In this document: positions 1 to 64,000 of the stretch, piece by piece
Layout of the letters: each line of letters opens with the position of its first letter
Position numbering within the stretch: position 1 is the first letter of the stretch
Assembly (NCBI GenBank): GCA_014237145.1
Contig: JAAXOC010000110.1
Coordinates: forward strand, 25,639-89,638
Direction of reading: 5' to 3'
From: ANME-2 cluster archaeon
GTDB lineage: Archaea > Halobacteriota > Methanosarcinia > Methanosarcinales > Methanocomedenaceae
Length of the DNA stretch: 64,000 bases
Position numbers and translations under genes: made by a program
Notes under the pieces: generated by a model
Told to the model about the DNA's origin: nothing
The model's input: only the letters and a program-made list of their open reading frames with translations
Database searches by the model: none

Positions 1-1769
1 AGCCTTGTATCAGGTCATGTATGGTGTCTGCGATGGTATCAGCAGGGGCGCGGACCTGCTTCATGGAATCGCGGTCACGGATGGTGATCGTACCGTCCTC
101 CAGGGTATCGTAATCTACTGTAATGGAATACGGCGTGCCGATCTCGTCATTCCTGCGGTAACGTCTGCCGATAGTGCCCGAATCATCATAGGCCGCCATC
201 ACACCTTTGTGCTTGAGCGCGGATTCTATATTTCGTGCAGGCTCTATCAGTTCCTCACGGGTCAACAGCGGCAGCACGGCAGCCTGTACCGGCGCTACTT
301 CGCTCTTCAGTCCAAGTACGATCCTACCTTCATCCTCGCTCTTCACCTTGTCTTTACCCTGTACTTCGTCCTCGCCCTTCACCACGTCTTCGCCATGCAC
401 TTCCTCTTCCCTGAAAGCATGTTCGAGCACCGCATAGATAATACGGTCTATACCGAATGAGGGTTCAATAACATGGGGCACGATGTTCTCACCGTGTATG
501 GTCTCGGTCACCTGCTGTATCTCGTACATATCAGGAGGTATGTCCACCTGTTCTCCGTCAACCTGGATACTGATCATCTGATTGCTTTTTGAATCTAATT
601 TATTTCCGGCATCCATTGACTTCAATGCATCCATTACGGCCTTTGCCTTGCCCTTGAATGCAGGTCCTATCTTACCCATATCAGGTTTGACCACCACTTT
701 TTCCACAACCCTGGGTTCATCATATTCCACGTACACTGACAGGTCGGCCTTGCTCACCCTGCTGTGGGCTTTAAGGTCATAGTCGGTACGGTCGGCTATA
801 CCCACGATCTCCACCCAGCCGAACCTGTCCGACAGTATTTCGGCATCCCAACAGTCTATTGCATAATGGGCCATCTCATCCTTCATATGCTGCCTGAAGC
901 GCAGCCGTTCAGGGGATACGCCCACCCGCACCAGGAACTGGTGGGTCATTGCAAGTGCATATGCCAGGAACTGGTGGGCGATTATACCCTGCTCCACTGC
1001 CTCGCCCAGGCTCATCTCGATCTGGTCCTTGCCTGATGACTGGGCCGGGTCTGAATACAGGATCAGCACATTATCCCGGATGCTGTCGAAGCCGGGATGA
1101 CTCTTGTCCCTGGGGTCTACGAAGATCTCAGCCTCTGCCTGGGTGAACTCCCGCAACCTGATGACACCCTGGCGTGGTGATATCTCATTGCGGTATGCTT
1201 TTCCTATCTGGGTGACGCCAAAGGGCAGTTTTTCCCTGTAAAAGCGCAGCAGCCTGGGGAAATCCACGAACATGCCCTGTGCGGTTTCAGGACGCAGGTA
1301 ACCGACACGTTTGGAGCCGGGACCGATGGATGTGCTGAACATGAGGTTGAACTCGTACACGCCGCCCAGTTCGCCACCGCAGTCAGGACATCTGATATTA
1401 TTCTCCTTGATAATAACAGAAAGTTCATCCGGGGTTAGCGTGTCAGGATTGCGGGCAAAATCCTCTACGAGATGGTCTGCCCTGAAAGATTCGTGGCACT
1501 TCACACATTCGGTCAGCGGGTCTGAGAACCCACCAACGTGTCCTGAAGCTACGAACACGTCCTCTATACCGATGGTAGGCACCTCAATTTCGTAGTAACC
1601 TTCGTTAATGACATAAATATCGCGCCAGATATTTTCTATCCTGCGCTTAAGCATGGCGCCCAGAGGCCCGTAGTCATAGAACCCGGCTGTTCCGCCGTAA
1701 ATTTCGAACGAGTTCCAGAGGAAGCCGCGCCTCTTGGCCAGTTCGATAACACTGTCATATATATCCATA
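1..1769 (-). CDS. glyS: glycyl-tRNA synthetase, archaeal/eukaryotic alpha2 type (C-terminal end runs off window start)
   Basis: Reverse-strand translation from ATG at 1767-1769 reads MDIYDSVIELAKRRGFLWNSFEIYGGTAGFYDYGPLGA... with class II aaRS core and anticodon-binding region; frame stays open to position 1, so it is absent from the ORF track; + strand ORFs 5..1595 are antisense artefacts. Confidence 0.8.
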
Positions 1770-1848
1770 GTTTATCACTTGCTTGCTATCAGATGTTTGT
1801 TTAAGATTTGATTTGTAATGTCGGGAGGTTAAATATTATTTACCCTGA

Positions 1849-2763
1849 TCACTCCCAATCACCTGTCAGGAGTTCATCAATATGAATGTCCTTTCCGGTC
1901 CTGACCATATACAGCCGGGTCCACCAGATCACTATTAACGGCTGGATGGTCACCAGTATCAATACCTGGCTGCCCAGTGACCAGATCATGTTCAACCCAT
2001 CACTGCCAATAAGGGCAATTACCTTACCCGCAAAAAAGAAAATAACTGTCACCACAGTGGAAAGTAGGAAGATGACCAGCCACAGGATAAATACACTAAG
2101 CTTGTTCTCCATGAAGAACTCATATCCCCTTATGATCCCATCCATGGCCCCGGTTCTTTCTATCACTATGGAATAGAGCACGATTGCAAGGACCACATTC
2201 AGGACCAGCAGGTAAATAACCCATATTACTATGCCCATGAGCAGTAGAAGTATGCCGGATGTGAACTGGGTGGATTCCACAACCTCCATGTAATTCCTGG
2301 TCAAAATGGCACCTGGCACCACGAAAATGATCCCTGCGATCATCATCAGCATTATCAGGAAATTAGCCAAAAAGATATTGATAAAATTGCTGCTGCCTGC
2401 ATTGAACATATCTGTAATAGAGGTATCACCCCTTGAAGTTGCGTTCTGGCTCATACCCACCGCACCTGCAAAGAAATATGCATCGAACAGTACCAGTATA
2501 AGGAAGACCAAAAAGGCTATGATTATTACGCCTGTGAGATTCTCCATAATGGAAACCGACATCAGGTCAAATAATTCATCCTCTGTCATGGAAGCCATAC
2601 CTGAGAGGTTCTGGCCGAAAAATAACAACATTGCTGCTATGGCAGCAAAGAACATGACAGTGAACTGTACCACATAGTTGATGAGCAGTGGGATACAGAT
2701 GTTAAGATTATGGGTCCAGGAATGGAATCCCTTGGTTATGATATTCTCCAGGTTCTCGCTCAT
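1849..2763 (-). CDS. polytopic integral membrane protein, function unknown
   Basis: 304 aa ORF with about 8 hydrophobic helices; no recognisable catalytic motif. Confidence 0.5.
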   Translation of the reverse strand: MSENLENIITKGFHSWTHNLNICIPLLINYVVQFTVMFFAAIAAMLLFFGQNLSGMASMTEDELFDLMSVSIMENLTGVIIIAFLVFLILVLFDAYFFAGAVGMSQNATSRGDTSITDMFNAGSSNFINIFLANFLIMLMMIAGIIFVVPGAILTRNYMEVVESTQFTSGILLLLMGIVIWVIYLLVLNVVLAIVLYSIVIERTGAMDGIIRGYEFFMENKLSVFILWLVIFLLSTVVTVIFFFAGKVIALIGSDGLNMIWSLGSQVLILVTIQPLIVIWWTRLYMVRTGKDIHIDELLTGDWE

Positions 2764-2789
2764 GCATACTAATATATGATTTCACTATA

Positions 2790-2953
2790 AAAAATATGCG
2801 AATTCCATGGGCCTTGGGATAAAATGTATATGAATTCTATGCCATGGGACAAAATGTATATGAATTCTATGCCATGGGATAAAATGTATATGAATTCTAT
2901 GCCATGGGATAAAATGTATATGAATTCTATGCCATGGGACAAAATGTATACTA
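2790..2953. repeat. tandem array of a 30-bp unit (aaaatgtatatgaattctatgccatgggaY), 4 perfect copies plus degenerate flanking copies
   Basis: Direct reading of 2821-2940 shows 4 head-to-tail units differing only at the last base; a degenerate unit precedes (2790-2820) and a partial unit follows (2941-2953); lies just upstream of the start of the 1849..2763 gene. Confidence 0.9.
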
Positions 2954-2972
2954 ATTCAGATGTGTACCAAAG

Positions 2973-4130
2973 TTAATTCTCTCTTTTATCTGCTATGAAA
3001 TCCTCTGTGTACTGGTATGCCACATCATCAGTATATTGTTCCGGAGGATGCTTCATGAAAAAGGATGAAGGAGATAAAAGTGCACCACCAATGCCCCTTT
3101 CGAGCGCCAGCTTGCAGCACCTGATGGCATCAATGGATACTCCTGCCGAATTAGGGGAGTCCTCAACAGACAACCGCAGTTCCAGGTCCATGGGAACATC
3201 GCCGAAAAGCCTGCCCTCCATCCTGATAAAACAAACCTTGTTATCCTTCTGCCAGGGAACATAATCACTTGGCCCGATATGGATGTTGTCAGGATCAAGT
3301 CTTTCACCAAGTACTGATTGGACTGCTTCTGTTTTTGATGTCTTCTTAGAAGCAAGCCTGTTCCTGTTGAGCATATTAAGAAAGTCAGTATTGCCGCCTG
3401 TATTCAACTGGTAGGTTCTATCCAGTTTAACTCCCCTCTTTTCGAACAGGTCCACCAGTGTCCTGTGTGTGATAGTGGCACCGATCTGGGCCTTTATGTC
3501 ATCCCCGATTATTGGGATACCCTTTTCCTCAAACTTTGCCGCCCACACAGGGTCACTGGCAATAAAGACAGGAATATTATTAATAAAACCCACACCTGCT
3601 TCCAGGGCACATTCAGCATAGAATTTTGAAGCATCTTCTGAGCCAACCGGGCAGTAGTTCAGGAGCATCTCAGCACCGGATTCCTGTAATATCCTTACTA
3701 CGTCTTCTTTTGATGGTTCTTTCTCATCGGACAGTATGAATGTACGATCTTCGTCATAATCCGCCATATGGGAAGAATAGCCGTCAAGTGCCTTTCCCAT
3801 ACTTACCCTGATACCTGTTTTTGGGATTTCACTGCAAAATGTTGTTGTACAGTTCGGCAATGTAAAAATGGCTTTGGAAACATCCACACCCACTTTACGC
3901 TTGTCAATATCAAAAGCAGCAACTACTTCGATATTATAAGGCTTATAACCGCTGATATCCCAGTGCATCAATCCATTTGAATCATTGCTGTCCCTGTTTT
4001 TATAGTACTCAAGGCCCTGGATCAATGAACTTGCACAATTACCGATCCCTACAATCCCGATTTTAATATTTCCCATCCGTAGTTTCCACCATTTTTTACT
4101 TTGTTCAAAGGGGAGATACATCCAGCCCAA
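2973..4130 (-). CDS. myo-inositol-1-phosphate synthase
   Basis: 385 aa; N-terminal Rossmann motif GIVGIGNCASSLIQG and overall archaeal MIPS-like sequence. Confidence 0.85.
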   Translation of the reverse strand: MGWMYLPFEQSKKWWKLRMGNIKIGIVGIGNCASSLIQGLEYYKNRDSNDSNGLMHWDISGYKPYNIEVVAAFDIDKRKVGVDVSKAIFTLPNCTTTFCSEIPKTGIRVSMGKALDGYSSHMADYDEDRTFILSDEKEPSKEDVVRILQESGAEMLLNYCPVGSEDASKFYAECALEAGVGFINNIPVFIASDPVWAAKFEEKGIPIIGDDIKAQIGATITHRTLVDLFEKRGVKLDRTYQLNTGGNTDFLNMLNRNRLASKKTSKTEAVQSVLGERLDPDNIHIGPSDYVPWQKDNKVCFIRMEGRLFGDVPMDLELRLSVEDSPNSAGVSIDAIRCCKLALERGIGGALLSPSSFFMKHPPEQYTDDVAYQYTEDFIADKREN

Positions 4131-4390
4131 TAGAATTTCAAACTTTTATTAATAATTCATATGTACATAAAGTTTACCTGATATGGTTATTTAAGCACAA
4201 AGAGATAAAACAATTGCCCCTGTATTATATTAATTGATTGTATGCCATTATCTGCCCTTAAGATTAAATTTGCGGTTTTCTGCTGTATCTAATCTATAAG
4301 ATTATGACTCCAAGCAAATGTGACCGAAGGGAGCATTTTCTTGCTGTAATCGTGTAGTTCAGAATGTTTTCGACTGTAATAATGTATGAT

Positions 4391-6301
4391 TTACATATCA
4401 TTATCCATGACCTTACCGCTCATGTTATATGTCCTCATACCTGCAGGCAAACTGTCACAAAATTCGTCACTTTGCAGTACTTCAAGGAATATCTTGCCCA
4501 TCTCACTTTCAATGAACTTTTCCTGTACGACAAAATCATATTCCTCATCAGCAATATAGATGAATTTCAACCCGTTCAATTCAGCCGCCGACCTGATCCC
4601 TACACCCACATCAGCTCTTCCCAAACGAACGGACGCCGCAACTGCACTGTGTGTTCTGGCCTCTGTATCATATCCTTCGATTGCAGCACACAGTTCATCA
4701 AATCCTGTTTTTCTCTTTTTGGCCACTTCCTTTAGTTTCATATCCGTAAACACCCTTGTGCCCGAACCCCGCGTACGGTTTATCATCCTTCTGCCCACAA
4801 TGTCTTCAAATCCCACAATGTCACTGCCAGGTTCTACAATAAGTCCCTGGTCCCGCAGGTAACCTTTGACAAGCACGGCATTATCCAGTCCAAAGGTCTT
4901 GAAGAACGAGAGGTTGTACTTCCCTGTTTCGTCCATCAGATGCACTCCGCCCATGTCAGCGATCCCATCCCTTACCGCTATCATTCCTCCTGTACTGCCG
5001 GTATTTATCATTCTCACACTAAAGGGCAAAAGGCGCATCAGTGCCTCAAAACCCAGGCAATGGCTGCCTATGAAAAGCACGTCAGGGGATTTTACATCCC
5101 CCATCAGGGTAACTACCACTTCATCACCTGCATCAAGCATCTCTACCCTGGGGTCTATCTCAATGAAACCATCTGCATCTGCCAGTGTTGTTATGGCACC
5201 GGACCCCTTATCTACCGGATATGCCTGGCCTCTTACAAGACCCACTGTTAGTAACTGCCGCCGCCCTGGTGAATGATAATCCACTGCCATTTGTGCCCTT
5301 ACCGTGGACCTTGAGCTGGATAATCCCAGGGTATGCCTGATAAGAGGTGCAGTGAATTCATTGAAAATTGTGAGTGCGGATGTTGGATAACCTGGCAGCC
5401 CGAAGACTGGTGTGTCATCCACTATGCCAACTATTACTGGTTTTCCTGGCTTGATATCGATACCATGGATAAGTTCCTTGCCACGCTCACCTATGATACG
5501 GTACATCATATCACCTGCACCAGCCGAAGTGCTGCCCGATGTTATTACGAGCTGGCATTCATCCACGGCACGGCCCAGTATCTCTTCCATATAGGGACGG
5601 TTGTCCCTGACAATACCATAGTACTTGACCTCTGCACCACATTCCCTGGCTGCTGCACCAATAGAATATGAATTGATATCATAGACCATACCCGACCCCA
5701 GTTTGCTGCCTGGCGGGACAAGTTCCGACCCTGTTGATATTATTCCTACGACCAGATTCCTGGCCTTAATGTGCTGCACTCCTACTGCAGACAGCACACC
5801 GATCTCCCTTGGTGTCAACCTGGTACCTGCCTGCAGCACTCTTTCTCCCACCATGATATCCGAGCCCGCATGGATAACATTCTCATTAACAGAGACCGGA
5901 CGCATAATATGGACGCTGCTGCCTTCAGTCCTGGTGTATTCTACCATCACTACCGCATCGGCACCGACAGGCATCATGGCACCGGTTGATATCTCCACTG
6001 CCGTACCTTTGCTTACCTTAACATCAGGAACAGAGCCTGTATCAACACTGCCTGCAAGTTTTAGTGTTACCGGCTTGTCCTCTCTTGCCAGATATGTATC
6101 TTTTGCACGTACGGCATATCCATCCATAGAGGCACGGTCAAAACCCGGGACATCCACCTCTGCAGTAATATCCTCAGCCAGCACTCTACCCAGGGCTTCT
6201 TTCAATCCCAGTTCCAATATCCCGGGCTCAAGGTGTATCTGGCTGATAACCTGCCTGGCATGCTGTGATGATATCAGTTCCCTGAACTCTTTTCTTTCCA
6301 T
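4391..6301 (-). CDS. moeA: molybdopterin molybdenumtransferase MoeA with C-terminal periplasmic-binding-protein-like domain
   Basis: 636 aa; MoeA N-domain and MPT-binding core (ITSGSTSAGAGD region) followed by ~200 aa PBP-like extension typical of archaeal MoeA paralogs. Confidence 0.75.
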   Translation of the reverse strand: MERKEFRELISSQHARQVISQIHLEPGILELGLKEALGRVLAEDITAEVDVPGFDRASMDGYAVRAKDTYLAREDKPVTLKLAGSVDTGSVPDVKVSKGTAVEISTGAMMPVGADAVVMVEYTRTEGSSVHIMRPVSVNENVIHAGSDIMVGERVLQAGTRLTPREIGVLSAVGVQHIKARNLVVGIISTGSELVPPGSKLGSGMVYDINSYSIGAAARECGAEVKYYGIVRDNRPYMEEILGRAVDECQLVITSGSTSAGAGDMMYRIIGERGKELIHGIDIKPGKPVIVGIVDDTPVFGLPGYPTSALTIFNEFTAPLIRHTLGLSSSRSTVRAQMAVDYHSPGRRQLLTVGLVRGQAYPVDKGSGAITTLADADGFIEIDPRVEMLDAGDEVVVTLMGDVKSPDVLFIGSHCLGFEALMRLLPFSVRMINTGSTGGMIAVRDGIADMGGVHLMDETGKYNLSFFKTFGLDNAVLVKGYLRDQGLIVEPGSDIVGFEDIVGRRMINRTRGSGTRVFTDMKLKEVAKKRKTGFDELCAAIEGYDTEARTHSAVAASVRLGRADVGVGIRSAAELNGLKFIYIADEEYDFVVQEKFIESEMGKIFLEVLQSDEFCDSLPAGMRTYNMSGKVMDNDM

Positions 6302-6495
6302 CTTAAAACCTGAAGTAGTTACAGCATTAGAAAAGATAAGTTTGGTGATTTGATCGGATGATGATTTATTCCCACAAAATAACTAACGGTTACGTTTAGA
6401 TCCGGCAATACCCTTGAATACCCGTAAAACTCAAAGCTATCCGGAAATACAGGAAATTGTCCGGAATGAACATGTTCCGGTAAAGTTACAGCAGA

Positions 6496-6708
6496 TCAAC
6501 AAGAATTATGACTAATGGCGCTTGCCGGACATGAGTCCACGCACAGGCAGCATTCAGTGCATTCTTCGATATTGGGCGCTGTGGCTTTGTCGTCAACCAG
6601 TTCAAATACTTCTACCGGACATACGTCCACACATTCGCCAGCACCTACACATTTGTCATTATCTATCTCGAGCGTAATACCATTAGCTTCATACTTTTTT
6701 ACTACCAT
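6496..6708 (-). CDS. 2x[4Fe-4S] ferredoxin
   Basis: 70 aa with two CxxCxxCxxxCP motifs (CVGAGECVDVCP, CTECCLCVDSCP). Confidence 0.8.
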   Translation of the reverse strand: MVVKKYEANGITLEIDNDKCVGAGECVDVCPVEVFELVDDKATAPNIEECTECCLCVDSCPASAISHNSC

Positions 6709-6881
6709 TCTTAACCTCCTGTTAATGTACTGATAAATCCCATCTGAGGGATCTTATCCTATTAAAACAATATTCAACTACTTCTTAATATGTTTTTCTT
6801 GCTGATGAATTTGTGGATGCAATGATAGTGTTTTGATGCAACTTGCCAGATATAGTGATGGTGTCCCCACAACTCCTATTG

Positions 6882-7874
6882 TTACTTCTGTTTTCTAAGA
6901 GCCCTCATTGTTTCCTTGTGAAGAGAAGCGATAAGATCACCCATCATAGCAAAGATGAACATCTGTATCCCGCCTATTATGATAAGTGTGGTCAACATCG
7001 CCAGCAAAACATGTGTGACCCCGGCCATCCACTCGTTCACAACGTATATACCGATGACCAATCCGATAAGAATGGTCACTCCTCCCATCACACTGAAATA
7101 AAATAAAGGATTATTCATTTTTGCCATTTTGAATATCGTCCTCCCTATCCTGAACCCGTCGGTTATAGGATTTAACTTAGTGGCTGCCCCTCCGGGCCTG
7201 GCAAGGTAAGTAATGGGTACCACTTTGATATCAACCTCTTGCCTGACACATTCAACAGTGATCTCGGTCTCTATCTCAAACCCGGTCTGGTTCAGTACCA
7301 TATTTGAGATTGTCTCCCTTGTGAAACCCCTGTATCCGGATAATATATCACTGAGCCATTCCCCATAAGCGAATCCAAAGAGCTTGTTAAGGATCCTGTT
7401 CCCTATCTTGTTCAATCTGGTGAAGGCATCTTTACCCGGGTTTGCAAACCTGTTACCTATAACATGTCCGGCCCCTTCTGCAAGTGCATCCATGATGAGG
7501 TTAACTTCACCAGGCAGGTATGTACCATCACCGTCTATCATGATCAGATACGGGCTGTCGATAATGTCAAAGGCCTGCATAACAGCCTGTCCTTTTCCCT
7601 TACCGGTCTGCATTACGACATTGGCACCCTTCTCCCTGGCAATATCTGCCGTACCATCCTTGCTGTGGCCGTCCAGTACCAGGATATTGGAAAATCCCAT
7701 TGACATGAATTCGTCGACCAGATCACCTATGGTATGGGATTCATTCATTGTGGGGATGAAGATGCAAACCTCATCTGGTTGGATGCTCTGTACCTCATCC
7801 GGCTGAATACTCTTCATATCTGTCGTTCGCTTCATTATATTCCAACTACCCGCCACTACATCAATATTCATCAA
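6882..7874 (-). CDS. family 2 glycosyltransferase (dolichyl/polyprenyl-phosphate sugar transferase-like) with C-terminal TM helices
   Basis: 330 aa; GT2 fold signature (IPTMNESHTI...DGDGT) and two C-terminal hydrophobic helices. Confidence 0.8.
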   Translation of the reverse strand: MMNIDVVAGSWNIMKRTTDMKSIQPDEVQSIQPDEVCIFIPTMNESHTIGDLVDEFMSMGFSNILVLDGHSKDGTADIAREKGANVVMQTGKGKGQAVMQAFDIIDSPYLIMIDGDGTYLPGEVNLIMDALAEGAGHVIGNRFANPGKDAFTRLNKIGNRILNKLFGFAYGEWLSDILSGYRGFTRETISNMVLNQTGFEIETEITVECVRQEVDIKVVPITYLARPGGAATKLNPITDGFRIGRTIFKMAKMNNPLFYFSVMGGVTILIGLVIGIYVVNEWMAGVTHVLLAMLTTLIIIGGIQMFIFAMMGDLIASLHKETMRALRKQK

Positions 7875-7886
7875 TATTAAATGTAT

Positions 7887-8807
7887 TCAATCTTTTAATA
7901 ATAATACCGCGGCTGCTATCACCAATAGCACGTAAACGGCCCCCATGAATGGCATTTCAGTGGGAACAGGGATTGTGGACTCGTTCTCTCCCGGCTCTTC
8001 TGACAGGTTGTTTTGCGGTGGCGGAACTATATCTATAATGTAAGTTATTTCTGCTCCCTCTGCATCGGCACCTTCATTGTCAGTTGCACTTACATTGTCA
8101 GTCATACCCTCATCAGTTGCACTTACATTGTCAGTCGCACCTTCAACAGTTGCACTTACATTGTCAGTCGCACCTTCAACAGTTGCACTTACATTGTTAG
8201 TCGCATCAATACTCTCATTTATTGCACCGAACCTACCAGAAAGATCAGATGTCCTGATGCTCACATTATCAATACCCTTGGTCGATATGATCTGCATACC
8301 TTCAGGGAAACTAACTGACAGCAGCGACCCGGGTTCTCCAAGGAACCATATGGTACTGCCATTTTCCAGCAGTCCTCCCGAAAATGAGTATGTTACCCTG
8401 TAGGTGTTTGTCAATTCTGTCATGCTCTTGACGGGGCCCAGTGCATTTTTAGAAAGTGAAGCATCGATATCCAGTACCTCAATACCAAGTGAAGAATTGT
8501 CTATCCTGACATCCGTTTCACGTTCAATAGCATCCCTGAAACGTTCCCTCATCCGCTTGTCTGCCTTCATCAGTTCCGATGTACTGACAAAATCGTCCTT
8601 GTTCCCCTGCTTGTTATCGATATCGTATTTGAATACAAAGGAATCCATATCAGACAGCTCTTCTGTGTACTGCCATTCCATGCCGTCCAAATGAATAATG
8701 ACCTGGTTGCTCCAGTTATATTCGGCGCTGGCACTTCCGGTAACCAGGGCTGCAAATATTGTTATTCCAAATAGTCCTGCAATTATTCTAAGACGTACCA
8801 TGATCAC
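7887..8807 (-). CDS. secreted cell-surface protein with 11-aa tandem repeats and C-terminal TM anchor
   Basis: 306 aa; signal peptide, four copies of TDNVSATVEGA encoded by 33-bp DNA repeats at ~8079-8215, C-terminal hydrophobic helix followed by LLKD. Confidence 0.55.
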   Translation of the reverse strand: MIMVRLRIIAGLFGITIFAALVTGSASAEYNWSNQVIIHLDGMEWQYTEELSDMDSFVFKYDIDNKQGNKDDFVSTSELMKADKRMRERFRDAIERETDVRIDNSSLGIEVLDIDASLSKNALGPVKSMTELTNTYRVTYSFSGGLLENGSTIWFLGEPGSLLSVSFPEGMQIISTKGIDNVSIRTSDLSGRFGAINESIDATNNVSATVEGATDNVSATVEGATDNVSATDEGMTDNVSATDNEGADAEGAEITYIIDIVPPPQNNLSEEPGENESTIPVPTEMPFMGAVYVLLVIAAAVLLLKD

Positions 8808-9712
8808 CTGGTTATTACCGTACAGCCGTCCTCTTCGACCATTAAGGTATGTTCTGCCTGGGAGACCAGTTTCCCAGTTTCCTCTTTCAGTACCGGATAA
8901 GAGGAAATGTTCCCGTTCTTTTCAAGCTGCAGCATTGCAAAGTCCAGGTGCTTTGAATTGAGCCACCGCTTTGCAAAGGGCAGTGTCCTGAATGGTTCGA
9001 TCTCTTTTAAGATGGCCCTGGCAGCGGGAGCCCGGATGGGCTTGTTGCCAACCTTATTATATATCTCAGTACCTGCCCCCTCACTCACATATCCCCTGCC
9101 GTCGGTGGCAAAAGGTTCTATGGCCACCACCTGCCCCACTTCAAGGATAACACCGGAATCAACAGGGATATTGGGTATAGTAGGCGGCACATGCTGCATA
9201 TACTGGGCCAGACCGTGCCCTGTCAGGTTAGCCACGGGTTTATACCCAAAACCTGTAATGGTATCATTGATGATCACTCCCAGTTCTGCTGTGTTAATTC
9301 CTGCATGTACGGCCTGGATGGCAGCTTCAAGGGCTGCTTCGGCTGCATCAACCAGTTCAGGGTGCCCTGATAAGTCCACAGTGATGGCTGTATCGGCAAT
9401 GTATCCATCGATATGCACACCGATATCCAGTTTGACCATATCCTCGCCGAACACATCAGTATCTTCCTTTGTGGGTGTGGCATGGGCAGCCTCCTCGTTG
9501 CAGGATATGTTTATTGGAAATGCCGGCTCACCCCCTTCTTTACGGATCATGTTCTCGCCGAAGTTTGCCACATCAAGCAGGGACGCACCCACCTGAACCT
9601 GTTTTGCGGTCTCTTTCCTGACACGGGCAAGTATCTTACCGGCAGTTGTGTATTTCGTGACTATTTCATTGATTTCCTTGACCAACTCGTTTTCGTCCAT
9701 TACTAACATCAC
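8804..9712 (-). CDS. map: methionine aminopeptidase, type 2 (archaeal)
   Basis: 302 aa M24A peptidase with conserved metal-ligand residues; typical archaeal MetAP2 length. Confidence 0.9.
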   Translation of the reverse strand: MMLVMDENELVKEINEIVTKYTTAGKILARVRKETAKQVQVGASLLDVANFGENMIRKEGGEPAFPINISCNEEAAHATPTKEDTDVFGEDMVKLDIGVHIDGYIADTAITVDLSGHPELVDAAEAALEAAIQAVHAGINTAELGVIINDTITGFGYKPVANLTGHGLAQYMQHVPPTIPNIPVDSGVILEVGQVVAIEPFATDGRGYVSEGAGTEIYNKVGNKPIRAPAARAILKEIEPFRTLPFAKRWLNSKHLDFAMLQLEKNGNISSYPVLKEETGKLVSQAEHTLMVEEDGCTVITR

Positions 9713-9722
9713 CTGTGATTAT

Positions 9723-10865
9723 TCATAACTGTAGATTCTTATCAAATATAGTTAAATTCTTGCATCCGACATCAGTGACCACTACCATATCCTCCACACG
9801 TACGCCACCCACGTCCTTATAATACAGTCCGGGTTCCACTGTCACCACATTCCCCACCTCCAGTTCAACATCCTGCAAACCCAGGCCCGGTTTTTCATGT
9901 ACTTCAAGCCCCACGCCGTGACCCGTAGAATGGATAAAACCTTCATCATCCCCAACCTTAAAACCGGCATCGTCCAGTGTATCGCATACCGCCTGGTGCA
10001 CATCACTGCCATTTACCCCGGGTCTGATAAGCCCAAATGCGGTCTCCTGTGCTTCCACTACTGCGCTATGCATTTCTACGATCCTGGGATCCGGCTCACC
10101 AATGACAACGGTCCTGCTCATGTCGCAGTAATACCGGCTCACCATATGACGGGGGAACACGTCCAGTACGATAGGCTGGTGGGCCTTCAGTACTCCGCTT
10201 CCCTGCCAGTGGGGGTCAGCAGAACCGGGTCCGCAGGCCACAATAGTGTCATCAGCCTCGCAGCTGTGATCCAGCAAAGAGTGGTGTATGACTGCCCTGA
10301 CTGCTTCGGCAGTGAGGGGGGTGCCATTATGGATCAATTCATCATCACTGACCTGTGCCCTGCTAATAAATTCAATGGCCAGTGCCACAGCTTGTTCGCA
10401 TATGCGCTGGACCGCCGTGATGGCCCGGATCTCTGATCCGGTCTTATTTTCCCTCAACCTTGCAATAGGGCTCTTGACACTTGTGATCTTGAAACCCTCA
10501 GCCTTCAGGCATTCACCAAAGAACAGTGGAAAGTCCCTGGGCACTGCAATGGTGCTGCACCCTTCTTTTTCCAGCAGCCTGGCCAGCACTTTGCAGTATA
10601 CTACGCCGCTGTCATTGTGCCACTTCAATTCATCCATGAGTCCGTAATCGGACGAAGACCTGACATCGTTTATCCCGGATTCCTTCTCAGCCCGGCCTTT
10701 TTCCATACTTGATACCAGCAGGATATCCCCTCCGGCATGCAGGTATGTGAAAGCGTCAGGTGCCAGGAACCTGGTGGCATAGTATATATCCGGGCTGCGG
10801 TGGCTGTCGGCATGCAGCAGGTAGGCATCAAAACCGTTCTGCTGTAAAAAATTTTTAAGTTCCAT
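9723..10865 (-). CDS. M24B family Xaa-Pro aminopeptidase/dipeptidase
   Basis: 380 aa with creatinase-like N-domain and pita-bread C-domain (HSTGHGVGLEVHE). Confidence 0.8.
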   Translation of the reverse strand: MELKNFLQQNGFDAYLLHADSHRSPDIYYATRFLAPDAFTYLHAGGDILLVSSMEKGRAEKESGINDVRSSSDYGLMDELKWHNDSGVVYCKVLARLLEKEGCSTIAVPRDFPLFFGECLKAEGFKITSVKSPIARLRENKTGSEIRAITAVQRICEQAVALAIEFISRAQVSDDELIHNGTPLTAEAVRAVIHHSLLDHSCEADDTIVACGPGSADPHWQGSGVLKAHQPIVLDVFPRHMVSRYYCDMSRTVVIGEPDPRIVEMHSAVVEAQETAFGLIRPGVNGSDVHQAVCDTLDDAGFKVGDDEGFIHSTGHGVGLEVHEKPGLGLQDVELEVGNVVTVEPGLYYKDVGGVRVEDMVVVTDVGCKNLTIFDKNLQL

Positions 10866-10958
10866 AATATCCCTGCATATTGTTCTTTAACCCCCTGGCA
10901 GCCAGTACGCCAGTGACTGCTGCATTGATAATATCATGGATTGTATCATGCGTCTTAT

Positions 10959-12047
10959 TCAAGACAGTACCTCTTCAAGTTTATCGTGCTTCACTGCCTT
11001 TTTGATCTCCCTGGCTATCCTGCGTCCTGTGGAAAAGTTGGGACCTATCAGGTCTGAGTAGGGTGAACCTGACATATACAGGTTGGTGCCTGCAACGATG
11101 CGTGCCGATATTTCGAAGATGCGGAATTCCAGTTCATCTGTGCACACGGTCTCAAGGCAGAACGGTCCTATCATGCCTCCGAACAGGTCAAGGGAACTTT
11201 CCACTACCTGTTCGCCCAGTTCAAATATCTTGGGCAGCAGGGACTCGCGGGCGACCAGTGGTATGTTGCCTGTTACCACGAAGGTGGGATACACACCCGC
11301 ATCCTCCAGTTCACGGGGCGAGCCCAGCCTGAATATCTCATCGGCATTGGATTCCACACGCCGGTCCATGCTCATTAGCTCAAGGGTGCCTTTGCTCAGT
11401 GTATATCCTTCGGTCGGTAAGGGGGAGTAGAAGTAATGCAGGTAGTAGCGGGTGCCCACAATGAATTCCTGGATGGTGTAGGGCTGGGATTCGTCAAGAC
11501 GCTGGTAGAACTCTGATTTGTTCTTGGCTACAAAGAAGCCACGCCCGCCTTTGGCACCGTGGTACTTGACCATGACAGGGGATTTGATATCCTTTGGGTC
11601 ATCGATCTTTTTTGGCATTGATATGCCTGCGCCTTCCAGCCAGTGGCGTTCTTTGTCTCGGTCCGATTCCCATTCAAGTACGTGCCGGTTGCCGAAGGTG
11701 GGCAGTTCCAGGTCCATGAATTTCTCGTGCCCCAGGTATTCCACAAATGAGCCGGTAGGGATGACTATAGCGTTTTTCTCTGCCAGTTCCGGGGCTTTAT
11801 CCAGGATTTCGGCATAGCTGTCCACGATTATGAATTCATCGGGTTTTGCAAGGGGAAAAGCGTCATAGAATTTAGGGGGTTTACCGATGGAGATGCCGAT
11901 GGTCTTTAAGCCTTCCTTGCGTGCGCCGTCGAATAATTGAAGGCTGGTGTGACTTGTTACTGTAGCAATGGTGAGGTTGTCCCGGTCGTATCCTGAGAGG
12001 ATCTTTGCGATGGTGGGACTCATGATCGGGTTGTTAGTTTGTGCCAT
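10959..12047 (-). CDS. purP: 5-formaminoimidazole-4-carboxamide ribonucleotide synthetase (PurP, ATP-grasp)
   Basis: 362 aa archaeal-specific ATP-grasp enzyme; TIATVTSHTSLQ N-terminal motif and length fit PurP. Confidence 0.7.
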   Translation of the reverse strand: MAQTNNPIMSPTIAKILSGYDRDNLTIATVTSHTSLQLFDGARKEGLKTIGISIGKPPKFYDAFPLAKPDEFIIVDSYAEILDKAPELAEKNAIVIPTGSFVEYLGHEKFMDLELPTFGNRHVLEWESDRDKERHWLEGAGISMPKKIDDPKDIKSPVMVKYHGAKGGRGFFVAKNKSEFYQRLDESQPYTIQEFIVGTRYYLHYFYSPLPTEGYTLSKGTLELMSMDRRVESNADEIFRLGSPRELEDAGVYPTFVVTGNIPLVARESLLPKIFELGEQVVESSLDLFGGMIGPFCLETVCTDELEFRIFEISARIVAGTNLYMSGSPYSDLIGPNFSTGRRIAREIKKAVKHDKLEEVLS

Positions 12048-12250
12048 TAAACATAATTGTTTAAGGAAGTATTTAAGGATGGGGGATATGGATTTGGAGA
12101 TTCAGCCAGGTTCACTCTATAACCTCCCTCCTGAGCAGCATATATACCAGCCTCAGCTTATTTTATACAAAAAGAAATTCAAATATTTCACGGTTAGTTT
12201 CACATAAGATTAAAAAAGTATATATTGTATGATTGTAATTTACCTTTTAG

Positions 12251-13060
12251 GTGTCTACTATGAATCGAATTTATATCGGTCTTATGATCTTATCAGTAAT
12301 TTTAATCTCAGGTTGCACATCAGGTACACAACCTGTTGATCCTGTTAATCCGGATAACATTACAGTAAACAGCATTTATATATCTATGGCAGAATACCAG
12401 GAACAGTATGTTAGTGTGACTATTGTTAATACCGCCAATGAACCCATTGATTCTGTTACAGTAACCTCGTTTGGAAATTTTAAGGTCCTTGATAGCGGGA
12501 TGTTAAATATTCCTGGAAAAACAGATGATGTTACAGTTGCATTACCGTTAGGTTTTAATATCGAGTCACCTGGTTATCAAATAGCCTCAGATACCAATGA
12601 CCTTACCATATCCTATGCTTCCGGGAGGGATGGGAAAGGAAAGCCTATAGTTCAAACAAAAACCGTTCCTGTTGAAACCATTGTGTTTCCAGATGCTGAA
12701 CTCCAGTCCGTTGGTTTTGTAAAGGATATGCAAAACCTGCTTGATTCCCCTGTGGAAAAATGGGAACTTAAAAAAGGTGAAAATGCCACAATATCCTTTT
12801 TTGTGAAGAACAATGGACAGACCACGATAGACGAAAATACCCTGGTCGTACATTACAATGTGGAAAATGAAAGAATCGGCGGCAATGACAGCTTTACTAT
12901 TCAACAGGCGATGGCAAAGGGCGGGACATCCTATACACGTGGATTATTAGTTCCTGTGATGAAGGATGCACCCAATGGCGAAACAGATGTTATTGTATCA
13001 CTTCTGTATGGAGATATTTTGATAGATACTGAAGTGCTGCTACTTAAGGTAAAACTGTGA
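12251..13060 (+). CDS. secreted lipoprotein, function unknown
   Basis: 269 aa; signal peptide with lipobox LISGC; beta-rich, no catalytic motifs. Confidence 0.5.
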   Translation: MSTMNRIYIGLMILSVILISGCTSGTQPVDPVNPDNITVNSIYISMAEYQEQYVSVTIVNTANEPIDSVTVTSFGNFKVLDSGMLNIPGKTDDVTVALPLGFNIESPGYQIASDTNDLTISYASGRDGKGKPIVQTKTVPVETIVFPDAELQSVGFVKDMQNLLDSPVEKWELKKGENATISFFVKNNGQTTIDENTLVVHYNVENERIGGNDSFTIQQAMAKGGTSYTRGLLVPVMKDAPNGETDVIVSLLYGDILIDTEVLLLKVKL

Positions 13061-13070
13061 AGTAGATATT

Positions 13071-13982
13071 ATGAGACATATGAAATTTTCAATTTTAATT
13101 TTAATATTTATCTTTATATGTCTCATTTTTAGCGGATGTCTTAGGGAATATGATGAAATCCACATAACAGATATGGATATAATGTCTGTTCCAAAAGACA
13201 TAGGGGCCGAACTGACAATTACCTCTTACATACAGAATAACCAGAACACTGATAGCGGTTCTCTTTTTTTGAAGGTCACGGTAGAAGATCCTTCCACTAA
13301 TCTCAATGTGGCTGAAAAGGAAACAGGTATCGGGTACATTAAAAGCAAATCGCAAACACACTACAGTGTATCCCTGAGTGTTCCGGAACCTGGTGAATAC
13401 TTAATAGAAGTTGAACTGCTTGAAAACGGGAATGTCCTTAGCAGTAACGGAGAATTTATAACCGTCAAAGCCGGGAAAGATGCGAAAGAACCTGCAGATA
13501 TTCTGCTTACTGATATGAACCTGGTGATCAAACAATATGTGGACGGTGTATCGAAAGTTGTAGTGGATGTTTCCCCTGGCATATATAACCAGGGAGGGGA
13601 TTCCGGACCTCTCACTATGGAGGTCAGGGCAATGGTCGATCCTTATTCTGTTTATACAAAGAGCGATGAAATGGGTATGATCCAGGGTTCCGGCCGGGTC
13701 AGAGGCAATGTCCAATTTATCCTTCCGAAAAATAGTGAGTATTCATTTTCCATAAATATAGAAGAAAATGGAAAAACAGTTGTCAGTGGGAACGTTGATG
13801 AGAAAATAAGACTTAATGAAATAATGTTCAATACTCCCATGACCTACAGAATCGTCGAGGAAGGCAAAGCACCTGTGCCCACTCCGGCAGATGCAGAAAC
13901 TCCGGGATTCCATGGATCAACTGCAATTTTGTGTCTTTTACTGGTATTCAGCACAATAGTCATGAGTCGAAATAAAAATTAA
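13071..13982 (+). CDS. cell-surface protein with PGF-CTERM sorting signal (archaeosortase A target)
   Basis: 303 aa; signal peptide plus FSGC lipobox; C-terminus PGFHGSTAILCLLLVFSTIVMSRNKN matches PGF-CTERM architecture. Confidence 0.6.
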   Translation: MRHMKFSILILIFIFICLIFSGCLREYDEIHITDMDIMSVPKDIGAELTITSYIQNNQNTDSGSLFLKVTVEDPSTNLNVAEKETGIGYIKSKSQTHYSVSLSVPEPGEYLIEVELLENGNVLSSNGEFITVKAGKDAKEPADILLTDMNLVIKQYVDGVSKVVVDVSPGIYNQGGDSGPLTMEVRAMVDPYSVYTKSDEMGMIQGSGRVRGNVQFILPKNSEYSFSINIEENGKTVVSGNVDEKIRLNEIMFNTPMTYRIVEEGKAPVPTPADAETPGFHGSTAILCLLLVFSTIVMSRNKN

Positions 13983-14100
13983 AATCTTCATAAACAAATT
14001 TCTGAGATACTTTTTACTTCCTTAATTTGAAAGGCTCAATACATCGTTTACACTTTTTCAAGTGCTTAATAATTATACGAATCCATAAATGTTCTGAATA

Positions 14101-14289
14101 TTAGAACATCTCGATTCCTCTCAGGTCTATTTCAATTCCAAGCGACTCAGAAGCTTTTTTCAATCCAGCATAGCATGCTTTTATGTCCAGTGTTTCGGGA
14201 AAAGCAGTCTCGCCTAATAGAACTATTCCTTTTATTCCCATATGCTGTGCATATTCGATAACCAGACCATTAACTCCGCCTATTTGCAT
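14101..14289 (-). CDS. small hypothetical protein
   Basis: 62 aa ORF in a 240-bp gap; no recognisable family. Confidence 0.3.
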   Translation of the reverse strand: MQIGGVNGLVIEYAQHMGIKGIVLLGETAFPETLDIKACYAGLKKASESLGIEIDLRGIEMF

Positions 14290-14337
14290 ACTGGTGTCTG
14301 CTATTTTGAGAGCGTGGCCATAACTGCAAAACAGCTT

Positions 14338-15339
14338 CTACTGCACTGACCTGATATATTCCACAATTGCTTTTGCTATATCATTTGTGGATGCCGAACC
14401 GCCCAGGTCAGCAGTTCTTAAACCTTTATGAAGTACATCATCAACTGCTGACTGCACAAGTCCAGCTTTTTCAAATTCCCCTGCCCATTCCAGCATCATT
14501 TTTACACTCAGGATGGCTGCCAGTGGATTGGCTATACCCTTGCCTGCAATGTCGGGTGCCGAGCCATGTACAGGCTCAAACAGGGCATACTTATCACCAA
14601 TATTTGCACTGGGGCACAGGCCGAGACTGCCCACCAGTGCAGCGCAAAGATCACTGAGTATATCCCCGAACAGGTTGGTGGTTACTACCACGTCATATCT
14701 TTCAGGGTTAAGGACCAGGCTGTAAGCCATGGCATCCACCAGCATCTCATTATAGCATACACTGTTCTCATTGGCCACTTCAATACAAAGCTCCCTGAAA
14801 AAGCCGCATGATTTCAGTATATTTGCCTTGTGGACGATGGTTATACTATTCCCTCTCCCCTTTGCCAGCTTGCATGCAGTCTTTGCAATACGAAGGCATC
14901 CCTTCCTGGTTACCACACGGGTACTGCAGGCCCTGTTCTGGGTCACATCTTCTATGCCTGCGTAAAGTCCTTCGGTATTCTCCCTGACAATAATGATATC
15001 AAATGGTTCCAGGGGGTGGTAGGGAATGTCCATGGTAATACCCAACGGCCTGAAAGGCCTGATATTGGCATACAGGTCAAGTTCCTGCCTGATACGCAGC
15101 AGGACACTCTGGTAATTTGGGTCATTTGGTGTGGTAATTGCACCGAACAAGATGCAGTCGCAGCTGCGCATTAATTCCAGGTCAGCATCATCCATTGCCA
15201 GGCCGGTGCGCTCCCATTTACCAGATCCAACTTCTACAGGTACCGATTCAAAATCCAGGTTCACAGCGTTCAATACATCGACAGCAGCAGGAATTACTTC
15301 CTTTCCTATACCGTCGCCCTCAATCACTGCTATTTTCAT
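14338..15339 (-). CDS. 3-isopropylmalate/homoisocitrate dehydrogenase family (beta-decarboxylating dehydrogenase)
   Basis: 333 aa; [16 protein letters not shown]-terminus and conserved IDH/IPMDH core; LeuB versus AksF cannot be resolved from sequence alone. Confidence 0.85.
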
Positions 15340-16193
15340 AGGTCCTCGTCCAGTCTACTTACCAGCAGTCGTATGGCATCCACAATATCATATTCTGATG
15401 CCCCCCAGTGGACTACCACACCATCATGGCCGTTGATATTGATAAGTCCGGTCTTTTTTGTCTGGCAGCATCTTGTAATAAAAGGTTTTGAAGGTTTGAC
15501 AAATTCAGTCCTAAGTGGACACATGTTGATCTGTTTGTATGTATAATCAGGGAACCGCAGTTCAAATAGCTCCCTGGATATATCGCAGCCCACCAATAAC
15601 GAACCGTCTTCAATATCATCGTCGGAGTCAAGGTACTTGCCGTTTAATTCAGATGCATTACAGGGGTACACTATTTTATCCCCTTCGAACTGCCGTATAT
15701 CAATGAATGTTCTTTCAAAGACAATATTCAATTCACCCAGGATGCCACTATCTACAAGACGCTGGATGGCAAATGACAACCATGGGGGTTCGGGCGGGAT
15801 GAGATCGATGATCTCGATCTTTATGACATCCAGCATCGTGGGTTTGTGTACAAAAGTTATGTGTTTGTCCCTGCCTGTGAAGATCACTGTGTTCACCGGA
15901 CCTTTACAATCCTCAATTGCAAGTAGTATCAATTTGGTCCTGTTATGGGCATCATGCTCGGCCTTGTGTAGTATTACCTCTTTACCTTCTGCAATAATCT
16001 CCAGCTTTATGGGTTTTGTGAGCAGGGTTTCTGTCGGTTCGGTTTCTACCTTTATTATCTTGATATTCCCGTCAGGTAGATAAGCGACCATGTATTTTGT
16101 TGCAAAATAGATTGGAGCCTTTTTTTTCAATTTCTCGATGGGGTCCTCATATGAGATGCCTACCACCTTGTAATCTTCCGGAAATACCATCAT
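15336..16193 (-). CDS. conserved hypothetical protein
   Basis: 285 aa ORF overlapping neighbours by 4 nt; no identifiable domain. Confidence 0.5.
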   Translation of the reverse strand: MMVFPEDYKVVGISYEDPIEKLKKKAPIYFATKYMVAYLPDGNIKIIKVETEPTETLLTKPIKLEIIAEGKEVILHKAEHDAHNRTKLILLAIEDCKGPVNTVIFTGRDKHITFVHKPTMLDVIKIEIIDLIPPEPPWLSFAIQRLVDSGILGELNIVFERTFIDIRQFEGDKIVYPCNASELNGKYLDSDDDIEDGSLLVGCDISRELFELRFPDYTYKQINMCPLRTEFVKPSKPFITRCCQTKKTGLININGHDGVVVHWGASEYDIVDAIRLLVSRLDEDL

Positions 16194-16208
16194 TGTACTT
16201 TTCCGCCC

Positions 16209-16721
16209 TCAATTCTTTGCATGTTTTTTCCTGTGTGCGACAAGGCCGCCGTCAGATAGTATCTCTTGCAGGAAATCAGGAAGTTTTGTGCCTCTATAAT
16301 CCTTCCCATTGCACTGAACCCTGCCCTGCCCCAGATCGACGGTGCATATATCACCCTGCTCGCACCTGACATCTGCCTCGATAATTGGGAGGCCTACATT
16401 TATGGCATTCCTGAAAAATATCCTGGCAAACGACCTGGCCACTACACATGATATGCCGGCATATTTCAAAGCTAGGGGAGCCTGTTCCCGCGAAGAACCA
16501 CACCCGAAATTCTCACCCGCAACTATGATGTCACCGGGACTTACTTTTTTTGAAAAATCAGGGTCAATGCCTTCCATGGCATGTTCTGCAAATACCTTCA
16601 TATCTGTGGTGCGCAGGTATTTCCCTGGGATTATCACATCAGTATCGATGTGGTCGGCAAATTTCCATACTTTGCCGGAAATATTAGGGTTCATTGAATC
16701 ACTGATGCCGATATTATACAT
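16209..16721 (-). CDS. 3-isopropylmalate/homoaconitate dehydratase small subunit (LeuD-like)
   Basis: 170 aa aconitase swivel domain ([14 protein letters not shown]). Confidence 0.85.
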
Positions 16722-16826
16722 ACAGTATATATATTTTTGTACTTATGTGCCAGAGGTAATTATAGTCAAGATCATAATATTTAATACTAATGTCTTGACA
16801 TTTTGATCTTCAGATAATTTTAATTT

Positions 16827-16891
16827 AACCACAGAGAACACAGAGCTTGTATCTGATTTCACTCTCTGTACCCTCTGTGCTCTCTGTGGTT
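16827..16891. repeat. short palindromic CACAGAG-type intergenic repeat, copy 1
   Basis: aaccacagagaacacagagc...gtgctctctgtggtt; terminal inverted repeats AACCACAGAG/CTCTGTGGTT; near-identical ends and internal ctctgtRccctctgtg shared with copy at 25010-25077. Confidence 0.7.
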
Positions 16892-16997
16892 TATTGCTTA
16901 TCACTTGTTGGAATTTGAATTTTATTAGTCAATATTGTTTGGCTTCTAACTATACATAATGTATTTTCGTAATACATGCCCCTTATCCATTTCGTCC

Positions 16998-17414
16998 TCA
17001 TTTACCTGTCACCTGGACTACCAGTTTCCTTGAACGTGATCTGTTATCCATATCAATAAATATGATCTGCTGCCATGTTCCAAGTGTCATCTTCCCGTCC
17101 ACGAAAGGAACGGTGAGGCTGGGGCCCATCAGTGATGCCCTTACGTGAGAATGACCGTTGCCGTCCCCCCATTTGAGGTTATGTGCATATTCCAGTCCCT
17201 TGGGCGCGATCCTCTCAAGTGCATCCTGCAGGTCATTTACCAGGCCCGATTCATATTCAATGGTGGTCATCGCACCAGTGGCGCCCGGCACGAATATCAA
17301 TACTGAACCATTGTTCAGCCCTGAATTTCTGATCTTCTGCTGCACCTGCTGGGTGATATCGATGATATCTGAGTGACCCTTGGTATCGAATGTTATATAT
17401 TCTGTAATGATTTC
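16998..17414 (-). CDS. YjbQ/UPF0047 family protein (secondary thiamine-phosphate synthase-like)
   Basis: ORF track gives 16998..17474; a likely start is the internal Met (MEIITEYITFDTKGHSDIIDIT...); conserved GHSHVRASL motif. Confidence 0.75.
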   Translation of the reverse strand, partial: EIITEYITFDTKGHSDIIDITQQVQQKIRNSGLNNGSVLIFVPGATGAMTTIEYESGLVNDLQDALERIAPKGLEYAHNLKWGDGNGHSHVRASLMGPSLTVPFVDGKMTLGTWQQIIFIDMDNRSRSRKLVVQVTGK

Positions 17415-17526
17415 CATGACAATCACTGTGAAATATATAGATTGTACGACTATATAAATATCACAAATATTCACAACACGTTAAATTTGGAGGTACCTGA
17501 CCATTGACACACTGACCATTAACACA

Positions 17527-19191
17527 ATGATCATCGACGGATACGTAGACGAGCCCGCATGTTTAGGCGTCCCCCCGTACATCTCACCCTACCCGAGATA
17601 CATTGCCGGCGCCATGATCGACCAGGGCATCCCCCAGGCACATATCCATTACATAACCATAGACCAGATACGCAAAGGCCAGGGCCATGACATGCTCAAT
17701 GCCGCCGGATTAATGGTCATTATCGCAGGCATGACCGTGCCCGGAAAGTACCTGCGGGGAACCCCTATCAACCTATCCGAGATCAGCGATATAACCAGGG
17801 CAGCAGCTGGCACTCCCGTCATACTCGGCGGCCCGATCAGGCTGGGATACGGCAGTCAGGGCGGCATGCGGGCATCAGGCTTCGAACTTGCCGGGCTGAC
17901 CCTGGCACAGTCAGATATCGAGGCTTTCGTCTATGACATGCTCGCTCCGGTGGGGGGATTGAAAGACCCGGATTCAGTAGACCACAGGGAGCGCACCACA
18001 CAGGAGATTGCACGGTGGGGAGTCAAAGGTGCATTCATGATCAGGCAGCATCCGGACTACCCCAATGTTATGTGTGAACTAGAGACCTACAGGGGATGCG
18101 CCCGGCCAGAACACTGCTCCTTTTGCACCGAACCCTTCTATGGTGAACCTAATTTCAGGGACATCAAGGATGTAGTATCCGAGGTTGGGGCACTGTACCA
18201 TCACGGAGCCAGGTATTTCAGGATAGGCAGGCAGCCAGACCTGTTCTCCTATCATGCAAGGGACTGGGGCGGGGAACTGCTTGTACCAGACCCGGATGCC
18301 ATCGAGCAGCTGTACAGGGGTATCCGTAATTCTGCGCCGGGACTGAAAGTCCTGCATATGGACAATGCAAATCCCGGTACCATTGCCGCCTATCCTGTGG
18401 AATCAGAACAGATCGCCCGGATTATCGTGAAATACCACACATCCGGGGATGTGGCGGCCATGGGTATGGAATCTGCCGACCCTGCTGTGGTCAGGGCAAA
18501 CTGCCTGAAGGCCATGCCTGAGGATGTGCTGGAAGCAATCAAGCTGGTCAACCGGGTAGGGGACCGGCGTGGTGATAACGGCCTGCCCGAACTACTGCCG
18601 GGCCTGAATATCATCCACGGATTAAAGGGTGAGAATAAAGAGACCTTCGACCATAACTTCCGGTTCCTTAAGATGCTGCTGGATAGCGGTCTTATGGTCA
18701 GGAGGATCAATATCAGGCAGGTCATGGCATTTCCCGGCACTTCCATGTGGCAGGATGAAGGAACAGGCAAATATCATGACCTGTTTATGAGATCCAAGGA
18801 CAAGGTCCGCAAGGAGATAGACCTGCCCATGCTTGAGCGATTAGTACCTGTAGGAACAGTGCTTAAGAAAGTTATGTGCGAGGTGCATGACGGCATCACC
18901 TTTGGCAGGCAGATGGCATCATATCCCCTGCTGGTGGGTATACCTGACAGGCTGCCACTCGGCAAGTTCATTGATGTTACAGTTACCGGTCACGGTCACC
19001 GGTCAATAACCGCAATACCGTATCCACTTGACATCAACAGTGCAGGGGCCAAGCTCATAAGCCAGCTTCCGGGTGTGGGGAAAAAACGTACCAGGAATAT
19101 TATCAGGGGAAGACCTTACTGGGATGAGGACGATCTTGCCGAGAAGCTGGGAGATGTAGAAGGAATTCTGCCGTTTATTAAAATAGAATAA
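17527..19191 (+). CDS. radical SAM domain protein with C-terminal helix-hairpin-helix motif
   Basis: 554 aa; cysteine cluster RGCARPEHCSFC and radical SAM core; C-terminal LISQLPGVGKKRTRNII HhH-like motif. Confidence 0.7.
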   Translation: MIIDGYVDEPACLGVPPYISPYPRYIAGAMIDQGIPQAHIHYITIDQIRKGQGHDMLNAAGLMVIIAGMTVPGKYLRGTPINLSEISDITRAAAGTPVILGGPIRLGYGSQGGMRASGFELAGLTLAQSDIEAFVYDMLAPVGGLKDPDSVDHRERTTQEIARWGVKGAFMIRQHPDYPNVMCELETYRGCARPEHCSFCTEPFYGEPNFRDIKDVVSEVGALYHHGARYFRIGRQPDLFSYHARDWGGELLVPDPDAIEQLYRGIRNSAPGLKVLHMDNANPGTIAAYPVESEQIARIIVKYHTSGDVAAMGMESADPAVVRANCLKAMPEDVLEAIKLVNRVGDRRGDNGLPELLPGLNIIHGLKGENKETFDHNFRFLKMLLDSGLMVRRINIRQVMAFPGTSMWQDEGTGKYHDLFMRSKDKVRKEIDLPMLERLVPVGTVLKKVMCEVHDGITFGRQMASYPLLVGIPDRLPLGKFIDVTVTGHGHRSITAIPYPLDINSAGAKLISQLPGVGKKRTRNIIRGRPYWDEDDLAEKLGDVEGILPFIKIE

Positions 19192-19283
19192 GAATACCCA
19201 CCCCTCCAATACACCCTATATTGTCCATCCTCTGGATGTTGCCTCCACCCTCATGAAGAATAATGCACCAAAATAATGCACCA

Positions 19284-19412
19284 GAACATGTGGTTATCGC
19301 GGGATTGATGCATGATGTTATAGAAGATGAGGATTACACACTCCCCGATATTAAAGATGAGTTAGGGGTTGAGGTGGCGACCCTGATAGATGTGGTTTTT
19401 GAGCCGGAATAA
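19284..19412 (+). pseudogene. remnant of an HD-domain (RelA/SpoT-like ppGpp hydrolase-type) gene
   Basis: Frame translates to EHVVIAGLMHDVIEDEDYTLPDIKDELGVEVATLIDVVFEPE*, the conserved HD motif segment only; preceded by in-frame stops. Confidence 0.35.
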
Positions 19413-19689
19413 CTGATAAATGCGGACGTGGGAATAAGTAATACCTGGAATGAGTGCAAGGCACATAGCATTGACTTTATCGATAGGCTGGGAGATGGTG
19501 TGTGGGATATATTCAATGCATTAAAGGACTCGGTTGCATGGTATTACATTTCTATGCTGGATGCATTTGGTAATGGGGTTGAAGGGATTCGTGATATGCC
19601 TGCGTTTAAGGAGTTCGAGAAATCACCACTATTTTGCATCAGCTCGCACCGTCCCGGTTACTATATATCGATTTTTTGGCATTTCCTGT

Positions 19690-21381
19690 TTACTGTAACT
19701 TCTCCCCGCATTCCATGCAGAACTTCTCCCCTTCCTCCACAGCCCTGCCGCAATTTGGACAAGTGCGCCCACCTGCATCCATACCGGTCTCAATGTTCGA
19801 GCGCTGGACAACACTGTCTTTTATGGTAGTACTCCTGATATTATATTGAGTAATACTATCGTCCACAAATATCTTAATATCAGTCCTCTTTTCGATCTCC
19901 TCAAGCATCTTATGGTAAAAACCAATCAGTGCCTCCTGCTTTTCTGCCCATGCCTTGAGGATAAGCCGTGACTTGCGCTTACCCACTACCTCAACATAAG
20001 CAGCATACTGCAATCCGGTCGCCCCTTTTGCATAGAATCTGGCAACACCTGTGAATAACTGGGGGGTTGAAGTTGTCTCAGGTTGTAGCATGAACAGGTT
20101 CATGTCCTTGAGCACTCTTGTTGATATATCGAACAGGTTTTCGGCAGGTATCTCCAGATCCTTTGAATCCTCTTCAGCTATGATCATTTTATTGACTGCC
20201 TCCCTCCATGCTTTCTCATCAGTCTCTTTTCTGGTGAGAACGGGACACACAATACTGACCATTTTATTCTCCATATCCATCTTGATTCGTTTCTTTGTGC
20301 TGTAATCGTAATAATCGATGCTGCCTGAGACTATGCAATCACCGCATTCGCCTGTTGGCCTGATCTCAAAGGTAACGGTCTTCCCCTCACCTGATTCAAG
20401 CATTGAGATGGATTTTTTCCTATCTTTCATAAAGAAAACATCAGGGACAAATAATGTAAATTTAATATCCCCGATAGGTTCAGGACCGTGGTTTTCCACC
20501 TTAACCTTATAATGGATTACAGCGCCCGGGTATTCAAAAGCTGATTTAACTTCAATAGGCTCTTCCCCTGACTTGAGTTGTGATGCTGGTGGTGCCGGCG
20601 GTTGGGAGGCGGCCGGCAGCGGCTCCGATTTGGACGCTGTTTTCCTGGATTTTTTCTTCCGCAATAAAAGTACCAGAATGAGCAGGAAGAATAATGGTAC
20701 CAGTATAATGGTTGCCAGAAAGATCAAACTCAAGATGGTAACAAAAAAATCTTCATCCCCGTTATCCACATAATAATCGTCACTGATAGCAGTTTCACCT
20801 ACTGTTGTCAGGTACTTTGTATAGTATGTGGTCTCCCCTGCATACACATAGATATCTTCTGTAATAGTGTAGAAGCCGTCCTTTACCAGTTCTACTTCAT
20901 AGTAACCTTCATTCAAGTTATCAATCCACAAATAGCCGGTGTTTACACCCTGATATTCACCGTCCAGGTACACATCCACATAAGCAGGGTCTGTATAAAT
21001 GGAAATAGTACCGTAGTTGATCGGTATGACATACTGGTGAACATTGGAGATCTTAACAACATTACCTGAAATGCCTGTGAATATATTCTCGATATCAAAA
21101 CTGAGGGTTAAATAACTGTCATCATAATAAAACTCAGACTCCAGATTGTAAGTCTGATATAGAACCTCTCCGCTGTTTGTTTTTAAAGAAAAAGTAACCT
21201 CACCATAATATGTATCGATATCCACCACATTCAGGTAATACCCCTGGGCGATCTCGATTGAATCCCCTTCATAAAGCATGTAAATGCTGTCTTGCCCGCT
21301 GGCTTGACTGAGAAAAATAAGGGACAAAATGAGTATTGCAATTGAAATTAATTTATGAGTTTGTATCAGCATTTTCAACAC
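19690..21381 (-). CDS. single-pass membrane protein: signal peptide + extracellular PEGA-like domain + TM + cytoplasmic conserved module + C-terminal zinc ribbon
   Basis: 563 aa; PEGA-like YVDVYLDGEYQGVNTGY...GYYEVELVKDGFY; TM ILSLIFLATIILVPLFFLLILVLLLRKKK; cytoplasmic ~150-aa domain (SIVCPVLTRKE...PQLFTGVARFYAKGATGLQYAAYVEVVGKRKSRLILKAWAEK...) shared with 26096..26692 and 28141..31173; ends VVQRSNIETG...CPNCGRAVEEGEKFCMECGEKLQ. Confidence 0.7.
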   Translation of the reverse strand: MLKMLIQTHKLISIAILILSLIFLSQASGQDSIYMLYEGDSIEIAQGYYLNVVDIDTYYGEVTFSLKTNSGEVLYQTYNLESEFYYDDSYLTLSFDIENIFTGISGNVVKISNVHQYVIPINYGTISIYTDPAYVDVYLDGEYQGVNTGYLWIDNLNEGYYEVELVKDGFYTITEDIYVYAGETTYYTKYLTTVGETAISDDYYVDNGDEDFFVTILSLIFLATIILVPLFFLLILVLLLRKKKSRKTASKSEPLPAASQPPAPPASQLKSGEEPIEVKSAFEYPGAVIHYKVKVENHGPEPIGDIKFTLFVPDVFFMKDRKKSISMLESGEGKTVTFEIRPTGECGDCIVSGSIDYYDYSTKKRIKMDMENKMVSIVCPVLTRKETDEKAWREAVNKMIIAEEDSKDLEIPAENLFDISTRVLKDMNLFMLQPETTSTPQLFTGVARFYAKGATGLQYAAYVEVVGKRKSRLILKAWAEKQEALIGFYHKMLEEIEKRTDIKIFVDDSITQYNIRSTTIKDSVVQRSNIETGMDAGGRTCPNCGRAVEEGEKFCMECGEKLQ

Positions 21382-21384
21382 ATA

Positions 21385-22485
21385 CTATATATTGTTATTT
21401 TTTGTCTCTTTTGGTTTTGCCTTAATATATTTTGGATTTTTCTCGCCAAAGGTCACATCCAGGATAGTACCTTTCCTAAGCTGTATTTTGATAAGTTTTT
21501 CAGCCCCATTATAATTCAAACCAAGTGCATCTTCCAGTTCCTGCACAGTGAAATGTTCATGGCTGTCCAGGAAACTTTCGAATATCTCGTCCAGTTTCTG
21601 TTTGTCATGTTCTGTATTGAACCAGCAGGCATAATGTTGTGCCATTTCATTTTTCCTATTAAAAGTTAGCTCCTCATTCAGGTCATAGAGATACAGGACA
21701 AAATTCGGATGCACAAATCTGAGAGTAAAATCTTTTATTTCCTCATCCCATGACCTGCTGAAAAGGCATACACATTTATGCTGGCCTTTTTTCAATTTAT
21801 TTGCATCTTTTTGTATCAGCTCGATCAACCGAACATCCTTTTTCTGATAGCGGGCTTCCAATACCAGCGGAACCTCAAGTAATGAACTTAATTTTGCTTT
21901 TATGTTATCATGTTCCTGGATATATTTCCAGTTCAAATCTCCGGCATAATCCCCGCCAAACAGGATTTCCGGCCTGTTCTTGCTGTACTTAGTCTGAAGC
22001 ATGTTCAGATAAAGATGTAATTCGTTCTTCAGATCCCGGGGTATCAATCCAATAGGGGACTCCTCTTTATTTGTGGATGCCTGGGATTGGTTTTTCAGTT
22101 CATCGGTTGGAATGAGCCTTGAATTGATGCTGTTTTCAAGATTATCAACTAAAATTGAGATACTTTTAACATGAATTTTCCCATTCAAATGTTCTTCTAA
22201 TCCGGAAATAAGTTCATAAGATGCTTGTTGTAATTGGTTTTCAGCAGTTATGAAATTGTCGTATGAATATATTTTTTTCTTAAATGCTGTAAGGTTTTTA
22301 TCTTGAACTTCCGCGGATAGGTTTGATAGTTTTTTTCGTAACTTTCGAAGTTCATGCGGTTTTTCAAAACTCCGGATCAATTTATAAAGGATTTGATTTG
22401 ATAATTCTATATTCTTCACTACACATTCAGTATTTACAGCCTGGACATTTACAAGTGAATTTATTTCCGGGGCATTATCTTGCAT
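21385..22485 (-). CDS. hypothetical protein in AT-rich island; coiled-coil N-half, possible PD-(D/E)xK-like nuclease C-half
   Basis: ORF 21385..22533 in track, likely start at internal ATG (MQDNAPEINS...); strongly AT-rich relative to flanks; GDYAGD...LEARYQKK segment weakly resembles restriction-endonuclease-like core. Confidence 0.4.
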   Translation of the reverse strand: MQDNAPEINSLVNVQAVNTECVVKNIELSNQILYKLIRSFEKPHELRKLRKKLSNLSAEVQDKNLTAFKKKIYSYDNFITAENQLQQASYELISGLEEHLNGKIHVKSISILVDNLENSINSRLIPTDELKNQSQASTNKEESPIGLIPRDLKNELHLYLNMLQTKYSKNRPEILFGGDYAGDLNWKYIQEHDNIKAKLSSLLEVPLVLEARYQKKDVRLIELIQKDANKLKKGQHKCVCLFSRSWDEEIKDFTLRFVHPNFVLYLYDLNEELTFNRKNEMAQHYACWFNTEHDKQKLDEIFESFLDSHEHFTVQELEDALGLNYNGAEKLIKIQLRKGTILDVTFGEKNPKYIKAKPKETKNNNI

Positions 22486-22747
22486 AATTTCACCCTCCAC
22501 TTTTAAAATTTTCAACTTTTCACCCCCATTCAAGATAAAACCTTTGAAGCCTTTGCTTGATGTGTTGCTGGCAAGAATGTTTGGATTATCATCTACATCC
22601 CTATGTGCGACCTGGGAACCAGATGCAATATGTTCTGCATGATGCCATTATCAATGTATTATTTGACCTGCATGCCCTTTTAGATTTCATTAAGCATTGC
22701 TGATAGAATCCTGCCACCTATTCGCATGCTATGACTGCCTGTCTTTA

Positions 22748-22925
22748 TCAGGCGTAGATCAATCTGCCCTTTGATGTTGGAATATTCCATCCCAGTTCTT
22801 TGGCTGTTTCTATCCATTCTTCAATTACAATAAGGGCGTTTCGAACGGCTTTTTTGCATGTCCTGCCGTCTGCCGTACCCTTACTGCTAATCCGTGGAGC
22901 ATACTTCGTGCTTCATAGGTCATTT
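22748..22925 (-). pseudogene. frameshifted remnant of a HicB-like (UPF0150) antitoxin
   Basis: Two frames on the reverse strand read MTYEARSMLHGLAVRVRQTAGHAKKPFETPLL* and KKAVRNALIVIEEWIETAKELGWNIPTSKGRLIYA*, together resembling a HicB-type antitoxin broken by a frameshift. Confidence 0.3.
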
Positions 22926-22935
22926 TAAAAACACC

Positions 22936-23232
22936 TTATGTGATCCGGGAATATTTTTTCAATTTTTCCCTTGCTTTTATACATTCATCGATCCAGTTTT
23001 TCAGAAGAACATTTGAACTGATACCTTCTTCAAGCGCAATTCCCCGCACTGACCTTGCACGTTCCTCACCCAGTGGAATGACCAGAACACCTTTATCCCG
23101 CTTAAATTCAACAGATATCTCATCATCATCCATGTCTTCAAAATAATCAGCTGAATCGTGGGTGTCCCAGAAGTCCCTCATTTCCTGTTCCGTCTTGAAC
23201 TGTGGAATTTTTTTCATCATTATACTATTCAC
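22936..23232 (-). CDS. BrnA-like antitoxin (type II TA)
   Basis: 98 aa; DSADYFED...LVIPLGEERARSVRGIALEEGIS pattern of BrnA family; overlaps toxin gene by 4 nt. Confidence 0.6.
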   Translation of the reverse strand: MNSIMMKKIPQFKTEQEMRDFWDTHDSADYFEDMDDDEISVEFKRDKGVLVIPLGEERARSVRGIALEEGISSNVLLKNWIDECIKAREKLKKYSRIT

Positions 23233-23498
23233 CTCTTAAGATATAATTTTTTTTCGCGTTTTGTCATATCTCTTGCAGTAATTATCCGGACAACTCCTGT
23301 CCCGAGATATAAATATACAACAAACAAATACCGCCCACTACTTGTTTGACCATAAACATACCGCGTCCCATCCCTCCCGATCCTGAAATATGGATCACCA
23401 ATGAACACACTTTCAACTTCGAATTTGGTTACGTTATGCCTCCACTGAATGTGTTTTTCATTTTCTTCATCCCATTGAAATTCTATTATTTTAATCAA
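23229..23498 (-). CDS. BrnT-like (DUF497) toxin
   Basis: 89 aa; FEWDEEK-type N-terminus (FQWDEENEKHIQWRHNV) and RIITARDMTKREKKLY C-terminus. Confidence 0.65.
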   Translation of the reverse strand: MIKIIEFQWDEENEKHIQWRHNVTKFEVESVFIGDPYFRIGRDGTRYVYGQTSSGRYLFVVYLYLGTGVVRIITARDMTKREKKLYLKR

Positions 23499-23650
23499 AA
23501 TGTTCCGCCTCGTTTAAGAAGTTCTCCAATCTCTCCCTTATCAATAACGACCTGGATATTGTGATCACACTTGATCCTGACTGTCGATTCATGTGCTATA
23601 CTTAGTATTTCATCCTTGTCGAGCTTTACTGGCCATATAATCTCCTTTTC

Positions 23651-24952
23651 TTACAATTTCGCTCCACATTCAAAGCAGAATTTCTCATCACCTTCAACCT
23701 CCTTACCACAATTTGAACACGTGATCTTACCTGCTCCTAAATTGGAACGCTGGATTACGGAATCACTTACTTGACTCCCGATTTTATCGCCTATATGAAT
23801 ATATTGTACTGTGCCATTGGTCGCAGGTTTCTCAATTGCTTCAGGCTTTCGCTTATATCGAAGAAGTAAACCGATTAACAGTAAAATAATTATTATACTA
23901 CCGATCAACACCCAGCCGGGTGGTATTGACAAAGTTCCGGGAGGTGTTGAACCTAGTGGATTTTCAGCTCCAATTATAACTGTAGGTTCCGGAGAAGTAT
24001 ATTTACGGACACGTACCCAATCTATATAATGGATTTCGCCACCCCATGAATATAACTGCAAATAGAGTTGATCATTTGGTATATTTTTTGTAACTGTTAT
24101 TTTAGGATCATATTGCCGGAATGTCTCTATTTTTTCTGATGACCTTGTCATTCCGAGAACTTCAAAGGAAGTTGGGAATCTTTCGTTATTTGTATTCGAA
24201 TGAAATATCTTATCATTAAGTGTTACCAAAAGCATTTCATCAGTATTTTCCCAGCTACCAAACTCAAATCTGTCGTTTGCATCAAGTATATTATAGTCAT
24301 TCGTTGAACGCAGCAAGGACTTTGGCAGATTGCCAGTATCGCTTATTTTTGAGAATGATTCGAAAATATGATCATATCCAAAGGCTTCGACCTTCTCAGA
24401 TACAATACAATCACCATTTAAACTCAAAACACTATCAGAAACTGAAGGTTTTCCGTAATTTATATGCCATTTCGATTCGTCTATTCCGGTCCCGCCAAAA
24501 TCATCAAAGAAATCAAATGTTGCTTCGCCATTACTTACTTCGATTGCTGACGGATTGTTATAGTACATCAGCAATTTGGTTTCACCATTTGCCGGGATTC
24601 TTGGTACTTTTACCCAAATTATTGCTTTATTGCTGCTGTAATCCCACAATTCGATCCAGTGAGTGAGTTCCTTACTATTTTCATCTGCAAATCTTATGTC
24701 AATACCATCGGGTTTTGCTTCAAGTGGGAAATTCGTTCCTGAAAGTTCTACAAGCACTTGAAAATCTACAAGGGTTTTTCCACTATTTTCCTGTACGCTT
24801 ATCTCCTCATAGTCCTCCCATGATCCACCTCCCGAATTCGACAATGTGGGAGATGCCACGTGCTTATGAGACCTGCTATCAGCACCAACGCAATAATCCC
24901 TATCGCAAAGGTGTGCACCGCAGAACGCATTCGTATTGTCATAATATTTCAC
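23651..24952 (-). CDS. membrane protein with DUF2341 + concanavalin/LamG-like ectodomain, single TM and C-terminal zinc ribbon tail
   Basis: 433 aa; DUF2341 signature (DGIDIRFADENSKELTHWIELWD...AIIWVKVPRIPANGETKLLMYYNN); TM GWVLIGSIIIILLLIGLLLRYKRK; tail SVIQRSNLGAGKITCSNCGKEVEGDEKFCFECGAKL. Confidence 0.7.
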   Translation of the reverse strand: MKYYDNTNAFCGAHLCDRDYCVGADSRSHKHVASPTLSNSGGGSWEDYEEISVQENSGKTLVDFQVLVELSGTNFPLEAKPDGIDIRFADENSKELTHWIELWDYSSNKAIIWVKVPRIPANGETKLLMYYNNPSAIEVSNGEATFDFFDDFGGTGIDESKWHINYGKPSVSDSVLSLNGDCIVSEKVEAFGYDHIFESFSKISDTGNLPKSLLRSTNDYNILDANDRFEFGSWENTDEMLLVTLNDKIFHSNTNNERFPTSFEVLGMTRSSEKIETFRQYDPKITVTKNIPNDQLYLQLYSWGGEIHYIDWVRVRKYTSPEPTVIIGAENPLGSTPPGTLSIPPGWVLIGSIIIILLLIGLLLRYKRKPEAIEKPATNGTVQYIHIGDKIGSQVSDSVIQRSNLGAGKITCSNCGKEVEGDEKFCFECGAKL

Positions 24953-25009
24953 CGCTCTTAATTTCGCTTCATACTCAGATAGTTTTTATTATTTCCTGGA
25001 ACGGTTTAT

Positions 25010-25077
25010 AACCACAGAGTGCACAGAGAGCACAGAGAAAACAATAACGCTCTGTGCCCTCTGTGTTCTCCGTGGTT
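25010..25077. repeat. short palindromic CACAGAG-type intergenic repeat, copy 2
   Basis: aaccacagagtgcacagagagcacagag...ctctgtgccctctgtgttctccgtggtt; same termini and core as 16827-16891. Confidence 0.7.
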
Positions 25078-25134
25078 GATCTTCTTTGCCATGATCCATA
25101 AGGTTTGCATCTACTACTACCGCTACTTAACGAA

Positions 25135-25383
25135 CTATGCTTTCGCAGCAATTCGAAATACCGATTCTTGATGAGATTTTATTTTTTTTACAGATATTTC
25201 TTCCACTGTTTTTTCTATGTACTCATCCGACTCTGCTGTTAAGTATTCCATGCCGCAGATCGTGCAAATATCTGCATCAACATTTTCAATCGCAATTAAT
25301 CCTTGTTCAGATTCGGTGATGAATTTGGTTTTACTTCGTTCCATTTTTCCACCGCAATCAGGACATTTTTTTAATCTTGCCAT
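25135..25383 (-). CDS. YgiT-type zinc-finger protein (MqsA-like antitoxin N-domain)
   Basis: 82 aa; CPDCGG...CTICGMEY four-cysteine arrangement. Confidence 0.55.
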   Translation of the reverse strand: MARLKKCPDCGGKMERSKTKFITESEQGLIAIENVDADICTICGMEYLTAESDEYIEKTVEEISVKKIKSHQESVFRIAAKA

Positions 25384-25516
25384 ATCTACCTACTTTTCAG
25401 CCCATGGGGTCTGGTTTATTATTTTAACTTTGTACTGGATAATAGCACCCTTTTCTTCGACTTTCTCTGAAACAATCCATTCACCACCGTGATTCCAGAT
25501 CGGTTCACCATATATT

Positions 25517-25774
25517 TCAGGCAACAACCTCCTCGTATGCGTAGGTATGCCCGATCAAGCGATATGCTTCAGTAAATCCCTGCTCAAGCTCTTTTCGGAT
25601 TTTCTGCATATTCTCATTAGTTTTTTTTGCATAGTAACGTTCTCCGCATTTCGTGCATACACCAGCTTCGATCGTGAGTACTGCTGAATTACAGCCTCCT
25701 ATAACGACCTTTTCTACTGTTTTCTCGACCACCTCGCCTCCGCAGTGGGGACAGACCGGGATTATCTTTTTCAT
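25517..25774 (-). CDS. YgiT-type zinc-finger protein (putative antitoxin partner of DUF4258)
   Basis: 85 aa; CPHCGG...CTKCGERYY. Confidence 0.6.
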   Translation of the reverse strand: MKKIIPVCPHCGGEVVEKTVEKVVIGGCNSAVLTIEAGVCTKCGERYYAKKTNENMQKIRKELEQGFTEAYRLIGHTYAYEEVVA

Positions 25775-25779
25775 TTATT

Positions 25780-26112
25780 TCACCTCTTTGGTTTTCTCAT
25801 TTTATAATTAATCCACCTTTCAGGGTCAGGTATATATGCAGCTATAAGCACTGCGATTTCATGCTTTTCTGAATGTGCCCAAACACTGTGGATATGCCTG
25901 TTATTTTTATCATTACCACATATAAGACAGCTTGGAAATGGTTTATCGTCAGCATAGTCTTCTATCACTTCACCATGCAGTACTGAAAAATACAGGTCAT
26001 TATCTTCGATAGCATCATTTGCAAGCTCATCATCTGCATGGTCTGAGATGTTTACATTTCCTTTTCGTATAGCTTCCTGTATTTTTGCATTTCCATCAGC
26101 TATTTCCTCCAA
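25780..26112 (-). CDS. DUF4258-family protein (putative toxin)
   Basis: ORF 25780..26190 in track overlaps upstream gene; a TTG at 26110-26112 is a plausible start; C-terminal HIHSVWAHSEKHEIAVLIAAYIPDPERW resembles DUF4258. Confidence 0.45.
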   Translation of the reverse strand: MEEIADGNAKIQEAIRKGNVNISDHADDELANDAIEDNDLYFSVLHGEVIEDYADDKPFPSCLICGNDKNNRHIHSVWAHSEKHEIAVLIAAYIPDPERWINYKMRKPKR

Positions 26113-26692
26113 GTTTCGCCCCGCACCCAAGGCAGAATTTCTCGTTAGCTTCCACTTCCCTGCCGCATTCGGGACATTGTGCCCTTGCACCGAGGTCGAT
26201 GTTTGAGCGCTGGATGATGTTATCTTTTATTTCAGTCTTGTGTACATGATACTGGATTATCCCCTCTTCAATGAATATCTTGATGTCAAGCCTTTTCTCG
26301 ATCTCATCCAGAATCCTGTGATAAAAGCCAGTCAGAGCTTCCTCCTTCTCAGCCCATGCCTTGAGTATCATCCTGGATCTGCGCCCGCCTACTACTTCAA
26401 TATAGGCGGCATAACGCAGTCCGGCAGCACCTTCGGCATAGAACATGCCCACGCCTGTGAATAACTGGGGTGTGGATGTGATCTCCGGCGGTATCATGTA
26501 CATGCTCATATCTTTCAGTATACGGGTGGCTATATTGAACAGGTTCTCTGCCGGGATGTCAAGGTCTTTGGTGTTCTCTTCGGCTTTTATCAGTTCTTCG
26601 GTTGCATTTCTCCAGCTGTCCTCGTCGATATCTTTTCTTTTCAGGACCGGGCAGACAATGCTTATCATTTTCTTTTTGATGTCAATAAACAC
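26096..26692 (-). CDS. soluble paralog consisting only of the conserved cytoplasmic module + zinc ribbon
   Basis: 198 aa; roughly two-thirds identical by eye to residues ~365-563 of the 19690..21381 product (SIVCPVLKRKD...PQLFTGVGMFYAEGAAGLRYAAYIEVVGGRRSRMILKAWAEKEEAL...IIQRSNIDLGARAQCPECGREVEANEKFCLGCGAKL); no TM. Confidence 0.65.
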   Translation of the reverse strand: MFIDIKKKMISIVCPVLKRKDIDEDSWRNATEELIKAEENTKDLDIPAENLFNIATRILKDMSMYMIPPEITSTPQLFTGVGMFYAEGAAGLRYAAYIEVVGGRRSRMILKAWAEKEEALTGFYHRILDEIEKRLDIKIFIEEGIIQYHVHKTEIKDNIIQRSNIDLGARAQCPECGREVEANEKFCLGCGAKLGGNS

Positions 26693-26710
26693 CGGACTGC
26701 GACCCCAATT

Positions 26711-27775
26711 CTACGTATCCGCAATCACCTCTCGCACCGCAAGCAAATCCAGTCTCGACTGGGCCCTCATCATATTCTCTGATGGGTCTACGAAAATAAT
26801 GTTATTTCTTACAAGATAGCTTATCTCTGGCGTAATATGCCCATACGCATGGTTCACGTTCTCTTTTAACTTTGATAACTCCTCTACTAAGTTATCATAG
26901 ACAACTTCGTGAAGTTCTCCTCGAAACTCGATCTCCTCTCCGTAAGCCAGAAGAGAATTTAATAATTCGCTTATCTGGCTCATTCTGACCTTTAGCATCT
27001 TCGCAACCATTTTCTCCACATCTTCTACCCTTGTTAGTTCTACAAGGTAAACTGGCTTACCCCCGCAATAATTCCATGCAAGTTCCTTCTCTTTCTCGCT
27101 AAATTCATAGTTCTCCAAAAAACCCATTGTCGTATCTTTATCAAAATCGTCCACCAGCAGATATCTGCACCGCCCGGAGAGCATCGCCTCACTATAAACC
27201 TGCTCGATGAAGAGTGAATCCGATGAAACAGCAAAAATGTGGCACAGATGTAATTCCTTTGTCAGTCTGATAAAAAAATTAAATAATTTATACATCAATA
27301 ATTCATTGATCTTTATGTCTCCAATCACCTGCAGCTCATCGATGATCAACACCGGAATGCGGTTTTTTGATATCTCTGTAAAGAACTGCTCGATGTATTT
27401 GAACATATCTTTGCTTTTATCTTTCTTTTCAAATATCCGCTCAAACAGATTTATTGGTATCGGAATTCCACTGACTGCTCCCAGATCCTTTATTATCGAT
27501 TTCGCATACTCGGAAACGTTATCAACCCCGCCCCTCTCGTCGATCTCGAATAGGATGTTTAAGAAGTCTTCATAGTCAGTAATGAACCTCCCACGCAGAT
27601 TGACGTAGAAAGGGGCATAATCATCTGGCAGTTCTTTAACCAGATGGCTAATCATTGTGGTCTTTCCGCTGTTGATCGGACCGTAGACAAACGTTATCAG
27701 GGATGGCTCTGCATTCAGAATATCCATGATCTCTTTCGTCTCCTTTTCCCTATCGTAAAATTCAATTCGTCTCAT
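26711..27775 (-). CDS. archaeal ATPase (PF01637-like P-loop NTPase with C-terminal wHTH)
   Basis: 354 aa; RRIEFYDREKE...FVYGPINSGKTT Walker A, LIIDELQ Walker B context typical of Arch_ATPase. Confidence 0.75.
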   Translation of the reverse strand: MRRIEFYDREKETKEIMDILNAEPSLITFVYGPINSGKTTMISHLVKELPDDYAPFYVNLRGRFITDYEDFLNILFEIDERGGVDNVSEYAKSIIKDLGAVSGIPIPINLFERIFEKKDKSKDMFKYIEQFFTEISKNRIPVLIIDELQVIGDIKINELLMYKLFNFFIRLTKELHLCHIFAVSSDSLFIEQVYSEAMLSGRCRYLLVDDFDKDTTMGFLENYEFSEKEKELAWNYCGGKPVYLVELTRVEDVEKMVAKMLKVRMSQISELLNSLLAYGEEIEFRGELHEVVYDNLVEELSKLKENVNHAYGHITPEISYLVRNNIIFVDPSENMMRAQSRLDLLAVREVIADT

Positions 27776-27857
27776 ATTCTTTCCCTCCTCATGTATGCCG
27801 CCAGCAACCCGATGATCGCGCCAACCACCACGAATCCGGGCGTGCTCATCCCATGGA

Positions 27858-28094
27858 TCACCCCATTATCCCCATTCCCTGAACTATCCACCAAATCATT
27901 CCCTGACCCTTATCGAAATGCCACTTTGCGACAAGCCCGGCATTCCCCTGCACCGACACCATAGCCCCGCAGTGTGGACACTTACTCACCTTTGCACCTG
28001 CCCCTACCCCTGCCGAAACCGGCTTAGCCGCATCCATCAACTTAGCATCCAGCTCCTGCCTGCGGTAGGCATCCTTGCGCTCCCTATCCTTCAT
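27858..28094 (-). pseudogene. orphan duplicated 3' fragment of the SPFH-zinc-ribbon gene (zinc-ribbon tail cassette), frameshifted
   Basis: DNA 27900-28094 aligns at about 90% identity by eye with 31350-31560 (3' end of 31347..32654); translation MKDRERKDAYRRQELDAKLMDAAKPVSAGVGAGAKVSKCPHCGAMVSVQ then diverges by frameshift. Confidence 0.65.
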
Positions 28095-28140
28095 AAATAT
28101 GATCTTGTCCTCCTTTCATACTCAGTATAATCTCCTCTTT

Positions 28141-31100
28141 TCACAATTTTGCCCCGCACTCAAGACAGAACTTCTGTTCATCCTCAACCTCTATGCCGCA
28201 GTTTGGGCACTTCTTCGTACCTGCGCCAATAGTTGACCGCTCGACATTAGAATCCTTAATGTGGATGCTTACATTGTTGGCATTATTTGCAATACTACTC
28301 CTACGCACCCAGCTATCCTCTATTACCACATTTCCATCGCATATTCCATTAATATCGCAGGCGCCTAAAAGGTTGCTCCGCATTATTTGGGAATCTTTGA
28401 TGGAGACATTGAATACAGGTGCGAGTTTTCCAAGAGCTTCTCCTCTTTTTGAAAAATTTCGTCCAAGCTCAGCAAACAAACCTATTATATCTTCCTGATC
28501 CGGAGCTGCCACAAAGATTTCAATTCTTTCAGTCTCTTTGCTTACACTTGCCTTGATTACAAGATCGATCATCTTAACCTTTGTCTTTCCGTAGTACCAT
28601 GTCTCATAGGTCTTGTCATCAGTAGTCTTAAAAGTCCTCACATGGCGCACATCATGCATTTGGATGACCTCGCGGCACAGTGTCAGTGCCTTATTTATAC
28701 TAACTCCACTGGGCAGTAAAAATTCCTTACTGCTCTGGGCAGGAAGCGAGGCAACAAGTTCCTTCAGCCTGCCAATATTTATGTCCTGCTCGGTTTTGAA
28801 CAATGGGCATACGATTGGAATTTTTACAGGTTCCATTCTAACCAAATCAGGTTTACCATAAGCATCTTTGTAGTCAATCCTGCAATTAATTACCCCACCC
28901 TTCGAGCAGATTAAGCCCTCAAAATACAATACGATTGTTTTATCGCCATTTGATGCTATATTTCCAAGCTGAATCTTTTCCTTTTTCATAGCATAAGTAT
29001 TTGGTTCGTGATGATCGAATCTCAAGACGTTCTCATCATGCTCGATATCAAGGGAGACATCTGTGGCTGTAAGCTGCATTTTGTTTTGTACTGATATTTT
29101 AAGACGGATAAACCCATTGAAGAAATCATCTTTTCGGAGAACCACAAACTTATTGGAATCAGTCATAACCTTTTCACTTGGACTCGTAACACTTTCCCCT
29201 GCCGTCTCTATGTCTGTACTTATCTGGATTATTGCTGTATCCTCAGTCTTGTAGACTCTATCCAAAATATCTTTAAATTCTACAACGTAGTCGACTGGAA
29301 CTTCTCCTTTTTCAGTTGGTTTTATGTTAACATTTATAGTTTTTTGCTTACCAGCCTCAAGTCTTTTGATAATTTTAAAGTCTCGCACCTCAAGAGCTGT
29401 TAAGAAAGTAATCGTTATGGCTACGGCATGAGCAGTTCCCTTGTTTGTTACTATTAAATCCCGATGTTTCCAGGCTTTGTACTCCATCTTTGGTGGCAGT
29501 TCTATGCTAATTGAAGGCTTGCTTTCGTCAATTAATTGTTCAGTTGTGCCCCTACTCTTATTAGCGTAACTTATCGCACTGTTGTAATCATTTGCATCAA
29601 AAGCAGACTGTGCTTTGGTGTTTAGTTCTTCACCACTCTGCACTGTGACGCCAAGCTTTTTGGCTTTTTCCAGTGAATTTTTCGCAATTTTTATTTTTTC
29701 TGCTGTATCAGTTCGCAACTGCTCTAACTCTCTCTGCTTGCGTGCCTGTTCTGCTTTTTGTTGTTCATAATCCTTCACTGCAATATTTATATTTTCACTG
29801 CATTTGTGTGCATACTCTTTAGCAGTTGCAAAATGTCCTGCATCAACTTCTTTTCGTGCGTCCTGCAACAATTGTTGAATACTCTGTTGAATATTCACGC
29901 CTCTGTTCATCGCATCCTGTAAATCAATTTCTACATCTTGAATGGCTGACTTTGCTTTTTCTAGCGGTGAATAGTTTTTAGTAGGTATAAAATTAGGTTC
30001 TAATGCTGAACGTTTTGCTGGCTTATGTGACTTTTGGGATGAAGTTTGTATCACTTCCGGCGCCATTCTCCTTCTTTTTCCAACAGCGACAATGCCACCT
30101 AATACAATCATAGCGCCTACCCCAATAAATAACCAGTTTGTATCATTTATATCACTTGTGGCTGGTATGGAATTAACGTTTAACAGATGGACACCATTGC
30201 CCCCAACTGCAAGAAAAGATCCGTCAGGAGAGGTTGAAACACTATGGACAAAAAAAGGTGTGTTATAAGTCCATAGTTTTTTGCCATTTCGGTTAAAGAA
30301 GTGGACTAAGCCGCCATTGCCTCCTGCTGCCACAAAGGAGCCATCTGTTGAGATAGAAACTCCCCAGATATCCTCATGCTTTATATTTCCCCAGAAATCT
30401 TTCTTCGCATTATAATTCCAGAGTTCAGCGCCATTATGGTCTAATAGGTAGATATTTCCATTCGTACCTCCTGCTGCCACATAGGAACCATCAGCAGATA
30501 TGGAAATTTTTTGGACACTTCTGTCATCATTTATAGCATATAAATCATAGTTCCAGAGTTTTTTACCATCGCCATTAAAGAGATATATATCAGAATCCAT
30601 TACAGCGGCGATAGAAGAACCATCTGCAGATATAGCGATGTCGTCTACTTCATGAACTGTATCATAAGTCCAAAGTATTTCACCATTGAGATTGAAAAGG
30701 TAGATGGTCCCATTTGGATGGTTTCGCCAGTCACCACTACCGACTGCCACATAGGCTCCATCTGAGGACATTGCGATGCCATTAACTTTATCAGATATAT
30801 TATAGTTCCATAGTTTCTCACCATCAAGATTAAACAGATAAACATTGTTATTATCCCAACCAACTCCCGCTGCCACATAAGAACCATCGTCGGATATAGC
30901 GACATCCCAAACAGCATATTCCATTTTATAGTTCCATAATTTTTCACCATTATTATTGAGGAGGATAACATTACCCATCTGTTCACCATAGCTATCACCA
31001 CTACCAACCGCAATATAGGAACCGTCAGCAGACATGGCGACATCCCAAGCAATCTGATCAAGTTCATAATTCCAATCGAAGTAATCTATTGGCTCTGTAG

Positions 31101-31173
31101 CTACTACACCTTGGACTTGACAAATAATAAGAATTAAAAAAAATAGTGATTTTTTACTTAATGACATATTCAT
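28141..31173 (-). CDS. large single-pass membrane protein: extracellular multi-blade beta-propeller + TM + coiled coil + beta-sandwich domains + conserved module + zinc ribbon
   Basis: ORF 28141..31248; likely start MNMSLSKKSLFFLILIICQVQG (signal peptide); ~8 repeats of SxDGSYVAxG...LWNY; TM WLFIGVGAMIVLGGIVAVGKRRR; QQKAEQARKQRELEQLR coiled coil; IVCPLFKTEQD segment; C-term SNVERSTIGAGTKKCPNCGIEVEDEQKFCLECGAKL. Confidence 0.7.
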   Translation of the reverse strand: MNMSLSKKSLFFLILIICQVQGVVATEPIDYFDWNYELDQIAWDVAMSADGSYIAVGSGDSYGEQMGNVILLNNNGEKLWNYKMEYAVWDVAISDDGSYVAAGVGWDNNNVYLFNLDGEKLWNYNISDKVNGIAMSSDGAYVAVGSGDWRNHPNGTIYLFNLNGEILWTYDTVHEVDDIAISADGSSIAAVMDSDIYLFNGDGKKLWNYDLYAINDDRSVQKISISADGSYVAAGGTNGNIYLLDHNGAELWNYNAKKDFWGNIKHEDIWGVSISTDGSFVAAGGNGGLVHFFNRNGKKLWTYNTPFFVHSVSTSPDGSFLAVGGNGVHLLNVNSIPATSDINDTNWLFIGVGAMIVLGGIVAVGKRRRMAPEVIQTSSQKSHKPAKRSALEPNFIPTKNYSPLEKAKSAIQDVEIDLQDAMNRGVNIQQSIQQLLQDARKEVDAGHFATAKEYAHKCSENINIAVKDYEQQKAEQARKQRELEQLRTDTAEKIKIAKNSLEKAKKLGVTVQSGEELNTKAQSAFDANDYNSAISYANKSRGTTEQLIDESKPSISIELPPKMEYKAWKHRDLIVTNKGTAHAVAITITFLTALEVRDFKIIKRLEAGKQKTINVNIKPTEKGEVPVDYVVEFKDILDRVYKTEDTAIIQISTDIETAGESVTSPSEKVMTDSNKFVVLRKDDFFNGFIRLKISVQNKMQLTATDVSLDIEHDENVLRFDHHEPNTYAMKKEKIQLGNIASNGDKTIVLYFEGLICSKGGVINCRIDYKDAYGKPDLVRMEPVKIPIVCPLFKTEQDINIGRLKELVASLPAQSSKEFLLPSGVSINKALTLCREVIQMHDVRHVRTFKTTDDKTYETWYYGKTKVKMIDLVIKASVSKETERIEIFVAAPDQEDIIGLFAELGRNFSKRGEALGKLAPVFNVSIKDSQIMRSNLLGACDINGICDGNVVIEDSWVRRSSIANNANNVSIHIKDSNVERSTIGAGTKKCPNCGIEVEDEQKFCLECGAKL

Positions 31174-31346
31174 AATACCCCATGAAGTTGGTTTAATTTC
31201 AAGTCTTATTATGTTCTTCCCACAGTTTATACACTTGCGGACACCCATACCAATATTTAACCGTTAGATGTCGTATATTTTACTTAAAAACACGTGTTTA
31301 CTACCAATATATAGATTTATTTCCAAATATCAATACCCTTTTTTTT

Positions 31347-32654
31347 TCAATCCATCTTCCCCCCACACTCCCCACAGAACTTCGCCTGCACCGGCACCAT
31401 AGCCCCGCAGTGTGGACACTTCCTCAACTTCGCACCAGAACTTGCACCTACCCCTGCCGATACCGGCTTGGCCGCATCCATCAATTTAGCATCCAGTTCC
31501 TGCCTTCGGTAAGCATCCTTGCGCTCCCTGTCCTCAACCCCCTTCATAAACTCAACCTTTTCATCTTTCGCTTTTGCCTCGCTTTCCCTAACCTTAGCCA
31601 GCGCCTCGATCTGCTCCGCCGAAAGATTACTCAACTCACGCCCTTCACTAATAGTCTTCGCAACATCGGCACCGTCCGCCTCAGTAACAGTCTTCATATA
31701 CTCCATATCCCGGCCGTGCTCTCTATCCTTCATATCCTGCTCAACCTCAAGCTCGGCACGCATACCCCTGGCCTTTGAAAGGTGCATCTCCTCCTTTAGC
31801 TTCAATGCCTCACGGGCCGCCTTGATATCTGCCTCGTCCTCTCGCTGCTCTCTTTCAATCTGTGCCCGAACATCTTTAAGCTCCTGCTCCCGCCTGAAAT
31901 CCTTTTCAACTGATATGGGAGCATGTCTGGCCCGTACTCCAGCCACATCCACCCTGCCTTCCCTTTCCAGTCCCCCCTCCTTCGAGATAGTATCAAGTTC
32001 AGCCAGTTCTTCCCCTGTCTGGAACTCCTGGTGAGCTTCAAGTATAGTCTTGTATTCGCCAAGGTCCCACTCTGCCGTATGTTTCAACAGTTCCAGGCCC
32101 CACATATCCAGTGTCTGTTCAAGCTGGGATTCCAGTTCATTCTCGATTGTGATCTGCAAGTCCCGGTTGCCGTATATATCTTCCATAGGCATACGGCTGA
32201 TCTCAGGTTCAAGTACCCGTGTCAATACCTCGCTCTGCAGGCGTGCGTATATATCCCGGACTCCAAGGGCACGTTCACCTTTCTTATCAGTAGTTGAATA
32301 AGCATATACCATTGAAAAGAACCGTTTTATATCCCCTATCTTGAAACGAATTAACCCGCTGCAACCAAGTTTCTGTTTATCTGCTGTCCAGAGTTCACCC
32401 ATGTTCCAGTTAAGGTCTTTGGGCGAAGTGTCCATTATGACTACATCCACGTCCTTTAAAAAATTCCCGGGTTTCAGCAATCCGCCGACACGGATCTTCC
32501 CGCTGTCCAGTACATCTGTTACCTCGCCGTTCTTGACTATCACAGCTTTTTCATTAGGCTGGATGATCAGGTCCTTTTTAAGGATACCACCCACCTGGTT
32601 TTTCGGTATATTCCTGGCAATATCACTTACATCTCGCAACCATTTCCGGGCCAT
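31347..32654 (-). CDS. SPFH/band-7 (flotillin-like) domain protein with long coiled coil and C-terminal zinc ribbon
   Basis: 435 aa; N-terminal SPFH-like segment (NEKAVIVKNGEVTDVLDSGKIRV...DVDVVIMDTSPKDLNWN...LIRFKIGDIKRFF), E/R/K-rich coiled coil, tail KCPHCGAMVPVQAKFCGECGGKMD; no TM helix. Confidence 0.6.
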   Translation of the reverse strand: MARKWLRDVSDIARNIPKNQVGGILKKDLIIQPNEKAVIVKNGEVTDVLDSGKIRVGGLLKPGNFLKDVDVVIMDTSPKDLNWNMGELWTADKQKLGCSGLIRFKIGDIKRFFSMVYAYSTTDKKGERALGVRDIYARLQSEVLTRVLEPEISRMPMEDIYGNRDLQITIENELESQLEQTLDMWGLELLKHTAEWDLGEYKTILEAHQEFQTGEELAELDTISKEGGLEREGRVDVAGVRARHAPISVEKDFRREQELKDVRAQIEREQREDEADIKAAREALKLKEEMHLSKARGMRAELEVEQDMKDREHGRDMEYMKTVTEADGADVAKTISEGRELSNLSAEQIEALAKVRESEAKAKDEKVEFMKGVEDRERKDAYRRQELDAKLMDAAKPVSAGVGASSGAKLRKCPHCGAMVPVQAKFCGECGGKMD

Positions 32655-32776
32655 TCTCTGTAAACCTCCTTGATATTATTAATGAGAAAATATTATATAT
32701 AATGTTTTCTATTGTATACAATTGAAGACAAGGAGGTAGTCACATCACCATAAGATCACATGCAATCAGTGCAAGG

Positions 32777-32902
32777 GTGTCCGGGGACCTGAAAAATTAC
32801 CTCGATGCTCTTGTCGAACGCGGAATTGCAATAAACACCTCTGAGGCTGTCAAGATATGTATCAGGTATGCTAAACAAAAAAAGATGGAGGAGGAACTTT
32901 AA
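32777..32902 (+). CDS. possible small ribbon-helix-helix (CopG/Arc-like) protein, start uncertain
   Basis: Unlisted ORF (<60 aa): (ITIRSHAIS)ARVSGDLKNYLDALVERGIAINTSEAVKICIRYAKQKKMEEEL* ends one codon before the ESCRT-III-like gene; only in-frame canonical start is GTG at 32777, which would truncate the beta-strand, so it may be non-canonical or decayed. Confidence 0.3.
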   Translation: MSGDLKNYLDALVERGIAINTSEAVKICIRYAKQKKMEEEL

Positions 32903-33460
32903 ATGGGATTGTTAAGTAAAAAAATATCACCGGATGAACTGAAAACAAAATTGTCTATCCACGAGCAGCGGCTCACAGCCAGGGAAAACGAACTAAAGAA
33001 AAAGAAAGACAGATCCAGGGAAGAGTCAAAACAGGCCCTGGCGTCCGGTAACGACAGAGAGTACAGGGTATCTTCACGCAGGTACAGCATGCTTGACGGG
33101 CAGGTCGGCACCATAAGCAATATGGTGGAGATGGCACAGAGCATGACCGATGTCATAGAAATGCAGCAGGGTCTGAAAGAAGTAGTGGAGATCGGGAACG
33201 ACCTGGGCAAATACCAGAAGCAGCTGGGTATCAATACCGGACAACTTGAAGGTGCTATCACAAATATCAGGACAAGCATGGAGAAGGTCAACGTTGCTAC
33301 TAACACCATGACATCAGCCATGGATGCAGCTATGAGCGGGGGCCAGGAACTGACTGATGTGCAGGACAGTTTAAGAGCCGAACTGATGGCTGAGATCGAA
33401 GGCGATTCAGTCGATAAGCAGGAACTGGACAAGCAGATCAAGGAAGAGTTGAAGCAGTAA
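32903..33460 (+). CDS. ESCRT-III family protein (Snf7/CHMP-like)
   Basis: 185 aa; N-terminus MGLLSKKISPDELKTKLSIHEQRL... closely parallels CHMP2 (MDLLFGRRKTPEELLRQNQRALNRAMRELDRE...); basic N-half, acidic C-half, all coiled coil. Confidence 0.7.
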   Translation: MGLLSKKISPDELKTKLSIHEQRLTARENELKKKKDRSREESKQALASGNDREYRVSSRRYSMLDGQVGTISNMVEMAQSMTDVIEMQQGLKEVVEIGNDLGKYQKQLGINTGQLEGAITNIRTSMEKVNVATNTMTSAMDAAMSGGQELTDVQDSLRAELMAEIEGDSVDKQELDKQIKEELKQ

Positions 33461-33509
33461 ATATTTCTGGGCGAATGCATTATTTGCTCCCTGGAAAGGA
33501 AAGTGGTCT

Positions 33510-33989
33510 ATGGCAAGCGATATTGACTTAGATAATGAAATATCTGTAACACCTGAACAGATCATCTGGATGTTAAGTTCATGTGACAAGGACTTTATTA
33601 TTGATATTCCAACCATATTGATCAACAATGCAGATCGAATTGATTTTAATGAATTGATCAATATTGCTTTTGAAGCTGGATCAGGTTACAGTTTACTTGC
33701 GCTTATCGATGTGGCAAATAAGTTGGAGCACAATGATGCTTTTTTCAAGGTACTGTCCCGGCAGTATCCTTCTAACATTGAGGGAAATGTAATTGAAGAT
33801 AATATTTTTCCAGTCCATAAGTTCAGGCAGCTGATAAAGCGGTCTTTTTTAGAGAGGATCGAGGAGCGGTGGAATGTTCGTATTGCTTTCACATTTGATG
33901 ATTTCTATAAAATATACCGTGACTATCATCTGCTGCCTGTGCATGGTGAGGGATTAAGGAAATATTTTGGTGATATTATTGAGATTTAA
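33510..33989 (+). CDS. hypothetical protein between ESCRT-III-like and Vps4-like genes
   Basis: 159 aa, acidic, no recognisable domain. Confidence 0.4.
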   Translation: MASDIDLDNEISVTPEQIIWMLSSCDKDFIIDIPTILINNADRIDFNELINIAFEAGSGYSLLALIDVANKLEHNDAFFKVLSRQYPSNIEGNVIEDNIFPVHKFRQLIKRSFLERIEERWNVRIAFTFDDFYKIYRDYHLLPVHGEGLRKYFGDIIEI

Positions 33990-34035
33990 AGCGAATCAAT
34001 TTCGGTATCAGAGAATCTAATGAAAATATTTACAT

Positions 34036-34170
34036 TATAGTCTACTGAATAACAATCAATAAAATATTAACCTCATATAAACGCGATAAACACAGATAGG
34101 ATGCAGCAAATCTGCGTTCATTTGCGTTTATCTGCGGTTCGATTTCCCATAAGTTTGGTGGGAGACTATA
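34036..34170. mobile_element. ~135-bp MITE-like element, copy 1 (TIR tatagtct / agactata; palindromic core ataaacacagat...gcgttcatttgcgtttatctgcggtt)
   Basis: Inverted termini tatagtct (34036-34043) and agactata (34163-34170); core shares ataaacacagat, gcgttcatYtgcg and atctgcggtt with the copy at 59241-59373. Confidence 0.6.
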
Positions 34171-34230
34171 ATACTCACGACAGTATCGTTTAGAAAAGCA
34201 ATTTAAAGAAATACAAATAAGGAATAAAAA

Positions 34231-35373
34231 ATGCCCACATCATCATCCCTCTCTGCCGAAGCCCGTGGCCTTGCAAAAGCAGCAAAAACAGCAGAGCAGG
34301 CTGGAAATATCGAAAAAGCACGTTCACTATACCTCAAGGCAGCAGACAAGTTCAACCAGGCCTCCTCCCTTAACCCTGAGAAGCTGGATAAGAACACCCA
34401 ACACGGTCTGGCAAAACATTTCTATGAACACGGCCGCTCGCTGGGCAAACAACCAGCTTCAATTGGAGGCAGTTCCGGGTCACTGGACGAACCCATTCTC
34501 TCAAAAGATGAACTGATAGTAAGTGAAAAACCCGACATCGGATTTAGTGACATAGGCGGCCTTGATAGCGTAAAAGAAGATATGAAAAAAGCCATCATCT
34601 ATCCCTTCACGCATAAAAAACTCTACGATTACTATAATCAAAAACCAGGTGGGGGCGTACTTCTCTACGGACCGCCCGGGTGTGGCAAGACCATGATCGC
34701 AAAAGCAGCAGCATCCGAGTGTGATGCTGATTTCATCAATGTTGAGACCAGTACCATAATGAGCAAATGGGTCGGTGAATCCGAAAAAAGCATTAAACAG
34801 GTATTCTCGATTGCCAGGGAATGCAACCGTGCGATCATATTTTTCGATGAGTTCGATGCAGTGGCTGGAAGACGCGGGGAGTTAGAGGATTATGCCAAGC
34901 GCATAGTCAATGAACTGCTCCAGCAGATGGACGGCATGGACAAAAATGATAACATCCTTGTGCTTGCAGCAACCAACGAACCGTGGGCTATCGATCCTGC
35001 ACTACGCCGTCCCGGCAGGTTTAAAAAACTGATATTCATACCACCACCCGACCTTGAAGCAAGAAAAGCGATATTCAATATTTATCTTCAAAAACTTCCA
35101 CTCGAAAACAATGTAGACGCTGGAACTCTGTCAAATAAGACAGATATGTATTCAGGAGCAGATATAAAGGCCATTTGTGACGATGCGGCAGAGATACCAT
35201 TACAGGAAGCATTGGAAGGGAAAGAAGCTAGGAAGATAGCTCTAAATGATTTTAGTACTGTACTCTCAAGTAGAAGGTCTTCCATCATACCATGGCAGAG
35301 GCTGGCAGTGGAGCAGGTAAGGAAAAGCGGTGAGGAAAATATTTTCAAAGAGATTATCGAACTTGAAAAATAA
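34231..35373 (+). CDS. Vps4/CdvC-like AAA+ ATPase with N-terminal MIT domain
   Basis: 380 aa; N-terminal three-helix MIT-like region (AEARGLAKAAKTAEQAGNIEKARSLYLKAADKFNQA), Walker A LLYGPPGCGKTM, Walker B IIFFDEFD, second region of homology, Vps4-type C-terminal helix. Confidence 0.8.
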   Translation: MPTSSSLSAEARGLAKAAKTAEQAGNIEKARSLYLKAADKFNQASSLNPEKLDKNTQHGLAKHFYEHGRSLGKQPASIGGSSGSLDEPILSKDELIVSEKPDIGFSDIGGLDSVKEDMKKAIIYPFTHKKLYDYYNQKPGGGVLLYGPPGCGKTMIAKAAASECDADFINVETSTIMSKWVGESEKSIKQVFSIARECNRAIIFFDEFDAVAGRRGELEDYAKRIVNELLQQMDGMDKNDNILVLAATNEPWAIDPALRRPGRFKKLIFIPPPDLEARKAIFNIYLQKLPLENNVDAGTLSNKTDMYSGADIKAICDDAAEIPLQEALEGKEARKIALNDFSTVLSSRRSSIIPWQRLAVEQVRKSGEENIFKEIIELEK

Positions 35374-36004
35374 AACCTGAAAGTTGATGACATAATATTC
35401 CCGTGTGGACATTACTTCTCCTTTTTTGCAATACTCCCTATTCCCATCCACTCCCCGGCTCATGGACAGCAGGTATATTCATTCATTCAGCCGGCGTAAT
35501 ATTCCTCCATTTCCTGCCCTCCGAACCCATGCTACCCATACTACTCGAATCCACAAGGCTGGCTGCTGGTCAGTTGCACAGGGCGGGCGTCAGGTGAAGT
35601 GCAGCTAAAGTTTAGTTTTACCATGAAAAGCACTCACTGTAAATGTCACCGATTAAGAAGGAATCAGGTAAGGTTAAAGAGCAAAAGGCTGATGCAGACC
35701 GGGAATTTCTTGAACAGATGAAACAGCGGAGCACATTAATAGTATGTATTGATACCAATATTGCCATTTATATTTTGTATCTAATATTTGCTTACGTGGA
35801 TGCCTCATTTTATTGATACAGAAATTATATTGACGCCATAGGCTTAAACAGGTTAACGAAAGAAAACTTAATAAACTATAATGTTTAATATACATATTGG
35901 CAAAAGTCGAGTATGATTTATCCCCTCATATCCCGTTCATAAACTTGGCTTTTGCCCTCTTTTCCAATATATTATTTTCACATTCATTCTGTGAGTACGG
36001 ATTG

Positions 36005-36877
36005 TTACAACAGGCCGTAATGTTCAATGTTCCAGTTGGCAATATCCTGTATCTTGGATATCTCCTCTTTTCCGCCTTCCATTGTGAACAAGTGCTTGAA
36101 CCTACCCTGTGCTTTGAGGTATTCTTCCACAGGCTTTGGCTTTTTTACCTTCCTGACTGAAGTTATCTCACCATCTTCTACCTCGTACAAAGGCCACAGT
36201 GCAGTCTCGACTGCCAGTTTACCGATCTCCACAGTCTTAGAGGTATCAAACCTCCAGCCCGTTGCACAAGGAGCATGGGCATGGATATAAGTAGCCCCCT
36301 CAATGTCCACTGCCTTTTTGACCTTGCGCATCATATCCTTTGGATAGGAGATAGACGTGGTGGCCACATAAGGCGAACCGTGGGCAAGTATAATGGCAGG
36401 CATGTTCTTCTTGGGCCTGGAGTTGCCAAAACTCTGGCTGCCAGGCGGGCTGGTTGAAGTTGAAGCATTAAATGGAGTGGCTCCACTGCGCTGTACACCT
36501 GTGTTCATGTATGCCTCGTTATCGATACACACATAGGTGATATCGTCACCGCGCTCGAAAGCCCCTGATATTCCAAGTATTCCTATATCCACTGTAGCGC
36601 CGTCGCCACCCATGGCTATGACTTTTGTATCACCTTTACGTCCAAGTGCCCGCAAGGCCGCCTCAATACCCGAAGCTACAGATGCGGTGTTCTCGAACAA
36701 TGAATGTATCCAGGGCACTTCCCAGGCTGATTCAGGGTACGGTGTGGTCATCACTTCCAGACAGCCGGTGGGATTTACAACTATGGCATCGTATCCTACC
36801 GCTTCCAGTACGAAATTTGCTGCCATTGCATCGCAACAGCCCGCGCATCCCCTATGTCCAGGTGCCAGTCTGCTCAT
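36005..36877 (-). CDS. porB: pyruvate:ferredoxin oxidoreductase beta subunit (TPP-binding)
   Basis: 290 aa; GHRGCAGC and GGDG TPP/Mg-binding motifs. Confidence 0.9.
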
Positions 36878-38067
36878 AAGAGTTCACCTCGCAGATCAGC
36901 ATATTCACTTTCAACCTTAATACCGGATTTTATAGCCTGTGCGGCCTTATCAATGATCATTTGAATGGTGCTCATCGGAATATCCCGCCCGCCGTGTCCC
37001 AGCATGAAACCCATCACAGGTACATTGATATCTGTATTATATAAGCAGGATTTAACCTCGGTAAACAAGGCACCTTCGTTCAGGCCAACTGAAATGTTCT
37101 TATCCAGGGTCACGACTATGGCAGCATCTGAGATCGCACTAGGTATGACTTCCACCGGGAAAGGCCTAAATGTCCTGACCTTGATCAGGCCCACCTTGAT
37201 ACCCTGGCTGCGGGCTTTATCAATTACATCCTTAATAGTGCCCACCACCGAGCCCATTGCCATTAACAGGATCTCGGCATCCTCTGCCATATATGGTTCA
37301 ATGAGTCCGCCGTAGTAACGGCCGAATATCGTCTTGAAATCCTCGGCAGCCTTCTCTATCTTACCAAGGGCTACATCCATTCCTTTTTGTTGCAGGTACC
37401 TGAATTCCGTATAGGCGGACGGATCAGCAAAAGTGCCAAATGACAATGGGTTACGGGTGTCAAGCACATGCTCCGGGTCATAGGTAGGCAGGAACTCATC
37501 AGTCAGGTCCTGCTCAAGTAATATCACAGGTTCAAATACATGTGAAAGGATGAAACCGTCCATGCAGACCATGGCTGGCAGCATGACATCTTTGTCCTCT
37601 GCTATTTTGAAGGACTGGGCTGTCATATCGCTCATTTCCTGGATATTTTCCGCATATAACTGTATCCAGCCCGTATCACGCTGGGATATGCTGTCCTGGT
37701 GATCATTCCATATACTGATGGGTGCACTCACGGCCCGGTTTACTACTGTCATAACAATCGGCAGTCGCATACCTGAAGCATTGAACAGCACTTCGTGCAT
37801 CAGTTCCAGTCCCTGGGAAGATGTGGACGAATATGTCCTGGCGCCCGTAGCACTGGCACCTACCAGTGCGGAAAGCGCAGAGAACTCGCTCTCTACATTT
37901 ATATATTCACAATTGGGTATTTTACCATCGGCCATGAACTGAGACAGGTCTTCTACGATATGGGTCTGTGGTGTGATGGGATATGCCGATATTACATTGG
38001 GCCTGCAAACCTTTACAGAATGGGCTATTGCATAAGAACCTTCTACCACTGTCATTTTACCAGACAT
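36874..38067 (-). CDS. porA: pyruvate:ferredoxin oxidoreductase alpha subunit
   Basis: 397 aa; 4-nt overlap with porB; typical PorA length and sequence. Confidence 0.9.
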
Positions 38068-38068
38068 A

Positions 38069-38329
38069 TTATTTCTCCTCCAGCACCATTTCTATGGCAT
38101 CCTTGGGACATTCATTGGCACAGATGCCGCAGCCTTTACAGTAATCATAATCAAAGATAACGTACTTGTCTTCCTGCTCTTGGATACTGCTGTCCGGGCA
38201 TAACAATGAACACAGCCCGCATTTGACACACTTATCCTTATTGTACAGGGGCCTGAAATTCCTCCAGCCACCGGTCTTATTGACCCTGGTAGTACCGGGC
38301 TTTACAGCTCCACCGATCGTGACCTTCAT
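38069..38329 (-). CDS. porD: pyruvate:ferredoxin oxidoreductase delta subunit (2x[4Fe-4S])
   Basis: 86 aa; [12 protein letters not shown] and [12 protein letters not shown]. Confidence 0.9.
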
Positions 38330-38871
38330 TGTCTCGCCTCCATGCGGAGATAAGCTTCAAGCACGGCCTGGGAATTCTTTTCGCCCACTTTACCGGGGAA
38401 GCGTTCAGCTACAGCATTCTGGATGCTTTTAACTTTGATTTCGCCTGTGGCGCCAGCAAAAGCACCCAGCAGAATGGTATTAACAATGGGACGGCCAATA
38501 ATGTCAAGGGCAATCCTGGTTGCATCTATTGTTATGACCTCTGCTTCTGTGTCAAGGTCAAAGGTATCAGGTGAAAACTCAGTGTTTATCAATATCTTAC
38601 CGTCAGGCTTAGCACCCGATGCCACGTCCACTGTCTCGATGAGTGTGGCATCCTGTACGATCACATAATCAGGTTCGTATATCTGGCTGCGAAGCCTGAT
38701 GGGTTGTTCGCTGATTCTTGTAAAAGCCATTATCGGAGCGCCCCTCCGCTCCACTCCGAAGGCAGGGAATGCCTGGGAATATTTTCCATCTTCAAATGCT
38801 GCAACTGCCAGCAGTTCGGCGGCAGTAACTGAACCCTGTCCTCCACGGCCATGGATACGTATTTCCTTCAA
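38326..38871 (-). CDS. porG: pyruvate:ferredoxin oxidoreductase gamma subunit
   Basis: 181 aa; HGRGGQG motif; first gene of porGDAB order on the minus strand. Confidence 0.9.
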
Positions 38872-39050
38872 GTAAAGCTTCCTCCAAATTATTATAAAAT
38901 GTGTTGTTTTCTTAACAGATGATGATAAGTGATTCGTAATTGTTTAGTTATTATTTATTACTTATGATAGATTAAGGGACTTAGGGGGCTTAATGAACAA
39001 AAAGGTAATGTTCGAAATCTTTTTTAACACTTCTAACGTAACTTAGTCCA

Positions 39051-39716
39051 ATGCGACTTGACCTACACATCCATTCATGTTATTCCAAGGATTGCGCCTC
39101 ACCGGTAGCAGCAATCCTAAAACAGGCTATTAGGGCAGGACTTAACGGAATTGCTATTTGTGATCATGACACAGTGGAAGGATCGCTTGAAGCCAGGCGT
39201 CTGGTAGATGAGATGGGGCTTGACCTGGTGGTAATTCCCGGGATTGAAGTAACAACTAACCGTGGTCATCTGTTGGTATTGGGTGCAGATAAAGCGTTCC
39301 CAATAAATTCTGACCCAAACGACATTATTAAAATGGCCAGGGAGCGTGATTGTCTTATCGTGGCACCCCATCCCTACAAGGGCTACCCAAAAAGTTTAGG
39401 CGATGTATCTGACCTGGACGTGGATGCAATCGAGGTCCTGAACTCCAGGTTCATCCTTGGTAAATTCAATAAAAGGGCAGTGAAAATGGCAGAAGCCCTG
39501 GGTCTGCCTATGCTGGGCAACAGTGATGCTCATTTTGTAGAGATGGTGGGCAGGGCTTACACTGAAATTGACGCTAATCCGTCGGTTGAGGCCGTATTTA
39601 AAGCAATAATGGACAAAAAAACTGTGGTACATGGTACCAGGACTCCACTTGGAGTTCAGTTCTACCAAGCATGCCTGGGAGTTAAAAGAAGGATGCTGAA
39701 CCTTATATATGAATGA
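39051..39716 (+). CDS. PHP-domain metal-dependent phosphoesterase
   Basis: 221 aa; LHIHSCYSKDC and ICDHD PHP motifs. Confidence 0.75.
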   Translation: MRLDLHIHSCYSKDCASPVAAILKQAIRAGLNGIAICDHDTVEGSLEARRLVDEMGLDLVVIPGIEVTTNRGHLLVLGADKAFPINSDPNDIIKMARERDCLIVAPHPYKGYPKSLGDVSDLDVDAIEVLNSRFILGKFNKRAVKMAEALGLPMLGNSDAHFVEMVGRAYTEIDANPSVEAVFKAIMDKKTVVHGTRTPLGVQFYQACLGVKRRMLNLIYE

Positions 39717-39826
39717 AAGATGCTGAATAGTAATGACGGATAAAAGAAATCATTCATTGATCTAAAAACAATTTAAAAAAAAAGAAGGGAAGATAGAATA
39801 ACTATCTTCCGGATGGCAGTTAAAAT

Positions 39827-40771
39827 TTAATTCTTGATTTTCCTTATCACAAATAACATAGCCAGTGATGTCAATGCAGCCAAGACTCCAAACCCTGGAG
39901 TCCCTGATGTTCCCTCGTCACCTTCGGTTGTAGTGTCCGCAGGCCCTGATGTGTCAGTATCGACCGGAGTCGTTGCTGTTGCATCTGGTGCATCTGGTTC
40001 ATCTGCTACCATCGGGTGGCATACAGAACACTTTAAACCAGTACTGGAGGTTTTAAGAGCTATCTGGTTGTATCCGTGAAGTGTTTCAACATTGTGGCAT
40101 AGTATACATTCCGGGATCATGATCTTTTCCGTAGCCTGGTCTATATGACATTTTTCACATGCCACATCAGGAATATGGATAAAGTGAGGAATCTCACTTG
40201 CACTCACATTGACAGAACCAGGCCTATGACATTTGTAACATGAATTCGGATCAGAAGCCTCGCCATGAAGCACTGCAACATCAGAAGAGACGTGGCAGCC
40301 CTGGCAGACAATTATATCGCCCGCACCTGTAACTGGTGAAACAATATTCGCTGCTGAACCATGGCACGCACTACAGGATTCTGTTGGTCCACCGTGAACG
40401 TCCAGCAGGTCACCGTGGCAGTGTGCACACAGAGTATCTGACATCATTTCCAAATGTAAACTATCAAGCCCTACATGGCAGTACGAACAATCCTCAGTTT
40501 GTACCTTTTTAATGTGAACATTATGTATCGAACCTGTATGGCATTTGTAACATGAAGGATCTCGATCGGTTAATGTTGCACCGTGACATCCTTGGCATGT
40601 GGCTGATGTCATTTCATGTATCACATGCGTATCTAGATTATGGCAGACCGCCTTACAGTTCGTGTCTTCTGCCATTTTGCTTACTGTATCATATTCTGGC
40701 CCTTCTGCTTGAACCGCAGTGACCATTGAGAATATTACTATTAATAATAGCAAAGCTTTGATTTGCTTCAA
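39827..40771 (-). CDS. secreted multiheme c-type cytochrome (about 10-11 heme motifs) with Thr/Asp/Pro-rich linker and PGF-CTERM anchor
   Basis: 314 aa; signal peptide; CxxCH motifs CQGCHG, CYKCHT, CSYCHV, CAHCHG, CSACHG, CQGCHV, CYKCHR, CEKCHI, CILCHN, CSVCHP plus a CxxxCH (CKAVCHN); C-terminus TPGFGVLAALTSLAMLFVIRKIKN. Confidence 0.85.
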   Translation of the reverse strand: MKQIKALLLLIVIFSMVTAVQAEGPEYDTVSKMAEDTNCKAVCHNLDTHVIHEMTSATCQGCHGATLTDRDPSCYKCHTGSIHNVHIKKVQTEDCSYCHVGLDSLHLEMMSDTLCAHCHGDLLDVHGGPTESCSACHGSAANIVSPVTGAGDIIVCQGCHVSSDVAVLHGEASDPNSCYKCHRPGSVNVSASEIPHFIHIPDVACEKCHIDQATEKIMIPECILCHNVETLHGYNQIALKTSSTGLKCSVCHPMVADEPDAPDATATTPVDTDTSGPADTTTEGDEGTSGTPGFGVLAALTSLAMLFVIRKIKN

Positions 40772-40887
40772 ATTTTCTCCTCCTTTTATTATTTTGTATT
40801 TAATAATTGATTTCCATCTCCCTTATGCTATTATTAACTTTTCGTTTTAATCATAGCATAAAGTAGGTACTCATTATTGTCAAGTGT

Positions 40888-41724
40888 TCACCTGAATACA
40901 ATCAGTGGTCTTTTCTCCCGTGGTTTTTTCTCATGTTCTTCGTGTGCACCCTCAACAATTTCTACATATTCGTTCATAGTTTCCTTACCGGTTAAGAACA
41001 GGGCCTTAACATTTTGTGACATCCTCGGATCAGTTCCCAGGAATCCCAGATGAATGATGAGTTCAAGCACGAACCAGTATGTTGCCCACAAGTGTAATGA
41101 CCTGATCAACTGCACCCCGCTCATGCCGATAATTGCAGCTGCACTACCGGTTATGTCATTAACGAACCAGGCCATGAAATTATTCCATACAGGTATATCA
41201 AAATTCACAAATCCGAATTTCAGGTCTATCATTATGATTCCTGTCAGTCCGATAAAGAGAATGGCCATTGCTTCAAATACCACCATCAGTTTATAGCCCG
41301 GATGAAGTTTATTTTTATAATGACCAGTGGTTTTATCGTAAATCGTGTATTTTGGATATTCCTCTGGTGGTTTAAATACGCCAACAATGGCTTGATAAAG
41401 CCTGGTAAAATCTTTCAGGCCGAATAAGTCATTCAACAGGTGACCGCTGGTTATCAGATTGAACGGTATAAATGACCAGTTGATCACCAGGAACAGGATA
41501 CCTGCAATCACATGGATCAGACGGAGAGTTTGATATGACATCAAATCCCATGCATGTAAGCTACAAGTATTGAACTGTATAGCCATGTACAGTCCTGTAA
41601 TTAAAAGCAGAACACAAGTTATCATATGTGACTGGTGAGCTATCATATCCCTCAGTCTATACCGTCTTCCTACAACATCATTATCAAAGTTTTGATTTCC
41701 CTGCATACACATCCTCCATTTCAA
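40888..41724 (-). CDS. membrane-integral b-type cytochrome-like protein (di-heme cytochrome b / FdnI-like)
   Basis: 278 aa; 5-6 TM helices with conserved His in helices (RLIHVIAG, HLWATYWF, IIHLGF); immediately downstream of the multiheme cytochrome c gene. Confidence 0.55.
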   Translation of the reverse strand: MKWRMCMQGNQNFDNDVVGRRYRLRDMIAHQSHMITCVLLLITGLYMAIQFNTCSLHAWDLMSYQTLRLIHVIAGILFLVINWSFIPFNLITSGHLLNDLFGLKDFTRLYQAIVGVFKPPEEYPKYTIYDKTTGHYKNKLHPGYKLMVVFEAMAILFIGLTGIIMIDLKFGFVNFDIPVWNNFMAWFVNDITGSAAAIIGMSGVQLIRSLHLWATYWFVLELIIHLGFLGTDPRMSQNVKALFLTGKETMNEYVEIVEGAHEEHEKKPREKRPLIVFR

Positions 41725-41897
41725 ACATATAATTGTAAATCACCGATTTGGAAGCTCAATACACTCCACAAACGTACACAGATGTTTTACTCTATATTTA
41801 TCAGATTATATTTTTGTAGATTACATTGTTAGATATAGTTTTCGTTTAAGTTCTGCTGAATCGCTTATATTATACTCTCATATACCCTGTCAATCTA

Positions 41898-42458
41898 TCA
41901 AATGTGCTTGATAATATGGGGTGCCTCGGGAATAATCAACTCCTTTAAGGCAAGCTCTACCGCTGCCGGTGATCCGGGTAAACAGAATACCACGCATCTA
42001 CCCACAATCCCGGCAGATGCCCTGGAGAGCATAGCAGCAGTCCCTACGTCTTCCAGGCTTTTCAGCCTGAACAGTTCGCCAAAACCGGGAATGGTCTTGT
42101 CAAAAAGTGGTTCCACCGCTTCCAGGGTCACGTCTTCGGGCGCAAGTCCGGTGCCGCCACTGATAACGATAGCATCGACATCCACACCCATGTCTGCATC
42201 TATATCTGTGCCTGTCAGTTCCCGGACATGCCAGGCAATCAAGGTCTCATCATCAGGCAGCAGTGAATATGTCTTTACATCAAAACCTGAACCTGATATC
42301 AGGTCTATCATGACCGTTCCTGATATGTCATCAGCAAGCTGGGGCCTGGATACACTGCCATAGGTCTCATACCTGGATGTGCTCACTGTGATAATTGCGA
42401 ATTTCACTGATGCAGGAGCATTCTTCTTGTGTATTGCAGGCGTATCGTCCCAGGGCAT
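41898..42458 (-). CDS. moaB: molybdenum cofactor biosynthesis protein MoaB/MogA
   Basis: 186 aa; FAIITVSTSR...VISGGTG signature. Confidence 0.8.
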   Translation of the reverse strand: MPWDDTPAIHKKNAPASVKFAIITVSTSRYETYGSVSRPQLADDISGTVMIDLISGSGFDVKTYSLLPDDETLIAWHVRELTGTDIDADMGVDVDAIVISGGTGLAPEDVTLEAVEPLFDKTIPGFGELFRLKSLEDVGTAAMLSRASAGIVGRCVVFCLPGSPAAVELALKELIIPEAPHIIKHI

Positions 42459-42501
42459 GAAGAGATTTATGTGTCATGGATTATATGAACTAATCTATTC
42501 T

Positions 42502-43563
42502 ATGCAGATAATAGCTATTGACGTAGGAATGGGTACACAGGACATACTGCTGTATGACGATGCACAGCATATTGAGAATAATATCAAGATGGTGCTCCCC
42601 TCCCAGACCCGGATAATTGCACAGCGTATCAGCCATGCCACAGGCGCAGGGCATGATATCTTCCTCACTGGTACTACCATGGGCGGCGGTCCATCGGGCA
42701 AGGCCATACGTGAACATATCAAGACGGGGTTGAAAGTTTATGCCCGGCCGGATGCTGCCCTGACCCTGCACGATAACCTGGAGAAAGTGACGCAAATGGG
42801 TGTGACGCTGGTGGGCGAGGAGGAGTCTGTACCCGGGGGGGCAGAGCAGATCGAAATGTGCGATGTGGATACCCATGCCCTTGGCACAGCACTGGAGCTG
42901 TTCGAGACACAACTGCCCAGGGACTTCGCAGTGGCGGTCCAGGACCACGGTGAAGCTCCTGACATGAGCAATCGCGTGTTCAGGTTCCGGCATTTCAGGG
43001 AGCTGCTAAAGCAAGGCGGTGAACTGGAGCGCTTCGCCCATTTGAATAAGGTGCCCCCTCACCTTTCCAGGATGCAGGCAGTCATAGAGACCTTGAAACA
43101 GCCCGGGAATAATGTACTGCTCATGGATACGGGGCCTGCTGCCATTTGCGGGGCGCTGGCAGGCAAATCCGGCGACCCGGTAGCTGTAGTGAACATAGGC
43201 AACGGGCATACCCTGGCTGCCGTGGTGGCCGGGAACAGGATGCTGGCATTGTTCGAGCATCACACCCGGTATGTGGATGCACAAAAGATTGATGGACTTA
43301 TCAGGCGGTTATGTGATGGAGAACTTGGTTTCGATGACATTTTCAACGATGGTGGGCATGGTTGTTATATCCAGCAGGCCGTGGGGTTCTTAAACATCGA
43401 ATCAGTGATAGTGACAGGTCCCAACCGCCAGATCATGGAAGATTCGGCGCTTGATGTGGAATTTGCAGCACCTCACGGAGATATGATGCTTACCGGATGT
43501 TTCGGGCTTGTAGAAATGTTTGGGAAGAATATGGAAAAGACCATTGTTGCAAATGATGAGTAA
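42502..43563 (+). CDS. ASKHA-fold ATPase-like protein (DUF1786-like)
   Basis: ORF 42379..43563 in track overlaps moaB; probable start MQIIAIDVGMGTQD at 42502; actin/sugar-kinase-like phosphate-1 motif. Confidence 0.5.
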   Translation: MQIIAIDVGMGTQDILLYDDAQHIENNIKMVLPSQTRIIAQRISHATGAGHDIFLTGTTMGGGPSGKAIREHIKTGLKVYARPDAALTLHDNLEKVTQMGVTLVGEEESVPGGAEQIEMCDVDTHALGTALELFETQLPRDFAVAVQDHGEAPDMSNRVFRFRHFRELLKQGGELERFAHLNKVPPHLSRMQAVIETLKQPGNNVLLMDTGPAAICGALAGKSGDPVAVVNIGNGHTLAAVVAGNRMLALFEHHTRYVDAQKIDGLIRRLCDGELGFDDIFNDGGHGCYIQQAVGFLNIESVIVTGPNRQIMEDSALDVEFAAPHGDMMLTGCFGLVEMFGKNMEKTIVANDE

Positions 43564-43995
43564 AAGAAATAAAGAATGATGAGGCAGACCAACCCTTTTT
43601 TGTATCTATTTCAAAAAGTATGGTAAAATGCAAAATAAATATAGACATAGATTTCACAGATTACACTGATTTCACTCGTCATCTATTTTTGGATCGTTCT
43701 CTATCTGTTTTACAAGATAATGGACTACAAGGATGATGCCCGCCATGACCCCATGCTGAATGAGGATATTGCGGCGGCGCTGGGTCTTGCCACAAGGAGG
43801 AACTGGCAGATATCAAGAAGACTGCATTGAAGATAAATAATATTCTCAAGTCATACCTGGATGGGAAGGGACTTCTGCTGCCGTCCCATTTGTTTTGGAT
43901 AATGATCTTTTTCAATCTGTGTATTTGCAGATATCTGTGAATGCAAATCTTTATGTGTCCAAATATCCTACAATATAAGCAATTAAGGTGATCTC

Positions 43996-44151
43996 ATGCC
44001 CACAATCACAGTATCAATGCCTGACAGATTCAACAGAATTAAAAAAGAATTCCCTGAAATTAACTGGAACGAAGTAATGAAAGCAGGGATACTGAAACGT
44101 CTGGATGAGTTAAAAAAGTTCGAAGAACTTAAAACCAGAGGTGCGTTGTGA
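43996..44151 (+). CDS. small protein paralogous to N-terminus of the 44152..44442 product (antitoxin-like)
   Basis: Unlisted 51-aa ORF MPTITVSMPDRFNRIKKEFPEINWNEVMKAGILKRLDELKKFEELKTRGAL; shares VxxPDxxxxExxxxNWxEVxxxxxLK pattern with next gene. Confidence 0.3.
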   Translation: MPTITVSMPDRFNRIKKEFPEINWNEVMKAGILKRLDELKKFEELKTRGAL

Positions 44152-44442
44152 ATGGTAAATGTGGTATTGACTGTACCTGACCATGTGAAAAATGAAATTG
44201 GTCTGTTTCCATGGGTCAACTGGTCTGAAGTTGCCAGGGAAGAAGTTCTTAAAAAAGATATATTTGAAAGATATCTTAAAAGCGGAGGATTGACAGATGA
44301 AGACTGGGAATTCTGCGAAAAGATAGACTGGCATCCGGTTGATGAACTTCCGCTGAAGGACGAATTTATTAAAAGATTGAAGGAGGCCGAAAAAGGCAGA
44401 TTTATTAAAGTGGGATCCCTTGATGAGCTGTTTGAGGACTGA
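44152..44442 (+). CDS. putative antitoxin of RelE/ParE-type TA pair
   Basis: 96 aa acidic protein immediately upstream (3-nt gap) of a RelE/ParE-like toxin gene. Confidence 0.4.
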   Translation: MVNVVLTVPDHVKNEIGLFPWVNWSEVAREEVLKKDIFERYLKSGGLTDEDWEFCEKIDWHPVDELPLKDEFIKRLKEAEKGRFIKVGSLDELFED

Positions 44443-44444
44443 GA

Positions 44445-44702
44445 ATGGAATGCTTTATTGAGGAAAATTGTAAGAGAAAGATCAATAAGGCATGTAAAAA
44501 GAATCCAATATTAAAGGGGGTTCTTGAAAGTAAGATTTCTGAGATACTCTCTTTTCCTGAACGTTTCAAGCCATTAAAGAATCTGGATAAGGGGATAAGA
44601 AGAGTTCATATCCTGAAGAGTTTTGTTCTTACCTATAAACTGGATGATGGTATTGTCTATTTTATTGATTTTGACCATCACGATAAAATCTACAAAAGAT
44701 GA
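44445..44702 (+). CDS. RelE/ParE-superfamily toxin
   Basis: 85 aa; FKPLKN...RRVHILKSFVLTYKLDDGIVYFIDFDHHDKIY matches RelE/ParE fold pattern. Confidence 0.6.
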   Translation: MECFIEENCKRKINKACKKNPILKGVLESKISEILSFPERFKPLKNLDKGIRRVHILKSFVLTYKLDDGIVYFIDFDHHDKIYKR

Positions 44703-44719
44703 ATGTATGTTTATCCCAT

Positions 44720-45545
44720 TCATCTGATAGTGACCTTGCGGCGGCGTAAAGGCAAGTTGCGCGAAGGATTGTGCATTAGGGCAATGTACAGGATACCGTG
44801 GCTGTATCTCACAAAACCTGCATATCGAAAGGTGTTTTACGACATGGCCAAGATGCCGGGAACATGATAAAGCATTTTACGAAATATTAAGGGCGCGGCA
44901 TATATGCGGGCAGGAAGCCTTTGTGACACCGCTGCTTTAGTCCATCTATTTCTTTATTGAACTGCGTAGGAGGGGGAACAGGTCGTAAACTGCCTGCTTA
45001 AATTCGTCTCCCACGTCCTCCCAGGTTATTGCTTACCTGGTTTTGGCGGCAGCAGTATCCTGCCTGGGTTCTGTTTCTTTCTTTGGTGACTGTTCGGTCC
45101 GGACCAGATTATGGAGGATTAAGATATACCCGCCAAGCATCAGCTTGATGCTCCAGATTAGAGTGTAGCGAAATCCGGGGTCGGTGACTGGCGTGCCTTG
45201 AAGCATAAAAGAGAAAGACAAAGAAACAGGACATCGAAAAAAAAATCATGTCCCACTGCTGGCGAAAATCCCCCAGCCCGGGTCTGCTCCCCATCGAAGA
45301 TAACGAGCAGTGCGGCACTGTGAAGTATCGTGCAAAGTTCCCCGGTATCGGCAGCCGCAGCCCAAAGCGTAGGCAAACCAGAGGTGGGCTTGGTGGTTGG
45401 CGACATTCGCGTTACAAATAGAAGCCCGATCTAACAGGAAATCCATACATGCGATTTTATGAGGGAAATGGTCGCGAGACATTTCCTTTACACTACCAAG
45501 AAAGCTAATCTCTTATTCAAGTAGTGGCAAGATTACTTTTTGAAA
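44720..45545. other. ~0.8-kb GC-rich non-coding segment (candidate structured RNA or decayed element)
   Basis: Only short overlapping ORFs in several frames on both strands; GC clearly above flanks; internal inverted repeat ctgtttctttSKctttc ~130 nt apart. Confidence 0.4.
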
Positions 45546-45553
45546 AAAAATAG

Positions 45554-46159
45554 TCAACCCCTCTTCTTACCCCACACCAGCGCCACCAGGTCAAACATCT
45601 CCCACTGCACATTGAATCCATCAGCAGCCTTAAAAGCATCCTTCAACTCTGATATATCAACATAAGTAGCTGTCCGCATCTCAACAAAAGTATGGAACAT
45701 CTCCAGCAGTACCCTCTTTGAGAACCTGGTTTGCCGCACCACATCCATAACCGCAATCTCTCCACCCGGCCCCAGTACCCTGAACATCTCACCCATCACA
45801 TCAGAAGGCTGTGCCACCTCATGCATGGCAAAACTTGAGACTGCAGTATCGAAAACCCCATCCTTGAAGGGTAGCCTGTGGGCATCGGCAAGCACAAAAT
45901 CCCCTTTCGACTTGGCCCTGGCACGTCTAATCATCTCAATGGAAATATCAGTACATACAAGGTCAACCACGCCCAGCCGCTCAGCCAGATATCCCGTACC
46001 CGAGGCCATATCCAGTACACGCCTACCTTTTTTTATCTCGATCTTTCCAAGTAACTGGTTCCTCAACCTGTCATACTGCCCCATCATTGCAATCCTTGCC
46101 CCGATATCGTAAATAGGTGCCAGGAACTTAAAAAAACCATGACTGTTAACTTTTTCCAT
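45554..46159 (-). CDS. class I SAM-dependent methyltransferase (UbiE/COQ5-like)
   Basis: 201 aa; motif I VLDMASGTGY, motif post-I and II present. Confidence 0.8.
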   Translation of the reverse strand: MEKVNSHGFFKFLAPIYDIGARIAMMGQYDRLRNQLLGKIEIKKGRRVLDMASGTGYLAERLGVVDLVCTDISIEMIRRARAKSKGDFVLADAHRLPFKDGVFDTAVSSFAMHEVAQPSDVMGEMFRVLGPGGEIAVMDVVRQTRFSKRVLLEMFHTFVEMRTATYVDISELKDAFKAADGFNVQWEMFDLVALVWGKKRG

Positions 46160-46253
46160 GTTCTTCTTCCTGTTTCTTCTTACTGTTTCTTCTTACTGTT
46201 AATATCCCACATAATTATTAATACAATACTATAGTAAAAGGCAGGATGGTAAA

Positions 46254-46598
46254 ATGAGGTTCAAAAATAAAAAAAACAGACTGGCAGCTTTAGGTACTCT
46301 TTTCCTGTTAGCAGGTATAATAATATCACTGGATGGCCAGGATGGTTCTTCGTTCATCTATTTCGGTGTTGGGACATTGACTGCCACCCTGCTGTACTAT
46401 GGCATCGTCGCAGGCAGGCCCCAGATATCTACGTTTATTGTTGGTCTTATCATACTGCATACAGGAGTCCTGTTGATAGTGAAAGGCGAATTAATATACC
46501 CAAGTGAGTTTGGATTCATCACATTCGTTTCAGGAATTCTGGTACTGCTTAATTCAGGTTTTTCAGAATACATGCAGGACAGGAAGAAAAAGAACTGA
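46254..46598 (+). CDS. small membrane protein
   Basis: 114 aa with 3-4 hydrophobic helices. Confidence 0.45.
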   Translation: MRFKNKKNRLAALGTLFLLAGIIISLDGQDGSSFIYFGVGTLTATLLYYGIVAGRPQISTFIVGLIILHTGVLLIVKGELIYPSEFGFITFVSGILVLLNSGFSEYMQDRKKKN

Positions 46599-46601
46599 CA
46601 T

Positions 46602-48011
46602 TTATTCAATATGATGGTCCTCACGCAAGACCTTCAATAATCCCAGAACCGAATAACCGGCCCTGGTAATACCCATACTCCTGCTATCAGTATCAGTACC
46701 TGCAAGATACAGGTTCGTGACAGGAGTCCTGGTATCTGCAAAGTAGCCATTAATGGTCACAGCAGCTTTTTCGGGAATAGTATACTGGTAGTGGGTCATA
46801 TCGATATGGTCCTCGATACCAGGCAGTGCAGTCAGTATGGTATTATACATCCGCTTCCTGTCCTTTGCCAGTGGTATGGATTCGTCAACAATGAAAGTGA
46901 ACCCGACAAGCTGCTTGCCCGGAGGTGCCAGTGACTTGTCGTAGTTGCTAATTGGCATGGCCCAGAAAGCCCTGCGCTTGAACCATACTTCTGAGCCAGT
47001 GTAGTCGAACTCAGGTAACTTTGTATCAAGACCCAGCCATATTGTCATACTATGGGTCTGCACTATCCTGCCAATATCCTGTATATATGATGGTGGCAGA
47101 TTATCCGTCAACGCAGGCAGGTCCTTTGCAAAGCCTGTAAAAACCACAACATCAGCCTGATAAGTCCCTTCAGGGGTGACCACTTCTTTCACAACCCCTT
47201 GTGTGGTATTTATTCCTGTCACCCTGGATGAAGTCTTTATTTGAACAGAATCATTCATGGAAAATAAAACTGCATTCAAAAACGCCTTGAGACCCTTGCG
47301 CGGATATGCCTGGGAATACCCAATATCATTATTGCCAAGCCTGCTCAGGATCGATAGGTGTCCTTTCAACTGGCTCATAGTAAGATGATTTGCAAGTAAG
47401 GCCATATAGGATTTGGCGAGATCTTCATCCTCAAGGAATTTCTCAGGCACACTATCCCGCATATAACCACTGCCTGTCAGCACCCTATGTACTGAGGTCT
47501 CATACATGGATTTACCAGACAATGAGTAACACATAGCATTGATAAAATCCAGTGAATCCTCTGAAAGCCCACCAGGCAGGTAATCATATACTGACTGGTT
47601 GCTAAGGTCAGACCCAAGCGTGGACTGGGTAAAAGCCTTTGTAATGGACTGGCTGAGCAGCAACCTGTCCATTTTTGGCAGGACATCGAATGTGGCAAAC
47701 TCCTTTAAGTTGGACGGTATCTTTGACAATCTATTTGGAGTCCTGACGTGATAAGCCCCGTGATCAAGGAACATGGGGGTATAATCGAAATATGTATCAA
47801 TAAGACGGCGCAACGGCCCGACCCGCAGGTGGGTTATCGCATGGACACCCGTGTCTACCTGGAATCCATTTACATCGTAACTATTGCAGTTTCCACCCAC
47901 ATAACTACGTTTTTCCAGGACAAGTACCTTTTTCCCATGTTTTGAAAGCGTCATAGCAGACATCAGGCCGCTAATACCACCGCCCACTACAATCACATCA
48001 TGATCAGCCAT
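46602..48011 (-). CDS. FAD-dependent oxidoreductase (phytoene desaturase/amine oxidase superfamily)
   Basis: 469 aa; N-terminal dinucleotide-binding motif VIVVGGGISGL...VLVLEK. Confidence 0.75.
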   Translation of the reverse strand: MADHDVIVVGGGISGLMSAMTLSKHGKKVLVLEKRSYVGGNCNSYDVNGFQVDTGVHAITHLRVGPLRRLIDTYFDYTPMFLDHGAYHVRTPNRLSKIPSNLKEFATFDVLPKMDRLLLSQSITKAFTQSTLGSDLSNQSVYDYLPGGLSEDSLDFINAMCYSLSGKSMYETSVHRVLTGSGYMRDSVPEKFLEDEDLAKSYMALLANHLTMSQLKGHLSILSRLGNNDIGYSQAYPRKGLKAFLNAVLFSMNDSVQIKTSSRVTGINTTQGVVKEVVTPEGTYQADVVVFTGFAKDLPALTDNLPPSYIQDIGRIVQTHSMTIWLGLDTKLPEFDYTGSEVWFKRRAFWAMPISNYDKSLAPPGKQLVGFTFIVDESIPLAKDRKRMYNTILTALPGIEDHIDMTHYQYTIPEKAAVTINGYFADTRTPVTNLYLAGTDTDSRSMGITRAGYSVLGLLKVLREDHHIE

Positions 48012-48034
48012 ATTGTATCCAGTAATAATAATGA

Positions 48035-49303
48035 TCAGACCTTAAAATCTTTTTTGGCAATCCTATTGTCAGTCTCGTTAGCAATCCCGTTGCCAGTCCC
48101 GTTGCCAGTCCCGTTGTCAGTCCCGTTGTCAGTCCCGTTAGCAGTCCCGTTAGCAGTCCCGTTAGCAGTCCCGTTAGCAATCCCGTCAGTAGTTTCGTTA
48201 GCAGTTCCGCTGGCAATCCCGTTAATAATTGCATCATAGCGCTGGCATACACGCTTAACAATATCATCTGCGGCATTCTGGTGTGAGGGCACCAGTATAT
48301 CCGCACCTGATGATACGTCTACTCCCTCACTCGATAATCCATAATCAGGGGCTATCAGCAGCCCGCCGGAAGATACATTGAGCTTCATATCGGTGATGAG
48401 CCGGGCCACCATATCAGTAGCAGGCTTCACCCTGGTAGTAATGCCAGGGGTCTTGGATAAATATTGTTCCTTTAATTCGCTTACCTTTTCAACTGCTGCT
48501 TTTACCTTGTCCTTATTACCAAGAAGTGAGAGTTTTTCTATAGTCTCAAGCAGGTCATCGAAAGTAACAGCCTGCACCTCTATAATCTCTCCATTAAAGT
48601 ATTCGGCAACCTTCTCCCCGTACCCCTTTGAGATTACCAGCTTGCCCACGTCTTTTATTCGCAGGATCTCTTTGTCTGTGGGTTTATACGGCTCCACAAC
48701 CTTGAAATTATCAATACCCAGCAAGAACATTAGGGACAAATATCCCATTGTAACACCTACGGTGGGCTTCACACCCAGCCACTTGTCAAGCCCGGTCTGC
48801 CCTTGCTCGGATACCAGCTCGATAATCTTCTGCTTAATATACTCAGGATCACTGGATCTTAGCCCGAAATATTCGGCAAATCCCTGTGTGGTCGTAAGTA
48901 TCCGGCTTCTCCCCTCCGGGCTCCTGCTTATCAGTCCCCTGGCCTCCAGTTCCTTTACATGGTCATAGGTGGCATTGCCGCGTTTCTCTACCAGGTCGCT
49001 CTGGAGCAGTGGCTGGTGGTAGGCTATCATGGAAAGAGTCCTGAGTACAGGGGATGGCAGTTCCTTCGGAGCCACACTCCTTACCTGGTCTGCACATTCA
49101 GGTTTGACCTGCATAACGTACTTGCCTTCCACCTCAATGATATCCAGTCCTGATTGCCGCTCTTTGTATTCCTGTATGAGTGAGAGTACAATAGCACGGG
49201 TTTTTTTCTTTTTACTTACCAGTTCCTTTAATGTGGCAAGATCTACCGGTCCGCCGGCAGCGAATAATGCAGCCTCAATTATCTCACGGTCCCCTATGAA
49301 CAT
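48035..49303 (-). CDS. scpB: segregation and condensation protein B homolog with long C-terminal extension and (GTAN)n repeat tail
   Basis: 422 aa; N-terminal ScpB-like tandem wHTH (IEAALFAAGGPVDLATLKELV); C-terminal GTANGTANGTANGTDNGTDNGTGNGTGNG encoded by 12-nt DNA tandem repeats at ~48063-48230. Confidence 0.7.
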   Translation of the reverse strand: MFIGDREIIEAALFAAGGPVDLATLKELVSKKKKTRAIVLSLIQEYKERQSGLDIIEVEGKYVMQVKPECADQVRSVAPKELPSPVLRTLSMIAYHQPLLQSDLVEKRGNATYDHVKELEARGLISRSPEGRSRILTTTQGFAEYFGLRSSDPEYIKQKIIELVSEQGQTGLDKWLGVKPTVGVTMGYLSLMFLLGIDNFKVVEPYKPTDKEILRIKDVGKLVISKGYGEKVAEYFNGEIIEVQAVTFDDLLETIEKLSLLGNKDKVKAAVEKVSELKEQYLSKTPGITTRVKPATDMVARLITDMKLNVSSGGLLIAPDYGLSSEGVDVSSGADILVPSHQNAADDIVKRVCQRYDAIINGIASGTANETTDGIANGTANGTANGTANGTDNGTDNGTGNGTGNGIANETDNRIAKKDFKV

Positions 49304-50034
49304 ACCCCCGGTGAATCAGGATACCTGATATATAACTCACCGAATAGTTCTTCCTGTTCAAGCCATATCTCCTTATTTGTTGCAAGGAACAGTAGTGATA
49401 TATAGGTCATCAGTTTATTTGAACGGTCCCCGGACAGCAGTTCACTAAGCGCGATATATGTCCTGTCTTCCAGGATGTTGCTAAGTGTTTCCCTCATTGA
49501 ATCCAACCTGCCTTCGATATCCTCCTCATGGGCGATACCCAGTACCTGTTCTGTGGTCGGCCGGGCCAGTTCAATGGTTTCCCTCGCTTTTTCACGGATG
49601 GTCTTTCGCCGTTCGACCACTTCTGCTTTCTCCAGCTCAAGTATCAGTTCATCCAGTGTGACCGAGCGCTGGGAATGGCGCCTCACAGGTGGTTTGGGTA
49701 CAGGATAATCGTTCACATCAAAAAAGTCCAGATCATCGACCCATGAATCATCCTCAATAACAGGTTCATCCACCAGGATATTGGACTTCATGCGCAGCAG
49801 GATAGCTGCATAATGGAGTGTCCTGCCTGATATCCTTAGATCCATACGCTCCAGTTCTTCAATATGGTGCAGGAACTTATCAGTTATTTCTACTATATCA
49901 ATGTTCCAGGGGTTTATCTCCCCTTCACGGACAAGGTTCACCAGTATCTCAACAGGCTCTTCATAAATATCCTGTGCATCCGAACCCACTGGTAAATAAT
50001 CATAAATAAACGGTATCTCGACTAATTCTTCCAT
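49294..50034 (-). CDS. scpA: segregation and condensation protein A (kleisin)
   Basis: 246 aa; N-terminal ScpA motif (INPWNIDIVEITDKFL) and C-terminal winged helix. Confidence 0.8.
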   Translation of the reverse strand: MEELVEIPFIYDYLPVGSDAQDIYEEPVEILVNLVREGEINPWNIDIVEITDKFLHHIEELERMDLRISGRTLHYAAILLRMKSNILVDEPVIEDDSWVDDLDFFDVNDYPVPKPPVRRHSQRSVTLDELILELEKAEVVERRKTIREKARETIELARPTTEQVLGIAHEEDIEGRLDSMRETLSNILEDRTYIALSELLSGDRSNKLMTYISLLFLATNKEIWLEQEELFGELYIRYPDSPGVCS

Positions 50035-50105
50035 TCAGTTCATCCCCTCTGAATTCCAGAATTTTTGTAAAATTCTTATAATATTGTAATATATTTACGT
50101 TGTTA

Positions 50106-54528
<4,423 letters not shown>

Positions 54529-54532
54529 TTAT

Positions 54533-55636
54533 TCAAATTATACCCATTTCGGTTAGCCGGTCGGGTAGGTACCGCTGGGTCACGAAATCCAGGCCCTTGC
54601 CTGCAAAAGCCTGCTGTTCTGCCTTCTTGCCGATATCAAGCTGGAGTTTTATCTGGGTCTTCCAGTATTCGGAATCGAACCTTGGGTCTGACAGTTCGCT
54701 TCGCAGTGCCTTTATATCCTGTTCTGTAAGCTTGTCAGTGGACAGATCGTAATCAACTATGTCACTTGGCTGCACGCCTATGAACTGCGCTGCCGGAGCA
54801 GCCAGGTACTCGGACAGGTGTGCGCTCTTGATGGCACCGTATGCAACGCTGGCAAATATCCTGTAACTCCAGGGGTCGCCATCAGTGAATACCAGTACAG
54901 ACAGGCCCAGTTCCTCACTAAGCCGTTTCAGGATGCGTCGTGTGCTTCGGGCAGGCTGCCCTTTAAGGTGCACCAGTACGGCATTATAATCTTCATCAAA
55001 CCCGTTCTCGATAAGCCTGGCCATCATACCGCCGGTCTCAATGGCTACCACAAATTTGGCATCGTGGTCAAGGAACTCGATATTGTCAACATTGAAGGGT
55101 ATCTGGTAGCCGCCCTCACCCACATCGTCCCGGCAGTGGATGATGCGCTCGCCCCGCTTTGTGGTCTCCTTGAGCCTGATAGACCCGAACATGGTGGCAC
55201 CGTCCTCTTCGGGCCTCATGTGGAAATCCTCCCTCTGCATTGCGGTGATGATCTCCAAATCTTCTATCATGCGGTCGCTTTCCGGCTGTTCCCTGAACTT
55301 GGCTATGTCCCAGTTCTCTGAAATGTAATACAGCTCCCTCAGTGTAGAACCCCTGTTGTTCTCCAGGTGCTCTTTTATGAGCATCTCTGAAGTATAGGAC
55401 ATTTTCAATATCTGGTTTGCACCCTTGACTGTTTTGGCACTGCGCGTGCTTGTGCTGTTGCCGTACACCCAGACTTCGCTGTTATTATTATACTCGATGT
55501 TGGCCTTGGTACGTGTAGGCAGCACGATATTGGGTACTGCCTGGTCCTCAAACTGCTTGTAAAATGATCCCACTATACCCAGCAGGGCCTCCTTTGCCAG
55601 TTTATCCCGTTCCTCTCGCAGGTTATTCATCCACAT
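54533..55636 (-). CDS. top6A: DNA topoisomerase VI subunit A (Spo11-like)
   Basis: 367 aa; CAP/Spo11 domain and TOPRIM; overlaps top6B by 14 nt. Confidence 0.9.
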
Positions 55637-57494
55637 ATCCCCTTACGGCTTTGGCGCCGTTGACCATTCCTTCATCTACACCTTCCACGATAAGGTCTGG
55701 GAGTGAGGTGGCCTCTTCATCTGATACGAAAGGCATGTTGTACCTGATGTTCATGCTGCTTCCAGGTTTTACGTCAAGTCTCCAGATATGATCGCTATCA
55801 TTACCCAGTGATATGACCTTTGGTTCAGGATCTGCATCCCTTACCGGATACTTGTGTGTATCGTGCAGTTTAAATGCCATTGAAGCGCTGCTGTAGTTCT
55901 TTACAGTGATATTCACCTGCACCCCGTCCCCGTTGTGTGAGATACTGCGATACACCAGCAGGTTGCCCATGACCTTTGCCACTACCGGGGTAATATCAGG
56001 GGTTGGCCTGTCTAGTATTGTGGATACCTTGTCAGCTATTCTGGGCAGTATTTTCTTTATGATCTCTTCTTTTTCCCTGCGCTTGGACAGATGCTGCTGT
56101 TTTGACAGGAAGGTCTTGAGCTTGCGGGCCACGTCCTTTAGTGCCAGTTCGACCTCGTTCATGATCTCTGGGACGTCTGCCACAGCATCCTTGCTCTCTG
56201 AAGTGAATGGTATATGAGTGGAGGCGACATGCACTACGAACACGGCAGGACCTGTGGGAAGACCGCCGCCGGGCTGGTTCAGGGAGTAGTTCTTCCACCT
56301 GATGTTCTCGACTGCATGGGTGATGGCACAGCCGCCCTGCTGGTAGAGCAGAGGCACCCGGTTGGCAAATCTTAATATGTGTACCCTGTCCTCTTTCCCA
56401 AGGCTGCCGCCATAGGAAATGCCTGCCTCTACCAGGAAGGGATGGCCTGTGTGCACCGACGCTGACCGGCTGACAGTAGCTATAAAATCCACGCTGAACT
56501 CTTTTTCAAGCCCCTTGTAGATGAGTGACTCGGTGATGGGGGACAGACAGTCAGTGGGTGGTGCCATGATCTTGACTTTCGTAAAGGCATCCAGGAGTTT
56601 TTTTGCATCTTCCAGTTCAATGGACCGGGGATCGGTTTCAGGGTCAAGATGGGCAGCTTTGCATATTTCCTCTGCGGTCAGGAGGCCGATCCGGGAAAAG
56701 CTGTATCTTAAAAATGGGGCGAGTTTCTGCCTGTCGGTGTAGCGCAGCATCTTGATAAGCGTGCCCAGTTCGATTCCCTCTGGGTGGGGCAGGATCTCCT
56801 TTGCCGGTTCGGGCAGGGTGTCCACTGCACGCTCGAATATGATCGTATTGCCGTCCGGTTCCACCAGGGTAAGCCTGGCATGGGTGTTGACGATGGCTGT
56901 ACTTTTTAAATATTCCAGCACGCTCTGCCGTCGTCCCTTGACGTATGAAGCTTTCATCTCCATCTCAACACGGGTGCCTCTGGGTCTGTCCCAGTCCACA
57001 ACTTTATCCTCAAGTATCTCTGGCTCGTTGGTGCTGGTATTTATGACAAGTTCATAATAATGGGCAGGTTTGTCCCGGTCTATCTTGGATATGATGCGTG
57101 TGGGCTTACCTGTGGTGAGCTGGCTGTACAGGACTGCGGCTGATATGCCTATACCCTGCTGTCCCCTGCTCTGCTTGATGGCATGGAAGCGGGAGCCGTA
57201 CAGGAGCTTGGCAAATGTACTGGGTATTTGCTCCTTGACTATGCCAGGACCATTGTCCTCTATTATAATTGCAACATTATCGCCGCCAGCATCTTCTATG
57301 CTGACCATGATGTCAGGCAGTATCCCTGCTTCTTCGCATGCGTCAAGGGAATTGTCCACACCTTCCTTGACTGCGGTTAGCAGGCTGCGGGGTGCGGAAT
57401 CAAAACCCAGTATCTGCCTGTTCTTTTCAAAAAATTCTGCGATACTTATGGCACGTTGTTTTTTTGCAAGCTCTTCAGCTATTGGTACTGCCAC
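55623..57494 (-). CDS. top6B: DNA topoisomerase VI subunit B
   Basis: 623 aa; GHKL (Bergerat) ATPase motifs, H2TH and transducer domains. Confidence 0.9.
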
Positions 57495-57610
57495 TAATTC
57501 ATCCCCTCTGTAAATGAAAAATTGACATCCATCTTTAAATGACCTACAGTATGGCAGTTATTAAATATTAAATTATTTATTTATTATATTTTACTGAAAA
57601 ACGATATGCA

Positions 57611-57841
57611 TCAAAGTTCTGCGCCTACGACTGTCTGGGTGGCGGTGACGTTCTCGCTCTCACGTATTGTATCTACCAGTTTGTTCAATGTACTCAAGCC
57701 TTCTACTTCGCTGATGACTATAAAATCATATTCACCGAACACGTGGTATATTTCCTTGATGCCATTGACATTCATAAGTTGGTTGTATGCAGCCTTCTCC
57801 TGGCCTGGTACAACATTGACCATTATCACACCTATTACCAT
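57611..57841 (-). CDS. stand-alone Lrp/AsnC C-terminal (RAM) domain protein
   Basis: 76 aa; corresponds to AsnC-type ligand-binding domain without HTH. Confidence 0.6.
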   Translation of the reverse strand: MVIGVIMVNVVPGQEKAAYNQLMNVNGIKEIYHVFGEYDFIVISEVEGLSTLNKLVDTIRESENVTATQTVVGAEL

Positions 57842-58130
57842 ATATTGTCACCATCCTTTTTAGTTGGTATCGTCATGCGATTTTCTACTGATGACTAATA
57901 GTTTTAATGTGTTTTAAATGTATTGTTTAATGTGTGGAGAGGCTATTTTTTTACAGATTATCATCTGGAGATATCCCATTCCATTATTTATTGCAAGCTT
58001 GTATAGTCCCGTAATTATTTCGCATTGAACTCTTTTCAGGACTATACAGTGTTCAATTCCGGTGCTACAAAGCTTATAAGAAAAATCTGCTATACTATCT
58101 TATAGAGGACTATAGTAATTTATAAATATA

Positions 58131-58370
58131 TTGGAAGAAAAAAATACAATCATGGTTACAACAATCCAAATAAAAGAAGATACCAAATCGACATTAACGC
58201 AAATGAAACTCTTTGAAAGAGAGACTTATAACGATGTTTTAGAGCGACTCATTGAGGACGTTCACGAACTCAATGATGAAACAAAAAAAGAGATTGAATC
58301 CGCAATAAATGAGATCAAGAGCGGCAAATACATTACACATGAAAAGCTTGCTGAAGAAATGGGATTCTGA
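58131..58370 (+). CDS. antitoxin of RelE/ParE-type TA pair
   Basis: 79 aa; stop overlaps start of toxin gene (58370). Confidence 0.5.
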   Translation: MEEKNTIMVTTIQIKEDTKSTLTQMKLFERETYNDVLERLIEDVHELNDETKKEIESAINEIKSGKYITHEKLAEEMGF

Positions 58371-58627
58371 TGATATTTCAAATAATATGGTCAGAATCAG
58401 CAGCAAAGAAACTTAAAAAATTAGATAAAACCGTTGCAAAACGAATTTTCAAAAAAGTTTCAGAACTTAGCGAAAATCCATATCATTCTGACGTAACAAA
58501 AATGGTAGGAGATCCTTATTTTCGACTACGCATTGGTGATTATCGTTTCATTTTTAATATACAGAATGACATGCTTCGAATGCTTATTCTTAATGTAGGT
58601 CATCGAAAGAATGTCTATATAAAATAA
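58370..58627 (+). CDS. RelE/ParE family toxin
   Basis: 85 aa; YFRLRIGDYRFIFNIQNDMLRMLILNVGHRKNVY is a classical RelE/ParE C-terminal pattern. Confidence 0.75.
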   Translation: MIFQIIWSESAAKKLKKLDKTVAKRIFKKVSELSENPYHSDVTKMVGDPYFRLRIGDYRFIFNIQNDMLRMLILNVGHRKNVYIK

Positions 58628-58739
58628 TTGAACCGTCACTTTTGTAAAAATGCGCACATGAATTTGGACTGCACAATTTAAATCTCCAATTCGTCTCCTT
58701 TTCCGTTGGATTTTGAATTACTGGACCGCCTCTTTGAGC

Positions 58740-58797
58740 TGAAGAACATCCGGTGGTCCGTATTTTGTGTATACAATCGCTTTCACTGGGGTATCCT
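58740..58797 (-). pseudogene. stub of a third copy of the zinc-type alcohol dehydrogenase-like gene (first ~19 codons only)
   Basis: ctctttgagctgaagaacatccggtggtccgtattttgtgtatacaatcgctttca matches 5' ends of the genes at 60811 and 62643. Confidence 0.55.
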
Positions 58798-58817
58798 TCC
58801 TTTTTGATTAATAATAA

Positions 58818-59804
58818 TTATAATCGCGCGAGTACATTAATCAGTTTATCGCAGCCACCGTTTTTTATAAATTCCGTATGATCGTCTATTGTCTTAAAAC
58901 ACTGTCCACATATTTTATGACATAGAATTTCAGAATCGGTCGCACCATAGAATGCTTTTAATGTGTTTGTCGCGTTTGGATTAAGATTTGCGGATTTCTC
59001 AGGATGTTTTCTACACCAAGCGAGAGTGTTCATCCATATCGTAGCACTCAGCGCGCCACAAGCATTACCGCTCAAACCAAGACCTCCGGCAAATCCGGCA
59101 ACCATAACCATTTCTTCATCACTAGCTCCCATTTTTTTGGCGACTTCAGAAGCGCAACTTATAGGCAGTTGAGGTAGATCAGTTTGTTCGTTGGATAATC
59201 CTTCAGTTGCTGATTGGATCGCTTCCGGAGTCCTTTTTCCGAGACCGTTACAATTTGTGTTGGTGAATCTAATTAAACCACAGATAAACACAGATGAACA
59301 CAGATTTTCAGGCAGCGTATCCGCGTTCATCTGCGGTTAGTTTGATAATACTAACATTTAATGTAACGGTCTCATTTTTCCGCAAGTTTAAAGCAGGATA
59401 TAAATCTACCAGATAAAAAGTATTTCACCAGACTAAATTTGCTTGAAAAATCACAACCAGTTATGTCCGAACAGTTGACGCTTTTTGCCCTATTTGAAAA
59501 TGATTCCATAAGGTGCCACGTTGCCGTTATGGCAATACCGATGGCTTGACCGCGGTCATTGCTCCTACGAAAGGATTCCGCTCCTACAGCCAATGCAGAC
59601 CCCCCAAAGCATTCCGCATTGATATCCTTCTTTCATTAATCCACCCGCTAATGGGTCCGCAGCACGCTCCTCAGTTTCTAGTGGATAACCGAATTCGCGG
59701 TTTAATATATAAAAGAATGTGCGAGAGCAAGTACCTAATTTTCGAAATACTTTTTTGGTGTCTTGTTGAGCGGTCTTTTTGTTTGAATTCATTTTTTTCA
59801 CCAT
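58818..59804 (-). pseudogene. C_GCAxxG_C_C family gene disrupted by MITE insertion and frameshifts
   Basis: Three consecutive ORFs in different frames (59565..59804, 59372..59593, 58818..59330) together align to the intact C_GCAxxG_C_C region of 60868..62643; N-terminus of the 58818..59330 ORF is read from the inserted element. Confidence 0.75.
59241..59373. mobile_element. 133-bp MITE, copy 2, inserted into C_GCAxxG_C_C gene; 12-bp TIRs gagaccgttaca/tgtaacggtctc; 8-bp TSD tttttccg
   Basis: Comparison with the intact paralog (61290-61330) shows a clean insertion flanked by direct tttttccg (59233-59240 and 59375-59382); core aaccacagataaacacagatgaacacag...gcgttcatctgcggtt. Confidence 0.8.
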
Positions 59805-60811
59805 TTCTTTTTATTATGTTCCAAAGTTATGACTACATTTCCCTTTTTGTGTCCTTTTTCGACATACCTGTGAGCCTCAGCAGTCTGTTCCAGCGGATAG
59901 CATCGATCTATGACCGATATTATCTTCCCCGCCTCAACAAGCTCTTTGAGGAAAATTAGATCTTCAGACTTTTCGCTTGCCAACGCACATATTACTTTCT
60001 TGCTGCCTATAATCGAAGTCCCTAACATTTGAATAAGTTTTCTCATCTTAAAGCTGGCTAAAAGATAACGTCCGTTCTGCGTTAGCGAGCCTTTACAACG
60101 TGAGAATGAACTCCTGCCTAATATGTCAAAAATTAGATTATATTTCTCACCGTTCTTGGTAAAATCCTCCTTGGTATAATCGATTACTTTATCAGCTCCC
60201 AGAGATTTCACCAATTCTAATCTCGGGGTACTGCATACCCCGGTAACTTCTGCTCCATAATACTTGGCAAGCTGCACTGCGAGTGACCCTATCCCTCCGG
60301 AAGCTCCATTGATAAGGACCTTTTGTCCGCTCTGAATATTTACTTTTCTAAGGAGGCTTAACGCCATTATTCCCCCGTAAGGAACGCAAGCGGCTTCCTC
60401 ATAGGTCATATTGGCCGGTTTGATCCCCACCATCCCATCTTCAGGCATACATAGATACTCGGCATTGGCACCCATGCTCATACCACGATATGCAAAAACT
60501 TGGTCTCCTCTCCGAAATTTTTTTACACCTTTGCCTATCGCTTCAATTTCCCCGGCTAACTCGCTCCCCAGTATAGGGTTTTTTGGTTTTCTGAGACCAA
60601 ATGACATTCGTGCGGGGAGCCAGAGGAGCATAGGCATATTGAACTCGCTGGGAGAGATATTGCTAAAATTTCGAGCTGTAATATCCCCGTAATTTACTGG
60701 CGTCGCATATACACTTATCAGTATTTCATTATCCTTGGGAGTAGGTTTTTCTACCTCTTTGAGCTGAAGAACATCGGGTGATCCGTATTTTGTATATACA
60801 ATCGCTTTCAT
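59798..60811 (-). CDS. zinc-type alcohol dehydrogenase-like / quinone oxidoreductase (MDR superfamily)
   Basis: 337 aa; [24 protein letters not shown]-terminus, NAD(P)-binding [15 protein letters not shown]. Confidence 0.8.
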
Positions 60812-60867
60812 AAGTACTCCTCCTAATTTATTTTATTATTTCAGTAACCTGATCAGAGAACAATAGT

Positions 60868-62643
60868 CTATTGAAGAGAATTCGTGTCCGCGAGTACATT
60901 AATCAGTTTATTGCAGCCACTGTTTTTTATAAATTCAATATGATCGTCTATTGTCTTAAAACACTGTCCACATATTTTATGACATAGAATTTCAGAATCG
61001 GTCACTTCATAGAATGCTTTTAATGTATTTGTCGCGTTTGGATTAGGATTTGAAGATTTTCCAGGATGTTTTCTACACCAGTCAAGTGTGTCTATCCATA
61101 TAGCGGCGCTCAGTGCGCCACAAGCATTGCCGCTCAAACCAAGACCTCCAGCAAATCCGGCAACCATAACCATTTCTTCATCACTAACTCCCATTTTTTT
61201 AGCGACTTCAGAAGCGCAACTTATTGGCAGTTGAGTTAAATCCGTTTGTTCGTAGGATAATCCTTCAGTTGCTGATTGGATCGCTTCCGGAGCCCATTTT
61301 TCCGCGAGTTTAAGGCAGGATATGACTTTACCAAAGAGAAAGTATTTCGCCATACTGATTTTGCTTGAAAAATCACAACCAGTTATATCCCTACAATTGA
61401 CGCTTTTAGCCCTTTTTGAAAATGATTCCATAAGGTGCCCCGTTGCCGTTATGGCTATACCGATGGCTTGATCGTGATTATCGTGCCTACGAAAGGATTC
61501 CGCCCCCACAGCCAATGCAGATCCCCAAAGCATTCCGCATTGATATCCTTGTTGCAATATTCCACCACATAATGGATCCGCGGCACGCTCCTCAGTTTCT
61601 TTTAGATAACCGAATTCACGGTTTAATATATAAAAGAATGCGCTAGAGCAAGGGCCTTTTTTTAGAAATACTTTTTTGGTGTCTCTTTTAATCACTTTCG
61701 TAATGATTTCTTCAATTCGTTGGATTTTATTATTATGTTTCAAAGTTATGACTACATTTCCCTTTTTGTGTCCTTTTTCAACATACCTGTGAGCCTCGGC
61801 AATTCGTTCCAAAGGATAGCGTCTATCTATGACCGGTTTTATCTTTCCCGCCTCAATAAGCTCTTTGAGGAAAATTAAATCTTCGGCACTTTCCTTATAT
61901 GTCACCTTATGAATTGACACGAATGTCCCGTTCGGAATTAGTGCTTTCTTGCACTTTGATTTCGAGAGTTTTCCAACGGCATCAAAGATGCAACCATAAA
62001 GCTCTCCGCTTTGGGTAAAATCCTCTTTGGTGTAATCAATTACGTTATCGGCTCCCAGAGATTTCACGAACTCTAAATTGGTGGTACTGCATACCCCGGT
62101 AATTTCTGCCCCAAAGTGCTTGGCAAGCTGCACCGCAAAAGTACCTACACTCCCAGAAGCTCCATAGATTAAAACTTTTTGTCCGCTCTGGATATTTCCT
62201 TTTCTAAGAACCTGCAATGCCCCAATTCCCCCGGTAGGAACGGCGGCAGCTTCCTCATAGGTCATGTTGGCCGGTTTTATTGCCACCACCCCTTCTTCAG
62301 GCAGACATTTGTATTCGGCATGAGCGCCAAAATCCAAACCGCAAGATGCAAAAACTTGGTCACCTTTCTTGAACAGCTTTACATCTTTACCTACTGCTTC
62401 AATTTCCCCGGCTAGCTGCATCCCTAGTATAGCTCTCTTTGGTTTTCTAAGACCTAAATATATTCGCGCGGGGAGCCATTCCCAGAAAGGGACTGTGAAA
62501 CTTCGCATTCTCACGTCCCCTGCTGAAACGGTTGTCGCGTGTACTTTTACCAGTATTTCATTGTCCTTGGGAGTAGGTTTTTCCACCTCTTTGAGCTGAA
62601 GAACATCCGGTGGTCCGTATTTTGTGCATACAATAGCTTTCAT
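60868..62643 (-). CDS. fusion ORF: MDR-superfamily oxidoreductase (N-terminal ~330 aa) + C_GCAxxG_C_C family domain (C-terminal ~250 aa)
   Basis: 591 aa continuous frame; N-half ~75% identical by eye to 59798..60811 product; C-half contains intact [22 protein letters not shown] motif; no stop between halves, unlike the paralogous pair. Confidence 0.65.
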
Positions 62644-63099
62644 AAGTATTTCTCCAAGGTTGTTTTGTTTCGGTCATTTTTAGAATAGTTTAGCACAATA
62701 GTTGCACCCTAAAGTCAGGGGATATAATTATCCGAATTCAATTTTTCACCACCATTCGTGATATTGGAATAATATGTCATAGGTAAGTCCCCTGTAATTG
62801 TTTGCAACCCTGAACTAACTTAAAAAAATCTTTATTAGACAGTCTGGAAGCCAGATGGATTAATTTTTCATTTTCTTCTAATGTTTCTAATTCATTTCTT
62901 GAACTTACAATTCTTATTTTCATTTCCATATACGCGTCATTTGATATTTAAATCTTTCGATAAATAGTCACGTTTGGTATTTAATTCCGTGTAATCTCAA
63001 TTTTGAAGCCAATATTTGTAACAATAATGGATGAAGTGAAGAACTAGCGAGAAAAGCCGCTGCCAGTCTAATTACAACCATCCTAGATCGTAAACTGTA

Positions 63100-63420
63100 T
63101 TGGGGATTGGCTACACTGTTTGCCTTTACCCTTCCCGCATCCCCTCCCGATCAGCTCCGACCGCCCATGTTGTGAGGGGGCTGGCAGGCGCTTGGTGCTT
63201 TTCTCACTTAGTACCCTTAATGGTCAACCAGATCCCAAGACCAAGCTGTCAGAGTCCCACCGGACTTGCCAATATCACGAAAATGGGATACAATGTCACT
63301 TCAATACAGGGCAGCCAGAGCCCAACTGTAATCAGGATACCTGGGATTTCAAAATGGAGCTGGTGGAGGGATTTGACAGGGGGCGCAGTGAGAGGGGGAC
63401 CGTTAAAAAGTGCCTGTCGT
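63100..63420. other. ~320-bp GC-rich non-coding segment, candidate structured ncRNA
   Basis: Abrupt GC rise; only two overlapping + strand ORFs with low-complexity products; runs of GGGGG and several hairpins (gggcagccagagccc). Confidence 0.35.
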
Positions 63421-63427
63421 TATCTTA

Positions 63428-64000
63428 TCATTGCCCTTTTGTCATTTCATCTGCAATCAGTTCTGCCTGTTTAAGCACTGTTTCTGTCGCAAGTGCCTGC
63501 ATATCAGGAGGGTAACCATATTGTCTCAATGTCCGTTTTACAATTACTCTTAATTTTGCCCTGACGTTTTCTTTTATTGTCCAGTCTATTGACGCATTCT
63601 GTTTGACTTTCTCAAATAGAACAACTGCTAATTCCCGAAGTGTATCTTTTTGCATCAATTCCCTGGCACTTTCATTATCAGCTATTGCTGTATAGAAAGC
63701 ATATTCATATTCTGATAAACCCATTTCTTTTGGTTCTTTATCTATTCTTTTAATTTCTTTGCTGAGTTCAATTAATTCTTCAATTACTTCTGCTGCAGTT
63801 ATCACCTTATTGTGATATCTCTTGATTGAATCCTCAAGCATTTCCATCAATGTTCTACCTTCCACCAGATTCTTTTTGACCCTTGCTTTTATCTCATCAT
63901 TGAGTAACTTCTTTAAAACTTCAAGAGCGATATTTTTGTGTTCCATACCCTGGACTTCTAAAAGAAAATCTTCCGAAAGTATAGATATATCTGGTTTTTT
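63428..64000 (-). CDS. hsdR: type I restriction enzyme R subunit (HsdR), C-terminal part; gene continues beyond window end
   Basis: Frame is open through 64000 (KKPDISILSEDFLLEVQGMEHKNIALEVLKKLLNDEIKARVKK...); LSEYEYAFYTAIADNESARELM...NVRAKLRVIVKRTLRQYGYPPD matches the HsdR C-terminal domain. Confidence 0.65.
   Translation of the reverse strand, partial: KKPDISILSEDFLLEVQGMEHKNIALEVLKKLLNDEIKARVKKNLVEGRTLMEMLEDSIKRYHNKVITAAEVIEELIELSKEIKRIDKEPKEMGLSEYEYAFYTAIADNESARELMQKDTLRELAVVLFEKVKQNASIDWTIKENVRAKLRVIVKRTLRQYGYPPDMQALATETVLKQAELIADEMTKGQ

What the first reader, a model, noticed from the sequence alone, without database searches (positions are those of the whole stretch)
19690..32654. Cluster of five paralogous genes sharing a C-terminal zinc-ribbon module grafted onto unrelated N-terminal sensor-like domains
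Five genes in about 13 kb end with the same tail. They are 19690..21381, 23651..24952, 26096..26692, 28141..31173 and 31347..32654, and the tail is [IV]xQRS[NT][IL]..G + CPxCGxxVExxxKFCxxCGxKL, a treble-clef zinc ribbon. Three of them also share a ~150-aa cytoplasmic domain (SIVCPVL[KT]RK...PQLFTGV..FYA.GA.GL.YAAY.EVVG.R.SR.ILKAWAEK). The N-terminal parts are completely different. One has a PEGA ectodomain, one DUF2341/LamG, one an 8-bladed beta-propeller with a coiled coil, one an SPFH/flotillin domain, and one has none. The architecture is a variable extracellular domain, a single TM helix, and a constant intracellular tail. That suggests a modular receptor or adaptor family whose common cytoplasmic module feeds one shared downstream partner. 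I do not recognise the ~150-aa domain or this tail as a named family. The cluster is interleaved with an archaeal ATPase (PF01637-like) and several TA modules, and it sits beside an ESCRT-III/Vps4 pair.
Basis: partly seen in the sequence, partly recalled or inferred. Interest (0 to 1): 0.85.

Follow-up and report, generated by a model that had tools for sequence, protein, structure and literature searches.

The report
Archaeal ESCRT locus with adaptin-like adaptors
The five tail-sharing genes are real, but they belong to an archaeal membrane-remodelling (ESCRT) gene cluster described by comparative genomics in 2024, and their "unknown" 150-residue domain is the platform half of an adaptin-appendage-like fold.

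The parts
19690..21381 (-). Gene A (563 aa): signal peptide, S-layer-like/PEGA ectodomain, TM (res 222-240), Ig-like subdomain (20230-20556), platform subdomain (19882-20217), disordered linker with DSVVQRSNI (19765-19881), zinc ribbon (19693-19764).
21385..22533 (-). Conserved 382-aa partner with no Pfam hit. It sits in the same position as the 'coiled-coil + C-terminal wHTH' protein WP_013898572 of the published Methanosalsum locus.
   Evidence: Homologs in 28 of 61 loci and 18 of 26 fully flanked loci. The paper's table annotates the neighbouring gene. PDB profile hits to wH/homeodomain proteins at res 363-423 are only weak.
22936..23498 (-). BrnT/BrnA-type toxin-antitoxin pair; probably an insertion, not part of the system.
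   Evidence: Pfam BrnT_toxin and CopG_antitoxin. No TA pair appears among the conserved core genes of the related loci, but the TA genes themselves were not used as queries against the loci.
23651..24952 (-). Gene B (433-aa ORF): DUF2341 (LamG-like) ectodomain, TM (res 346-364), then directly the linker plus zinc ribbon tail (23654-23815) with no appendage. Its signal peptide is out of frame (24799-24942).
   Evidence: Pfam DUF2341 111 bits. Intact orthologs with a signal peptide in L019 and L025. 4-nt difference and frame analysis. L033 carries DUF2341 plus appendage plus tail in one 707-aa protein.
25135..26190 (-). DUF4258 toxin-like gene plus two small MqsA-like zinc-ribbon antitoxin-like genes; probably insertions.
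   Evidence: Pfam.
26096..26692 (-). Gene C (198 aa): platform subdomain (26273-26665) plus linker and zinc ribbon (26099-26272). It is the 3' remnant of a larger gene.
   Evidence: 92-95% identity to the last 192 aa of 655-973-aa proteins in L019, L023, L024 and L025, with no upstream match in the window. The same truncated arrangement appears in three assemblies.
26711..27775 (-). PF01637 archaeal ATPase. It abuts the truncation point of C; likely an insertion, not a system component.
   Evidence: Pfam 187 bits. Found in 0 of 61 related loci.
28141..31248 (-). Gene D (1035 aa): signal peptide, 7-repeat beta-propeller, TM (res 372-390), coiled coil, extra Ig-like domain, Ig-like subdomain (28813-29148), platform (28432-28776), three DSxxxRS repeats (28213-28431), zinc ribbon (28144-28212).
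31347..32654 (-). Gene E (435 aa): SPFH/Band_7 (32085-32567), long charged coiled coil, zinc ribbon (31350-31421). No TM and no QRSN linker.
   Evidence: Pfam Band_7 44.9 bits. Orthologs immediately upstream of the A-type gene in most of the ESCRT-linked loci shown, and present in 31 of 61 loci. Tails compared. Equivalent to arCOG15283.
32903..33460 (+). ESCRT-III/Snf7-like protein (185 aa).
   Evidence: The window copy has no Pfam hit. Nine of 11 orthologs (66-77% identical) hit Snf7 PF03357, best E 5.6e-5. It lies next to Vps4 in the ESCRT-linked loci, with one small gene between them in the window, L019 and L024.
33510..33989 (+). 159-aa protein of unknown function between ESCRT-III and Vps4. 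Lineage-specific.
   Evidence: No Pfam or PDB hit. Homologs only in L019 and L024.
34231..35373 (+). Vps4/CdvC-like AAA+ ATPase with an N-terminal MIT-like domain.
   Evidence: Pfam AAA 146 bits; MIT 25.4 bits, below its cut-off of 30. NCBIfam CdvC 256 bits, below the equivalog cut-off.

Best explanation
The region 19.7-35.4 kb is a 'Meth_adaptin'-type archaeal ESCRT locus from an ANME-2-like Methanosarcinales genome.

**Core genes**
- Vps4 (MIT plus AAA+).
- An ESCRT-III/Snf7-like protein.
- An SPFH-coiled-coil-zinc-ribbon scaffold (E).
- A coiled-coil/wH-like protein (21385-22533).
- Single-pass membrane proteins of arCOG15284 (A and D).

**Architecture of A and D**
Each displays a variable ectodomain outside the cell. 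In the cytoplasm each carries an adaptin-appendage-like unit (Ig-like sandwich plus platform), then a disordered linker with a conserved DSx[VI]QRS[NT][IL] motif, then a zinc ribbon.

**Proposed mechanism (inferred by analogy, not shown)**
- The ectodomains bind cargo or envelope ligands.
- The appendage acts as a hub for short linear motifs.
- The linker plus zinc ribbon tail, whose zinc ribbon is shared with the SPFH protein, brings the receptors and the SPFH scaffold to the same membrane patch.
- There ESCRT-III polymerises, and Vps4 remodels it for budding, sorting or repair.

**State of this particular locus**
- B is a derivative that kept only the ectodomain, TM and tail. It is frameshifted here.
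- C is a truncated remnant.
- The ATPase (shown) and the TA genes (presumed) are insertions.
For: **Fold**
- Foldseek: the top 15 hits are all COPI-gamma or AP-2 appendages, E 1.8e-10 to 1.9e-6 over about 245 columns.

**Published description**
Searches show that the paper describes two appendage proteins, one with a zinc ribbon, an SPFH-coiled-coil-zinc-ribbon protein, a coiled-coil-wHTH protein, Vps4 and ESCRT-III.

**Synteny**
- 61 related loci were found, nearly all Methanosarcinales.
- The order X382-like / D-like / Vps4 / ESCRT-III, then divergently SPFH / A-like, recurs in Methanolobus, Methanococcoides, Methanomethylovorans, Methanoperedens and ANME-like MAGs.
- 17 of 26 fully flanked loci carry ESCRT-III, Vps4 and SPFH.

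**Tail**
- The linker motif is conserved in 56 A-type ORFs and repeated in D-type tails.
- It lies in a segment with pLDDT below 50.
- It is also attached to a DUF2341-TM protein, a HEAT-repeat protein and a small protein in related loci.
Against: - No experiment exists for any component. The paper's functional reading is itself an inference.
- Single-sequence Pfam hits to Alpha_adaptinC2 are sub-threshold (best E 0.0039), and no platform family is hit.
- The window's own ESCRT-III-like protein has no Pfam hit.
- ProX, listed as a Meth_adaptin component, was not found among the genes I examined in the window.
- 9 of 26 fully flanked loci carry an appendage-zinc-ribbon gene with no ESCRT gene within 10 kb.
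- B and C are damaged here, so this particular locus may be partly decaying.
- The binding partner of the tail and the direction of membrane deformation are unknown.
Confidence: 0.8

Rival explanations
1. Psp-like envelope-stress and membrane-repair module. The ectodomains sense envelope damage. The SPFH scaffold and the ESCRT-III (PspA-superfamily) protein patch the membrane. Vps4 recycles the polymer. No cargo sorting or vesicle formation is involved.
For: In Bacillus, ESCRT-III is homologous to PspA/Vipp1 and an SPFH protein (YdjI) localises PspA, as cited in the paper. SPFH is tightly linked to the ESCRT-III-like gene here. The window's ESCRT-III-like protein is too divergent for Snf7 to be detected directly.
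Against: The Vps4-type MIT-AAA ATPase, the adaptin-like interaction hubs and the many alternative ectodomains (PEGA, propeller, DUF2341, FGE-sulfatase, PH) fit selective recognition better than generic damage sensing. No PspA Pfam hit was seen.
Confidence: 0.25
2. Transmembrane signalling receptors. The shared cytoplasmic module relays ligand binding to one downstream effector, for example the wH-containing 382-aa protein acting as a transcription factor, independently of ESCRT.
For: The architecture is receptor-like. The 382-aa partner is conserved and may end in a wHTH. Some appendage-zinc-ribbon genes sit away from ESCRT genes.
Against: There is no kinase, cyclase, HAMP or other signalling output domain. 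The cytoplasmic module is a protein-interaction fold typical of coat adaptors. In ESCRT systems wH domains mediate protein-protein contacts. Synteny with ESCRT-III/Vps4/SPFH is strong.
Confidence: 0.1
3. A defence or mobile island. The tail-sharing surface proteins, TA modules and PF01637 ATPase together form an anti-virus or mobile-element cassette.
For: GC is lower (0.38-0.45) from 20 to 36 kb than in much of the flanking sequence. There are a BrnT/BrnA pair, a DUF4258 toxin-like gene with two MqsA-like antitoxin-like genes, and an STAND-like ATPase. There are signs of rearrangement: C is truncated and B is frameshifted.
Against: The ATPase is absent from all 61 related loci, while the ESCRT core is conserved across genera. 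The TA genes and ATPase therefore look like secondary insertions into a chromosomal ESCRT locus flanked by housekeeping genes.
Confidence: 0.05
4. Chance clustering of generic zinc-ribbon proteins with no common function.
For: The zinc ribbon alone is a generic PF13240 element, found widely in bacteria and archaea. E shares nothing else with the others.
Against: The ribbon pattern occurs 5 times in 64 kb, all in this cluster, and the linker motif occurs only here. Homology extends over about 290 residues between A and D. Synteny is conserved.
Confidence: 0.02

Closest known systems
Meth_adaptin ESCRT system (Makarova, Tobiasson, Wolf, ... Koonin, mBio 2024, 15:e00335-24; arCOG15284 appendage proteins, arCOG15283 SPFH protein; type locus Methanosalsum zhilinae WP_013898571-WP_013898578)
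   Same: The component set matches: Vps4, ESCRT-III, SPFH-coiled-coil-zinc-ribbon, two adaptin-appendage (Ig plus TBP/platform) proteins with a zinc ribbon, and a coiled-coil/wHTH protein. It is in the same taxonomic order (Methanosarcinales). Gene order is conserved in 17 fully flanked loci.
   Different: - In the window the membrane-bound members have the ectodomain at the N-terminus and the appendage plus zinc ribbon at the C-terminus. The published example WP_013898578 has the appendage at the N-terminus and GOLD at the C-terminus.
- The ectodomains are PEGA, beta-propeller and DUF2341 rather than GOLD.
- No ProX was found among the genes examined.
- There is an extra lineage-specific 159-aa gene.
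- There are extra paralogs, one truncated and one frameshifted.
- TA and ATPase genes are inserted.
- The conserved DSxxQRS linker motif is not discussed in the main-text passages I read.
Eukaryotic AP-2 alpha/beta2, AP-4 beta and COPI gamma appendage ('ear') domains
   Different: - Sequence identity is 6-13%.
- Pfam thresholds are not met.
- The module is attached to a TM helix and ectodomain instead of a HEAT trunk.
- It is followed by a zinc ribbon.
- Ligand-pocket residues were not checked.
- There is no clathrin or coat partner.
Halo_adaptin ESCRT system (same paper)
   Same: WD40/PQQ-like propeller plus Ig-like 'adaptin-like' proteins next to a Vps4-like ATPase and an ESCRT-III/PspA-like protein. 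Gene D has a similar propeller plus Ig arrangement.
   Different: In Halo_adaptin the ATPase lacks MIT and only Ig-like domains (no platform) are reported. Here MIT-like, platform and SPFH-zinc-ribbon elements are all present.
Bacterial PspA-YdjGHI (SPFH/flotillin-dependent PspA recruitment)
   Same: An SPFH protein is genetically linked to an ESCRT-III-superfamily protein.
   Different: The bacterial system has no Vps4 and no appendage proteins. Membership of the 185-aa protein in the PspA branch was not detected.

Membership tests
Meth_adaptin ESCRT system | Vps4-type ATPase (MIT plus AAA+) in the locus | tested here: met
   Gene 34231-35373: AAA 146 bits, AAA_lid_3, MIT 25.4 bits (below its cut-off of 30), CdvC model 256 bits over the full length. 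Placement in the Meth_adaptin clade of the Vps4 tree was not tested.
Meth_adaptin ESCRT system | ESCRT-III/Snf7 family protein adjacent to Vps4 | tested here: inconclusive
   The window protein has no Pfam or PDB hit. Nine of 11 orthologs at 66-77% identity hit Snf7, best E 5.6e-5.
Meth_adaptin ESCRT system | SPFH protein with coiled coil and C-terminal zinc ribbon (arCOG15283) | tested here: met
   Gene E: Band_7 44.9 bits, DZR 26.5 bits, four Cys. Orthologs in 31 of 61 loci.
Meth_adaptin ESCRT system | Two proteins with an adaptin appendage region (Ig plus TBP/platform), at least one with a zinc ribbon (arCOG15284) | tested here: met
Meth_adaptin ESCRT system | ProX substrate-binding protein gene in the locus | tested here: not met
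   No ProX-like gene appears among the Pfam-scanned ORFs from about 9.7 to 41.7 kb. In Methanolobus loci the corresponding slot holds an Ig-like 421-aa protein.
Meth_adaptin ESCRT system | Coiled-coil plus C-terminal wHTH protein next to the core | tested here: inconclusive
   The 382-aa gene is conserved in 28 loci at the equivalent position. Similarity to wH/homeodomain proteins in the PDB profile search is only weak.
Adaptin appendage domain (Pfam Alpha_adaptinC2 PF02883 plus platform families such as PF09066 and PF02296) | Two-subdomain fold: Ig-like beta-sandwich followed by an alpha/beta platform | tested here: met
Adaptin appendage domain (Pfam Alpha_adaptinC2 PF02883 plus platform families such as PF09066 and PF02296) | Sequence match above Pfam gathering thresholds | tested here: not met
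   Alpha_adaptinC2 is hit only at E 0.0039 (2 of 16 A-type) and 0.033 (5 of 27 D-type). No platform family is hit. The paper reports HHpred 98% to 2IV8_A for arCOG15284 members.
Adaptin appendage domain (Pfam Alpha_adaptinC2 PF02883 plus platform families such as PF09066 and PF02296) | Conserved aromatic ligand-binding pockets that bind DPF/W, FxDxF or WxxF motifs | not tested
   The family has invariant W/F/Y positions (W128, Y195, W214, F224, Y225 in the A fragment), but they were not superposed on the known pockets.
Adaptin appendage domain (Pfam Alpha_adaptinC2 PF02883 plus platform families such as PF09066 and PF02296) | Linked by a hinge to an N-terminal HEAT-repeat trunk | tested here: not met
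   In A and D the module follows a TM helix and ectodomain. HEAT repeats occur only on a separate tail-bearing protein in L029 and L039.
PF13240 Zn_Ribbon_1 | Two CxxC knuckles about 10-14 residues apart, with an HMM score above 25 bits | tested here: met
   A 28.9, B 27.3, C 29.4 and D 33.1 bits. E scores 23.2 bits (just below) but has all four Cys.
SPFH/Band 7 | PF01145 above its gathering score | tested here: met
   E scores 44.9 bits against a cut-off of 23.6.

The most novel reading that the evidence does not exclude
The disordered DSx[VI]QRS[NT][IL] linker plus zinc ribbon may be a portable ESCRT-targeting tail. It would dock separately encoded modules onto one site: appendage-bearing receptors, an appendage-less DUF2341 receptor, a HEAT/Adaptin_N-like trunk protein (in L029 and L039) and, through the zinc ribbon alone, the SPFH scaffold. 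That would assemble an adaptor coat in trans whose trunk and ear are fused in eukaryotic adaptins. The linker motif could also be the ligand of the platform subdomain.
Probability: 0.2. Interest if true: 0.65.

Novelty: new member of a known kind. Interest (0 to 1): 0.35.

Why it matters
Adaptin-like ears, SPFH scaffolds and ESCRT-III/Vps4 in one operon of a non-Asgard archaeon bear on how eukaryotic trafficking parts originated. That point was made in 2024, so the window mainly adds an ANME-2-like example.

The practical value is threefold:
- The cytoplasmic unit can now be annotated correctly as Ig-like plus platform, then linker, then zinc ribbon.
- The truncated gene C and the frameshifted gene B should not be read as designed architectures.
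- The conserved linker motif and the tail-bearing HEAT protein give a concrete, testable handle on how the components find each other. Cultured Methanolobus and Methanococcoides strains carry the same core and may allow such tests.

Tried and rejected
- **Pfam and NCBIfam on the ~150-aa module:** no hit.
- **PDB sequence profile search with A1:** only Ig-like or ribosomal zinc-ribbon noise.
- **First homology search with C:** only 35 clusters, which understated the family. The genome scan found 61 loci.
- **Tail-only profile search:** it returned only fragments under 100 aa and generic double zinc ribbons, so it gave no information on architectures.
- **First hhalign A1 versus A5:** E 3.7e-50, but discarded as circular because A1 contained D. 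It was redone without D.
- **Exact-match lookup of A:** failed, presumably because of the choice of GTG start. The Vps4 lookup worked.
- **The 185-aa and 159-aa proteins against PDB:** nothing informative.
- **afdb50 fold library:** unavailable.
- **Supplement lookup on the preprint:** empty. The journal version worked.
- **Recent gene conversion between the tails:** unlikely on indirect evidence. They are only 47-58% identical at the protein level, and B's tail looks most like the Methanoperedens-type linker. DNA-level identity was not compared.
- **Defence-island reading:** rejected because the ATPase is absent from all 61 related loci while the ESCRT core is conserved.

Full report
**1. Checking the observation**

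The ORF list shows all five genes on the minus strand:
- A: 19690-21381, 563 aa.
- B: 23651-24952, 433 aa.
- C: 26096-26692, 198 aa.
- D: 28141-31248, 1035 aa.
- E: 31347-32654, 435 aa.

Pfam confirms the N-terminal domains: PEGA in A, DUF2341 in B (111 bits), a beta-propeller in D and Band_7/SPFH in E. It also gives the zinc ribbon as PF13240 Zn_Ribbon_1, above its cut-off in A-D and just below it in E.

A hydropathy scan finds one TM helix followed by a basic cluster in A, B and D. It finds cleavable-looking N-terminal hydrophobic segments in A and D.

A six-frame regex scan of the whole window finds the ribbon pattern exactly five times, all in these genes. The linker motif occurs five times, in A, B, C and twice in D. 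A looser pattern shows three copies in D. The clustering is therefore not chance.

All-against-all BLASTP shows how far the paralogy actually extends:
- A and C share 64% identity over 195 aa.
- A and D share 22% over 381 aa (63.9 bits).
- B shares only about 45 C-terminal residues with A, C and D.
- E shares only the 24-28-residue ribbon.

So 'the same tail' holds for four genes. E has a different linker, as its orthologs also show. D has seven blade repeats by motif, not eight.

**2. What the ~150-aa module is**

Homologs of C are typically about 290-aa units. Each has a CARDB-like beta-sandwich, the ~150-aa alpha/beta module, the linker and the ribbon.

An AlphaFold2 model of the cytoplasmic part of A has mean pLDDT 79.9. 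It shows a beta-sandwich, then a helix-strand-helix-four-strand-helix domain, a linker with pLDDT below 50, and a small ribbon.

The remaining high hits are generic Ig-like sandwiches. In Foldseek the top 15 hits are all COPI-gamma, AP-2 beta2 or AP-2 alpha appendages. They have E 1.8e-10 to 1.9e-6 over about 245 columns, covering both subdomains. TM-scores are low because the inter-domain angle differs.

A profile-profile comparison of the A-type family (with D excluded) against the D-type family gives 98.6% probability and E 7.9e-16 over 286 columns. An earlier comparison was circular and is disregarded.

At the single-sequence HMM level only sub-threshold Alpha_adaptinC2 hits appear.

**3. 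This is a published system**

Makarova et al. (mBio 2024) define a 'Meth_adaptin' clade of archaeal ESCRT loci. Its components are:
- Vps4.
- ESCRT-III.
- An SPFH protein with a coiled coil and zinc ribbon (arCOG15283).
- Two proteins with the adaptin appendage region, comprising Ig-like and TBP-like domains (arCOG15284). One has a zinc ribbon and one is fused through a TM linker to GOLD.
- A coiled-coil plus wHTH protein.
- ProX.

Their HHpred table gives 98% to the AP-2 beta1 appendage for arCOG15284 proteins.

The window contains Vps4 (34231-35373) and an ESCRT-III-like gene (32903-33460). The window copy of the latter has no Pfam hit, but 9 of 11 orthologs hit Snf7, best E 5.6e-5. It also contains the SPFH-zinc-ribbon gene E, the appendage proteins A and D, and a conserved 382-aa gene (21385-22533) at the position of the coiled-coil/wHTH protein.

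**4. Conservation elsewhere**

A scan of one genome per GTDB species found 61 loci. Nearly all are Methanosarcinales: Methanolobus, Methanococcoides, Methanomethylovorans, Methanoperedens and ANME-like MAGs.

BLASTP of the window's proteins against all ORFs of these loci shows a recurrent order. The 382-aa homolog, a D-like protein, Vps4 and ESCRT-III lie on one strand. SPFH-zinc-ribbon and an A-like protein lie on the other.

Of the 26 loci with at least 18 kb held:
- 17 have ESCRT-III, Vps4 and SPFH.
- 18 have the 382-aa homolog.
- None has the PF01637 ATPase.
- 9 have an appendage-zinc-ribbon gene without ESCRT neighbours; these are extra paralogs elsewhere in the genome.

The flanks of the window locus are housekeeping genes: a radical SAM enzyme and pyruvate:ferredoxin oxidoreductase. 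The TA pairs and the ATPase therefore look like insertions. For the TA genes this rests on their absence from the conserved core, because I did not search the loci for them.

**5. Two of the five genes are damaged**

C is 92-95% identical to the last 192 residues of 655-973-aa PEGA/PQQ-TM-appendage-ribbon proteins. In the closest relatives (L019, L023, L024, L025) these lie directly downstream of SPFH. No match to their first several hundred residues lies next to C in the window. C starts inside the last strand of the Ig subdomain and abuts the ATPase gene. The same arrangement occurs in three independent assemblies, so it is not an assembly artefact.

B's orthologs (L019, L025) start with a signal peptide. 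In the window that peptide is encoded in another frame (24799-24942), and the sequence is 4 nt shorter than L025 at the junction. B as an ORF therefore lacks its export signal. This is either a real frameshift or a consensus error.

**6. The tail**

The linker motif is strongly conserved in 56 A-type ORFs across genera. It is repeated two or three times in D-type tails. SPFH tails have a different linker.

The motif sits in a segment that AlphaFold does not order. That is the usual signature of a short linear motif.

It is also found, with the ribbon, on proteins that lack the appendage:
- B and its orthologs.
- A 169-aa protein in L031.
- 289-aa HEAT-repeat proteins inside the ESCRT loci of L029 and L039. 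The L029 protein hits Adaptin_N PF01602 at 49 bits, above the cut-off of 37, although general HEAT models score higher.

L033 has DUF2341 plus appendage plus tail in one protein, a plausible ancestor-like form of B.

D-type appendages are fused elsewhere to FGE-sulfatase, bacterial PH, archaellin-like, PEGA and TPR modules.

The ribbon alone is generic.

**7. Mechanism**

What is shown:
- The fold.
- The domain order and topology signals.
- The conserved synteny with ESCRT-III, Vps4 and SPFH.
- The portability of the tail.

What is inferred, by analogy with adaptin ears and following the paper's hypothesis:
- The ectodomains select cargo or sense the envelope.
- The appendage is an interaction hub.
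- The tail and the SPFH ribbon bring the parts together at the membrane, where ESCRT-III and Vps4 act.

A Psp-like repair role is the main rival. Pure signalling, a defence island and chance are less likely, for the reasons given under each.

**8. Verdict**

The interpretation as an unnamed family is superseded. The locus is a new, partly decayed member of a known, computationally described and experimentally untested system. The conserved linker motif and the tail-bearing HEAT protein are modest new leads.

Noticed in passing
L029:1771-2640 (-) and L039:6211-7080 (+): These are 289-aa HEAT-repeat proteins. The L029 copy hits Adaptin_N PF01602 at 49 bits, above its cut-off of 37; the L039 copy scores 36.8 bits, just below it. 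General HEAT models score higher in both. Both end in the same DSxxQRS-type linker plus zinc ribbon and sit inside ESCRT loci (in L029 between the 382-aa homolog and the D-like gene). A trunk-like and an ear-like module thus carry the same tail on separate polypeptides.
   Followed up: partly
window 24799-24952: The signal peptide of gene B (MTIRMRSAVHTFAIGIIALVLIAGLISTW) is in a different frame from the mature protein. The window is 4 nt shorter than the ortholog in L025 at the junction. This is either a frameshifted pseudogene or a consensus error.
   Followed up: yes
window 26096-27775: Gene C is the 3' remnant of a 655-973-aa gene. The PF01637 ATPase gene ends 18 nt upstream of its start, and D plus the ATPase occupy the place where relatives have the 5' part of that gene. 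The same arrangement is seen in three assemblies.
   Followed up: yes
window 33510-33989 (+): A 159-aa gene lies between ESCRT-III and Vps4 with no Pfam or PDB similarity. Homologs were found only in the two closest loci (L019, L024). It may be a lineage-specific ESCRT accessory protein.
   Followed up: partly
L005:2817-4082 (-) and 10 other loci (9 Methanolobus, plus L029): A 421-aa protein with Ig-like domains (weak Transglut_C and TRAPPC13_C hits) occupies the slot between the 382-aa homolog and the D-like gene in many of these loci. In L006, L011 and L040 it lies downstream of the A-like gene instead. The published Methanosalsum locus lists ProX in its core. No homolog is present in the window.
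   Followed up: partly
P0161, P0170-P0176, P0185, P0189; L037:16025-17935: D-type appendage regions are fused to a C-terminal FGE-sulfatase (formylglycine-generating enzyme-like) domain. Others are fused to a bacterial PH domain (P0172, P0175, P0179), an archaellin-like domain (P0164) or TPR repeats (L026:13150-15303).
   Followed up: no
window 31171-31248: The longest ORF of D begins with MGVRKCINCGKN, half a zinc knuckle, 26 residues upstream of the signal-peptide Met. It is unclear which start is used.
   Followed up: no
window 22936-23498 and 25135-26190: A BrnT/BrnA toxin-antitoxin pair, and a DUF4258 toxin-like gene with two small MqsA-like zinc-ribbon proteins, are interleaved with the ESCRT genes.
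   Followed up: partly
window 39827-41724 (-): A multihaem c-type cytochrome gene lies next to a cytochrome b561-like gene. This fits an ANME-2/Methanoperedens-like organism. The window matches NCBI assembly GCA_014237135.1, contig JAAXOE010000062.1.
   Followed up: partly
window 19690-21381, residues 510-559: There is a weak NCBIfam hit (E 0.001) of the linker plus ribbon to the C-terminus of 'zinc ribbon-containing (seleno)protein DG' (NF049953). A similar tail may exist in an unrelated family.
   Followed up: no

What the first reader, a model, noticed from the sequence alone, without database searches (positions are those of the whole stretch)
27858..28094. Orphan, frameshifted copy of the zinc-ribbon tail immediately downstream of another family member
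DNA 27900-28094 is about 90% identical by eye to the last ~200 bp of the SPFH-zinc-ribbon gene (31350-31560), but it lies directly after the stop of the 1035-aa family member. It encodes ...RERKDAYRRQELDAKLMDAAKPVSAGVGAG...KCPHCGAMV and then shifts frame. This is a recent segmental copy of only the tail. Such silent tail cassettes next to expressed genes may be products of recombination that swaps tails among family members, or substrates for it. This would be domain shuffling in action.
Basis: seen in the sequence. Interest (0 to 1): 0.55.

Follow-up and report, generated by a model that had tools for sequence, protein, structure and literature searches.

The report
Dead fused copy of SPFH tail minigene
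The orphan "tail" is real, but it is an old, broken copy of a small helix-plus-zinc-ribbon gene that was fused by deletions to scraps of two other genes, so it is debris from rearrangements in a fast-changing archaeal gene array rather than a recent copy or a working tail-swapping cassette.

Summary
Confirmed: on the minus strand, 27943-28090 matches the 3' end of the SPFH/zinc-ribbon gene (31381-31534) at 88-91% identity (E 1e-51). It starts 46 nt after the stop of the 1035-aa gene and is identical in at least 8 independent assemblies.

It is not a recent copy. Synonymous divergence from the resident tail is about 0.45, the same as to SPFH tails of sister species. Its spacer and first 25 nt group it with tail-only minigenes of 59-73 aa. 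In relatives these lie 46 nt behind zinc-ribbon genes of the same family, mostly intact, with dN/dS 0.13-0.34.

The "frameshift" is a breakpoint. At 27944 the tail is fused in frame, between its two CxxC motifs, to the first ~30 codons of a LamG-type family gene. One relative still has that layout intact. After a 1-nt deletion (about 27906) comes a PGF-CTERM end whose stop overlaps the ATPase start codon.

Orthologous copies in two relatives carry different lesions and different left flanks, so the tail marks past recombination.

No recombinase, reverse transcriptase, tRNA or Rfam RNA lies nearby, and the copy offers no sequence diversity to donate.

Verdict: a gene-fragment mosaic inside a Meth_adaptin-type ESCRT-like locus. 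Modest interest.

The parts
31347..32654 (-). SPFH (Band_7) protein with a coiled coil and a C-terminal double-CxxC zinc ribbon, 435 aa. This is the kind of gene from which the tail derives.
   Evidence: Translation. Pfam Band_7 E 1.8e-11, with weak DZR and Zn_ribbon hits. Orthologues sit in the same place in L011, L016-L021 and L036-L048.
31381..31534 (-). The segment of the SPFH tail that is repeated in the orphan (direct repeat, 3.44 kb away).
   Evidence: BLASTN 87.7% over 154 columns, E 1e-51. Families D5 and D6. Alignment A1.
28141..31248 (-). 1035-aa family member with a PQQ/WD40-like beta-propeller, a transmembrane segment, an Ig/CARDB-like region and a C-terminal zinc ribbon. It lies between the two tail repeats.
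   Evidence: A 54% identical homologue occupies the same position after SPFH in L039, with no orphan behind it.
28095..28140 (-). Conserved 46-nt spacer between the stop of a zinc-ribbon family gene and the ATG of the tail minigene (called the type-B junction here). It contains a GGAGG motif.
   Evidence: Homologous in the window, L044 and L022 (A3). The same 46-nt spacing occurs twice in L087, once in L089 and once in L091. It is 87.8% identical between the window and L087.
27945..28094 (-). Remnant of the tail minigene, codons 1-50: charged helix, Gly/Ala linker and the first CxxC (CPHC). The second CxxC and the stop are missing. A 9-nt deletion removes the residues EIE.
   Evidence: Identity table. 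dN/dS 0.14-0.35 against other tails.
27858..28094 (-). The 78-aa chimeric ORF as it now stands: tail codons 1-50, LamG-start codons 51-65, then 13 out-of-frame codons.
   Evidence: No Pfam hit and no meaningful NCBIfam hit. Annotated as a hypothetical protein of an ANME-2 cluster archaeon.
27900..27944 (-). First half of a relic of the mature N-terminus of a LamG-type family gene (NAGLVAKWHFDKGQG), joined in frame to the tail. A 1-nt deletion relative to L010 and L087 at about 27906 ends the frame.
   Evidence: The frame is continuous in P0018/L010 and in L087. BLASTP against residues 27-54 of the L091 Laminin_G_3 + zinc-ribbon protein: 59% identity, E 2e-10. The window ORF itself scores E 3e-4. 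The L041 888-aa family member has the same N-terminus.
27772..27894 (-). Second half of the LamG relic (LVDSSGNGDNGVIHG) fused to a PGF-CTERM sorting-signal relic (STPGFVVVGAIIGLLAAYMRRERI*). It is in the -1 frame relative to the 78-aa ORF. Its stop overlaps the ATPase ATG (ATGA).
   Evidence: Frame analysis. Pfam PGF-CTERM 17.4 bits. TIGR04126 24.4 bits against a cut-off of 24.5; the L087 copy scores 26.2.
26711..27775 (-). Archaeal ATPase_2 gene that travels with the relic block. It is mosaic compared with L087.
   Evidence: Pfam ATPase_2 E 5e-55. Alignment with L087: both ends about 94-95% identical, the middle about 55-60%.
26096..26692 (-). 198-aa ORF that is the 3' third of a PEGA-type family gene. 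The 5' two-thirds were lost where the block holding the relics and the ATPase now sits.
   Evidence: It is 92-95% identical to the last 192 aa of 560-730-aa genes in L011, L016-L019 and L036-L038.

Best explanation
The feature is a dead, truncated copy of a small tail-only gene, welded by deletions to scraps of two other genes.

Shown:
- In relatives of this ANME-2d/Methanoperedens-like archaeon, a 59-73-aa minigene encodes the same helix-plus-zinc-ribbon module as the C-terminus of the SPFH protein. It sits 46 nt behind genes of a paralogous family that all end in a zinc ribbon.
- The window copy shares that spacer and start codon but stops being tail-like at 27944.
- From 27944 it continues in frame into the first ~30 codons of a LamG-type family gene. 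Then comes a 1-nt deletion, then a PGF-CTERM end whose stop overlaps the ATPase start.

Inferred history:
1. The ancestral layout was family gene, 46 nt, minigene, about 40 nt, LamG-type family gene. L091 still has this layout.
2. A deletion of about 150 bp removed the second CxxC of the minigene, its stop, the spacer and the LamG signal peptide.
3. A second deletion joined the LamG start to the PGF-CTERM end of a gene lying upstream of an ATPase.
4. Homologous recombination within the tail and within the zinc-ribbon coding sequence later put this block behind different genes in different lineages.

Inferred function now: none for the tail remnant itself. It is probably co-transcribed with the 1035-aa gene. 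It persists as a 148-bp direct repeat of the SPFH tail that could still mediate deletions.
For: - The junction after a family gene's zinc ribbon is homologous in the window, L044, L022, L087 (twice), L089 and L091.
- Five of the nine copies that share this junction (counting the weak, degenerate tail match 32 nt behind a family gene in L021/L042) are intact ORFs with four Cys.
- Among the six intact tail-only copies (five behind a family gene plus L011, behind the 60-aa ORF), dN/dS is 0.13-0.34 in 14 of 15 pairs (0.53 in the other), with P down to 3e-6 and dS up to 1.2.
- The window copy lacks the second CxxC.
- The sequence after 27944 is a LamG N-terminus: E 2e-10 against the L091 Laminin_G_3 protein, which lies 38 nt after an intact minigene.
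- The PGF-CTERM relic is supported.
- Three orthologous copies share the tail|LamG junction but carry different lesions. The window has a 9-nt deletion and a 1-nt frameshift. L087_O1 has a 50-nt deletion of the first CxxC. L010 has the same deletion, a 15-nt deletion and frameshifts.
- On the window branch the LamG-PGF part changes mostly at non-synonymous sites (2 synonymous against 12 non-synonymous differences versus L010).
- The left flanks differ: 48% identity upstream of the zinc ribbon between the window and L087, and a 60-aa ORF in L010. The right flank is about 92% identical.
- There is no Rfam hit and no tRNA, and no recombinase, reverse transcriptase or transposase was found among the neighbours scanned.
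- Region 27700-28250 is identical in contigs of five samples, and a short contig of a sixth matches over the part it covers.
Against: - The remaining 50 tail codons still look constrained. dN/dS is 0.09 against the orthologous broken copy in L087 (7 synonymous, 3 non-synonymous differences).
- The ORF keeps its ATG and a GGAGG motif.
- This could mean the helix part is still used.
- It can equally be explained by gene conversion from functional tails. The tail's dS of 0.53 is about four times that of the adjacent relic (0.14).
- The counts are small, and no expression data were available.
Confidence: 0.7

Rival explanations
1. The 78-aa ORF is still a working small protein. Its conserved charged helix (MK..RER.DAYRRQELDAKLMDAAKP) would act alone, for example by binding whatever the SPFH tail binds, and the zinc ribbon would be dispensable.
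For: The ATG, the GGAGG motif and the 46-nt spacer are retained. dN/dS of the remaining tail codons is 0.09-0.35, including against the orthologous broken copy in L087. The ORF is kept unchanged in all assemblies of this population.
Against: The defining four-Cys ribbon is destroyed. The C-terminal 28 residues are an out-of-context LamG fragment followed by frameshifted sequence. Orthologues in L087 and L010 are broken in different ways and end differently (ECRACRKVAFR*). The low dN/dS is also what gene conversion from functional tails would produce. The identical assemblies are one population and say nothing about selection.
Confidence: 0.13
2. This is the first reader's idea: a silent tail cassette kept as a donor or acceptor for programmed recombination that swaps tails among family members.
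For: The tail and the zinc-ribbon 3' ends are where homology starts between otherwise different gene arrangements. L087 carries a tandem duplication of the unit made of zinc-ribbon end, 46 nt and tail. The tail part has a higher dS than its flank, which suggests conversion.
Against: The copy encodes nearly the same peptide as the expressed tail, so there is no diversity to swap. There is only one extra copy in 64 kb. No site-specific recombinase, reverse transcriptase or inverted repeats are present. Mismatches between the copies are mostly third-position transitions and are not adenine-specific. Every assembly has the same junction. A crossover with the SPFH tail would delete the 1035-aa gene and destroy the SPFH zinc ribbon.
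Confidence: 0.05
3. The two tail repeats are att-like target duplications left when the 1035-aa gene was inserted as a mobile cassette into the 3' end of the SPFH gene.
For: Direct repeats of about 150 bp bracket a single 3.1-kb gene. Close relatives (L016-L019) have no 1035-aa gene after SPFH.
Against: The repeats differ by dS 0.45. No integrase was seen among the neighbours scanned and the window has no tRNA. L039 has the 1035-aa homologue after SPFH with no orphan repeat. The same orphan junction occurs behind unrelated family genes far from any SPFH gene (L087, L089, L091).
Confidence: 0.04
4. A programmed -1 frameshift restores a zinc ribbon. The -1 frame reads ECRACRKVAFR*, which supplies a second CxxC.
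For: The -1 frame after VSVQG contains CRAC followed by a stop.
Against: There is no X_XXY_YYZ slippery heptamer at the site (sequence). The same nucleotides read as a LamG motif that is conserved in relatives and matches real LamG genes at E 2e-10. In L010 and L087 the first CxxC is deleted, so no four-Cys ribbon could be made there.
Confidence: 0.02
5. Assembly artefact: a chimeric or collapsed repeat.
For: None beyond the presence of a repeat.
Against: The junction is identical in three MAGs and three independent Logan assemblies. Orthologous junctions at about 90% identity are present in other species (L010, L087).
Confidence: 0.01

Closest known systems
Gene remnants from partial duplication, deletion and fusion in tandem paralogue arrays (ordinary prokaryotic pseudogene fragments)
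   Same: It is a truncated coding fragment with a clear parent. Its lesions differ between lineages, and it is fused to fragments of neighbouring genes. It has no signals of its own beyond those it inherited.
   Different: The parent is not the neighbouring full-length gene. It is a small tail-only minigene lineage that is itself conserved (dN/dS 0.13-0.34 in 14 of 15 pairs). The remaining codons still look constrained.
Orphan C-terminal modules downstream of cdiA and rhs genes (orphan CT/immunity cassettes; from my own knowledge, not checked in papers here)
   Same: A 3' gene fragment lies just downstream of a full-length gene and shares a homology patch that allows recombination.
   Different: Orphan CTs carry a different toxin plus an immunity gene, which gives diversity worth swapping. 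Here the orphan encodes the same peptide as the expressed tail and has no partner gene. It lies behind a gene whose own tail is only distantly similar.
Silent-cassette gene-conversion systems (pilS/pilE, vls, tprK donor sites; from my own knowledge)
   Same: A partial copy near an expressed gene, with hints of conversion (tail dS above flank dS).
   Different: Those systems have many variable cassettes and population heterogeneity. Here there is one near-identical copy, and the assemblies compared over this region are identical.
Template-repeat/variable-repeat pairs of diversity-generating retroelements (from my own knowledge)
   Same: A repeat of about 150 bp at about 90% identity to the 3' end of a nearby gene.
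   Different: The mismatches are mixed and mostly synonymous transitions, not adenine-specific. No reverse transcriptase was found among the neighbours scanned. The repeat is a zinc ribbon, not a C-type-lectin variable region.
Meth_adaptin-type archaeal ESCRT neighbourhoods (Makarova et al. 2024, PMC11188069): Vps4-like ATPase, ESCRT-III, SPFH with coiled coil and zinc ribbon, and adaptin-appendage proteins with a zinc ribbon and variable N-terminal domains
   Same: This is the genomic context. An AAA+MIT ATPase lies at 34231..35373. The SPFH + zinc-ribbon gene is present. The zinc-ribbon-tailed paralogues have a C-terminal module whose model best matches COPI and AP2 appendage domains.
   Different: The parts of the paper I read (text-search excerpts only) do not mention tail-only minigenes or expanded, rearranging arrays. 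The appendage assignment here rests on a low-confidence model.

Membership tests
SPFH C-terminal tail module (charged helix + Gly/Ala linker + double-CxxC zinc ribbon) | Sequence homology of the helix and linker segment | tested here: met
   88-91% DNA identity to 31381-31534. tblastn covers TAIL residues 25-85 at 80% identity, E 3e-26.
SPFH C-terminal tail module (charged helix + Gly/Ala linker + double-CxxC zinc ribbon) | Four zinc-binding Cys (CxxC...CxxC) in one frame | tested here: not met
   Only CPHC is present in the ORF. The second knuckle is replaced by NAGLVAKWHFD. There is no Pfam zinc-ribbon hit, unlike the SPFH gene here and the precomputed Pfam hits of several tail-only proteins such as P0006.
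Tail-only minigene behind a zinc-ribbon family gene (type-B junction; defined here) | Conserved 46-nt spacer after the stop of a zinc-ribbon family gene, and the conserved ATG (FMKEIED) | tested here: met
   Alignment A3. Same spacing in L087 (twice), L089 and L091. 87.8% identity to L087.
Tail-only minigene behind a zinc-ribbon family gene (type-B junction; defined here) | Complete ORF of 59-73 aa that ends just after the second CxxC | tested here: not met
   Homology ends at 27944. The ORF runs on into a LamG relic and then frameshifted sequence.
Silent recombination cassette (pilS / vls / orphan-CT type) | The cassette carries sequence that differs in kind from the expressed copy, giving diversity to donate | tested here: not met
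   dN is about 0.07 against the resident tail, and the differences are mostly synonymous.
Silent recombination cassette (pilS / vls / orphan-CT type) | Population heterogeneity or alternative junctions within a strain | not testable with these tools
   No read-level data were available. The assemblies compared over this region are identical. Alternative left junctions are seen only between species.
Diversity-generating retroelement (template and variable repeats) | Adenine-specific mismatches and a nearby reverse transcriptase | tested here: not met
   Mismatches are mixed transitions and transversions at third codon positions. No reverse-transcriptase domain was found in the neighbours scanned. 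The whole window was not scanned exhaustively.
PGF-CTERM archaeosortase sorting signal (TIGR04126 / PF18204) | PGF motif, hydrophobic helix and basic tail at the extreme C-terminus | tested here: inconclusive
   The window copy scores 24.4 bits against a cut-off of 24.5 (E 1.6e-5). The orthologous L087 copy scores 26.2 bits and passes. Pfam gives 17.4 bits against 18.8 for the window and 19.1 for P0018. It is a relic fragment with no signal peptide upstream.
LamG / Laminin_G_3 domain (N-terminal strand only) | GLVA.WHFD...DSSGNG.DG.I.GA motif at the mature N-terminus | tested here: met
   59% identity over 32 residues, E 2e-10, to residues 27-54 of the L091 protein, which carries PF13385. tblastn against the L041 888-aa protein gives E 6e-5. 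The fragment is too short for a Pfam hit.
Meth_adaptin ESCRT-like locus (PMC11188069) | Vps4-like AAA ATPase with a MIT domain | tested here: met
   ORF 34231..35373(+): AAA E 1e-42, AAA_lid_3, MIT E 1.5e-5 (below Pfam's gathering score).
Meth_adaptin ESCRT-like locus (PMC11188069) | SPFH protein with a coiled coil and a zinc ribbon | tested here: met
   and the sequence.
Meth_adaptin ESCRT-like locus (PMC11188069) | Adaptin-appendage-like (Ig + TBP/platform) proteins with a zinc ribbon | tested here: inconclusive
   The model of the last 294 aa of the 563-aa gene has mean pLDDT 53.7, and only the Ig domain is confident. The top Foldseek PDB hits are still COPI gamma and AP2 alpha/beta2 appendages, E 3e-8 to 3e-5, over 230-260 columns.
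Meth_adaptin ESCRT-like locus (PMC11188069) | ESCRT-III/PspA-like protein | tested here: inconclusive
   The candidates are 32899..33480(-) and 33510..33989(+). Both lack a Pfam hit. The first also has no NCBIfam hit and no PDB sequence hit. No structure was predicted for either.
Programmed -1 ribosomal frameshift | Slippery heptamer and conservation of the trans-frame product | tested here: not met
   There is no X_XXY_YYZ at CAG GGG AAT. Relatives lack the first CxxC, so no ribbon could be restored.

The most novel reading that the evidence does not exclude
The tail-only minigenes are real, trans-acting parts of the archaeal ESCRT-like system. These are 59-73-aa stand-alone copies of the SPFH C-terminal helix plus zinc ribbon, kept 46 nt behind the adaptor-like zinc-ribbon genes. 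They might cap or compete with the SPFH cage lid, or with whatever the zinc-ribbon tails dock to. Their DNA would also serve as a portable homology patch that lets Methanoperedens-like archaea exchange whole adaptor genes between arrays. The window would then hold a recently killed member of that set, possibly with a still-active helix.
Probability: 0.2. Interest if true: 0.5.

Novelty: new member of a known kind. Interest (0 to 1): 0.27.

Why it matters
The window feature on its own is ordinary: a gene-fragment mosaic. Two things around it are worth knowing.

1. It shows how an expanded array of zinc-ribbon-tailed, adaptin-appendage-like membrane proteins is rebuilt. The locus resembles the recently described Meth_adaptin ESCRT systems. 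Breakpoints fall in the shared zinc-ribbon and tail sequences. Ectodomains of PQQ, PEGA, LamG and DUF2341 type are exchanged on a common cytoplasmic module.

2. It led to a small tail-only gene lineage that is under purifying selection in relatives. I did not find it described in the excerpts of the ESCRT paper I read, and it has no specific Pfam or NCBIfam family. If that lineage is functional, it adds a component to a system proposed to resemble the ancestral archaeal protein-sorting machinery.

For annotation, 27858..28094 should be flagged as a pseudogene or chimeric remnant rather than as a hypothetical protein.

Tried and rejected
- DGR reading: rejected. Mismatches are not adenine-specific and no reverse transcriptase was seen.
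- Integrative-element att duplication: rejected. No integrase among the neighbours scanned, no tRNA in the window, dS 0.45 between the repeats, and the same junction occurs away from any SPFH gene.
- Non-coding RNA: no Rfam match in 26500-32800 at E <= 1.
- Restoring the ribbon through the -1 frame (ECRACRKVAFR*). I first took this CxxC for the second knuckle and built a "repaired" query from it. Comparison with P0018, L087 and L091 showed that the same bases are a LamG-domain start, so I dropped the idea.
- Gene conversion specifically from the resident SPFH tail: not supported. The orphan is no closer to its own SPFH tail (91.1%) than to those of sister species (92.5% and 92.1%).
- Census with a profile against 1.84 billion representatives. 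It was swamped by generic multi-zinc-ribbon proteins. Only about 14 short clusters match the tail-specific part, and some may be contig-edge fragments, so I did not use it for counting.
- The genome-contig scan returned only 7 relevant loci, and the window's own species was not among them.
- The structure model of the family's C-terminal module came from a 3-sequence alignment and is of low confidence. I used it only as weak context.
- The sigma-70 promoter and terminator scan was not run, because the organism is an archaeon.
Full report
**1. What is there**

All genes in this part of the window are on the minus strand. ORF 27858..28094 (-) has 78 codons and reads MKDRERKDAYRRQELDAKLMDAAKPVSAGVGAGAKVSKCPHCGAMVSVQGNAGLVAKWHFDKGQGMIWWIVQGMGIMG*. 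Its ATG lies 46 nt after the stop of the 1035-aa gene 28141..31248.

BLASTN of 27700-28200 against the whole window finds one other copy. Positions 27943-28090 match 31381-31534 at 87.7% over 154 columns (E 1e-51). The repeat finder splits this into a 95-nt piece at 91% and a 72-nt piece at 83%.

The partner is the 3' end of gene 31347..32654. That gene is an SPFH/Band_7 protein of 435 aa that ends in ...CPHCGAMVPVQAKFCGECGGKMD*.

Compared with that tail, the orphan has two in-frame deletions and then a 4-nt gap between the two CxxC motifs. After the gap the two sequences are no longer alike. The similarity covers about 150 nt rather than 200 and leaves out the second zinc knuckle.

**2. Not an artefact**

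The exact 78-aa ORF is on at least 8 contigs. These come from three NCBI MAGs (GCA_014237125.1, GCA_014237135.1 and GCA_014237495.1, annotated as ANME-2 cluster archaeon) and three independent Logan assemblies (SRR1237970, SRR8365245, SRR11888061). The DNA is 99.96-100% identical over up to 12.8 kb. Positions 27700-28250 are identical in every contig that spans them.

**3. The locus in relatives**

Syntenic loci at about 90% nucleotide identity are L011/L012, L016-L019 and L036-L038. They have this order: a 185-aa ORF, SPFH with its tail, a PEGA-type gene of 560-730 aa ending in a zinc ribbon, toxin-antitoxin genes, then a DUF2341 + zinc-ribbon gene.

The window's 198-aa ORF (26096..26692) is 92-95% identical to only the last 192 residues of that PEGA-type gene. 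The window therefore has a 5'-truncated copy. The block 26.7-31.25 kb (1035-aa gene, orphan, relics, ATPase_2 gene) sits where relatives have the front of the PEGA-type gene.

L039 has SPFH, a 54% identical homologue of the 1035-aa gene, and a full PEGA gene, with no orphan.

**4. The orphan belongs to a lineage of tail-only minigenes**

A search with a conceptual repair of the region returned 28 small proteins of 58-110 aa. Most read MKEIEDRER.DAYRRQELDAKLMDAAKPVSAG...KCPHCGAMVPVQAKFCGECGGKM, and several carry precomputed Pfam zinc-ribbon hits.

Their contexts show a recurring junction:
- the second CxxC of a family gene (..KFCxECGAKL*);
- a conserved 46-nt spacer;
- the ATG of the minigene.

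This junction is homologous at the DNA level in the window, L044 and L022 (A3). It also occurs twice in L087, once in L089 and once in L091.

A second junction type is a 60-aa ORF followed by a longer tail copy. It occurs just after SPFH in L011, L012, L036 and L037, and also in L010.

In the first 25 nt the window orphan is 88% identical to the minigenes that sit behind family genes and 68% to SPFH tails. In the 146-nt core it is 92.5% identical to the SPFH tail of L011, 92.1% to that of L017, 91.1% to the window's own tail, and about 89% to the orphans of L044 and L022.

**5. Age and selection**

Nei-Gojobori estimates give dS = 0.45 between the orphan and the resident SPFH tail. Orthologous SPFH tails of sister species differ by dS 0.18-0.33. 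The copy is therefore not recent.

Among the six intact tail-only minigenes, dN/dS is 0.13-0.34 in 14 of 15 pairs and 0.53 in the other. The excess of synonymous changes reaches P = 3e-6, and dS reaches about 1.2 for L091 against the rest. SPFH tails give 0.28-0.42. The minigene lineage is thus either maintained as coding sequence or continually converted from functional tails.

Of the nine copies that sit behind a family gene, five are intact: L044, L022 copy 1, L087 copy 2, L089 and L091. Four are broken: the window, L087 copy 1, L022 copy 2, and a weak, degenerate tail match 32 nt behind a family gene in L021/L042.

**6. The "frameshift" is a fusion point**

P0018 comes from the 508-bp contig L010. 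It reads MQGNAGLVAKWHFDEGAGCVLVDSSRNGDNGVIHGASMPGFVVVVAIMGLLAVYMRRERI in one frame. That links the window's NAGLVAKWHFDKGQG (the ORF's frame) to LVDSSGNGDNGVIHGMSTPGFVVVGAIIGLLAAYMRRERI* (the -1 frame, 27772-27894).

The first part is the mature N-terminus of LamG-type members of the same family:
- It is 59% identical (E 2e-10) to residues 27-54 of the L091 protein, which carries Laminin_G_3 and a C-terminal zinc ribbon and starts 38 nt after an intact minigene.
- The L041 888-aa family member begins the same way.

The last part is a PGF-CTERM sorting signal. TIGR04126 scores 24.4 bits for the window copy against a cut-off of 24.5, and 26.2 bits for the L087 copy. Pfam agrees. Its stop overlaps the ATG of the ATPase_2 gene 26711..27775.

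The -1-frame string ECRACRKVAFR*, which looks like a second knuckle, is encoded by the same bases as the LamG motif. I take it to be coincidence.

The window also has a 1-nt deletion at about 27906 relative to L010 and L087, which breaks the LamG-PGF frame.

**7. Decay and recombination**

The tail|LamG|PGF|ATPase junction is shared by the window, L010 and the first copy in L087, so it predates their split. Each copy carries different further lesions:
- the window has a 9-nt deletion and the 1-nt frameshift;
- L087 has a 50-nt deletion that removes the first CxxC;
- L010 has that deletion plus a 15-nt deletion and frameshifts.

The left flanks are unrelated: the 1035-aa gene in the window, a PEGA/p198-type gene in L087, and the 60-aa ORF in L010. 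Identity between the window and L087 is 48% upstream of the zinc ribbon. It then rises to 88% in the spacer, 90% in the tail and 92% in the relic. The ATPase is mosaic, about 95% at both ends and about 55-60% in the middle.

Between the window and L087, the tail part has 7 synonymous and 3 non-synonymous differences (dS 0.53). The adjacent relic has dS 0.14 and dN/dS 0.5-1.8 on comparisons that involve the window. This fits replacement or conversion of the tail patch from functional copies rather than selection on the relic. The counts are small.

L087 also shows a tandem duplication of the unit, in which an ATPase 5' fragment is fused to a family-gene 3' fragment.

**8. What is absent**

- No Rfam match in 26500-32800.
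- No tRNA in the window.
- No recombinase, transposase or reverse transcriptase among the neighbours scanned. These are a radical-SAM protein, AAA+MIT, PFOR subunits, DUF4258/MqsA and BrnT/CopG.
- No inverted repeats in 19-33.5 kb.
- The differences between the two tail copies are mixed and mostly at third codon positions. They are not adenine-specific.

**9. Context**

The neighbourhood fits the Meth_adaptin-type archaeal ESCRT systems described by Makarova et al. 2024 (PMC11188069). Those hold a Vps4-like ATPase, ESCRT-III, an SPFH protein with a coiled coil and a zinc ribbon, and adaptin-appendage proteins with a zinc ribbon and a variable N-terminal domain.

- The window has an AAA+MIT ATPase at 34231..35373 and the SPFH + zinc-ribbon gene.
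- I modelled the last 294 aa of the 563-aa family member. Mean pLDDT is 53.7, and only the Ig domain is confident. Its best PDB matches are COPI gamma and AP2 alpha/beta2 appendage domains (E 3e-8 to 3e-5).
- This assignment is weak, and the ESCRT-III candidate was not confirmed.

**10. Verdict**

It is an orphan tail that sits at recombination breakpoints.
- It is wrong on recency, on the source of the copy, on the nature of the "frameshift", and on a dedicated cassette role.
- Best explanation (about 0.7): a dead, deletion-fused copy of a tail-only minigene, carried in a rearranging paralogue array.
- The main open point is whether the still-conserved helix is expressed and used (about 0.13).
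- More broadly, it is open whether the intact minigenes of relatives are functional parts of the ESCRT-like system.

Noticed in passing
window 31347-35373 (also 19690-31248): The whole neighbourhood looks like a Meth_adaptin-type archaeal ESCRT locus (PMC11188069). It has a Vps4-like AAA+MIT ATPase at 34231..35373(+), two unannotated ORFs (32899..33480(-) and 33510..33989(+)) that might be ESCRT-III-like, the SPFH + zinc-ribbon gene, and an expanded array of zinc-ribbon-tailed proteins with PQQ, PEGA, DUF2341 and LamG ectodomains.
   Followed up: partly
window 26096-26692 (-): The 198-aa ORF is only the last third of a PEGA-type family gene. It is 92-95% identical to the C-termini of 560-730-aa genes in relatives, so it is a 5'-truncated gene and probably another relic or a shortened product.
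   Followed up: yes
window 26711-27775 (-) vs L087:618-1685: The ATPase_2 gene is mosaic between species. Both ends are about 94-95% identical and the middle 400 nt about 55-60%, which suggests recombination among ATPase_2 paralogues.
   Followed up: partly
L010:280-462; L087:about 440-620; window 27772-27944: A mini-ORF of 57-60 aa, made of a LamG-start fragment plus a PGF-CTERM helix, is intact in two relatives. There its dN/dS is 0.21, and its stop overlaps the ATPase start (ATGA). It might be a new small tail-anchored membrane protein in those lineages. It is frameshifted in the window.
   Followed up: partly
L011:9817-10279, L036:4977-5436, L037:6418-6877, L010:3-300: There is a second kind of orphan. 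A conserved 60-aa ORF (MEKAFTILKQELNAEEYLIYLQAITPRLEDATKELQEKTEGLSLHEVFDGAKSMEQRIGS, no Pfam hit) is followed directly by a longer tail copy of 92 aa, which is intact in L011. It lies right after the SPFH gene.
   Followed up: partly
L087:1757-2460: A tandem duplication in a relative. An 88-aa ATPase_2 5' fragment is fused to a 69-aa family-gene 3' fragment, followed by the 46-nt spacer and a second, intact minigene. A DDE transposase gene lies at the contig end.
   Followed up: no
window 22936-23498 and 25135-26190 (-): Toxin-antitoxin pairs (BrnT/CopG, and DUF4258 with MqsA-like proteins) are interspersed among the family genes and are conserved in the syntenic loci of relatives.
   Followed up: no
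window 27943-28090 and 31381-31534: The two tail copies are 148-154-bp direct repeats that bracket the 1035-aa gene. Homologous recombination between them would delete that gene and leave the SPFH protein with a broken zinc ribbon. No such variant was seen in the assemblies.
   Followed up: partly
L015:8202-10333: In a more distant relative, a 608-aa protein carries an N-terminal double zinc ribbon and a Band_7 domain. Its tail is called as a separate, overlapping 110-aa ORF (P0021), which looks like a frameshift near the 3' end of the SPFH gene.
   Followed up: no

What the first reader, a model, noticed from the sequence alone, without database searches (positions are those of the whole stretch)
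31347..35373. ESCRT-III (CHMP-like) plus MIT-AAA Vps4-like ATPase module in a euryarchaeon, divergent from an SPFH-zinc-ribbon gene
The 32903..33460 product aligns well by eye to the eukaryotic CHMP2/Vps2 N-terminus and has the basic-N/acidic-C coiled-coil organisation of ESCRT-III. The 34231..35373 product has a MIT-like three-helix N-domain fused to a Vps4-type AAA cassette. The SPFH/flotillin-like zinc-ribbon gene (31347..32654) is transcribed divergently from the same 250-bp intergenic region. A possible RHH-type small ORF (32777..32902) abuts the ESCRT-III start. ESCRT-III/Vps4 machinery is well known as the Cdv system of TACK/Asgard archaea. As far as I am aware, ESCRT-III/Vps4 pairs are less typical of methanogen-lineage euryarchaea. 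An SPFH scaffold next to an ESCRT-III/Vps4 pair suggests membrane-microdomain remodelling, vesicle budding or membrane repair. The zinc-ribbon tail shared with the neighbouring receptor-like family suggests that family may be cargo or adaptors for this machinery.
Basis: partly seen in the sequence, partly recalled or inferred. Interest (0 to 1): 0.85.

Follow-up and report, generated by a model that had tools for sequence, protein, structure and literature searches.

The report
Known euryarchaeal ESCRT gene cluster
This is a real membrane-remodelling (ESCRT-III plus Vps4) gene cluster in an uncultured Methanosarcinales archaeon, but this type of cluster was already described in 2024, so it is a new member of a known kind; two details seen here (a regulator gene and a domain fusion) appear in none of the papers I searched.

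Summary

- **ESCRT-III:** the 185-aa protein has no significant ESCRT-III match on its own. A profile of its wider family hits solved ESCRT-III structures and not PspA/Vipp1. Its model's 16 best Foldseek matches are all ESCRT-III.
- **Vps4:** the 380-aa ATPase has an N-terminal MIT-like region whose best solved match is crenarchaeal CdvC/Vps4.
- **SPFH:** the divergent gene is a Band_7/SPFH protein with a zinc ribbon.
- **Linkage:** gene order is conserved across about 39 Methanosarcinales genome loci.

This is the "Meth_adaptin" ESCRT system of Makarova et al. 2024 (PMC10936438). That system comprises Vps4, ESCRT-III, SPFH-coiled-coil-zinc-ribbon and adaptin-appendage/zinc-ribbon proteins. 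One of that paper's ESCRT-III accessions sits in a 90% cluster whose representative is 69% identical to the window protein.

New details:
- The small upstream ORF is a conserved ~51-aa ribbon-helix-helix protein (dN/dS about 0.07), translationally coupled to ESCRT-III.
- It lies behind a conserved TATA box plus palindrome.
- Its ATG is lost in this lineage.
- Methanoperedens Vps4 orthologues carry a C-terminal diadenylate cyclase domain.

The parts
19690..21381 (-). Receptor-like single-pass membrane protein: signal peptide, PEGA domain, transmembrane helix, cytoplasmic Ig-like (CARDB) region and C-terminal zinc ribbon. It is a homologue of the published 'adaptin appendage' ESCRT component (arCOG15284).
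   Evidence: Pfam PEGA 1.3e-8, CARDB, Zn_Ribbon_1. Homologues (42-69% identity) lie next to the SPFH gene in most Methanosarcinaceae loci. That position is the arCOG15284 gene in the paper's M. methylutens table. The adaptin fold itself was not tested here.
21385..22533 (-). 382-aa protein, homologue of the 'coiled-coil + C-terminal wHTH' gene that follows Vps4 in other genomes. Here it sits on the far side of the cluster.
   Evidence: tblastn gives 24-36% identity over 50-97% of its length to the gene downstream of Vps4 in L009-L038. The paper's table names that gene in M. zhilinae. No Pfam or PHROG hit.
23651..24952 (-). DUF2341 ectodomain, transmembrane helix and zinc-ribbon tail: another member of the receptor-like set.
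   Evidence: Pfam DUF2341 3.4e-32, Zn_Ribbon_1. It shares a 45-55-aa tail with the other zinc-ribbon proteins.
26096..26692 (-). 5'-truncated copy (198 aa) of an adaptin-like zinc-ribbon gene.
   Evidence: 64% identical to residues 368-562 of the 563-aa protein. It corresponds to the C-terminal part of a longer gene next to SPFH in L001 (95% identity).
27943..28090 (-). Duplicated fragment of the 3' end of the SPFH gene, a rearrangement scar.
   Evidence: blastn: 154 bp, 88% identical to 31381..31534. The 78-aa ORF 27858..28094 repeats the SPFH C-terminal peptide.
28141..31248 (-). 1035-aa receptor-like protein: PQQ/WD40-type beta-propeller ectodomain, transmembrane helix, coiled coil, Ig-like region and C-terminal zinc ribbon.
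   Evidence: Pfam PQQ_2 4e-14, WD40, CARDB, Zn_Ribbon_1 4.4e-8. Its tail is shared with the other zinc-ribbon proteins and with SPFH.
31347..32654 (-). SPFH/Band_7 domain, long charged coiled coil and C-terminal zinc ribbon (arCOG15283 type).
   Evidence: Pfam Band_7 1.8e-11, above cut-off; zinc-ribbon families. Divergent from the RHH/ESCRT-III genes in 36 of the 40 related genome loci at 47-63% identity (88-90% in the window's own clade). Same arrangement as in the paper's tables.
32686..32722 (.). Conserved promoter block: TATA-like TATTATATATAA (32691..32702), TGTTTTC, then the perfect 12-bp palindrome ATTGTATACAAT (32711..32722), a candidate operator.
   Evidence: The block is conserved in nearly all 40 loci while its flanks do not align. 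The exact palindrome occurs once in the window. Promoter and operator roles are inferred.
32744..32902 (+). It has no canonical start codon in this lineage and is stop/start-coupled to ESCRT-III.
   Evidence: A 51-aa family is present in 39/40 loci. dN/dS is about 0.07, with 48/49 third positions variable against 16/49 second positions. Weak but consistent hits to RHH_1, RelB, ParD, CdrS and NikR. Some sources name it Arc/MetJ-type RHH regulator. The Shine-Dalgarno sequence AAGGAGGT at 32730..32737 is retained.
32903..33460 (+). ESCRT-III (Snf7-superfamily) protein, 185 aa.
   Evidence: Family profile against PDB: Heimdall ESCRT-IIIB 1.2e-8, Loki Vps20/32/60-like 4e-7, CHMP1B, Snf7, CdvB; no PspA. 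11/39 relatives hit Pfam Snf7. AF2 gives four long helices. The top 16 Foldseek hits are all ESCRT-III. 69% identical to the representative (P0021) of the 90% cluster that contains the paper's WP_048205007.1.
33510..33989 (+). 159-aa ORF of unknown function, a lineage-specific insertion between ESCRT-III and Vps4.
   Evidence: Found only in the closest relatives L001-L003 (87-92%). Absent from all other loci, where Vps4 follows ESCRT-III within about 40-250 bp. No Pfam, NCBIfam or PHROG hit.
34231..35373 (+). Vps4/CdvC-like MIT-AAA ATPase, 380 aa.
   Evidence: AAA 1.2e-42, AAA_lid_3, MIT 3.3e-6 below cut-off. The NCBIfam CdvC model aligns over the full length, residues 3-352. The N-terminal 140 aa match CdvC 4lcb best, E 1.1e-11, including the MIT region. 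A profile of the N-domain hits the calpain-7 MIT. 55% identical to the M. zhilinae protein, which occupies the same position in the paper's locus.

Best explanation
**What it is.** The window carries a 'Meth_adaptin'-type euryarchaeal ESCRT cluster spanning about 19.7-35.4 kb.

**Layout.** Its core is a small operon: RHH regulator, then ESCRT-III, then (after a lineage-specific inserted ORF) a MIT-AAA Vps4. This operon is transcribed divergently from an SPFH-coiled-coil-zinc-ribbon gene. Beyond SPFH lie several single-pass membrane proteins. Each has a varied ectodomain (PQQ propeller, PEGA, DUF2341). All end in a shared C-terminal zinc ribbon, and two of them also have a cytoplasmic Ig-like region.

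**Proposed mechanism (inferred from the families, not shown here).**
1. The receptor-like proteins bind cargo or sense something outside the cell.
2. Their cytoplasmic adaptin-like and zinc-ribbon modules, together with the SPFH scaffold, mark a membrane patch.
3. ESCRT-III polymerises on that patch and deforms or seals the membrane.
4. Vps4 docks through its MIT domain, probably on the conserved acidic/amphipathic C-terminal helix of ESCRT-III, and uses ATP to remodel or disassemble the polymer.
5. [quoted passage not shown]

**Likely role.** Methanosarcinales are generally held to divide with FtsZ (background knowledge; the same argument is made in the reviews read; no FtsZ gene was looked for here). 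The likely role is therefore protein sorting or vesicle budding, or membrane repair, rather than cytokinesis.
For: - **Genes and domains:**
- **ESCRT-III identity:**, plus the AF2 model. UniRef names several orthologues 'Snf7 family protein'.
- **Vps4 identity:**
- **Conserved order** adaptin-Znr(-) SPFH(-) <> RHH(+) ESCRT-III(+) Vps4(+) CC-wHTH(+) in Methanolobus, Methanococcoides, Methanomethylovorans and Methanoperedens genomes.
- **Published description of the same system:** PMC10936438. There is an accession-level link through WP_048205007.1.
- **RHH gene under purifying selection and stop/start-coupled to ESCRT-III** (TAATG or TAAATG).
- **Conserved TATA box plus palindrome:**
- **Conserved C-terminal [DE]L[DE]x[KR]I[KR] motif** in about half of ESCRT-III family members, against 0.03-0.07 expected.
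- **Shared zinc-ribbon tail** among SPFH and the receptor-like proteins.
Against: - No functional data exist for any member of this system, so every mechanistic step is inference.
- The window ESCRT-III protein and its tight family give only marginal direct matches: IST1 at E 1.2 and Snf7 at E 0.014. Homology rests on a transitive profile and on fold ranking with modest E-values (best 1.9e-3).
- On the AAA cassette alone, CDC48-D2 scores as high as CdvC.
- Pfam MIT is below its cut-off and Vps4_C is absent. The NCBIfam CdvC score of 256 is far below the equivalog cut-off of 650.
- No canonical MIM1 or MIM2 was found.
- ProX and the GOLD-domain protein of the published system were not found among the ORFs scanned.
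- The RHH gene has no canonical start codon here, and the AF2 monomer did not form the ribbon strand.
Confidence: 0.8

Rival explanations
1. The genes are the same, but the job is PspA-like. The ESCRT-III protein is recruited by the SPFH scaffold to damaged or stressed membrane and seals it. It would be an envelope or osmotic stress repair module, not a cargo-sorting or vesicle-budding machine. The receptor-like proteins would act as stress sensors.
For: - In Bacillus, the SPFH protein YdjI localises PspA to the membrane (cited in PMC10936438 and PMC7619361).
- Reviews argue that repair is the primordial ESCRT-III role in organisms that keep FtsZ.
- Published loci include the osmoprotectant-binding protein ProX.
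- Methanoperedens Vps4 orthologues are fused to a diadenylate cyclase domain. From background knowledge, c-di-AMP is an osmoregulatory signal.
Against: - The protein groups with Snf7-type ESCRT-III, not PspA.
- A dedicated Vps4 and several adaptin-like receptor proteins fit sorting better than simple patching.
- No ProX or DAC was found in this window.
Confidence: 0.3
2. The ESCRT-III/Vps4 pair takes part in cell division, as the Cdv system does in Thermoproteota.
For: ESCRT-III/Vps4 drives cytokinesis in Sulfolobales. It is proposed to do so in FtsZ-less Thermoplasmata. An RHH regulator next to a division-type gene recalls aCcr1-cdvA and CdrS-ftsZ2.
Against: - No CdvA is present in the cluster.
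- Methanosarcinales keep FtsZ (background knowledge; the same argument is made).
- The cluster is rich in receptor-like and scaffold genes and is patchily distributed. The protein-family search found only 78 cluster representatives among 1.84 billion.
Confidence: 0.05
3. This is not an ESCRT system. A generic coiled-coil protein happens to sit next to a CDC48/PAN-like unfoldase that works on membrane or zinc-ribbon proteins.
For: - The window protein alone has no significant ESCRT-III hit.
- The AAA cassette scores as well against CDC48-D2 and PAN models.
- Public annotations call the orthologues 'transitional endoplasmic reticulum ATPase' or '26S protease regulatory subunit'.
Against: - The family profile hits only ESCRT-III among significant PDB matches. 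The alignments are colinear and full length.
- Foldseek's top 16 hits are all ESCRT-III.
- The N-terminal region of the ATPase matches the CdvC MIT and linker best.
- The strict adjacency across genera is the Vps4/ESCRT-III signature.
Confidence: 0.05

Closest known systems
'Meth_adaptin' ESCRT system of Methanosarcinales (Makarova et al. 2024, mBio, PMC10936438; representative locus Methanosalsum zhilinae WP_013898571-578)
   Same: - Same parts: Vps4 (arCOG01307), ESCRT-III (arCOG00454), SPFH-coiled-coil-zinc-ribbon (arCOG15283), adaptin-appendage/zinc-ribbon proteins (arCOG15284) and a coiled-coil-wHTH protein.
- Same divergent SPFH <> ESCRT-III arrangement.
- The window proteins are 47-70% identical to the Methanosarcinaceae counterparts.
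   Different: - A 159-aa ORF is inserted between ESCRT-III and Vps4.
- The coiled-coil-wHTH gene has moved to the far side of the cluster.
- There are more receptor-like genes (PQQ, PEGA, DUF2341 types), one truncated, plus a duplicated SPFH 3' fragment.
- No ProX or GOLD protein was found.
- The conserved RHH gene and the promoter palindrome are not mentioned in the paper.
- No supplementary file held for the paper mentions Methanoperedens; two of them were cut when stored.
Crenarchaeal Cdv system (CdvA, CdvB/ESCRT-III, CdvC/Vps4)
   Same: An ESCRT-III protein is encoded next to a MIT-AAA ATPase. CdvC is the best solved match for the N-terminal region, and CdvB is the best Foldseek match.
   Different: - No CdvA.
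- No winged-helix extension on the ESCRT-III protein.
- No MIM2.
- The NCBIfam CdvC equivalog threshold is not reached (256 against 650).
- The host lineage divides with FtsZ, so a division role is unlikely.
Bacterial PspA with the SPFH protein YdjI (Bacillus subtilis)
   Same: An ESCRT-III-superfamily protein is genetically linked to an SPFH scaffold.
   Different: The protein here is of Snf7 type, not PspA type. It has a dedicated Vps4-like ATPase, which bacteria lack.
RHH regulators of archaeal division genes: aCcr1 (represses cdvA in Sulfolobales) and CdrS (co-transcribed with ftsZ2 in Halobacteria)
   Same: All involve a small RHH protein tied to a membrane-scission gene. [quoted passage not shown]
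   Different: - Here the RHH gene sits immediately upstream of, and is translationally coupled to, ESCRT-III itself.
- Sequence similarity to CdrS is only weak (5/18 members, best E 0.016).
- DNA binding is untested.

Membership tests
ESCRT-III / Snf7 superfamily | Significant sequence match of the protein itself to Snf7/CHMP profiles or to solved ESCRT-III proteins | tested here: not met
   No Pfam Snf7 or NCBIfam hit at E<=1, and no PDB hit. The tight-family profile gives only IST1 at E 1.2.
ESCRT-III / Snf7 superfamily | Homology detectable through family profiles (transitive) | tested here: met
   The wider profile A2 hits Heimdall ESCRT-IIIB at 1.2e-8 (full length), Loki Vps20/32/60-like at 4e-7, CHMP1B at 7e-6, Snf7 at 1e-5 and CdvB at 6e-4. 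11/39 members hit Pfam Snf7, best 9e-7. The intermediate profile A6 is only marginal, at 0.014.
ESCRT-III / Snf7 superfamily | Helical-hairpin core (alpha1-alpha2) followed by alpha3-alpha5 | tested here: met
ESCRT-III / Snf7 superfamily | Basic N-terminal half and acidic C-terminal half | tested here: met
   Net charge per 20-aa block: +2, +3, +2, -2, -4, +1, +1, -4, -3, -1.
ESCRT-III / Snf7 superfamily | C-terminal MIT-interacting motif (MIM1 or MIM2) | tested here: inconclusive
   The strict MIM1 pattern is found in 0/30 and 0/39 members, and there is no proline-rich MIM2. A conserved terminal [DE]L[DE]x[KR]I[KR] motif occurs in 15/30 and 19/39 members against 0.03-0.07 expected. Binding was not tested.
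ESCRT-III / Snf7 superfamily | Polymerises on membranes | not testable with these tools
   Needs biochemistry or multimer modelling.
PspA / Vipp1 branch | Closer to PspA/Vipp1 than to Snf7-type proteins | tested here: not met
   No PspA or Vipp1 among 62 PDB profile hits, nor in the Foldseek top 50. No PspA_IM30 among the Pfam families most often hit by family members.
Vps4 / CdvC | N-terminal MIT domain | tested here: met
   Pfam MIT E 3.3e-6 at 27.6 bits, just under the cut-off of 30. The N-terminal 140 aa match CdvC 4lcb best at E 1.1e-11, with the alignment starting at residue 9. The N-domain profile hits the calpain-7 MIT at E 0.006 and the SKD1 MIT at 0.8.
Vps4 / CdvC | Single AAA cassette with Walker A/B and an aromatic pore loop | tested here: met
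   AAA 1.2e-42 and AAA_lid_3. The translation shows GPPGCGKT, IIFFDEFD and SKWVGESEK. The resemblance of SKW.GESEK to the Vps4 pore loop is from memory and was not tested.
Vps4 / CdvC | Vps4_C domain (PF09336) | tested here: not met
   Not detected in the C-terminal 90 aa even at E<=10.
Vps4 / CdvC | Reaches the NCBIfam CdvC equivalog threshold | tested here: not met
   256 bits against a cut-off of 650, although the alignment is full length. The CDC48 model scores 263.7 bits on the AAA core alone.
Vps4 / CdvC | Phylogenetic placement with Vps4 rather than CDC48, PAN or katanin | not tested
The paper assigns the M. zhilinae and M. methylutens proteins at this position to arCOG01307 and describes a Meth_adaptin clade of its Vps4 tree. 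The window protein is 55-62% identical to the Methanosarcinaceae orthologues.
Vps4 / CdvC | Encoded next to an ESCRT-III gene | tested here: met
   Vps4 lies immediately downstream of ESCRT-III in about 30 loci. In the window it is 770 bp downstream, with an inserted ORF between.
SPFH / Band_7 | SPFH domain above the Pfam threshold | tested here: met
   Band_7 at 44.9 bits against 23.6.
Meth_adaptin ESCRT system (Makarova 2024) | Vps4 + ESCRT-III + SPFH-coiled-coil-zinc-ribbon in one locus, with SPFH divergent | tested here: met
   the paper's tables; the accession link.
Meth_adaptin ESCRT system (Makarova 2024) | Proteins with an adaptin appendage region (Ig-like + TBP-like), one carrying a zinc ribbon | tested here: inconclusive
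   Homologues of the gene at the arCOG15284 position are present. They give Ig-like (CARDB) and zinc-ribbon hits. The appendage fold was not modelled.
Meth_adaptin ESCRT system (Makarova 2024) | ProX and a GOLD-domain protein in the neighbourhood | tested here: not met
   Neither was found among 35 window ORFs scanned with Pfam. Not every ORF in the window was scanned.
Ribbon-helix-helix (Arc/MetJ/CopG) regulators | Strand-helix-helix sequence pattern matching RHH profiles | tested here: inconclusive
   All hits are below the curated cut-offs: RHH_1 in 16/26 members (best 1e-3) and RelB in 9/26; RelB/DinJ 12/18, ParD 11/18, CdrS 5/18 and NikR. JGI and NCBI name some members Arc/MetJ-type RHH. 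The AF2 monomer shows two helices with no strand, which is not decisive for a fold that forms its ribbon in the dimer.

The most novel reading that the evidence does not exclude
The euryarchaeal ESCRT operon may be controlled by its own RHH repressor. This regulator is translationally coupled to ESCRT-III and is not mentioned in the 2024 paper or the other papers searched. [quoted passage not shown]

It would be a third case, after aCcr1-cdvA and CdrS-ftsZ2, of RHH control of archaeal membrane-scission genes.

A second observation points the same way. Vps4 is fused to a diadenylate cyclase domain in Methanoperedens, and ProX sits in the published loci. Together these suggest the system is a c-di-AMP-linked osmotic or membrane-stress response rather than a constitutive sorting machine.
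Probability: 0.3. Interest if true: 0.6.

Novelty: new member of a known kind. Interest (0 to 1): 0.33.

Why it matters
The core finding confirms that the Meth_adaptin ESCRT system extends into uncultured, Methanoperedens-related (ANME-2-like) Methanosarcinales. It also shows the cluster is evolutionarily plastic there: insertions, a relocated gene, expanded receptor genes and a lost start codon. That is useful for cataloguing but not surprising.

The side observations could help the field, which still has no functional data for any euryarchaeal ESCRT system:
- **A regulator and operator.** A conserved RHH regulator with a defined candidate operator gives a direct experimental handle through EMSA, reporter assays and de-repression.
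- **A testable signal.** The Vps4-diadenylate cyclase fusion suggests a concrete physiological cue, osmotic or membrane stress, to test.

Tried and rejected
- **Single-sequence searches of the 185-aa protein** against Pfam, NCBIfam and PDB gave nothing significant. The tight-family profile A1 gave only IST1 at E 1.2. The intermediate profile A6 was marginal.
- **Pfam scan of ten distant family members** found no Snf7 hit in that subset.
- **MIM and Vps4_C checks.** Strict MIM1 and proline-rich MIM2 motifs are absent. Pfam Vps4_C is absent.
- **AAA family assignment.** Whole-protein PDB ranking of the ATPase is dominated by two-domain p97/CDC48 entries, so it cannot assign a family. The list of database homologues moves from orthologues straight to CDC48 entries for the same reason. 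I built no independent AAA phylogeny because no trusted reference sequences were available.
- **RHH structure.** A rerun with database homologues gave a two-helix monomer without the ribbon strand.
- **Search for more copies of the palindrome** (a possible regulon) in the window found only the one exact site. Two-mismatch hits were at chance level.
- **The 159-aa ORF** has no Pfam, NCBIfam or PHROG match and no similarity to the Methanoperedens Vps4-DAC protein.
- **Search for a decayed DAC domain** downstream of the window's Vps4 was negative.
- **The sigma-70-type promoter and terminator scan** does not apply to archaeal promoters and added nothing.

Full report
**1. Observation**

- 31347..32654(-), 435 aa
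- 32777..32902(+), 41 aa
- 32903..33460(+), 185 aa
- 34231..35373(+), 380 aa

The 435-aa protein has a Band_7/SPFH domain above the Pfam threshold (E 1.8e-11). Its C-terminal zinc ribbon scores 23-26 bits in several zinc-ribbon families, just under their cut-offs.

The 380-aa protein has one AAA cassette (E 1.2e-42) and an AAA lid. Its MIT match lies just under Pfam's cut-off, at 25.4 bits for the whole protein and 27.6 bits for the N-terminal 100 aa, against a cut-off of 30.

**2. Is the 185-aa protein an ESCRT-III?**

On its own it matches nothing. There is no Pfam or NCBIfam hit and no PDB hit below E 0.25.

*Family size and distribution.* The family is small and mostly from Methanosarcinales. 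A search of 5.8 billion clusters found 70 relatives, and UniRef names several of them 'Snf7 family protein'. A search of 1.84 billion representatives found 78.

*Profile searches against PDB.* Support grows as the profile widens:
- Close relatives only: IST1 at E 1.2.
- Extended to relatives with E<=1e-22: Snf7 and Heimdall ESCRT-IIIB at E about 0.015, colinear from the N-terminus.
- Including all ~190-aa relatives: Heimdall ESCRT-IIIB 1.2e-8 (residues 1-173 against 1-176), Loki Vps20/32/60-like 4e-7, CHMP1B 7e-6, Snf7 1e-5 and CdvB 6e-4. No PspA or Vipp1 appears among the 62 hits.

Eleven of 39 family members hit Pfam Snf7, best E 9e-7.

*Other features.* The N-terminal half is net basic and the C-terminal half net acidic. 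No canonical MIM1 or MIM2 is present. The extreme C-terminus carries a family-conserved [DE]L[DE]x[KR]I[KR] motif, ELDKQIKEEL in the window. It occurs in about half of the members, against 0.03-0.07 expected.

I conclude that the protein belongs to the Snf7-type branch of the ESCRT-III superfamily. The evidence is remote-homology grade.

**3. Is the ATPase a Vps4?**

*Where the evidence is ambiguous.* Over the AAA cassette alone, CDC48-D2 and CdvC score about equally:
- PDB: 213.7 bits for one p97 domain against 215.5 bits for full-length CdvC.
- NCBIfam: CDC48 263.7 bits on residues 96-337, and CdvC 256 bits on residues 3-352. The latter is far below the 650-bit equivalog cut-off.

*Where it is decisive.* The N-terminus settles the matter.
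- Residues 1-140 match Acidianus CdvC/Vps4 (4lcb) best, at E 1.1e-11. The alignment runs from residue 9 through the MIT region and linker. All other AAA proteins match only from about residue 91 onward, at E>=1.6e-6.
- A profile of the N-domain from 19 orthologues hits the calpain-7 MIT domain (E 0.006) and the SKD1/VPS4B MIT.

Pfam Vps4_C is not detected. I could not build an independent rooted phylogeny.

**4. Linkage**

A scan of one genome per species returned 40 loci. I mapped the window's proteins onto them.

In Methanolobus, Methanococcoides, Methanomethylovorans and unnamed Methanosarcinaceae the order is conserved: adaptin-like zinc-ribbon gene (-), SPFH (-), then divergently the small ORF (+), ESCRT-III (+), Vps4 (+) and a coiled-coil protein (+).

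- The window's closest relatives are MAGs labelled 'Methanosarcinales archaeon' (95-98% identity for ESCRT-III).
- Candidatus Methanoperedens comes next, at 76-77%.
- A Thermoplasmata MAG keeps only the adaptin-like gene, ESCRT-III and Vps4.

**5. It is already described**

Makarova et al. 2024 (mBio, PMC10936438) define a 'Meth_adaptin' clade of archaeal ESCRT systems. Its neighbourhoods encode:
- Vps4
- ESCRT-III
- two adaptin-appendage proteins, one with a zinc ribbon and one with a GOLD domain
- ProX

Their table for Methanosalsum zhilinae and Methanococcoides methylutens shows the same divergent SPFH <> ESCRT-III-Vps4 arrangement. A 'coiled-coil and C-terminal wHTH' gene lies after Vps4.

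The paper's M. methylutens ESCRT-III accession, WP_048205007.1, is a member of the 90% cluster represented by P0021. P0021 is 69% identical to the window protein. The M. zhilinae ATPase is 55% identical to the window's.

[quoted passage not shown] They note the SPFH-PspA link in Bacillus. Earlier work had already reported euryarchaeal ESCRT-III homologues.

**6. The window's version of the cluster**

Left of SPFH lie several receptor-like genes:
- a 1035-aa PQQ-propeller/TM/coiled-coil/Ig-like/zinc-ribbon protein (28141..31248)
- a 563-aa PEGA/TM/Ig-like/zinc-ribbon protein (19690..21381)
- a 433-aa DUF2341/TM/zinc-ribbon protein (23651..24952)
- a 198-aa 5'-truncated copy (26096..26692)

All four share a C-terminal tail of about 45 aa ending in the zinc ribbon. 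SPFH shares the ribbon itself.

The homologue of the coiled-coil/wHTH gene is at 21385..22533, not after Vps4.

Several features point to local rearrangement:
- a 154-bp, 88% identical duplicate of the SPFH 3' end at 27943..28090
- an archaeal ATPase gene (PF01637)
- a DUF4258 gene and a CopG-antitoxin gene, which sit between cluster members

No ProX or GOLD protein was found among the ORFs scanned.

The 159-aa ORF between ESCRT-III and Vps4 occurs only in the closest relatives and matches no family.

**7. The small ORF**

The conserved protein is about 51 aa. Its consensus is MxRSYPVSARVSEDSKxYLDxLVExGIAINxSEALKICIRYAKQKKMEEEL. It has an ATG preceded by a GGAG-type Shine-Dalgarno sequence.

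It is present in 39 of 40 loci, always directly before ESCRT-III, with overlapping or abutting stop and start (TAATG, TAAATG or TAAGTG).

*Evidence that it is a real coding gene:*
- Median dN/dS is 0.07.
- 48 of 49 third codon positions vary, against 16 of 49 second positions.
- The other two frames are full of stop codons.

*Evidence that it is an RHH protein.* The matches are weak but consistent:
- Pfam RHH_1 in 16/26 members and RelB in 9/26.
- NCBIfam RelB/DinJ, ParD, CdrS and NikR.
- JGI and NCBI label some members 'Arc/MetJ-type ribbon-helix-helix transcriptional regulator'.
- The AF2 monomer gives two helices without the strand. This is uninformative for a fold that forms its ribbon in the dimer.

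*The start-codon problem.* In the window and its four closest relatives the ATG is replaced by ATC ACC ATA (32744..32752). The Shine-Dalgarno sequence AAGGAGGT (32730..32737) and the upstream codons are retained. Three readings remain open: translation starts at a near-cognate codon; a ribbon-less 41-aa form is made from GTG 32777; or the gene is beginning to decay.

*The promoter block.* Upstream lies a DNA block conserved across genera while its flanks do not align: AA.TATTATATATA.TGTTTT.CCATTGTATACA. In the window it runs TATTATATATAA (32691..32702), then TGTTTTC, then the perfect palindrome ATTGTATACAAT (32711..32722).

The palindrome sits where a transcription start would be expected, about 25 nt after the TATA box. 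That spacing rule is general knowledge of archaeal promoters. The exact palindrome is unique in the window.

I infer autoregulation by the RHH protein. This resembles aCcr1 on cdvA in Sulfolobales and CdrS with ftsZ2 in Halobacteria. Neither 'RHH' nor 'ribbon-helix' occurs in the main text of the Makarova paper. The M. zhilinae and M. methylutens entries I read in its supplementary neighbourhood table list no gene in that gap.

**8. Seen in relatives**

Vps4 orthologues in Candidatus Methanoperedens (558-576 aa, 71-75% identical) carry a C-terminal DisA_N/diadenylate cyclase domain. My own scan confirms it at 62.6 bits against a cut-off of 27.

In one such genome this gene lies about 10 kb beyond SPFH, after further zinc-ribbon genes. 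The window has no such domain. A literature search for Vps4 together with diadenylate cyclase found nothing relevant.

**9. Mechanism and verdict**

*Shown computationally:* gene content, remote homology, conserved order, coding constraint on the RHH gene, stop/start coupling and the conserved promoter block.

*Inferred from knowledge of the families:*
- ESCRT-III polymerises on the membrane.
- Vps4 engages its C-terminus through the MIT domain and remodels the polymer.
- SPFH scaffolds a membrane patch.
- The receptor-like proteins provide cargo or signal specificity through their ectodomains and dock through their adaptin-like and zinc-ribbon modules.
- The RHH protein represses the operon.

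A sorting or vesicle role and a repair or stress role cannot be separated with the present data. A division role is unlikely.

The finding is real and correctly interpreted. It is a new member of a kind described in 2024, so its interest is modest. The RHH/operator module and the Vps4-DAC fusion are the parts worth following up.

Noticed in passing
window 32744..32902 and 32686..32722; loci L001-L040 at the equivalent position: The small ORF before ESCRT-III is a conserved ~51-aa RHH-like protein, under strong purifying selection and stop/start-coupled to ESCRT-III. It sits behind a conserved TATA box plus the 12-bp palindrome ATTGTATACAAT. It is not mentioned in the 2024 ESCRT paper. In the window's clade the ATG is replaced by ATC ACC ATA.
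   Followed up: yes
P0191-P0203 (e.g. P0200); L041 10001..11683; L042: Vps4 orthologues of Candidatus Methanoperedens are fused to a C-terminal diadenylate cyclase (DisA_N/DAC) domain. In one genome the gene lies about 10 kb beyond SPFH in the same cluster. This suggests a c-di-AMP link and was not found in the literature searched.
   Followed up: partly
window 33510..33989: A 159-aa ORF with no family match is inserted between ESCRT-III and Vps4. It is present only in the closest relatives (L001-L003). In L001 the same gap also holds a 4.6-kb insertion carrying another PQQ-type receptor gene. The ESCRT-III/Vps4 junction therefore looks like an insertion hot spot in this lineage.
   Followed up: partly
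window 27943..28090 (within ORF 27858..28094): A 154-bp, 88% identical duplicate of the 3' end of the SPFH gene (31381..31534) lies just downstream of the 1035-aa receptor gene. It is a likely scar of the rearrangement that moved genes in this cluster.
   Followed up: partly
window 26096..26692 and 26711..27775: The adaptin-like zinc-ribbon gene that sits next to SPFH in relatives is cut down here to its C-terminal 198 aa. An 'archaeal ATPase' (PF01637) gene lies directly upstream of the fragment.
   Followed up: partly
window 22936..23232 and 25780..26190: A CopG-antitoxin-family gene and a DUF4258 gene are interspersed among the ESCRT cluster genes.
   Followed up: no
L039 9070..11750 (Thermoplasmata MAG): A Thermoplasmata genome carries a 50% identical ESCRT-III. 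It has an adaptin-like zinc-ribbon gene upstream and Vps4 downstream, all on one strand. No SPFH or RHH gene is nearby, so this is a reduced version of the system outside Methanosarcinales.
   Followed up: no
one search hit list (orthologues of window 34231..35373): Public annotations of the Vps4 orthologues include 'AAA family ATPase', 'transitional endoplasmic reticulum ATPase', '26S protease regulatory subunit' and 'Microtubule-severing ATPase', but never Vps4. Pfam MIT is precomputed only for the window's nearest relatives. The system would therefore be missed by keyword searches.
   Followed up: no
window 36005..38871 and 39827..41724: Directly right of the cluster are the pyruvate:ferredoxin oxidoreductase subunit genes, read from the translations only. 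Beyond them are a multihaem c-type cytochrome gene and a cytochrome b gene (Pfam). This fits a Methanoperedens/ANME-2-like host.
   Followed up: no

What the first reader, a model, noticed from the sequence alone, without database searches (positions are those of the whole stretch)
39827..41724. Multiheme cytochrome c with PGF-CTERM anchor paired with a membrane b-type cytochrome
The 39827..40771 product has about 10 CxxCH and one CxxxCH heme motifs, a Thr/Asp/Pro-rich probable glycosylated stalk, and a PGF-CTERM archaeosortase signal. That makes it a surface-tethered multiheme cytochrome. The downstream gene encodes a polytopic protein with conserved His residues in its helices (cytochrome-b-like). 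Such pairs are characteristic of archaea capable of extracellular electron transfer (ANME-2/Methanoperedens, Ferroglobus/Geoglobus) and are uncommon in ordinary methanogens. This helps place the organism and suggests an electron conduit from the membrane quinol/methanophenazine pool to the cell surface.
Basis: partly seen in the sequence, partly recalled or inferred. Interest (0 to 1): 0.6.

Follow-up and report, generated by a model that had tools for sequence, protein, structure and literature searches.

The report
ANME-2a Mco cytochrome b–multiheme pair
This is a two-gene unit from a methane-oxidising archaeon (ANME-2a): a membrane cytochrome b followed by an 11-heme, lipid-anchored cytochrome c, already described in 2022 as the proposed "Mco" complex that passes electrons from the membrane carrier methanophenazine to the outside of the cell; its function has still not been shown by experiment.

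Summary
On the minus strand, a cytochrome b gene (40888..41706) is followed after 116 bp by a 314-aa cytochrome c gene (39827..40771).

**Cytochrome c**
- It has a signal peptide, 10 CxxCH motifs and 1 CxxxCH motif.
- It has 22 His, all invariant in 21 homologues. That is enough for 11 bis-His hemes.
- A 38-aa Thr/Asp-rich stalk is followed by a PGF + hydrophobic helix + basic tail C-terminus.

**Cytochrome b**
- It belongs to Pfam PF01292.
- The four heme-ligand His sit at the expected places: H24, H65, and H205/H219 spaced i, i+14.
- Its nearest characterised relatives are Methanosarcina VhtC/VhoC, the cytochrome b of the methanophenazine-reducing hydrogenase (about 36% identity).

**Context**
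- The pair, within the block MoaB–cyt b–MHC–PHP–POR, recurs in every ANME-2a/2b locus long enough to show it.
- The nearest genomes are Ca. Methanocomedens.

This is the Mco (methanophenazine–cytochrome c oxidoreductase) cluster named by Chadwick et al. 2022. There are three corrections:
- The b gene lies upstream of the c gene.
- Its family is VhtC/FdnI, not NrfD or HdrE.

Novelty: already known. Function is still untested biochemically.

The parts
40888..41706 (-). mcoA-type cytochrome b gene (272 aa from the ATG at 41706; the mechanical ORF extends to a TTG at 41724). VhtC-like di-heme cytochrome b with 4 transmembrane helices, N-terminus and C-terminus in the cytoplasm.
41713..41717 (-). 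GGAGG ribosome-binding site 6 nt upstream of the cytochrome b ATG
   Evidence: Sequence read directly.
41635..41637 (-). His24 codon (TM1, cytoplasmic side). Inferred ligand of the cytoplasmic-side heme b, paired with His219.
   Evidence: Invariant in 118 sequences. Aligns with His22 of E. coli HyaC. Position in TM1.
41512..41514 (-). His65 codon (TM2, outer side). Inferred ligand of the outer-side heme b, paired with His205.
   Evidence: Invariant in 118 sequences. Aligns with His63 of HyaC in the motif RLIH.
41050..41094 (-). His205 to His219 segment of TM4. The two His are 14 residues apart, which is the di-heme spacing of the FdnI/HyaC family.
   Evidence: Both invariant in 118 sequences. 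They lie in helix 197-225 of the model.
40772..40887 (-). 116-bp intergenic spacer between the two genes. It holds an AU-rich stem-loop (40821..40863) and the GGAGG ribosome-binding site of the cytochrome c gene (40779..40783).
   Evidence: Fold of the spacer. Only weak conservation and covariation across 10 loci: consensus -2.5 kcal/mol, 1 compensatory pair. Ribosome-binding site read directly.
39827..40771 (-). Gene for the 11-heme c-type cytochrome (314 aa, TTG start), the Mco multiheme subunit.
   Evidence: Motif count and shuffle test. 40 homologues, 41-89% identical. Cytochrome c7/c3 Pfam hits above cut-off. Conserved position directly after the cytochrome b gene in 13 genome loci and 6 metagenome or MAG contigs.
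40706..40771 (-). Sec-type signal peptide, residues 1-22 (MKQIKALLLLIVIFSMVTAVQA, inferred cleavage after VQA).
   Evidence: Sequence features: K2 and K5, a hydrophobic core, and A at -1. A22 is nearly invariant. The cleavage site is inferred, not predicted with a dedicated tool.
40013..40705 (-). Heme-binding domain, residues 23-253. Eleven heme attachment motifs and 11 further invariant His (49, 52, 83, 86, 106, 117, 126, 169, 196, 199, 232), about 21 residues per heme.
39899..40012 (-). Acidic Thr/Asp/Pro/Ala-rich stalk, residues 254-291. Length (30-52 aa) and sequence vary among homologues.
   Evidence: Glycosylation is an inference by analogy and was not tested.
39830..39898 (-). PGF-CTERM-type sorting signal, residues 292-314: PGFG, a 15-residue hydrophobic helix and the tail RKIKN. 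The helix contains no His.
   Evidence: Tripartite layout in all 21 homologues; P292, G293, F294 and G295 are invariant or nearly so. HMM scores just below cut-off. NCBI names a homologue fragment as PGF-CTERM.
39778..39810 (-). Terminator-like hairpin (9-bp stem, 5-nt loop) followed by a run of nine T, 17 nt after the stop codon. Marks the end of the two-gene unit.
   Evidence: sequence.

Best explanation
The two genes are the Mco (methanophenazine-cytochrome c oxidoreductase) cluster of an ANME-2a archaeon close to Candidatus Methanocomedens.

Shown here:
- McoA is a four-helix, di-heme cytochrome b of the FdnI/HyaC/VhtC family.
- It forms its own clade next to VhtC, the membrane subunit of the Methanosarcina methanophenazine-reducing hydrogenase.
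- In place of the hydrogenase genes, its fixed neighbour is an exported 11-heme cytochrome c with a PGF-type C-terminal anchor signal.

Inferred mechanism:
1. Reduced methanophenazine, produced by Fpo, Rnf and HdrDE during reverse methanogenesis, is oxidised at McoA.
2. Electrons cross the membrane through the two stacked b hemes: the H24/H219 heme on the cytoplasmic side, then the H65/H205 heme on the outer side.
3. Electrons enter the 11-heme chain of the cytochrome c. This protein is exported by Sec and matured by Ccm. Archaeosortase A probably cleaves it at the PGF motif and attaches it to a membrane lipid, leaving a flexible acidic stalk of about 38 residues.
4. This cytochrome relays electrons across the space under the S-layer to other ANME multiheme cytochromes, and onward to the syntrophic partner or to minerals.

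All hemes appear bis-His, so the cytochrome is a wire, not a catalytic enzyme.

Further inference from homology to the VhtC redox loop: if the phenazine site is on the cytoplasmic side, as invariant H27, H129 and H135 near that side suggest, outward electron flow would consume membrane potential rather than build it.
For: Identity of the parts:
- Pfam PF01292 hit above cut-off.
- 118-sequence alignment with invariant H24, H27, H65, H135, H205 and H219.
- Four hydrophobic helices. K+R counts are 3, 7 and 9 on the inferred cytoplasmic segments against 0 and 1 on the outer loops.

Relationship to VhtC:
- The only other homologues found are Methanosarcina 'methanophenazine hydrogenase cytochrome b subunit' proteins at 29-44% identity.
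- One of these lies directly after the NiFe small and large subunit genes.
- The ANME sequences form one clean bipartition in an NJ tree.

Partner switch:
- In 13 of 13 genome loci with enough sequence, and in 6 further metagenome or MAG contigs, the cytochrome b gene is followed within about 100-180 bp, on the same strand, by the multiheme gene. It is never followed by hydrogenase genes.
- The two largest ANME-specific insertions in the cytochrome b (residues 44-51 and 175-181) fall in the two outer-face loops, where a partner would dock. The VhtC-specific insertion is in a cytoplasmic loop.

Cytochrome c:
- 11 motifs and 11 extra invariant His.
- No CxxCK or other open-site motif.
- PGF, helix and basic tail in all homologues.

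Other:
- One transcription unit is plausible: ribosome-binding sites before both genes and a hairpin plus nine T after the second.
- Literature: the same cluster is named Mco, and high cytochrome b transcript levels are reported in ANME-2a and 2c (PMC9012536). ANME-2a genomes carry archaeosortase A (PMC5244752).
Against: - No biochemical or genetic evidence exists for this complex, here or in the literature searched.
- Physical contact between the two proteins was not modelled.
- The phenazine-binding site is unknown, so the direction of proton release and the effect on membrane potential are inference.
- PGF-CTERM profile scores for this sequence are below the curated cut-offs. Cleavage by ArtA is not shown, and the archaeosortase gene is not in the window.
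- A 38-residue flexible stalk and a 116-bp spacer with a stem-loop fit a loosely associated, separately regulated partner as well as they fit a tight complex.
- According to PMC9012536 the two genes are unlinked in ANME-2c. One Methanosarcinaceae MAG has a 41%-identical cytochrome c without an adjacent cytochrome b.
- No structure was predicted for the cytochrome c, so the heme arrangement and ligand assignment are not established.
Confidence: 0.72

Rival explanations
1. Same complex, opposite physiological direction. Like its ancestor VhtC, the cytochrome b reduces methanophenazine, taking electrons from the multiheme cytochrome. That would mean electron uptake from a partner, a mineral or a cathode, or reversible operation, building membrane potential as a redox loop.
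For: Homology to VhtC, which works in the inward direction. A bis-His heme wire and a di-heme cytochrome b have no built-in directionality.
Against: ANME-2a oxidise methane and must dispose of electrons, and published models need an outward route (PMC9012536). No sequence feature specifically indicates uptake.
Confidence: 0.1
2. The two proteins are neighbours but not partners. The cytochrome b serves another, unlinked redox enzyme, and the cytochrome c is a generic membrane-tethered electron carrier.
For: The genes are unlinked in ANME-2c according to PMC9012536. One MAG has the cytochrome c homologue without the cytochrome b. The stalk is long and the spacer between the genes contains a stem-loop. 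The whole block MoaB-cyt b-MHC-PHP-POR is syntenic, so adjacency could partly reflect conserved gene order in general.
Against: The two genes are same-strand and immediately adjacent in every ANME-2a/2b locus seen across 57-96% cytochrome b identity. The ORFs of 150 aa or more scanned against Pfam in the window gave no hit to a hydrogenase, formate-dehydrogenase or other usual cytochrome b partner family; several had no Pfam hit and smaller ORFs were not scanned. Vht hydrogenase is reported absent from ANME. The ANME-specific insertions lie on the outer-face loops.
Confidence: 0.1
3. Variant of the anchoring step. The C-terminal helix of the cytochrome c is not removed by archaeosortase. It stays as a transmembrane anchor that packs against the cytochrome b, as the C-terminal helices of FdnH, HyaA/HydA and Geobacter CbcA do.
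For: PGF-CTERM profile scores are below cut-off here. In related bacterial systems the partner's C-terminal helix docks on the cytochrome b and can even supply a heme ligand (bioRxiv 10.1101/2021.04.15.440034).
Against: The helix has no His, and the cytochrome b carries all four ligands itself. PGF is invariant or nearly so, and the layout of Thr-rich stalk, PGF, short helix and basic tail is the archaeosortase-A signature. NCBI names a homologue fragment as PGF-CTERM. ANME-2a have ArtA.
Confidence: 0.2
4. The cytochrome c is itself a terminal reductase, for example of a soluble metal, a sulfur compound or nitrite, and not a relay.
For: It has one non-canonical CxxxCH motif. Multiheme enzymes often carry one unusual site.
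Against: Part of the family has a normal CxxCH at that site. There are exactly 11 non-motif invariant His for 11 hemes, which leaves no obvious open coordination site. There is no catalytic-type motif and no similarity to NrfA, Hao or Otr.
Confidence: 0.05

Closest known systems
Mco (methanophenazine-cytochrome c oxidoreductase; McoA cytochrome b plus multiheme cytochrome) of ANME-2a/2b, Chadwick et al. 2022, PLoS Biol (PMC9012536)
   Same: A VhtC-like cytochrome b directly followed by a 7-11-heme cytochrome c instead of vhtGA, in the ANME-2a lineage. The nearest genomes include a Ca. Methanocomedens MAG.
   Different: Nothing essential; this is another allele, 94-96% identical in the cytochrome b and 85-90% in the cytochrome c to public MAGs. 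Details recorded here that did not appear in the passages of that paper I read: all 22 His are invariant, the first heme motif switches between CxxxCH and CxxCH, this subunit carries a PGF-type anchor, and the clade-specific insertions lie on the outer loops of McoA.
VhtGAC / VhoGAC, the methanophenazine-reducing [NiFe] hydrogenase of Methanosarcina (cytochrome b subunit VhtC/VhoC)
   Same: The cytochrome b is homologous over its full length (29-44% identity), has the same six invariant His, and has the same predicted topology. The presumed lipid substrate, methanophenazine, is the same.
   Different: The partner is a multiheme cytochrome, not a hydrogenase. The gene order is b then partner, whereas in Methanosarcina the order is small subunit, large subunit, b. 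There are insertions in both outer loops and a C-terminal PLIVF[RK] tail, and the VhtC cytoplasmic-loop insert is missing. The presumed electron flow is outward.
E. coli formate dehydrogenase-N gamma subunit FdnI (1KQF/1KQG) and hydrogenase-1 cytochrome b HyaC (4GD3)
   Different: Only 13-18% identity. Bacterial, menaquinone-dependent, and partnered with Fe-S subunits that have their own transmembrane helix.
Geobacter sulfurreducens CbcL and CbcBA, inner-membrane quinol oxidases for extracellular electron transfer
   Same: The same logic and architecture: a di-heme b-type quinol-oxidase module joined to a periplasmic multiheme cytochrome c, either fused or encoded next to it. CbcB is described as related to hydrogenase cytochromes b (bioRxiv 10.1101/2021.04.15.440034). 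This is a functional analogue with genetic evidence.
   Different: Bacterial and menaquinol-dependent. In CbcBA the fourth b-heme ligand is thought to come from the C-terminal helix of the cytochrome c subunit. Here the cytochrome b holds all four ligands, and the C-terminal helix of the cytochrome c has no His and looks like a cleavable PGF-CTERM signal. Sequence relationship was not tested here.
PGF-CTERM / archaeosortase A substrates (for example the Haloferax volcanii S-layer glycoprotein)
   Same: A Thr-rich linker, PGF, a hydrophobic helix and a basic tail at the extreme C-terminus.
   Different: The cargo is a small multiheme cytochrome rather than an S-layer protein. HMM scores here are just under the cut-offs. 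Processing is not shown.

Membership tests
Mco cluster (Chadwick et al. 2022) | The cytochrome b is a close sister of Methanosarcina VhtC | tested here: met
   The only non-ANME homologues found are VhtC/VhoC-type proteins. One lies after the NiFe small and large subunit genes. The ANME clade is monophyletic in an NJ tree: 57-96% identity within, 29-44% to the Vht group.
Mco cluster (Chadwick et al. 2022) | The cytochrome b gene is directly followed by a 7-11-heme cytochrome c gene instead of vhtG/vhtA | tested here: met
   116-bp spacer, same strand, 11 heme motifs. The same arrangement is seen in 13 genome loci and 6 further contigs. The ORFs of 150 aa or more that were scanned against Pfam in the window gave no hydrogenase hit; several had no Pfam hit and smaller ORFs were not scanned.
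Mco cluster (Chadwick et al. 2022) | Host is ANME-2a or ANME-2b | tested here: met
   The best genome matches include Ca. Methanocomedens sp. S7142MS1 and HMMV-459A3 plus Methanosarcinales / ANME-2 MAGs, at 94-96% cytochrome b identity.
Mco cluster (Chadwick et al. 2022) | Catalyses methanophenazine-H2:cytochrome c electron transfer | not testable with these tools
   Needs biochemistry. No experimental paper was found.
PF01292 di-heme cytochrome b (FdnI/HyaC/VhtC type) | Profile match above the curated threshold | tested here: met
   36.5 bits against a cut-off of 30.1, covering profile positions 1-167 of 179.
PF01292 di-heme cytochrome b (FdnI/HyaC/VhtC type) | Four-helix transmembrane bundle fold | tested here: met
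PF01292 di-heme cytochrome b (FdnI/HyaC/VhtC type) | Four His ligands: one early in TM1, one early in TM2, and two in TM4 spaced 13-14 residues apart | tested here: met
   H24, H65, H205 and H219 are invariant in 118 sequences. H24 and H65 align with HyaC H22 and H63. The spacing in TM4 is 14.
   The only Pfam hits were PF01292 and, weakly, DUF4405. There was no NarI/HdrE or NrfD hit at E <= 0.1. The NCBIfam best hit was the Ni/Fe-hydrogenase b-type subunit.
Multiheme c-type cytochrome | Multiple CxxCH motifs with conserved distal ligands, plus an export signal | tested here: met
   10 CxxCH and 1 CxxxCH; shuffle mean 0.10. All motif Cys and His and 11 further His are invariant. There is an N-terminal signal-like peptide. 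Cytochrome_C7 and Cytochrom_c3_2 hits are above cut-off. Covalent heme attachment and the Ccm genes are not testable in this window.
PGF-CTERM / archaeosortase A substrate | PGF motif, hydrophobic helix and basic tail at the extreme C-terminus after a Thr/Ser/Pro-rich linker | tested here: met
   PGFGVLAALTSLAMLFVIRKIKN follows a 38-aa stalk of T10 D7 A5 P4. The layout is present in all 21 homologues.
PGF-CTERM / archaeosortase A substrate | Score above the curated HMM thresholds | tested here: inconclusive
   Pfam PF18204: 17.0 against 18.8. TIGR04126: 15.9 against 24.5. NCBI names a fragment of one homologue as a PGF-CTERM sorting-domain protein.
PGF-CTERM / archaeosortase A substrate | Archaeosortase A is encoded in the same genome, and the protein is cleaved and lipidated | not testable with these tools
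   No archaeosortase Pfam hit came up among the ORFs of 150 aa or more that were scanned in the window. The literature reports ArtA domains in ANME-2a genomes (PMC5244752). Processing needs mass spectrometry.

The most novel reading that the evidence does not exclude
Mco may work as a VhtC redox loop run backwards. Methanophenazine-H2 would be oxidised at a cytoplasm-facing site marked by invariant H27, H129 and H135. Protons would be released inside and electrons driven outward through the two b hemes at the expense of membrane potential. That would let ANME-2a push electrons onto low-potential cytochromes. The two ANME-specific outer-loop insertions of McoA (residues 44-51 and 175-181) would form the docking surface for the lipid-tethered 11-heme cytochrome. 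In addition, the cytochrome gene may be exchanged between ANME-2a lineages as a cassette, as the mosaic locus L014 hints.
Probability: 0.3. Interest if true: 0.55.

Novelty: already known. Interest (0 to 1): 0.28.

Why it matters
How methane-oxidising archaea move electrons from their membrane carrier pool to a partner bacterium or a mineral is a central open question in the anaerobic oxidation of methane. The Mco pair is the leading candidate for the first step out of the membrane. This window adds one more ANME-2a allele and confirms by computation what the hypothesis needs:
- a di-heme cytochrome b with intact ligands;
- an all-bis-His 11-heme wire with a lipid-anchor signal;
- strict gene linkage across ANME-2a/2b.

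It does not add a new kind of system. Its practical value is as a taxonomic and physiological marker: the window comes from an ANME-2a genome with capacity for extracellular electron transfer. It is also a well-defined target for heterologous expression.

Tried and rejected
1. A single-sequence search of both proteins against PDB sequences gave nothing useful for the cytochrome b (best E 0.17, a rotavirus protein). For the cytochrome c it gave only a weak hit to a Geobacter c7-type multiheme fragment, 3OUQ, at E 0.0025. A 22-sequence profile reached HyaC only at E 0.065.

2. The first AlphaFold run, with a 22-sequence alignment, was unusable (pLDDT 52). It was repeated with 118 sequences (pLDDT 84). 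Its heme geometry and closest fold remain undetermined.

3. Model coordinates are not exposed to scripts, so His-His distances could not be measured. Ligand geometry rests on helix positions and spacing.

4. The stem-loop between the genes looked conserved by eye. A 10-locus alignment gave only -2.5 kcal/mol consensus energy and one compensatory pair. I rejected it as an established RNA element and kept it as a note.

5. Rfam and tRNA scans of the whole window found nothing.

6. No other ORF in the window has two or more CxxCH motifs.

7. I considered NrfD or HdrE identity for the b subunit and rejected it.

8. I considered a catalytic multiheme enzyme and rejected it on ligand count and motif variability.

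9. A literature search for experimental work on Mco or McoA returned only the 2022 comparative-genomics paper.
Full report
**What is in the sequence**

Both ORFs named in the finding lie on the minus strand. The upstream one runs 40888..41724 as a mechanical ORF from a TTG. Homologues begin at MQG, and a GGAGG sits 6 nt before the ATG at 41706, so the gene is most likely 40888..41706, 272 aa.

A 116-bp spacer separates it from the second gene, 39827..40771 (314 aa). That gene has a TTG start with GGAGG 7 nt upstream. A 9-bp hairpin followed by nine T begins 17 nt after its stop codon. The two genes therefore look like one unit, bounded upstream by MoaB (41898..42458) and downstream by a convergently oriented PHP-family phosphoesterase gene.

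**The cytochrome c**

- The product has exactly 10 CxxCH motifs and one CxxxCH (CKAVCH, residue 39). 10,000 shuffles of the same residues gave a mean of 0.10 and a maximum of 3 CxxCH.
- It has 22 Cys, all in motifs, and 22 His.
- In an alignment of 21 homologues down to 43% identity, every motif Cys and His is invariant. So are the other 11 His: 49, 52, 83, 86, 106, 117, 126, 169, 196, 199 and 232. That is numerically enough for eleven bis-His hemes. It leaves no obvious open coordination site.
- The first motif is CxxxCH in most homologues and ordinary CxxCH in others. One homologue has CxxxxCH at heme 3. These are genuine heme sites with tolerated spacing variation, not a special catalytic site.
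- The N-terminus (MKQIKALLLLIVIFSMVTAVQA) has the features of a Sec signal peptide.
- After the last heme motif comes a 38-residue stalk (T10 D7 A5 P4 G4 E3 S2), then PGFGVLAALTSLAMLFVIRKIKN.
- All 21 homologues keep the stalk (30-52 aa, variable sequence), the PGF (SGF in one), the hydrophobic stretch and the basic tail.
- The PGF-CTERM profiles score just below threshold on this sequence: 17.0 against 18.8, and 15.9 against 24.5. NCBI names a fragment of one homologue a PGF-CTERM sorting-domain protein.
- The heme domain passes the Pfam cytochrome c7 and c3 models. Among solved structures it has only a weak sequence match, to a Geobacter c7-type multiheme fragment.
- I did not model its structure, because both prediction jobs went to the cytochrome b.

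**The cytochrome b**

- It passes Pfam PF01292 ('prokaryotic cytochrome b561 / Ni-hydrogenase cytochrome b'), 36.5 bits against a cut-off of 30.1. It shows no NarI/HdrE or NrfD signal.
- A first structure prediction with 22 sequences failed (pLDDT 52). With 118 sequences the model reached pLDDT 84.2 and pTM 0.76.
- Hydropathy finds four transmembrane segments. K+R counts are 3, 7 and 9 for the N-terminus, the loop between TM2 and TM3, and the C-terminus. They are 0 and 1 for the other two loops. This gives an N-in, C-in topology.
- Six His are invariant in all 118 sequences: H24, H27, H65, H135, H205 and H219.
- H24 lies at the cytoplasmic start of TM1. H65 lies at the outer start of TM2. H205 and H219 lie in TM4, 14 residues apart.
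- This reproduces the FdnI ligand pattern (His18, His57, His155, His169; established knowledge, Jormakka et al. 2002). H24 and H65 align with His22 and His63 of HyaC.

**Relatives and context**

- Close homologues of both proteins come only from ANME-2 / Methanosarcinales metagenome-assembled genomes.
- The nearest genome contigs are at 94-96% cytochrome b identity. They include a Candidatus Methanocomedens (ANME-2a) MAG and several Methanosarcinales MAGs.
- The 11-heme family is small. Only 13 clusters at E < 1e-30 were found among 1.84 billion representatives. Beyond that there are only generic matches to giant multiheme proteins.
- The next relatives of the cytochrome b, at 29-44% identity, are Methanosarcina 'methanophenazine hydrogenase cytochrome b subunit' proteins. 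One checked example lies directly after the NiFe small and large subunit genes, the VhtGAC arrangement.
- In an NJ tree the 16 ANME-type sequences form one clean split.
- In all 13 genome loci with enough sequence, and in 6 further contigs, the ANME cytochrome b is followed on the same strand by the 11-heme gene. The conserved block is DUF1786–MoaB–cyt b–MHC–PHP–PORγδαβ.
- The one exception is a Methanosarcinaceae MAG. Its 41%-identical cytochrome c has no adjacent cytochrome b.
- Compared with VhtC, the ANME proteins carry insertions in both outer-face loops (residues 44-51 and 175-181) and a C-terminal PLIVF[RK] tail. They lack a 9-residue VhtC insert in the cytoplasmic loop. That pattern fits a change of outer-face partner.

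**What it is**

This is the cluster that Chadwick et al. (2022, PMC9012536) named Mco, methanophenazine–cytochrome c oxidoreductase. [quoted passage not shown] They note high cytochrome b transcript levels.

The general model, di-heme cytochrome b to multiheme cytochromes in ANME-2a, dates to 2015. It is summarised in PMC5244752, which also reports archaeosortase A and PGF-CTERM multiheme proteins in ANME-2a. I found no experimental characterisation.

**How it most likely works**

Shown:
- the identity and topology of the two proteins;
- the ligand sets;
- the gene linkage;
- the relationship to VhtC.

Inferred:
1. Reduced methanophenazine is oxidised at McoA.
2. Electrons pass through the H24/H219 heme and then the H65/H205 heme to the outer face.
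3. They enter the 11-heme chain of the cytochrome c. This protein is exported and matured by Ccm. It is probably cleaved at PGF by archaeosortase A and lipid-anchored on an acidic stalk that may be glycosylated.
4. From there electrons go to other ANME cytochromes and the S-layer conduit.

The VhtC hydrogenase is generally understood to act as a proton-motive redox loop. Invariant H27, H129 and H135 cluster at the cytoplasmic side. Running the module outward may therefore dissipate membrane potential. This is my inference and is untested.

The closest experimentally supported analogues are Geobacter CbcL and CbcBA, which combine a di-heme cytochrome b with a multiheme cytochrome c. In CbcBA the cytochrome's C-terminal helix is thought to supply a b-heme ligand. 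Here the helix has no His and the cytochrome b holds all four ligands. That favours a cleavable anchor signal over a docking helix.

**Rivals**

- Reverse or bidirectional operation.
- Neighbours that are not partners.
- An uncleaved transmembrane anchor.
- A catalytic cytochrome.

Each is weighed in the structured fields. None is favoured by the evidence. The first three cannot be excluded without experiments.

**Verdict**

- The gene order is b then c.
- The family is VhtC/FdnI-type.

The system is already known as a genomic prediction. It is biologically important, but finding it here is not new.

Noticed in passing
L014:1-2300 and L015 (Ca. Methanocomedens sp. HMMV-459A3), compared with window 39051..41706: Mosaic locus. 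The C-terminal half of the cytochrome b and the POR genes are 96-98% identical to the L001 clade, which is the window's clade. The multiheme gene and the PHP gene between them are only 62-66% and 75-77% identical to that clade, but 90% and 97% identical to the L006 clade. The contig also breaks inside the cytochrome b gene. This is either recombination that swaps the cytochrome cassette between ANME-2a lineages, or a chimeric metagenome assembly.
   Followed up: partly
window 40821..40863 (- strand): AU-rich stem-loop (11-bp stem, CTTTATGCTAT…ATAGCATAAGG) in the spacer between the cytochrome b and cytochrome c genes. It is present in close ANME-2a loci. More distant loci have an analogous hairpin with partly different stem bases. 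Alignment-based support is weak: consensus -2.5 kcal/mol and one compensatory pair.
   Followed up: partly
window 36005..43563 and loci L001-L013, L018-L023: Within the conserved block DUF1786–MoaB–cyt b–MHC–PHP–POR, the two cytochrome genes evolve fastest. In L006, for example, the POR subunits are 85-92% identical, MoaB 81%, the cytochrome b 72% and the multiheme cytochrome 64%.
   Followed up: partly
window 40888..41706 (protein residues 27, 129, 135): Besides the four expected heme ligands, two more His (H27, and H135 in a KLHP motif) are invariant in all 118 ANME and VhtC/VhoC sequences. H129 is nearly invariant. All lie at or near the cytoplasmic side, so they are candidates for the methanophenazine or proton site.
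   Followed up: partly
window 40417..40419 (MHC residue H117): One of the 11 invariant non-motif His lies inside a heme motif (C-A-H-C-H, heme 5). If all hemes are bis-His, this residue would have to ligate a neighbouring heme. No structure was available to check this.
   Followed up: no
window 28141..31248 (-) and 31347..32654 (-): A 1035-aa protein with WD40/PQQ-like beta-propeller repeats, a CARDB domain and a C-terminal zinc ribbon lies next to a 435-aa SPFH/Band-7 protein that also ends in a zinc ribbon. Function unknown.
   Followed up: no
window 44152..44702 (+): Two small adjacent ORFs (96 and 85 aa) in an otherwise gene-poor stretch (43600..45500), arranged like a toxin-antitoxin pair. 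They were seen only in the ORF list and were not searched.
   Followed up: no
window 58818..62643 (-): Three neighbouring genes carry C_GCAxxG_C_C 'putative redox-active' domains and zinc-type alcohol dehydrogenase domains. One of them (60868..62643) is a fusion of the two domain types.
   Followed up: no
window 50106..57494 (-): DNA gyrase A and B and topoisomerase VI A and B are encoded back to back, downstream of ScpA/ScpB. This is ordinary housekeeping context, consistent with a chromosomal rather than mobile location for the Mco pair.
   Followed up: no
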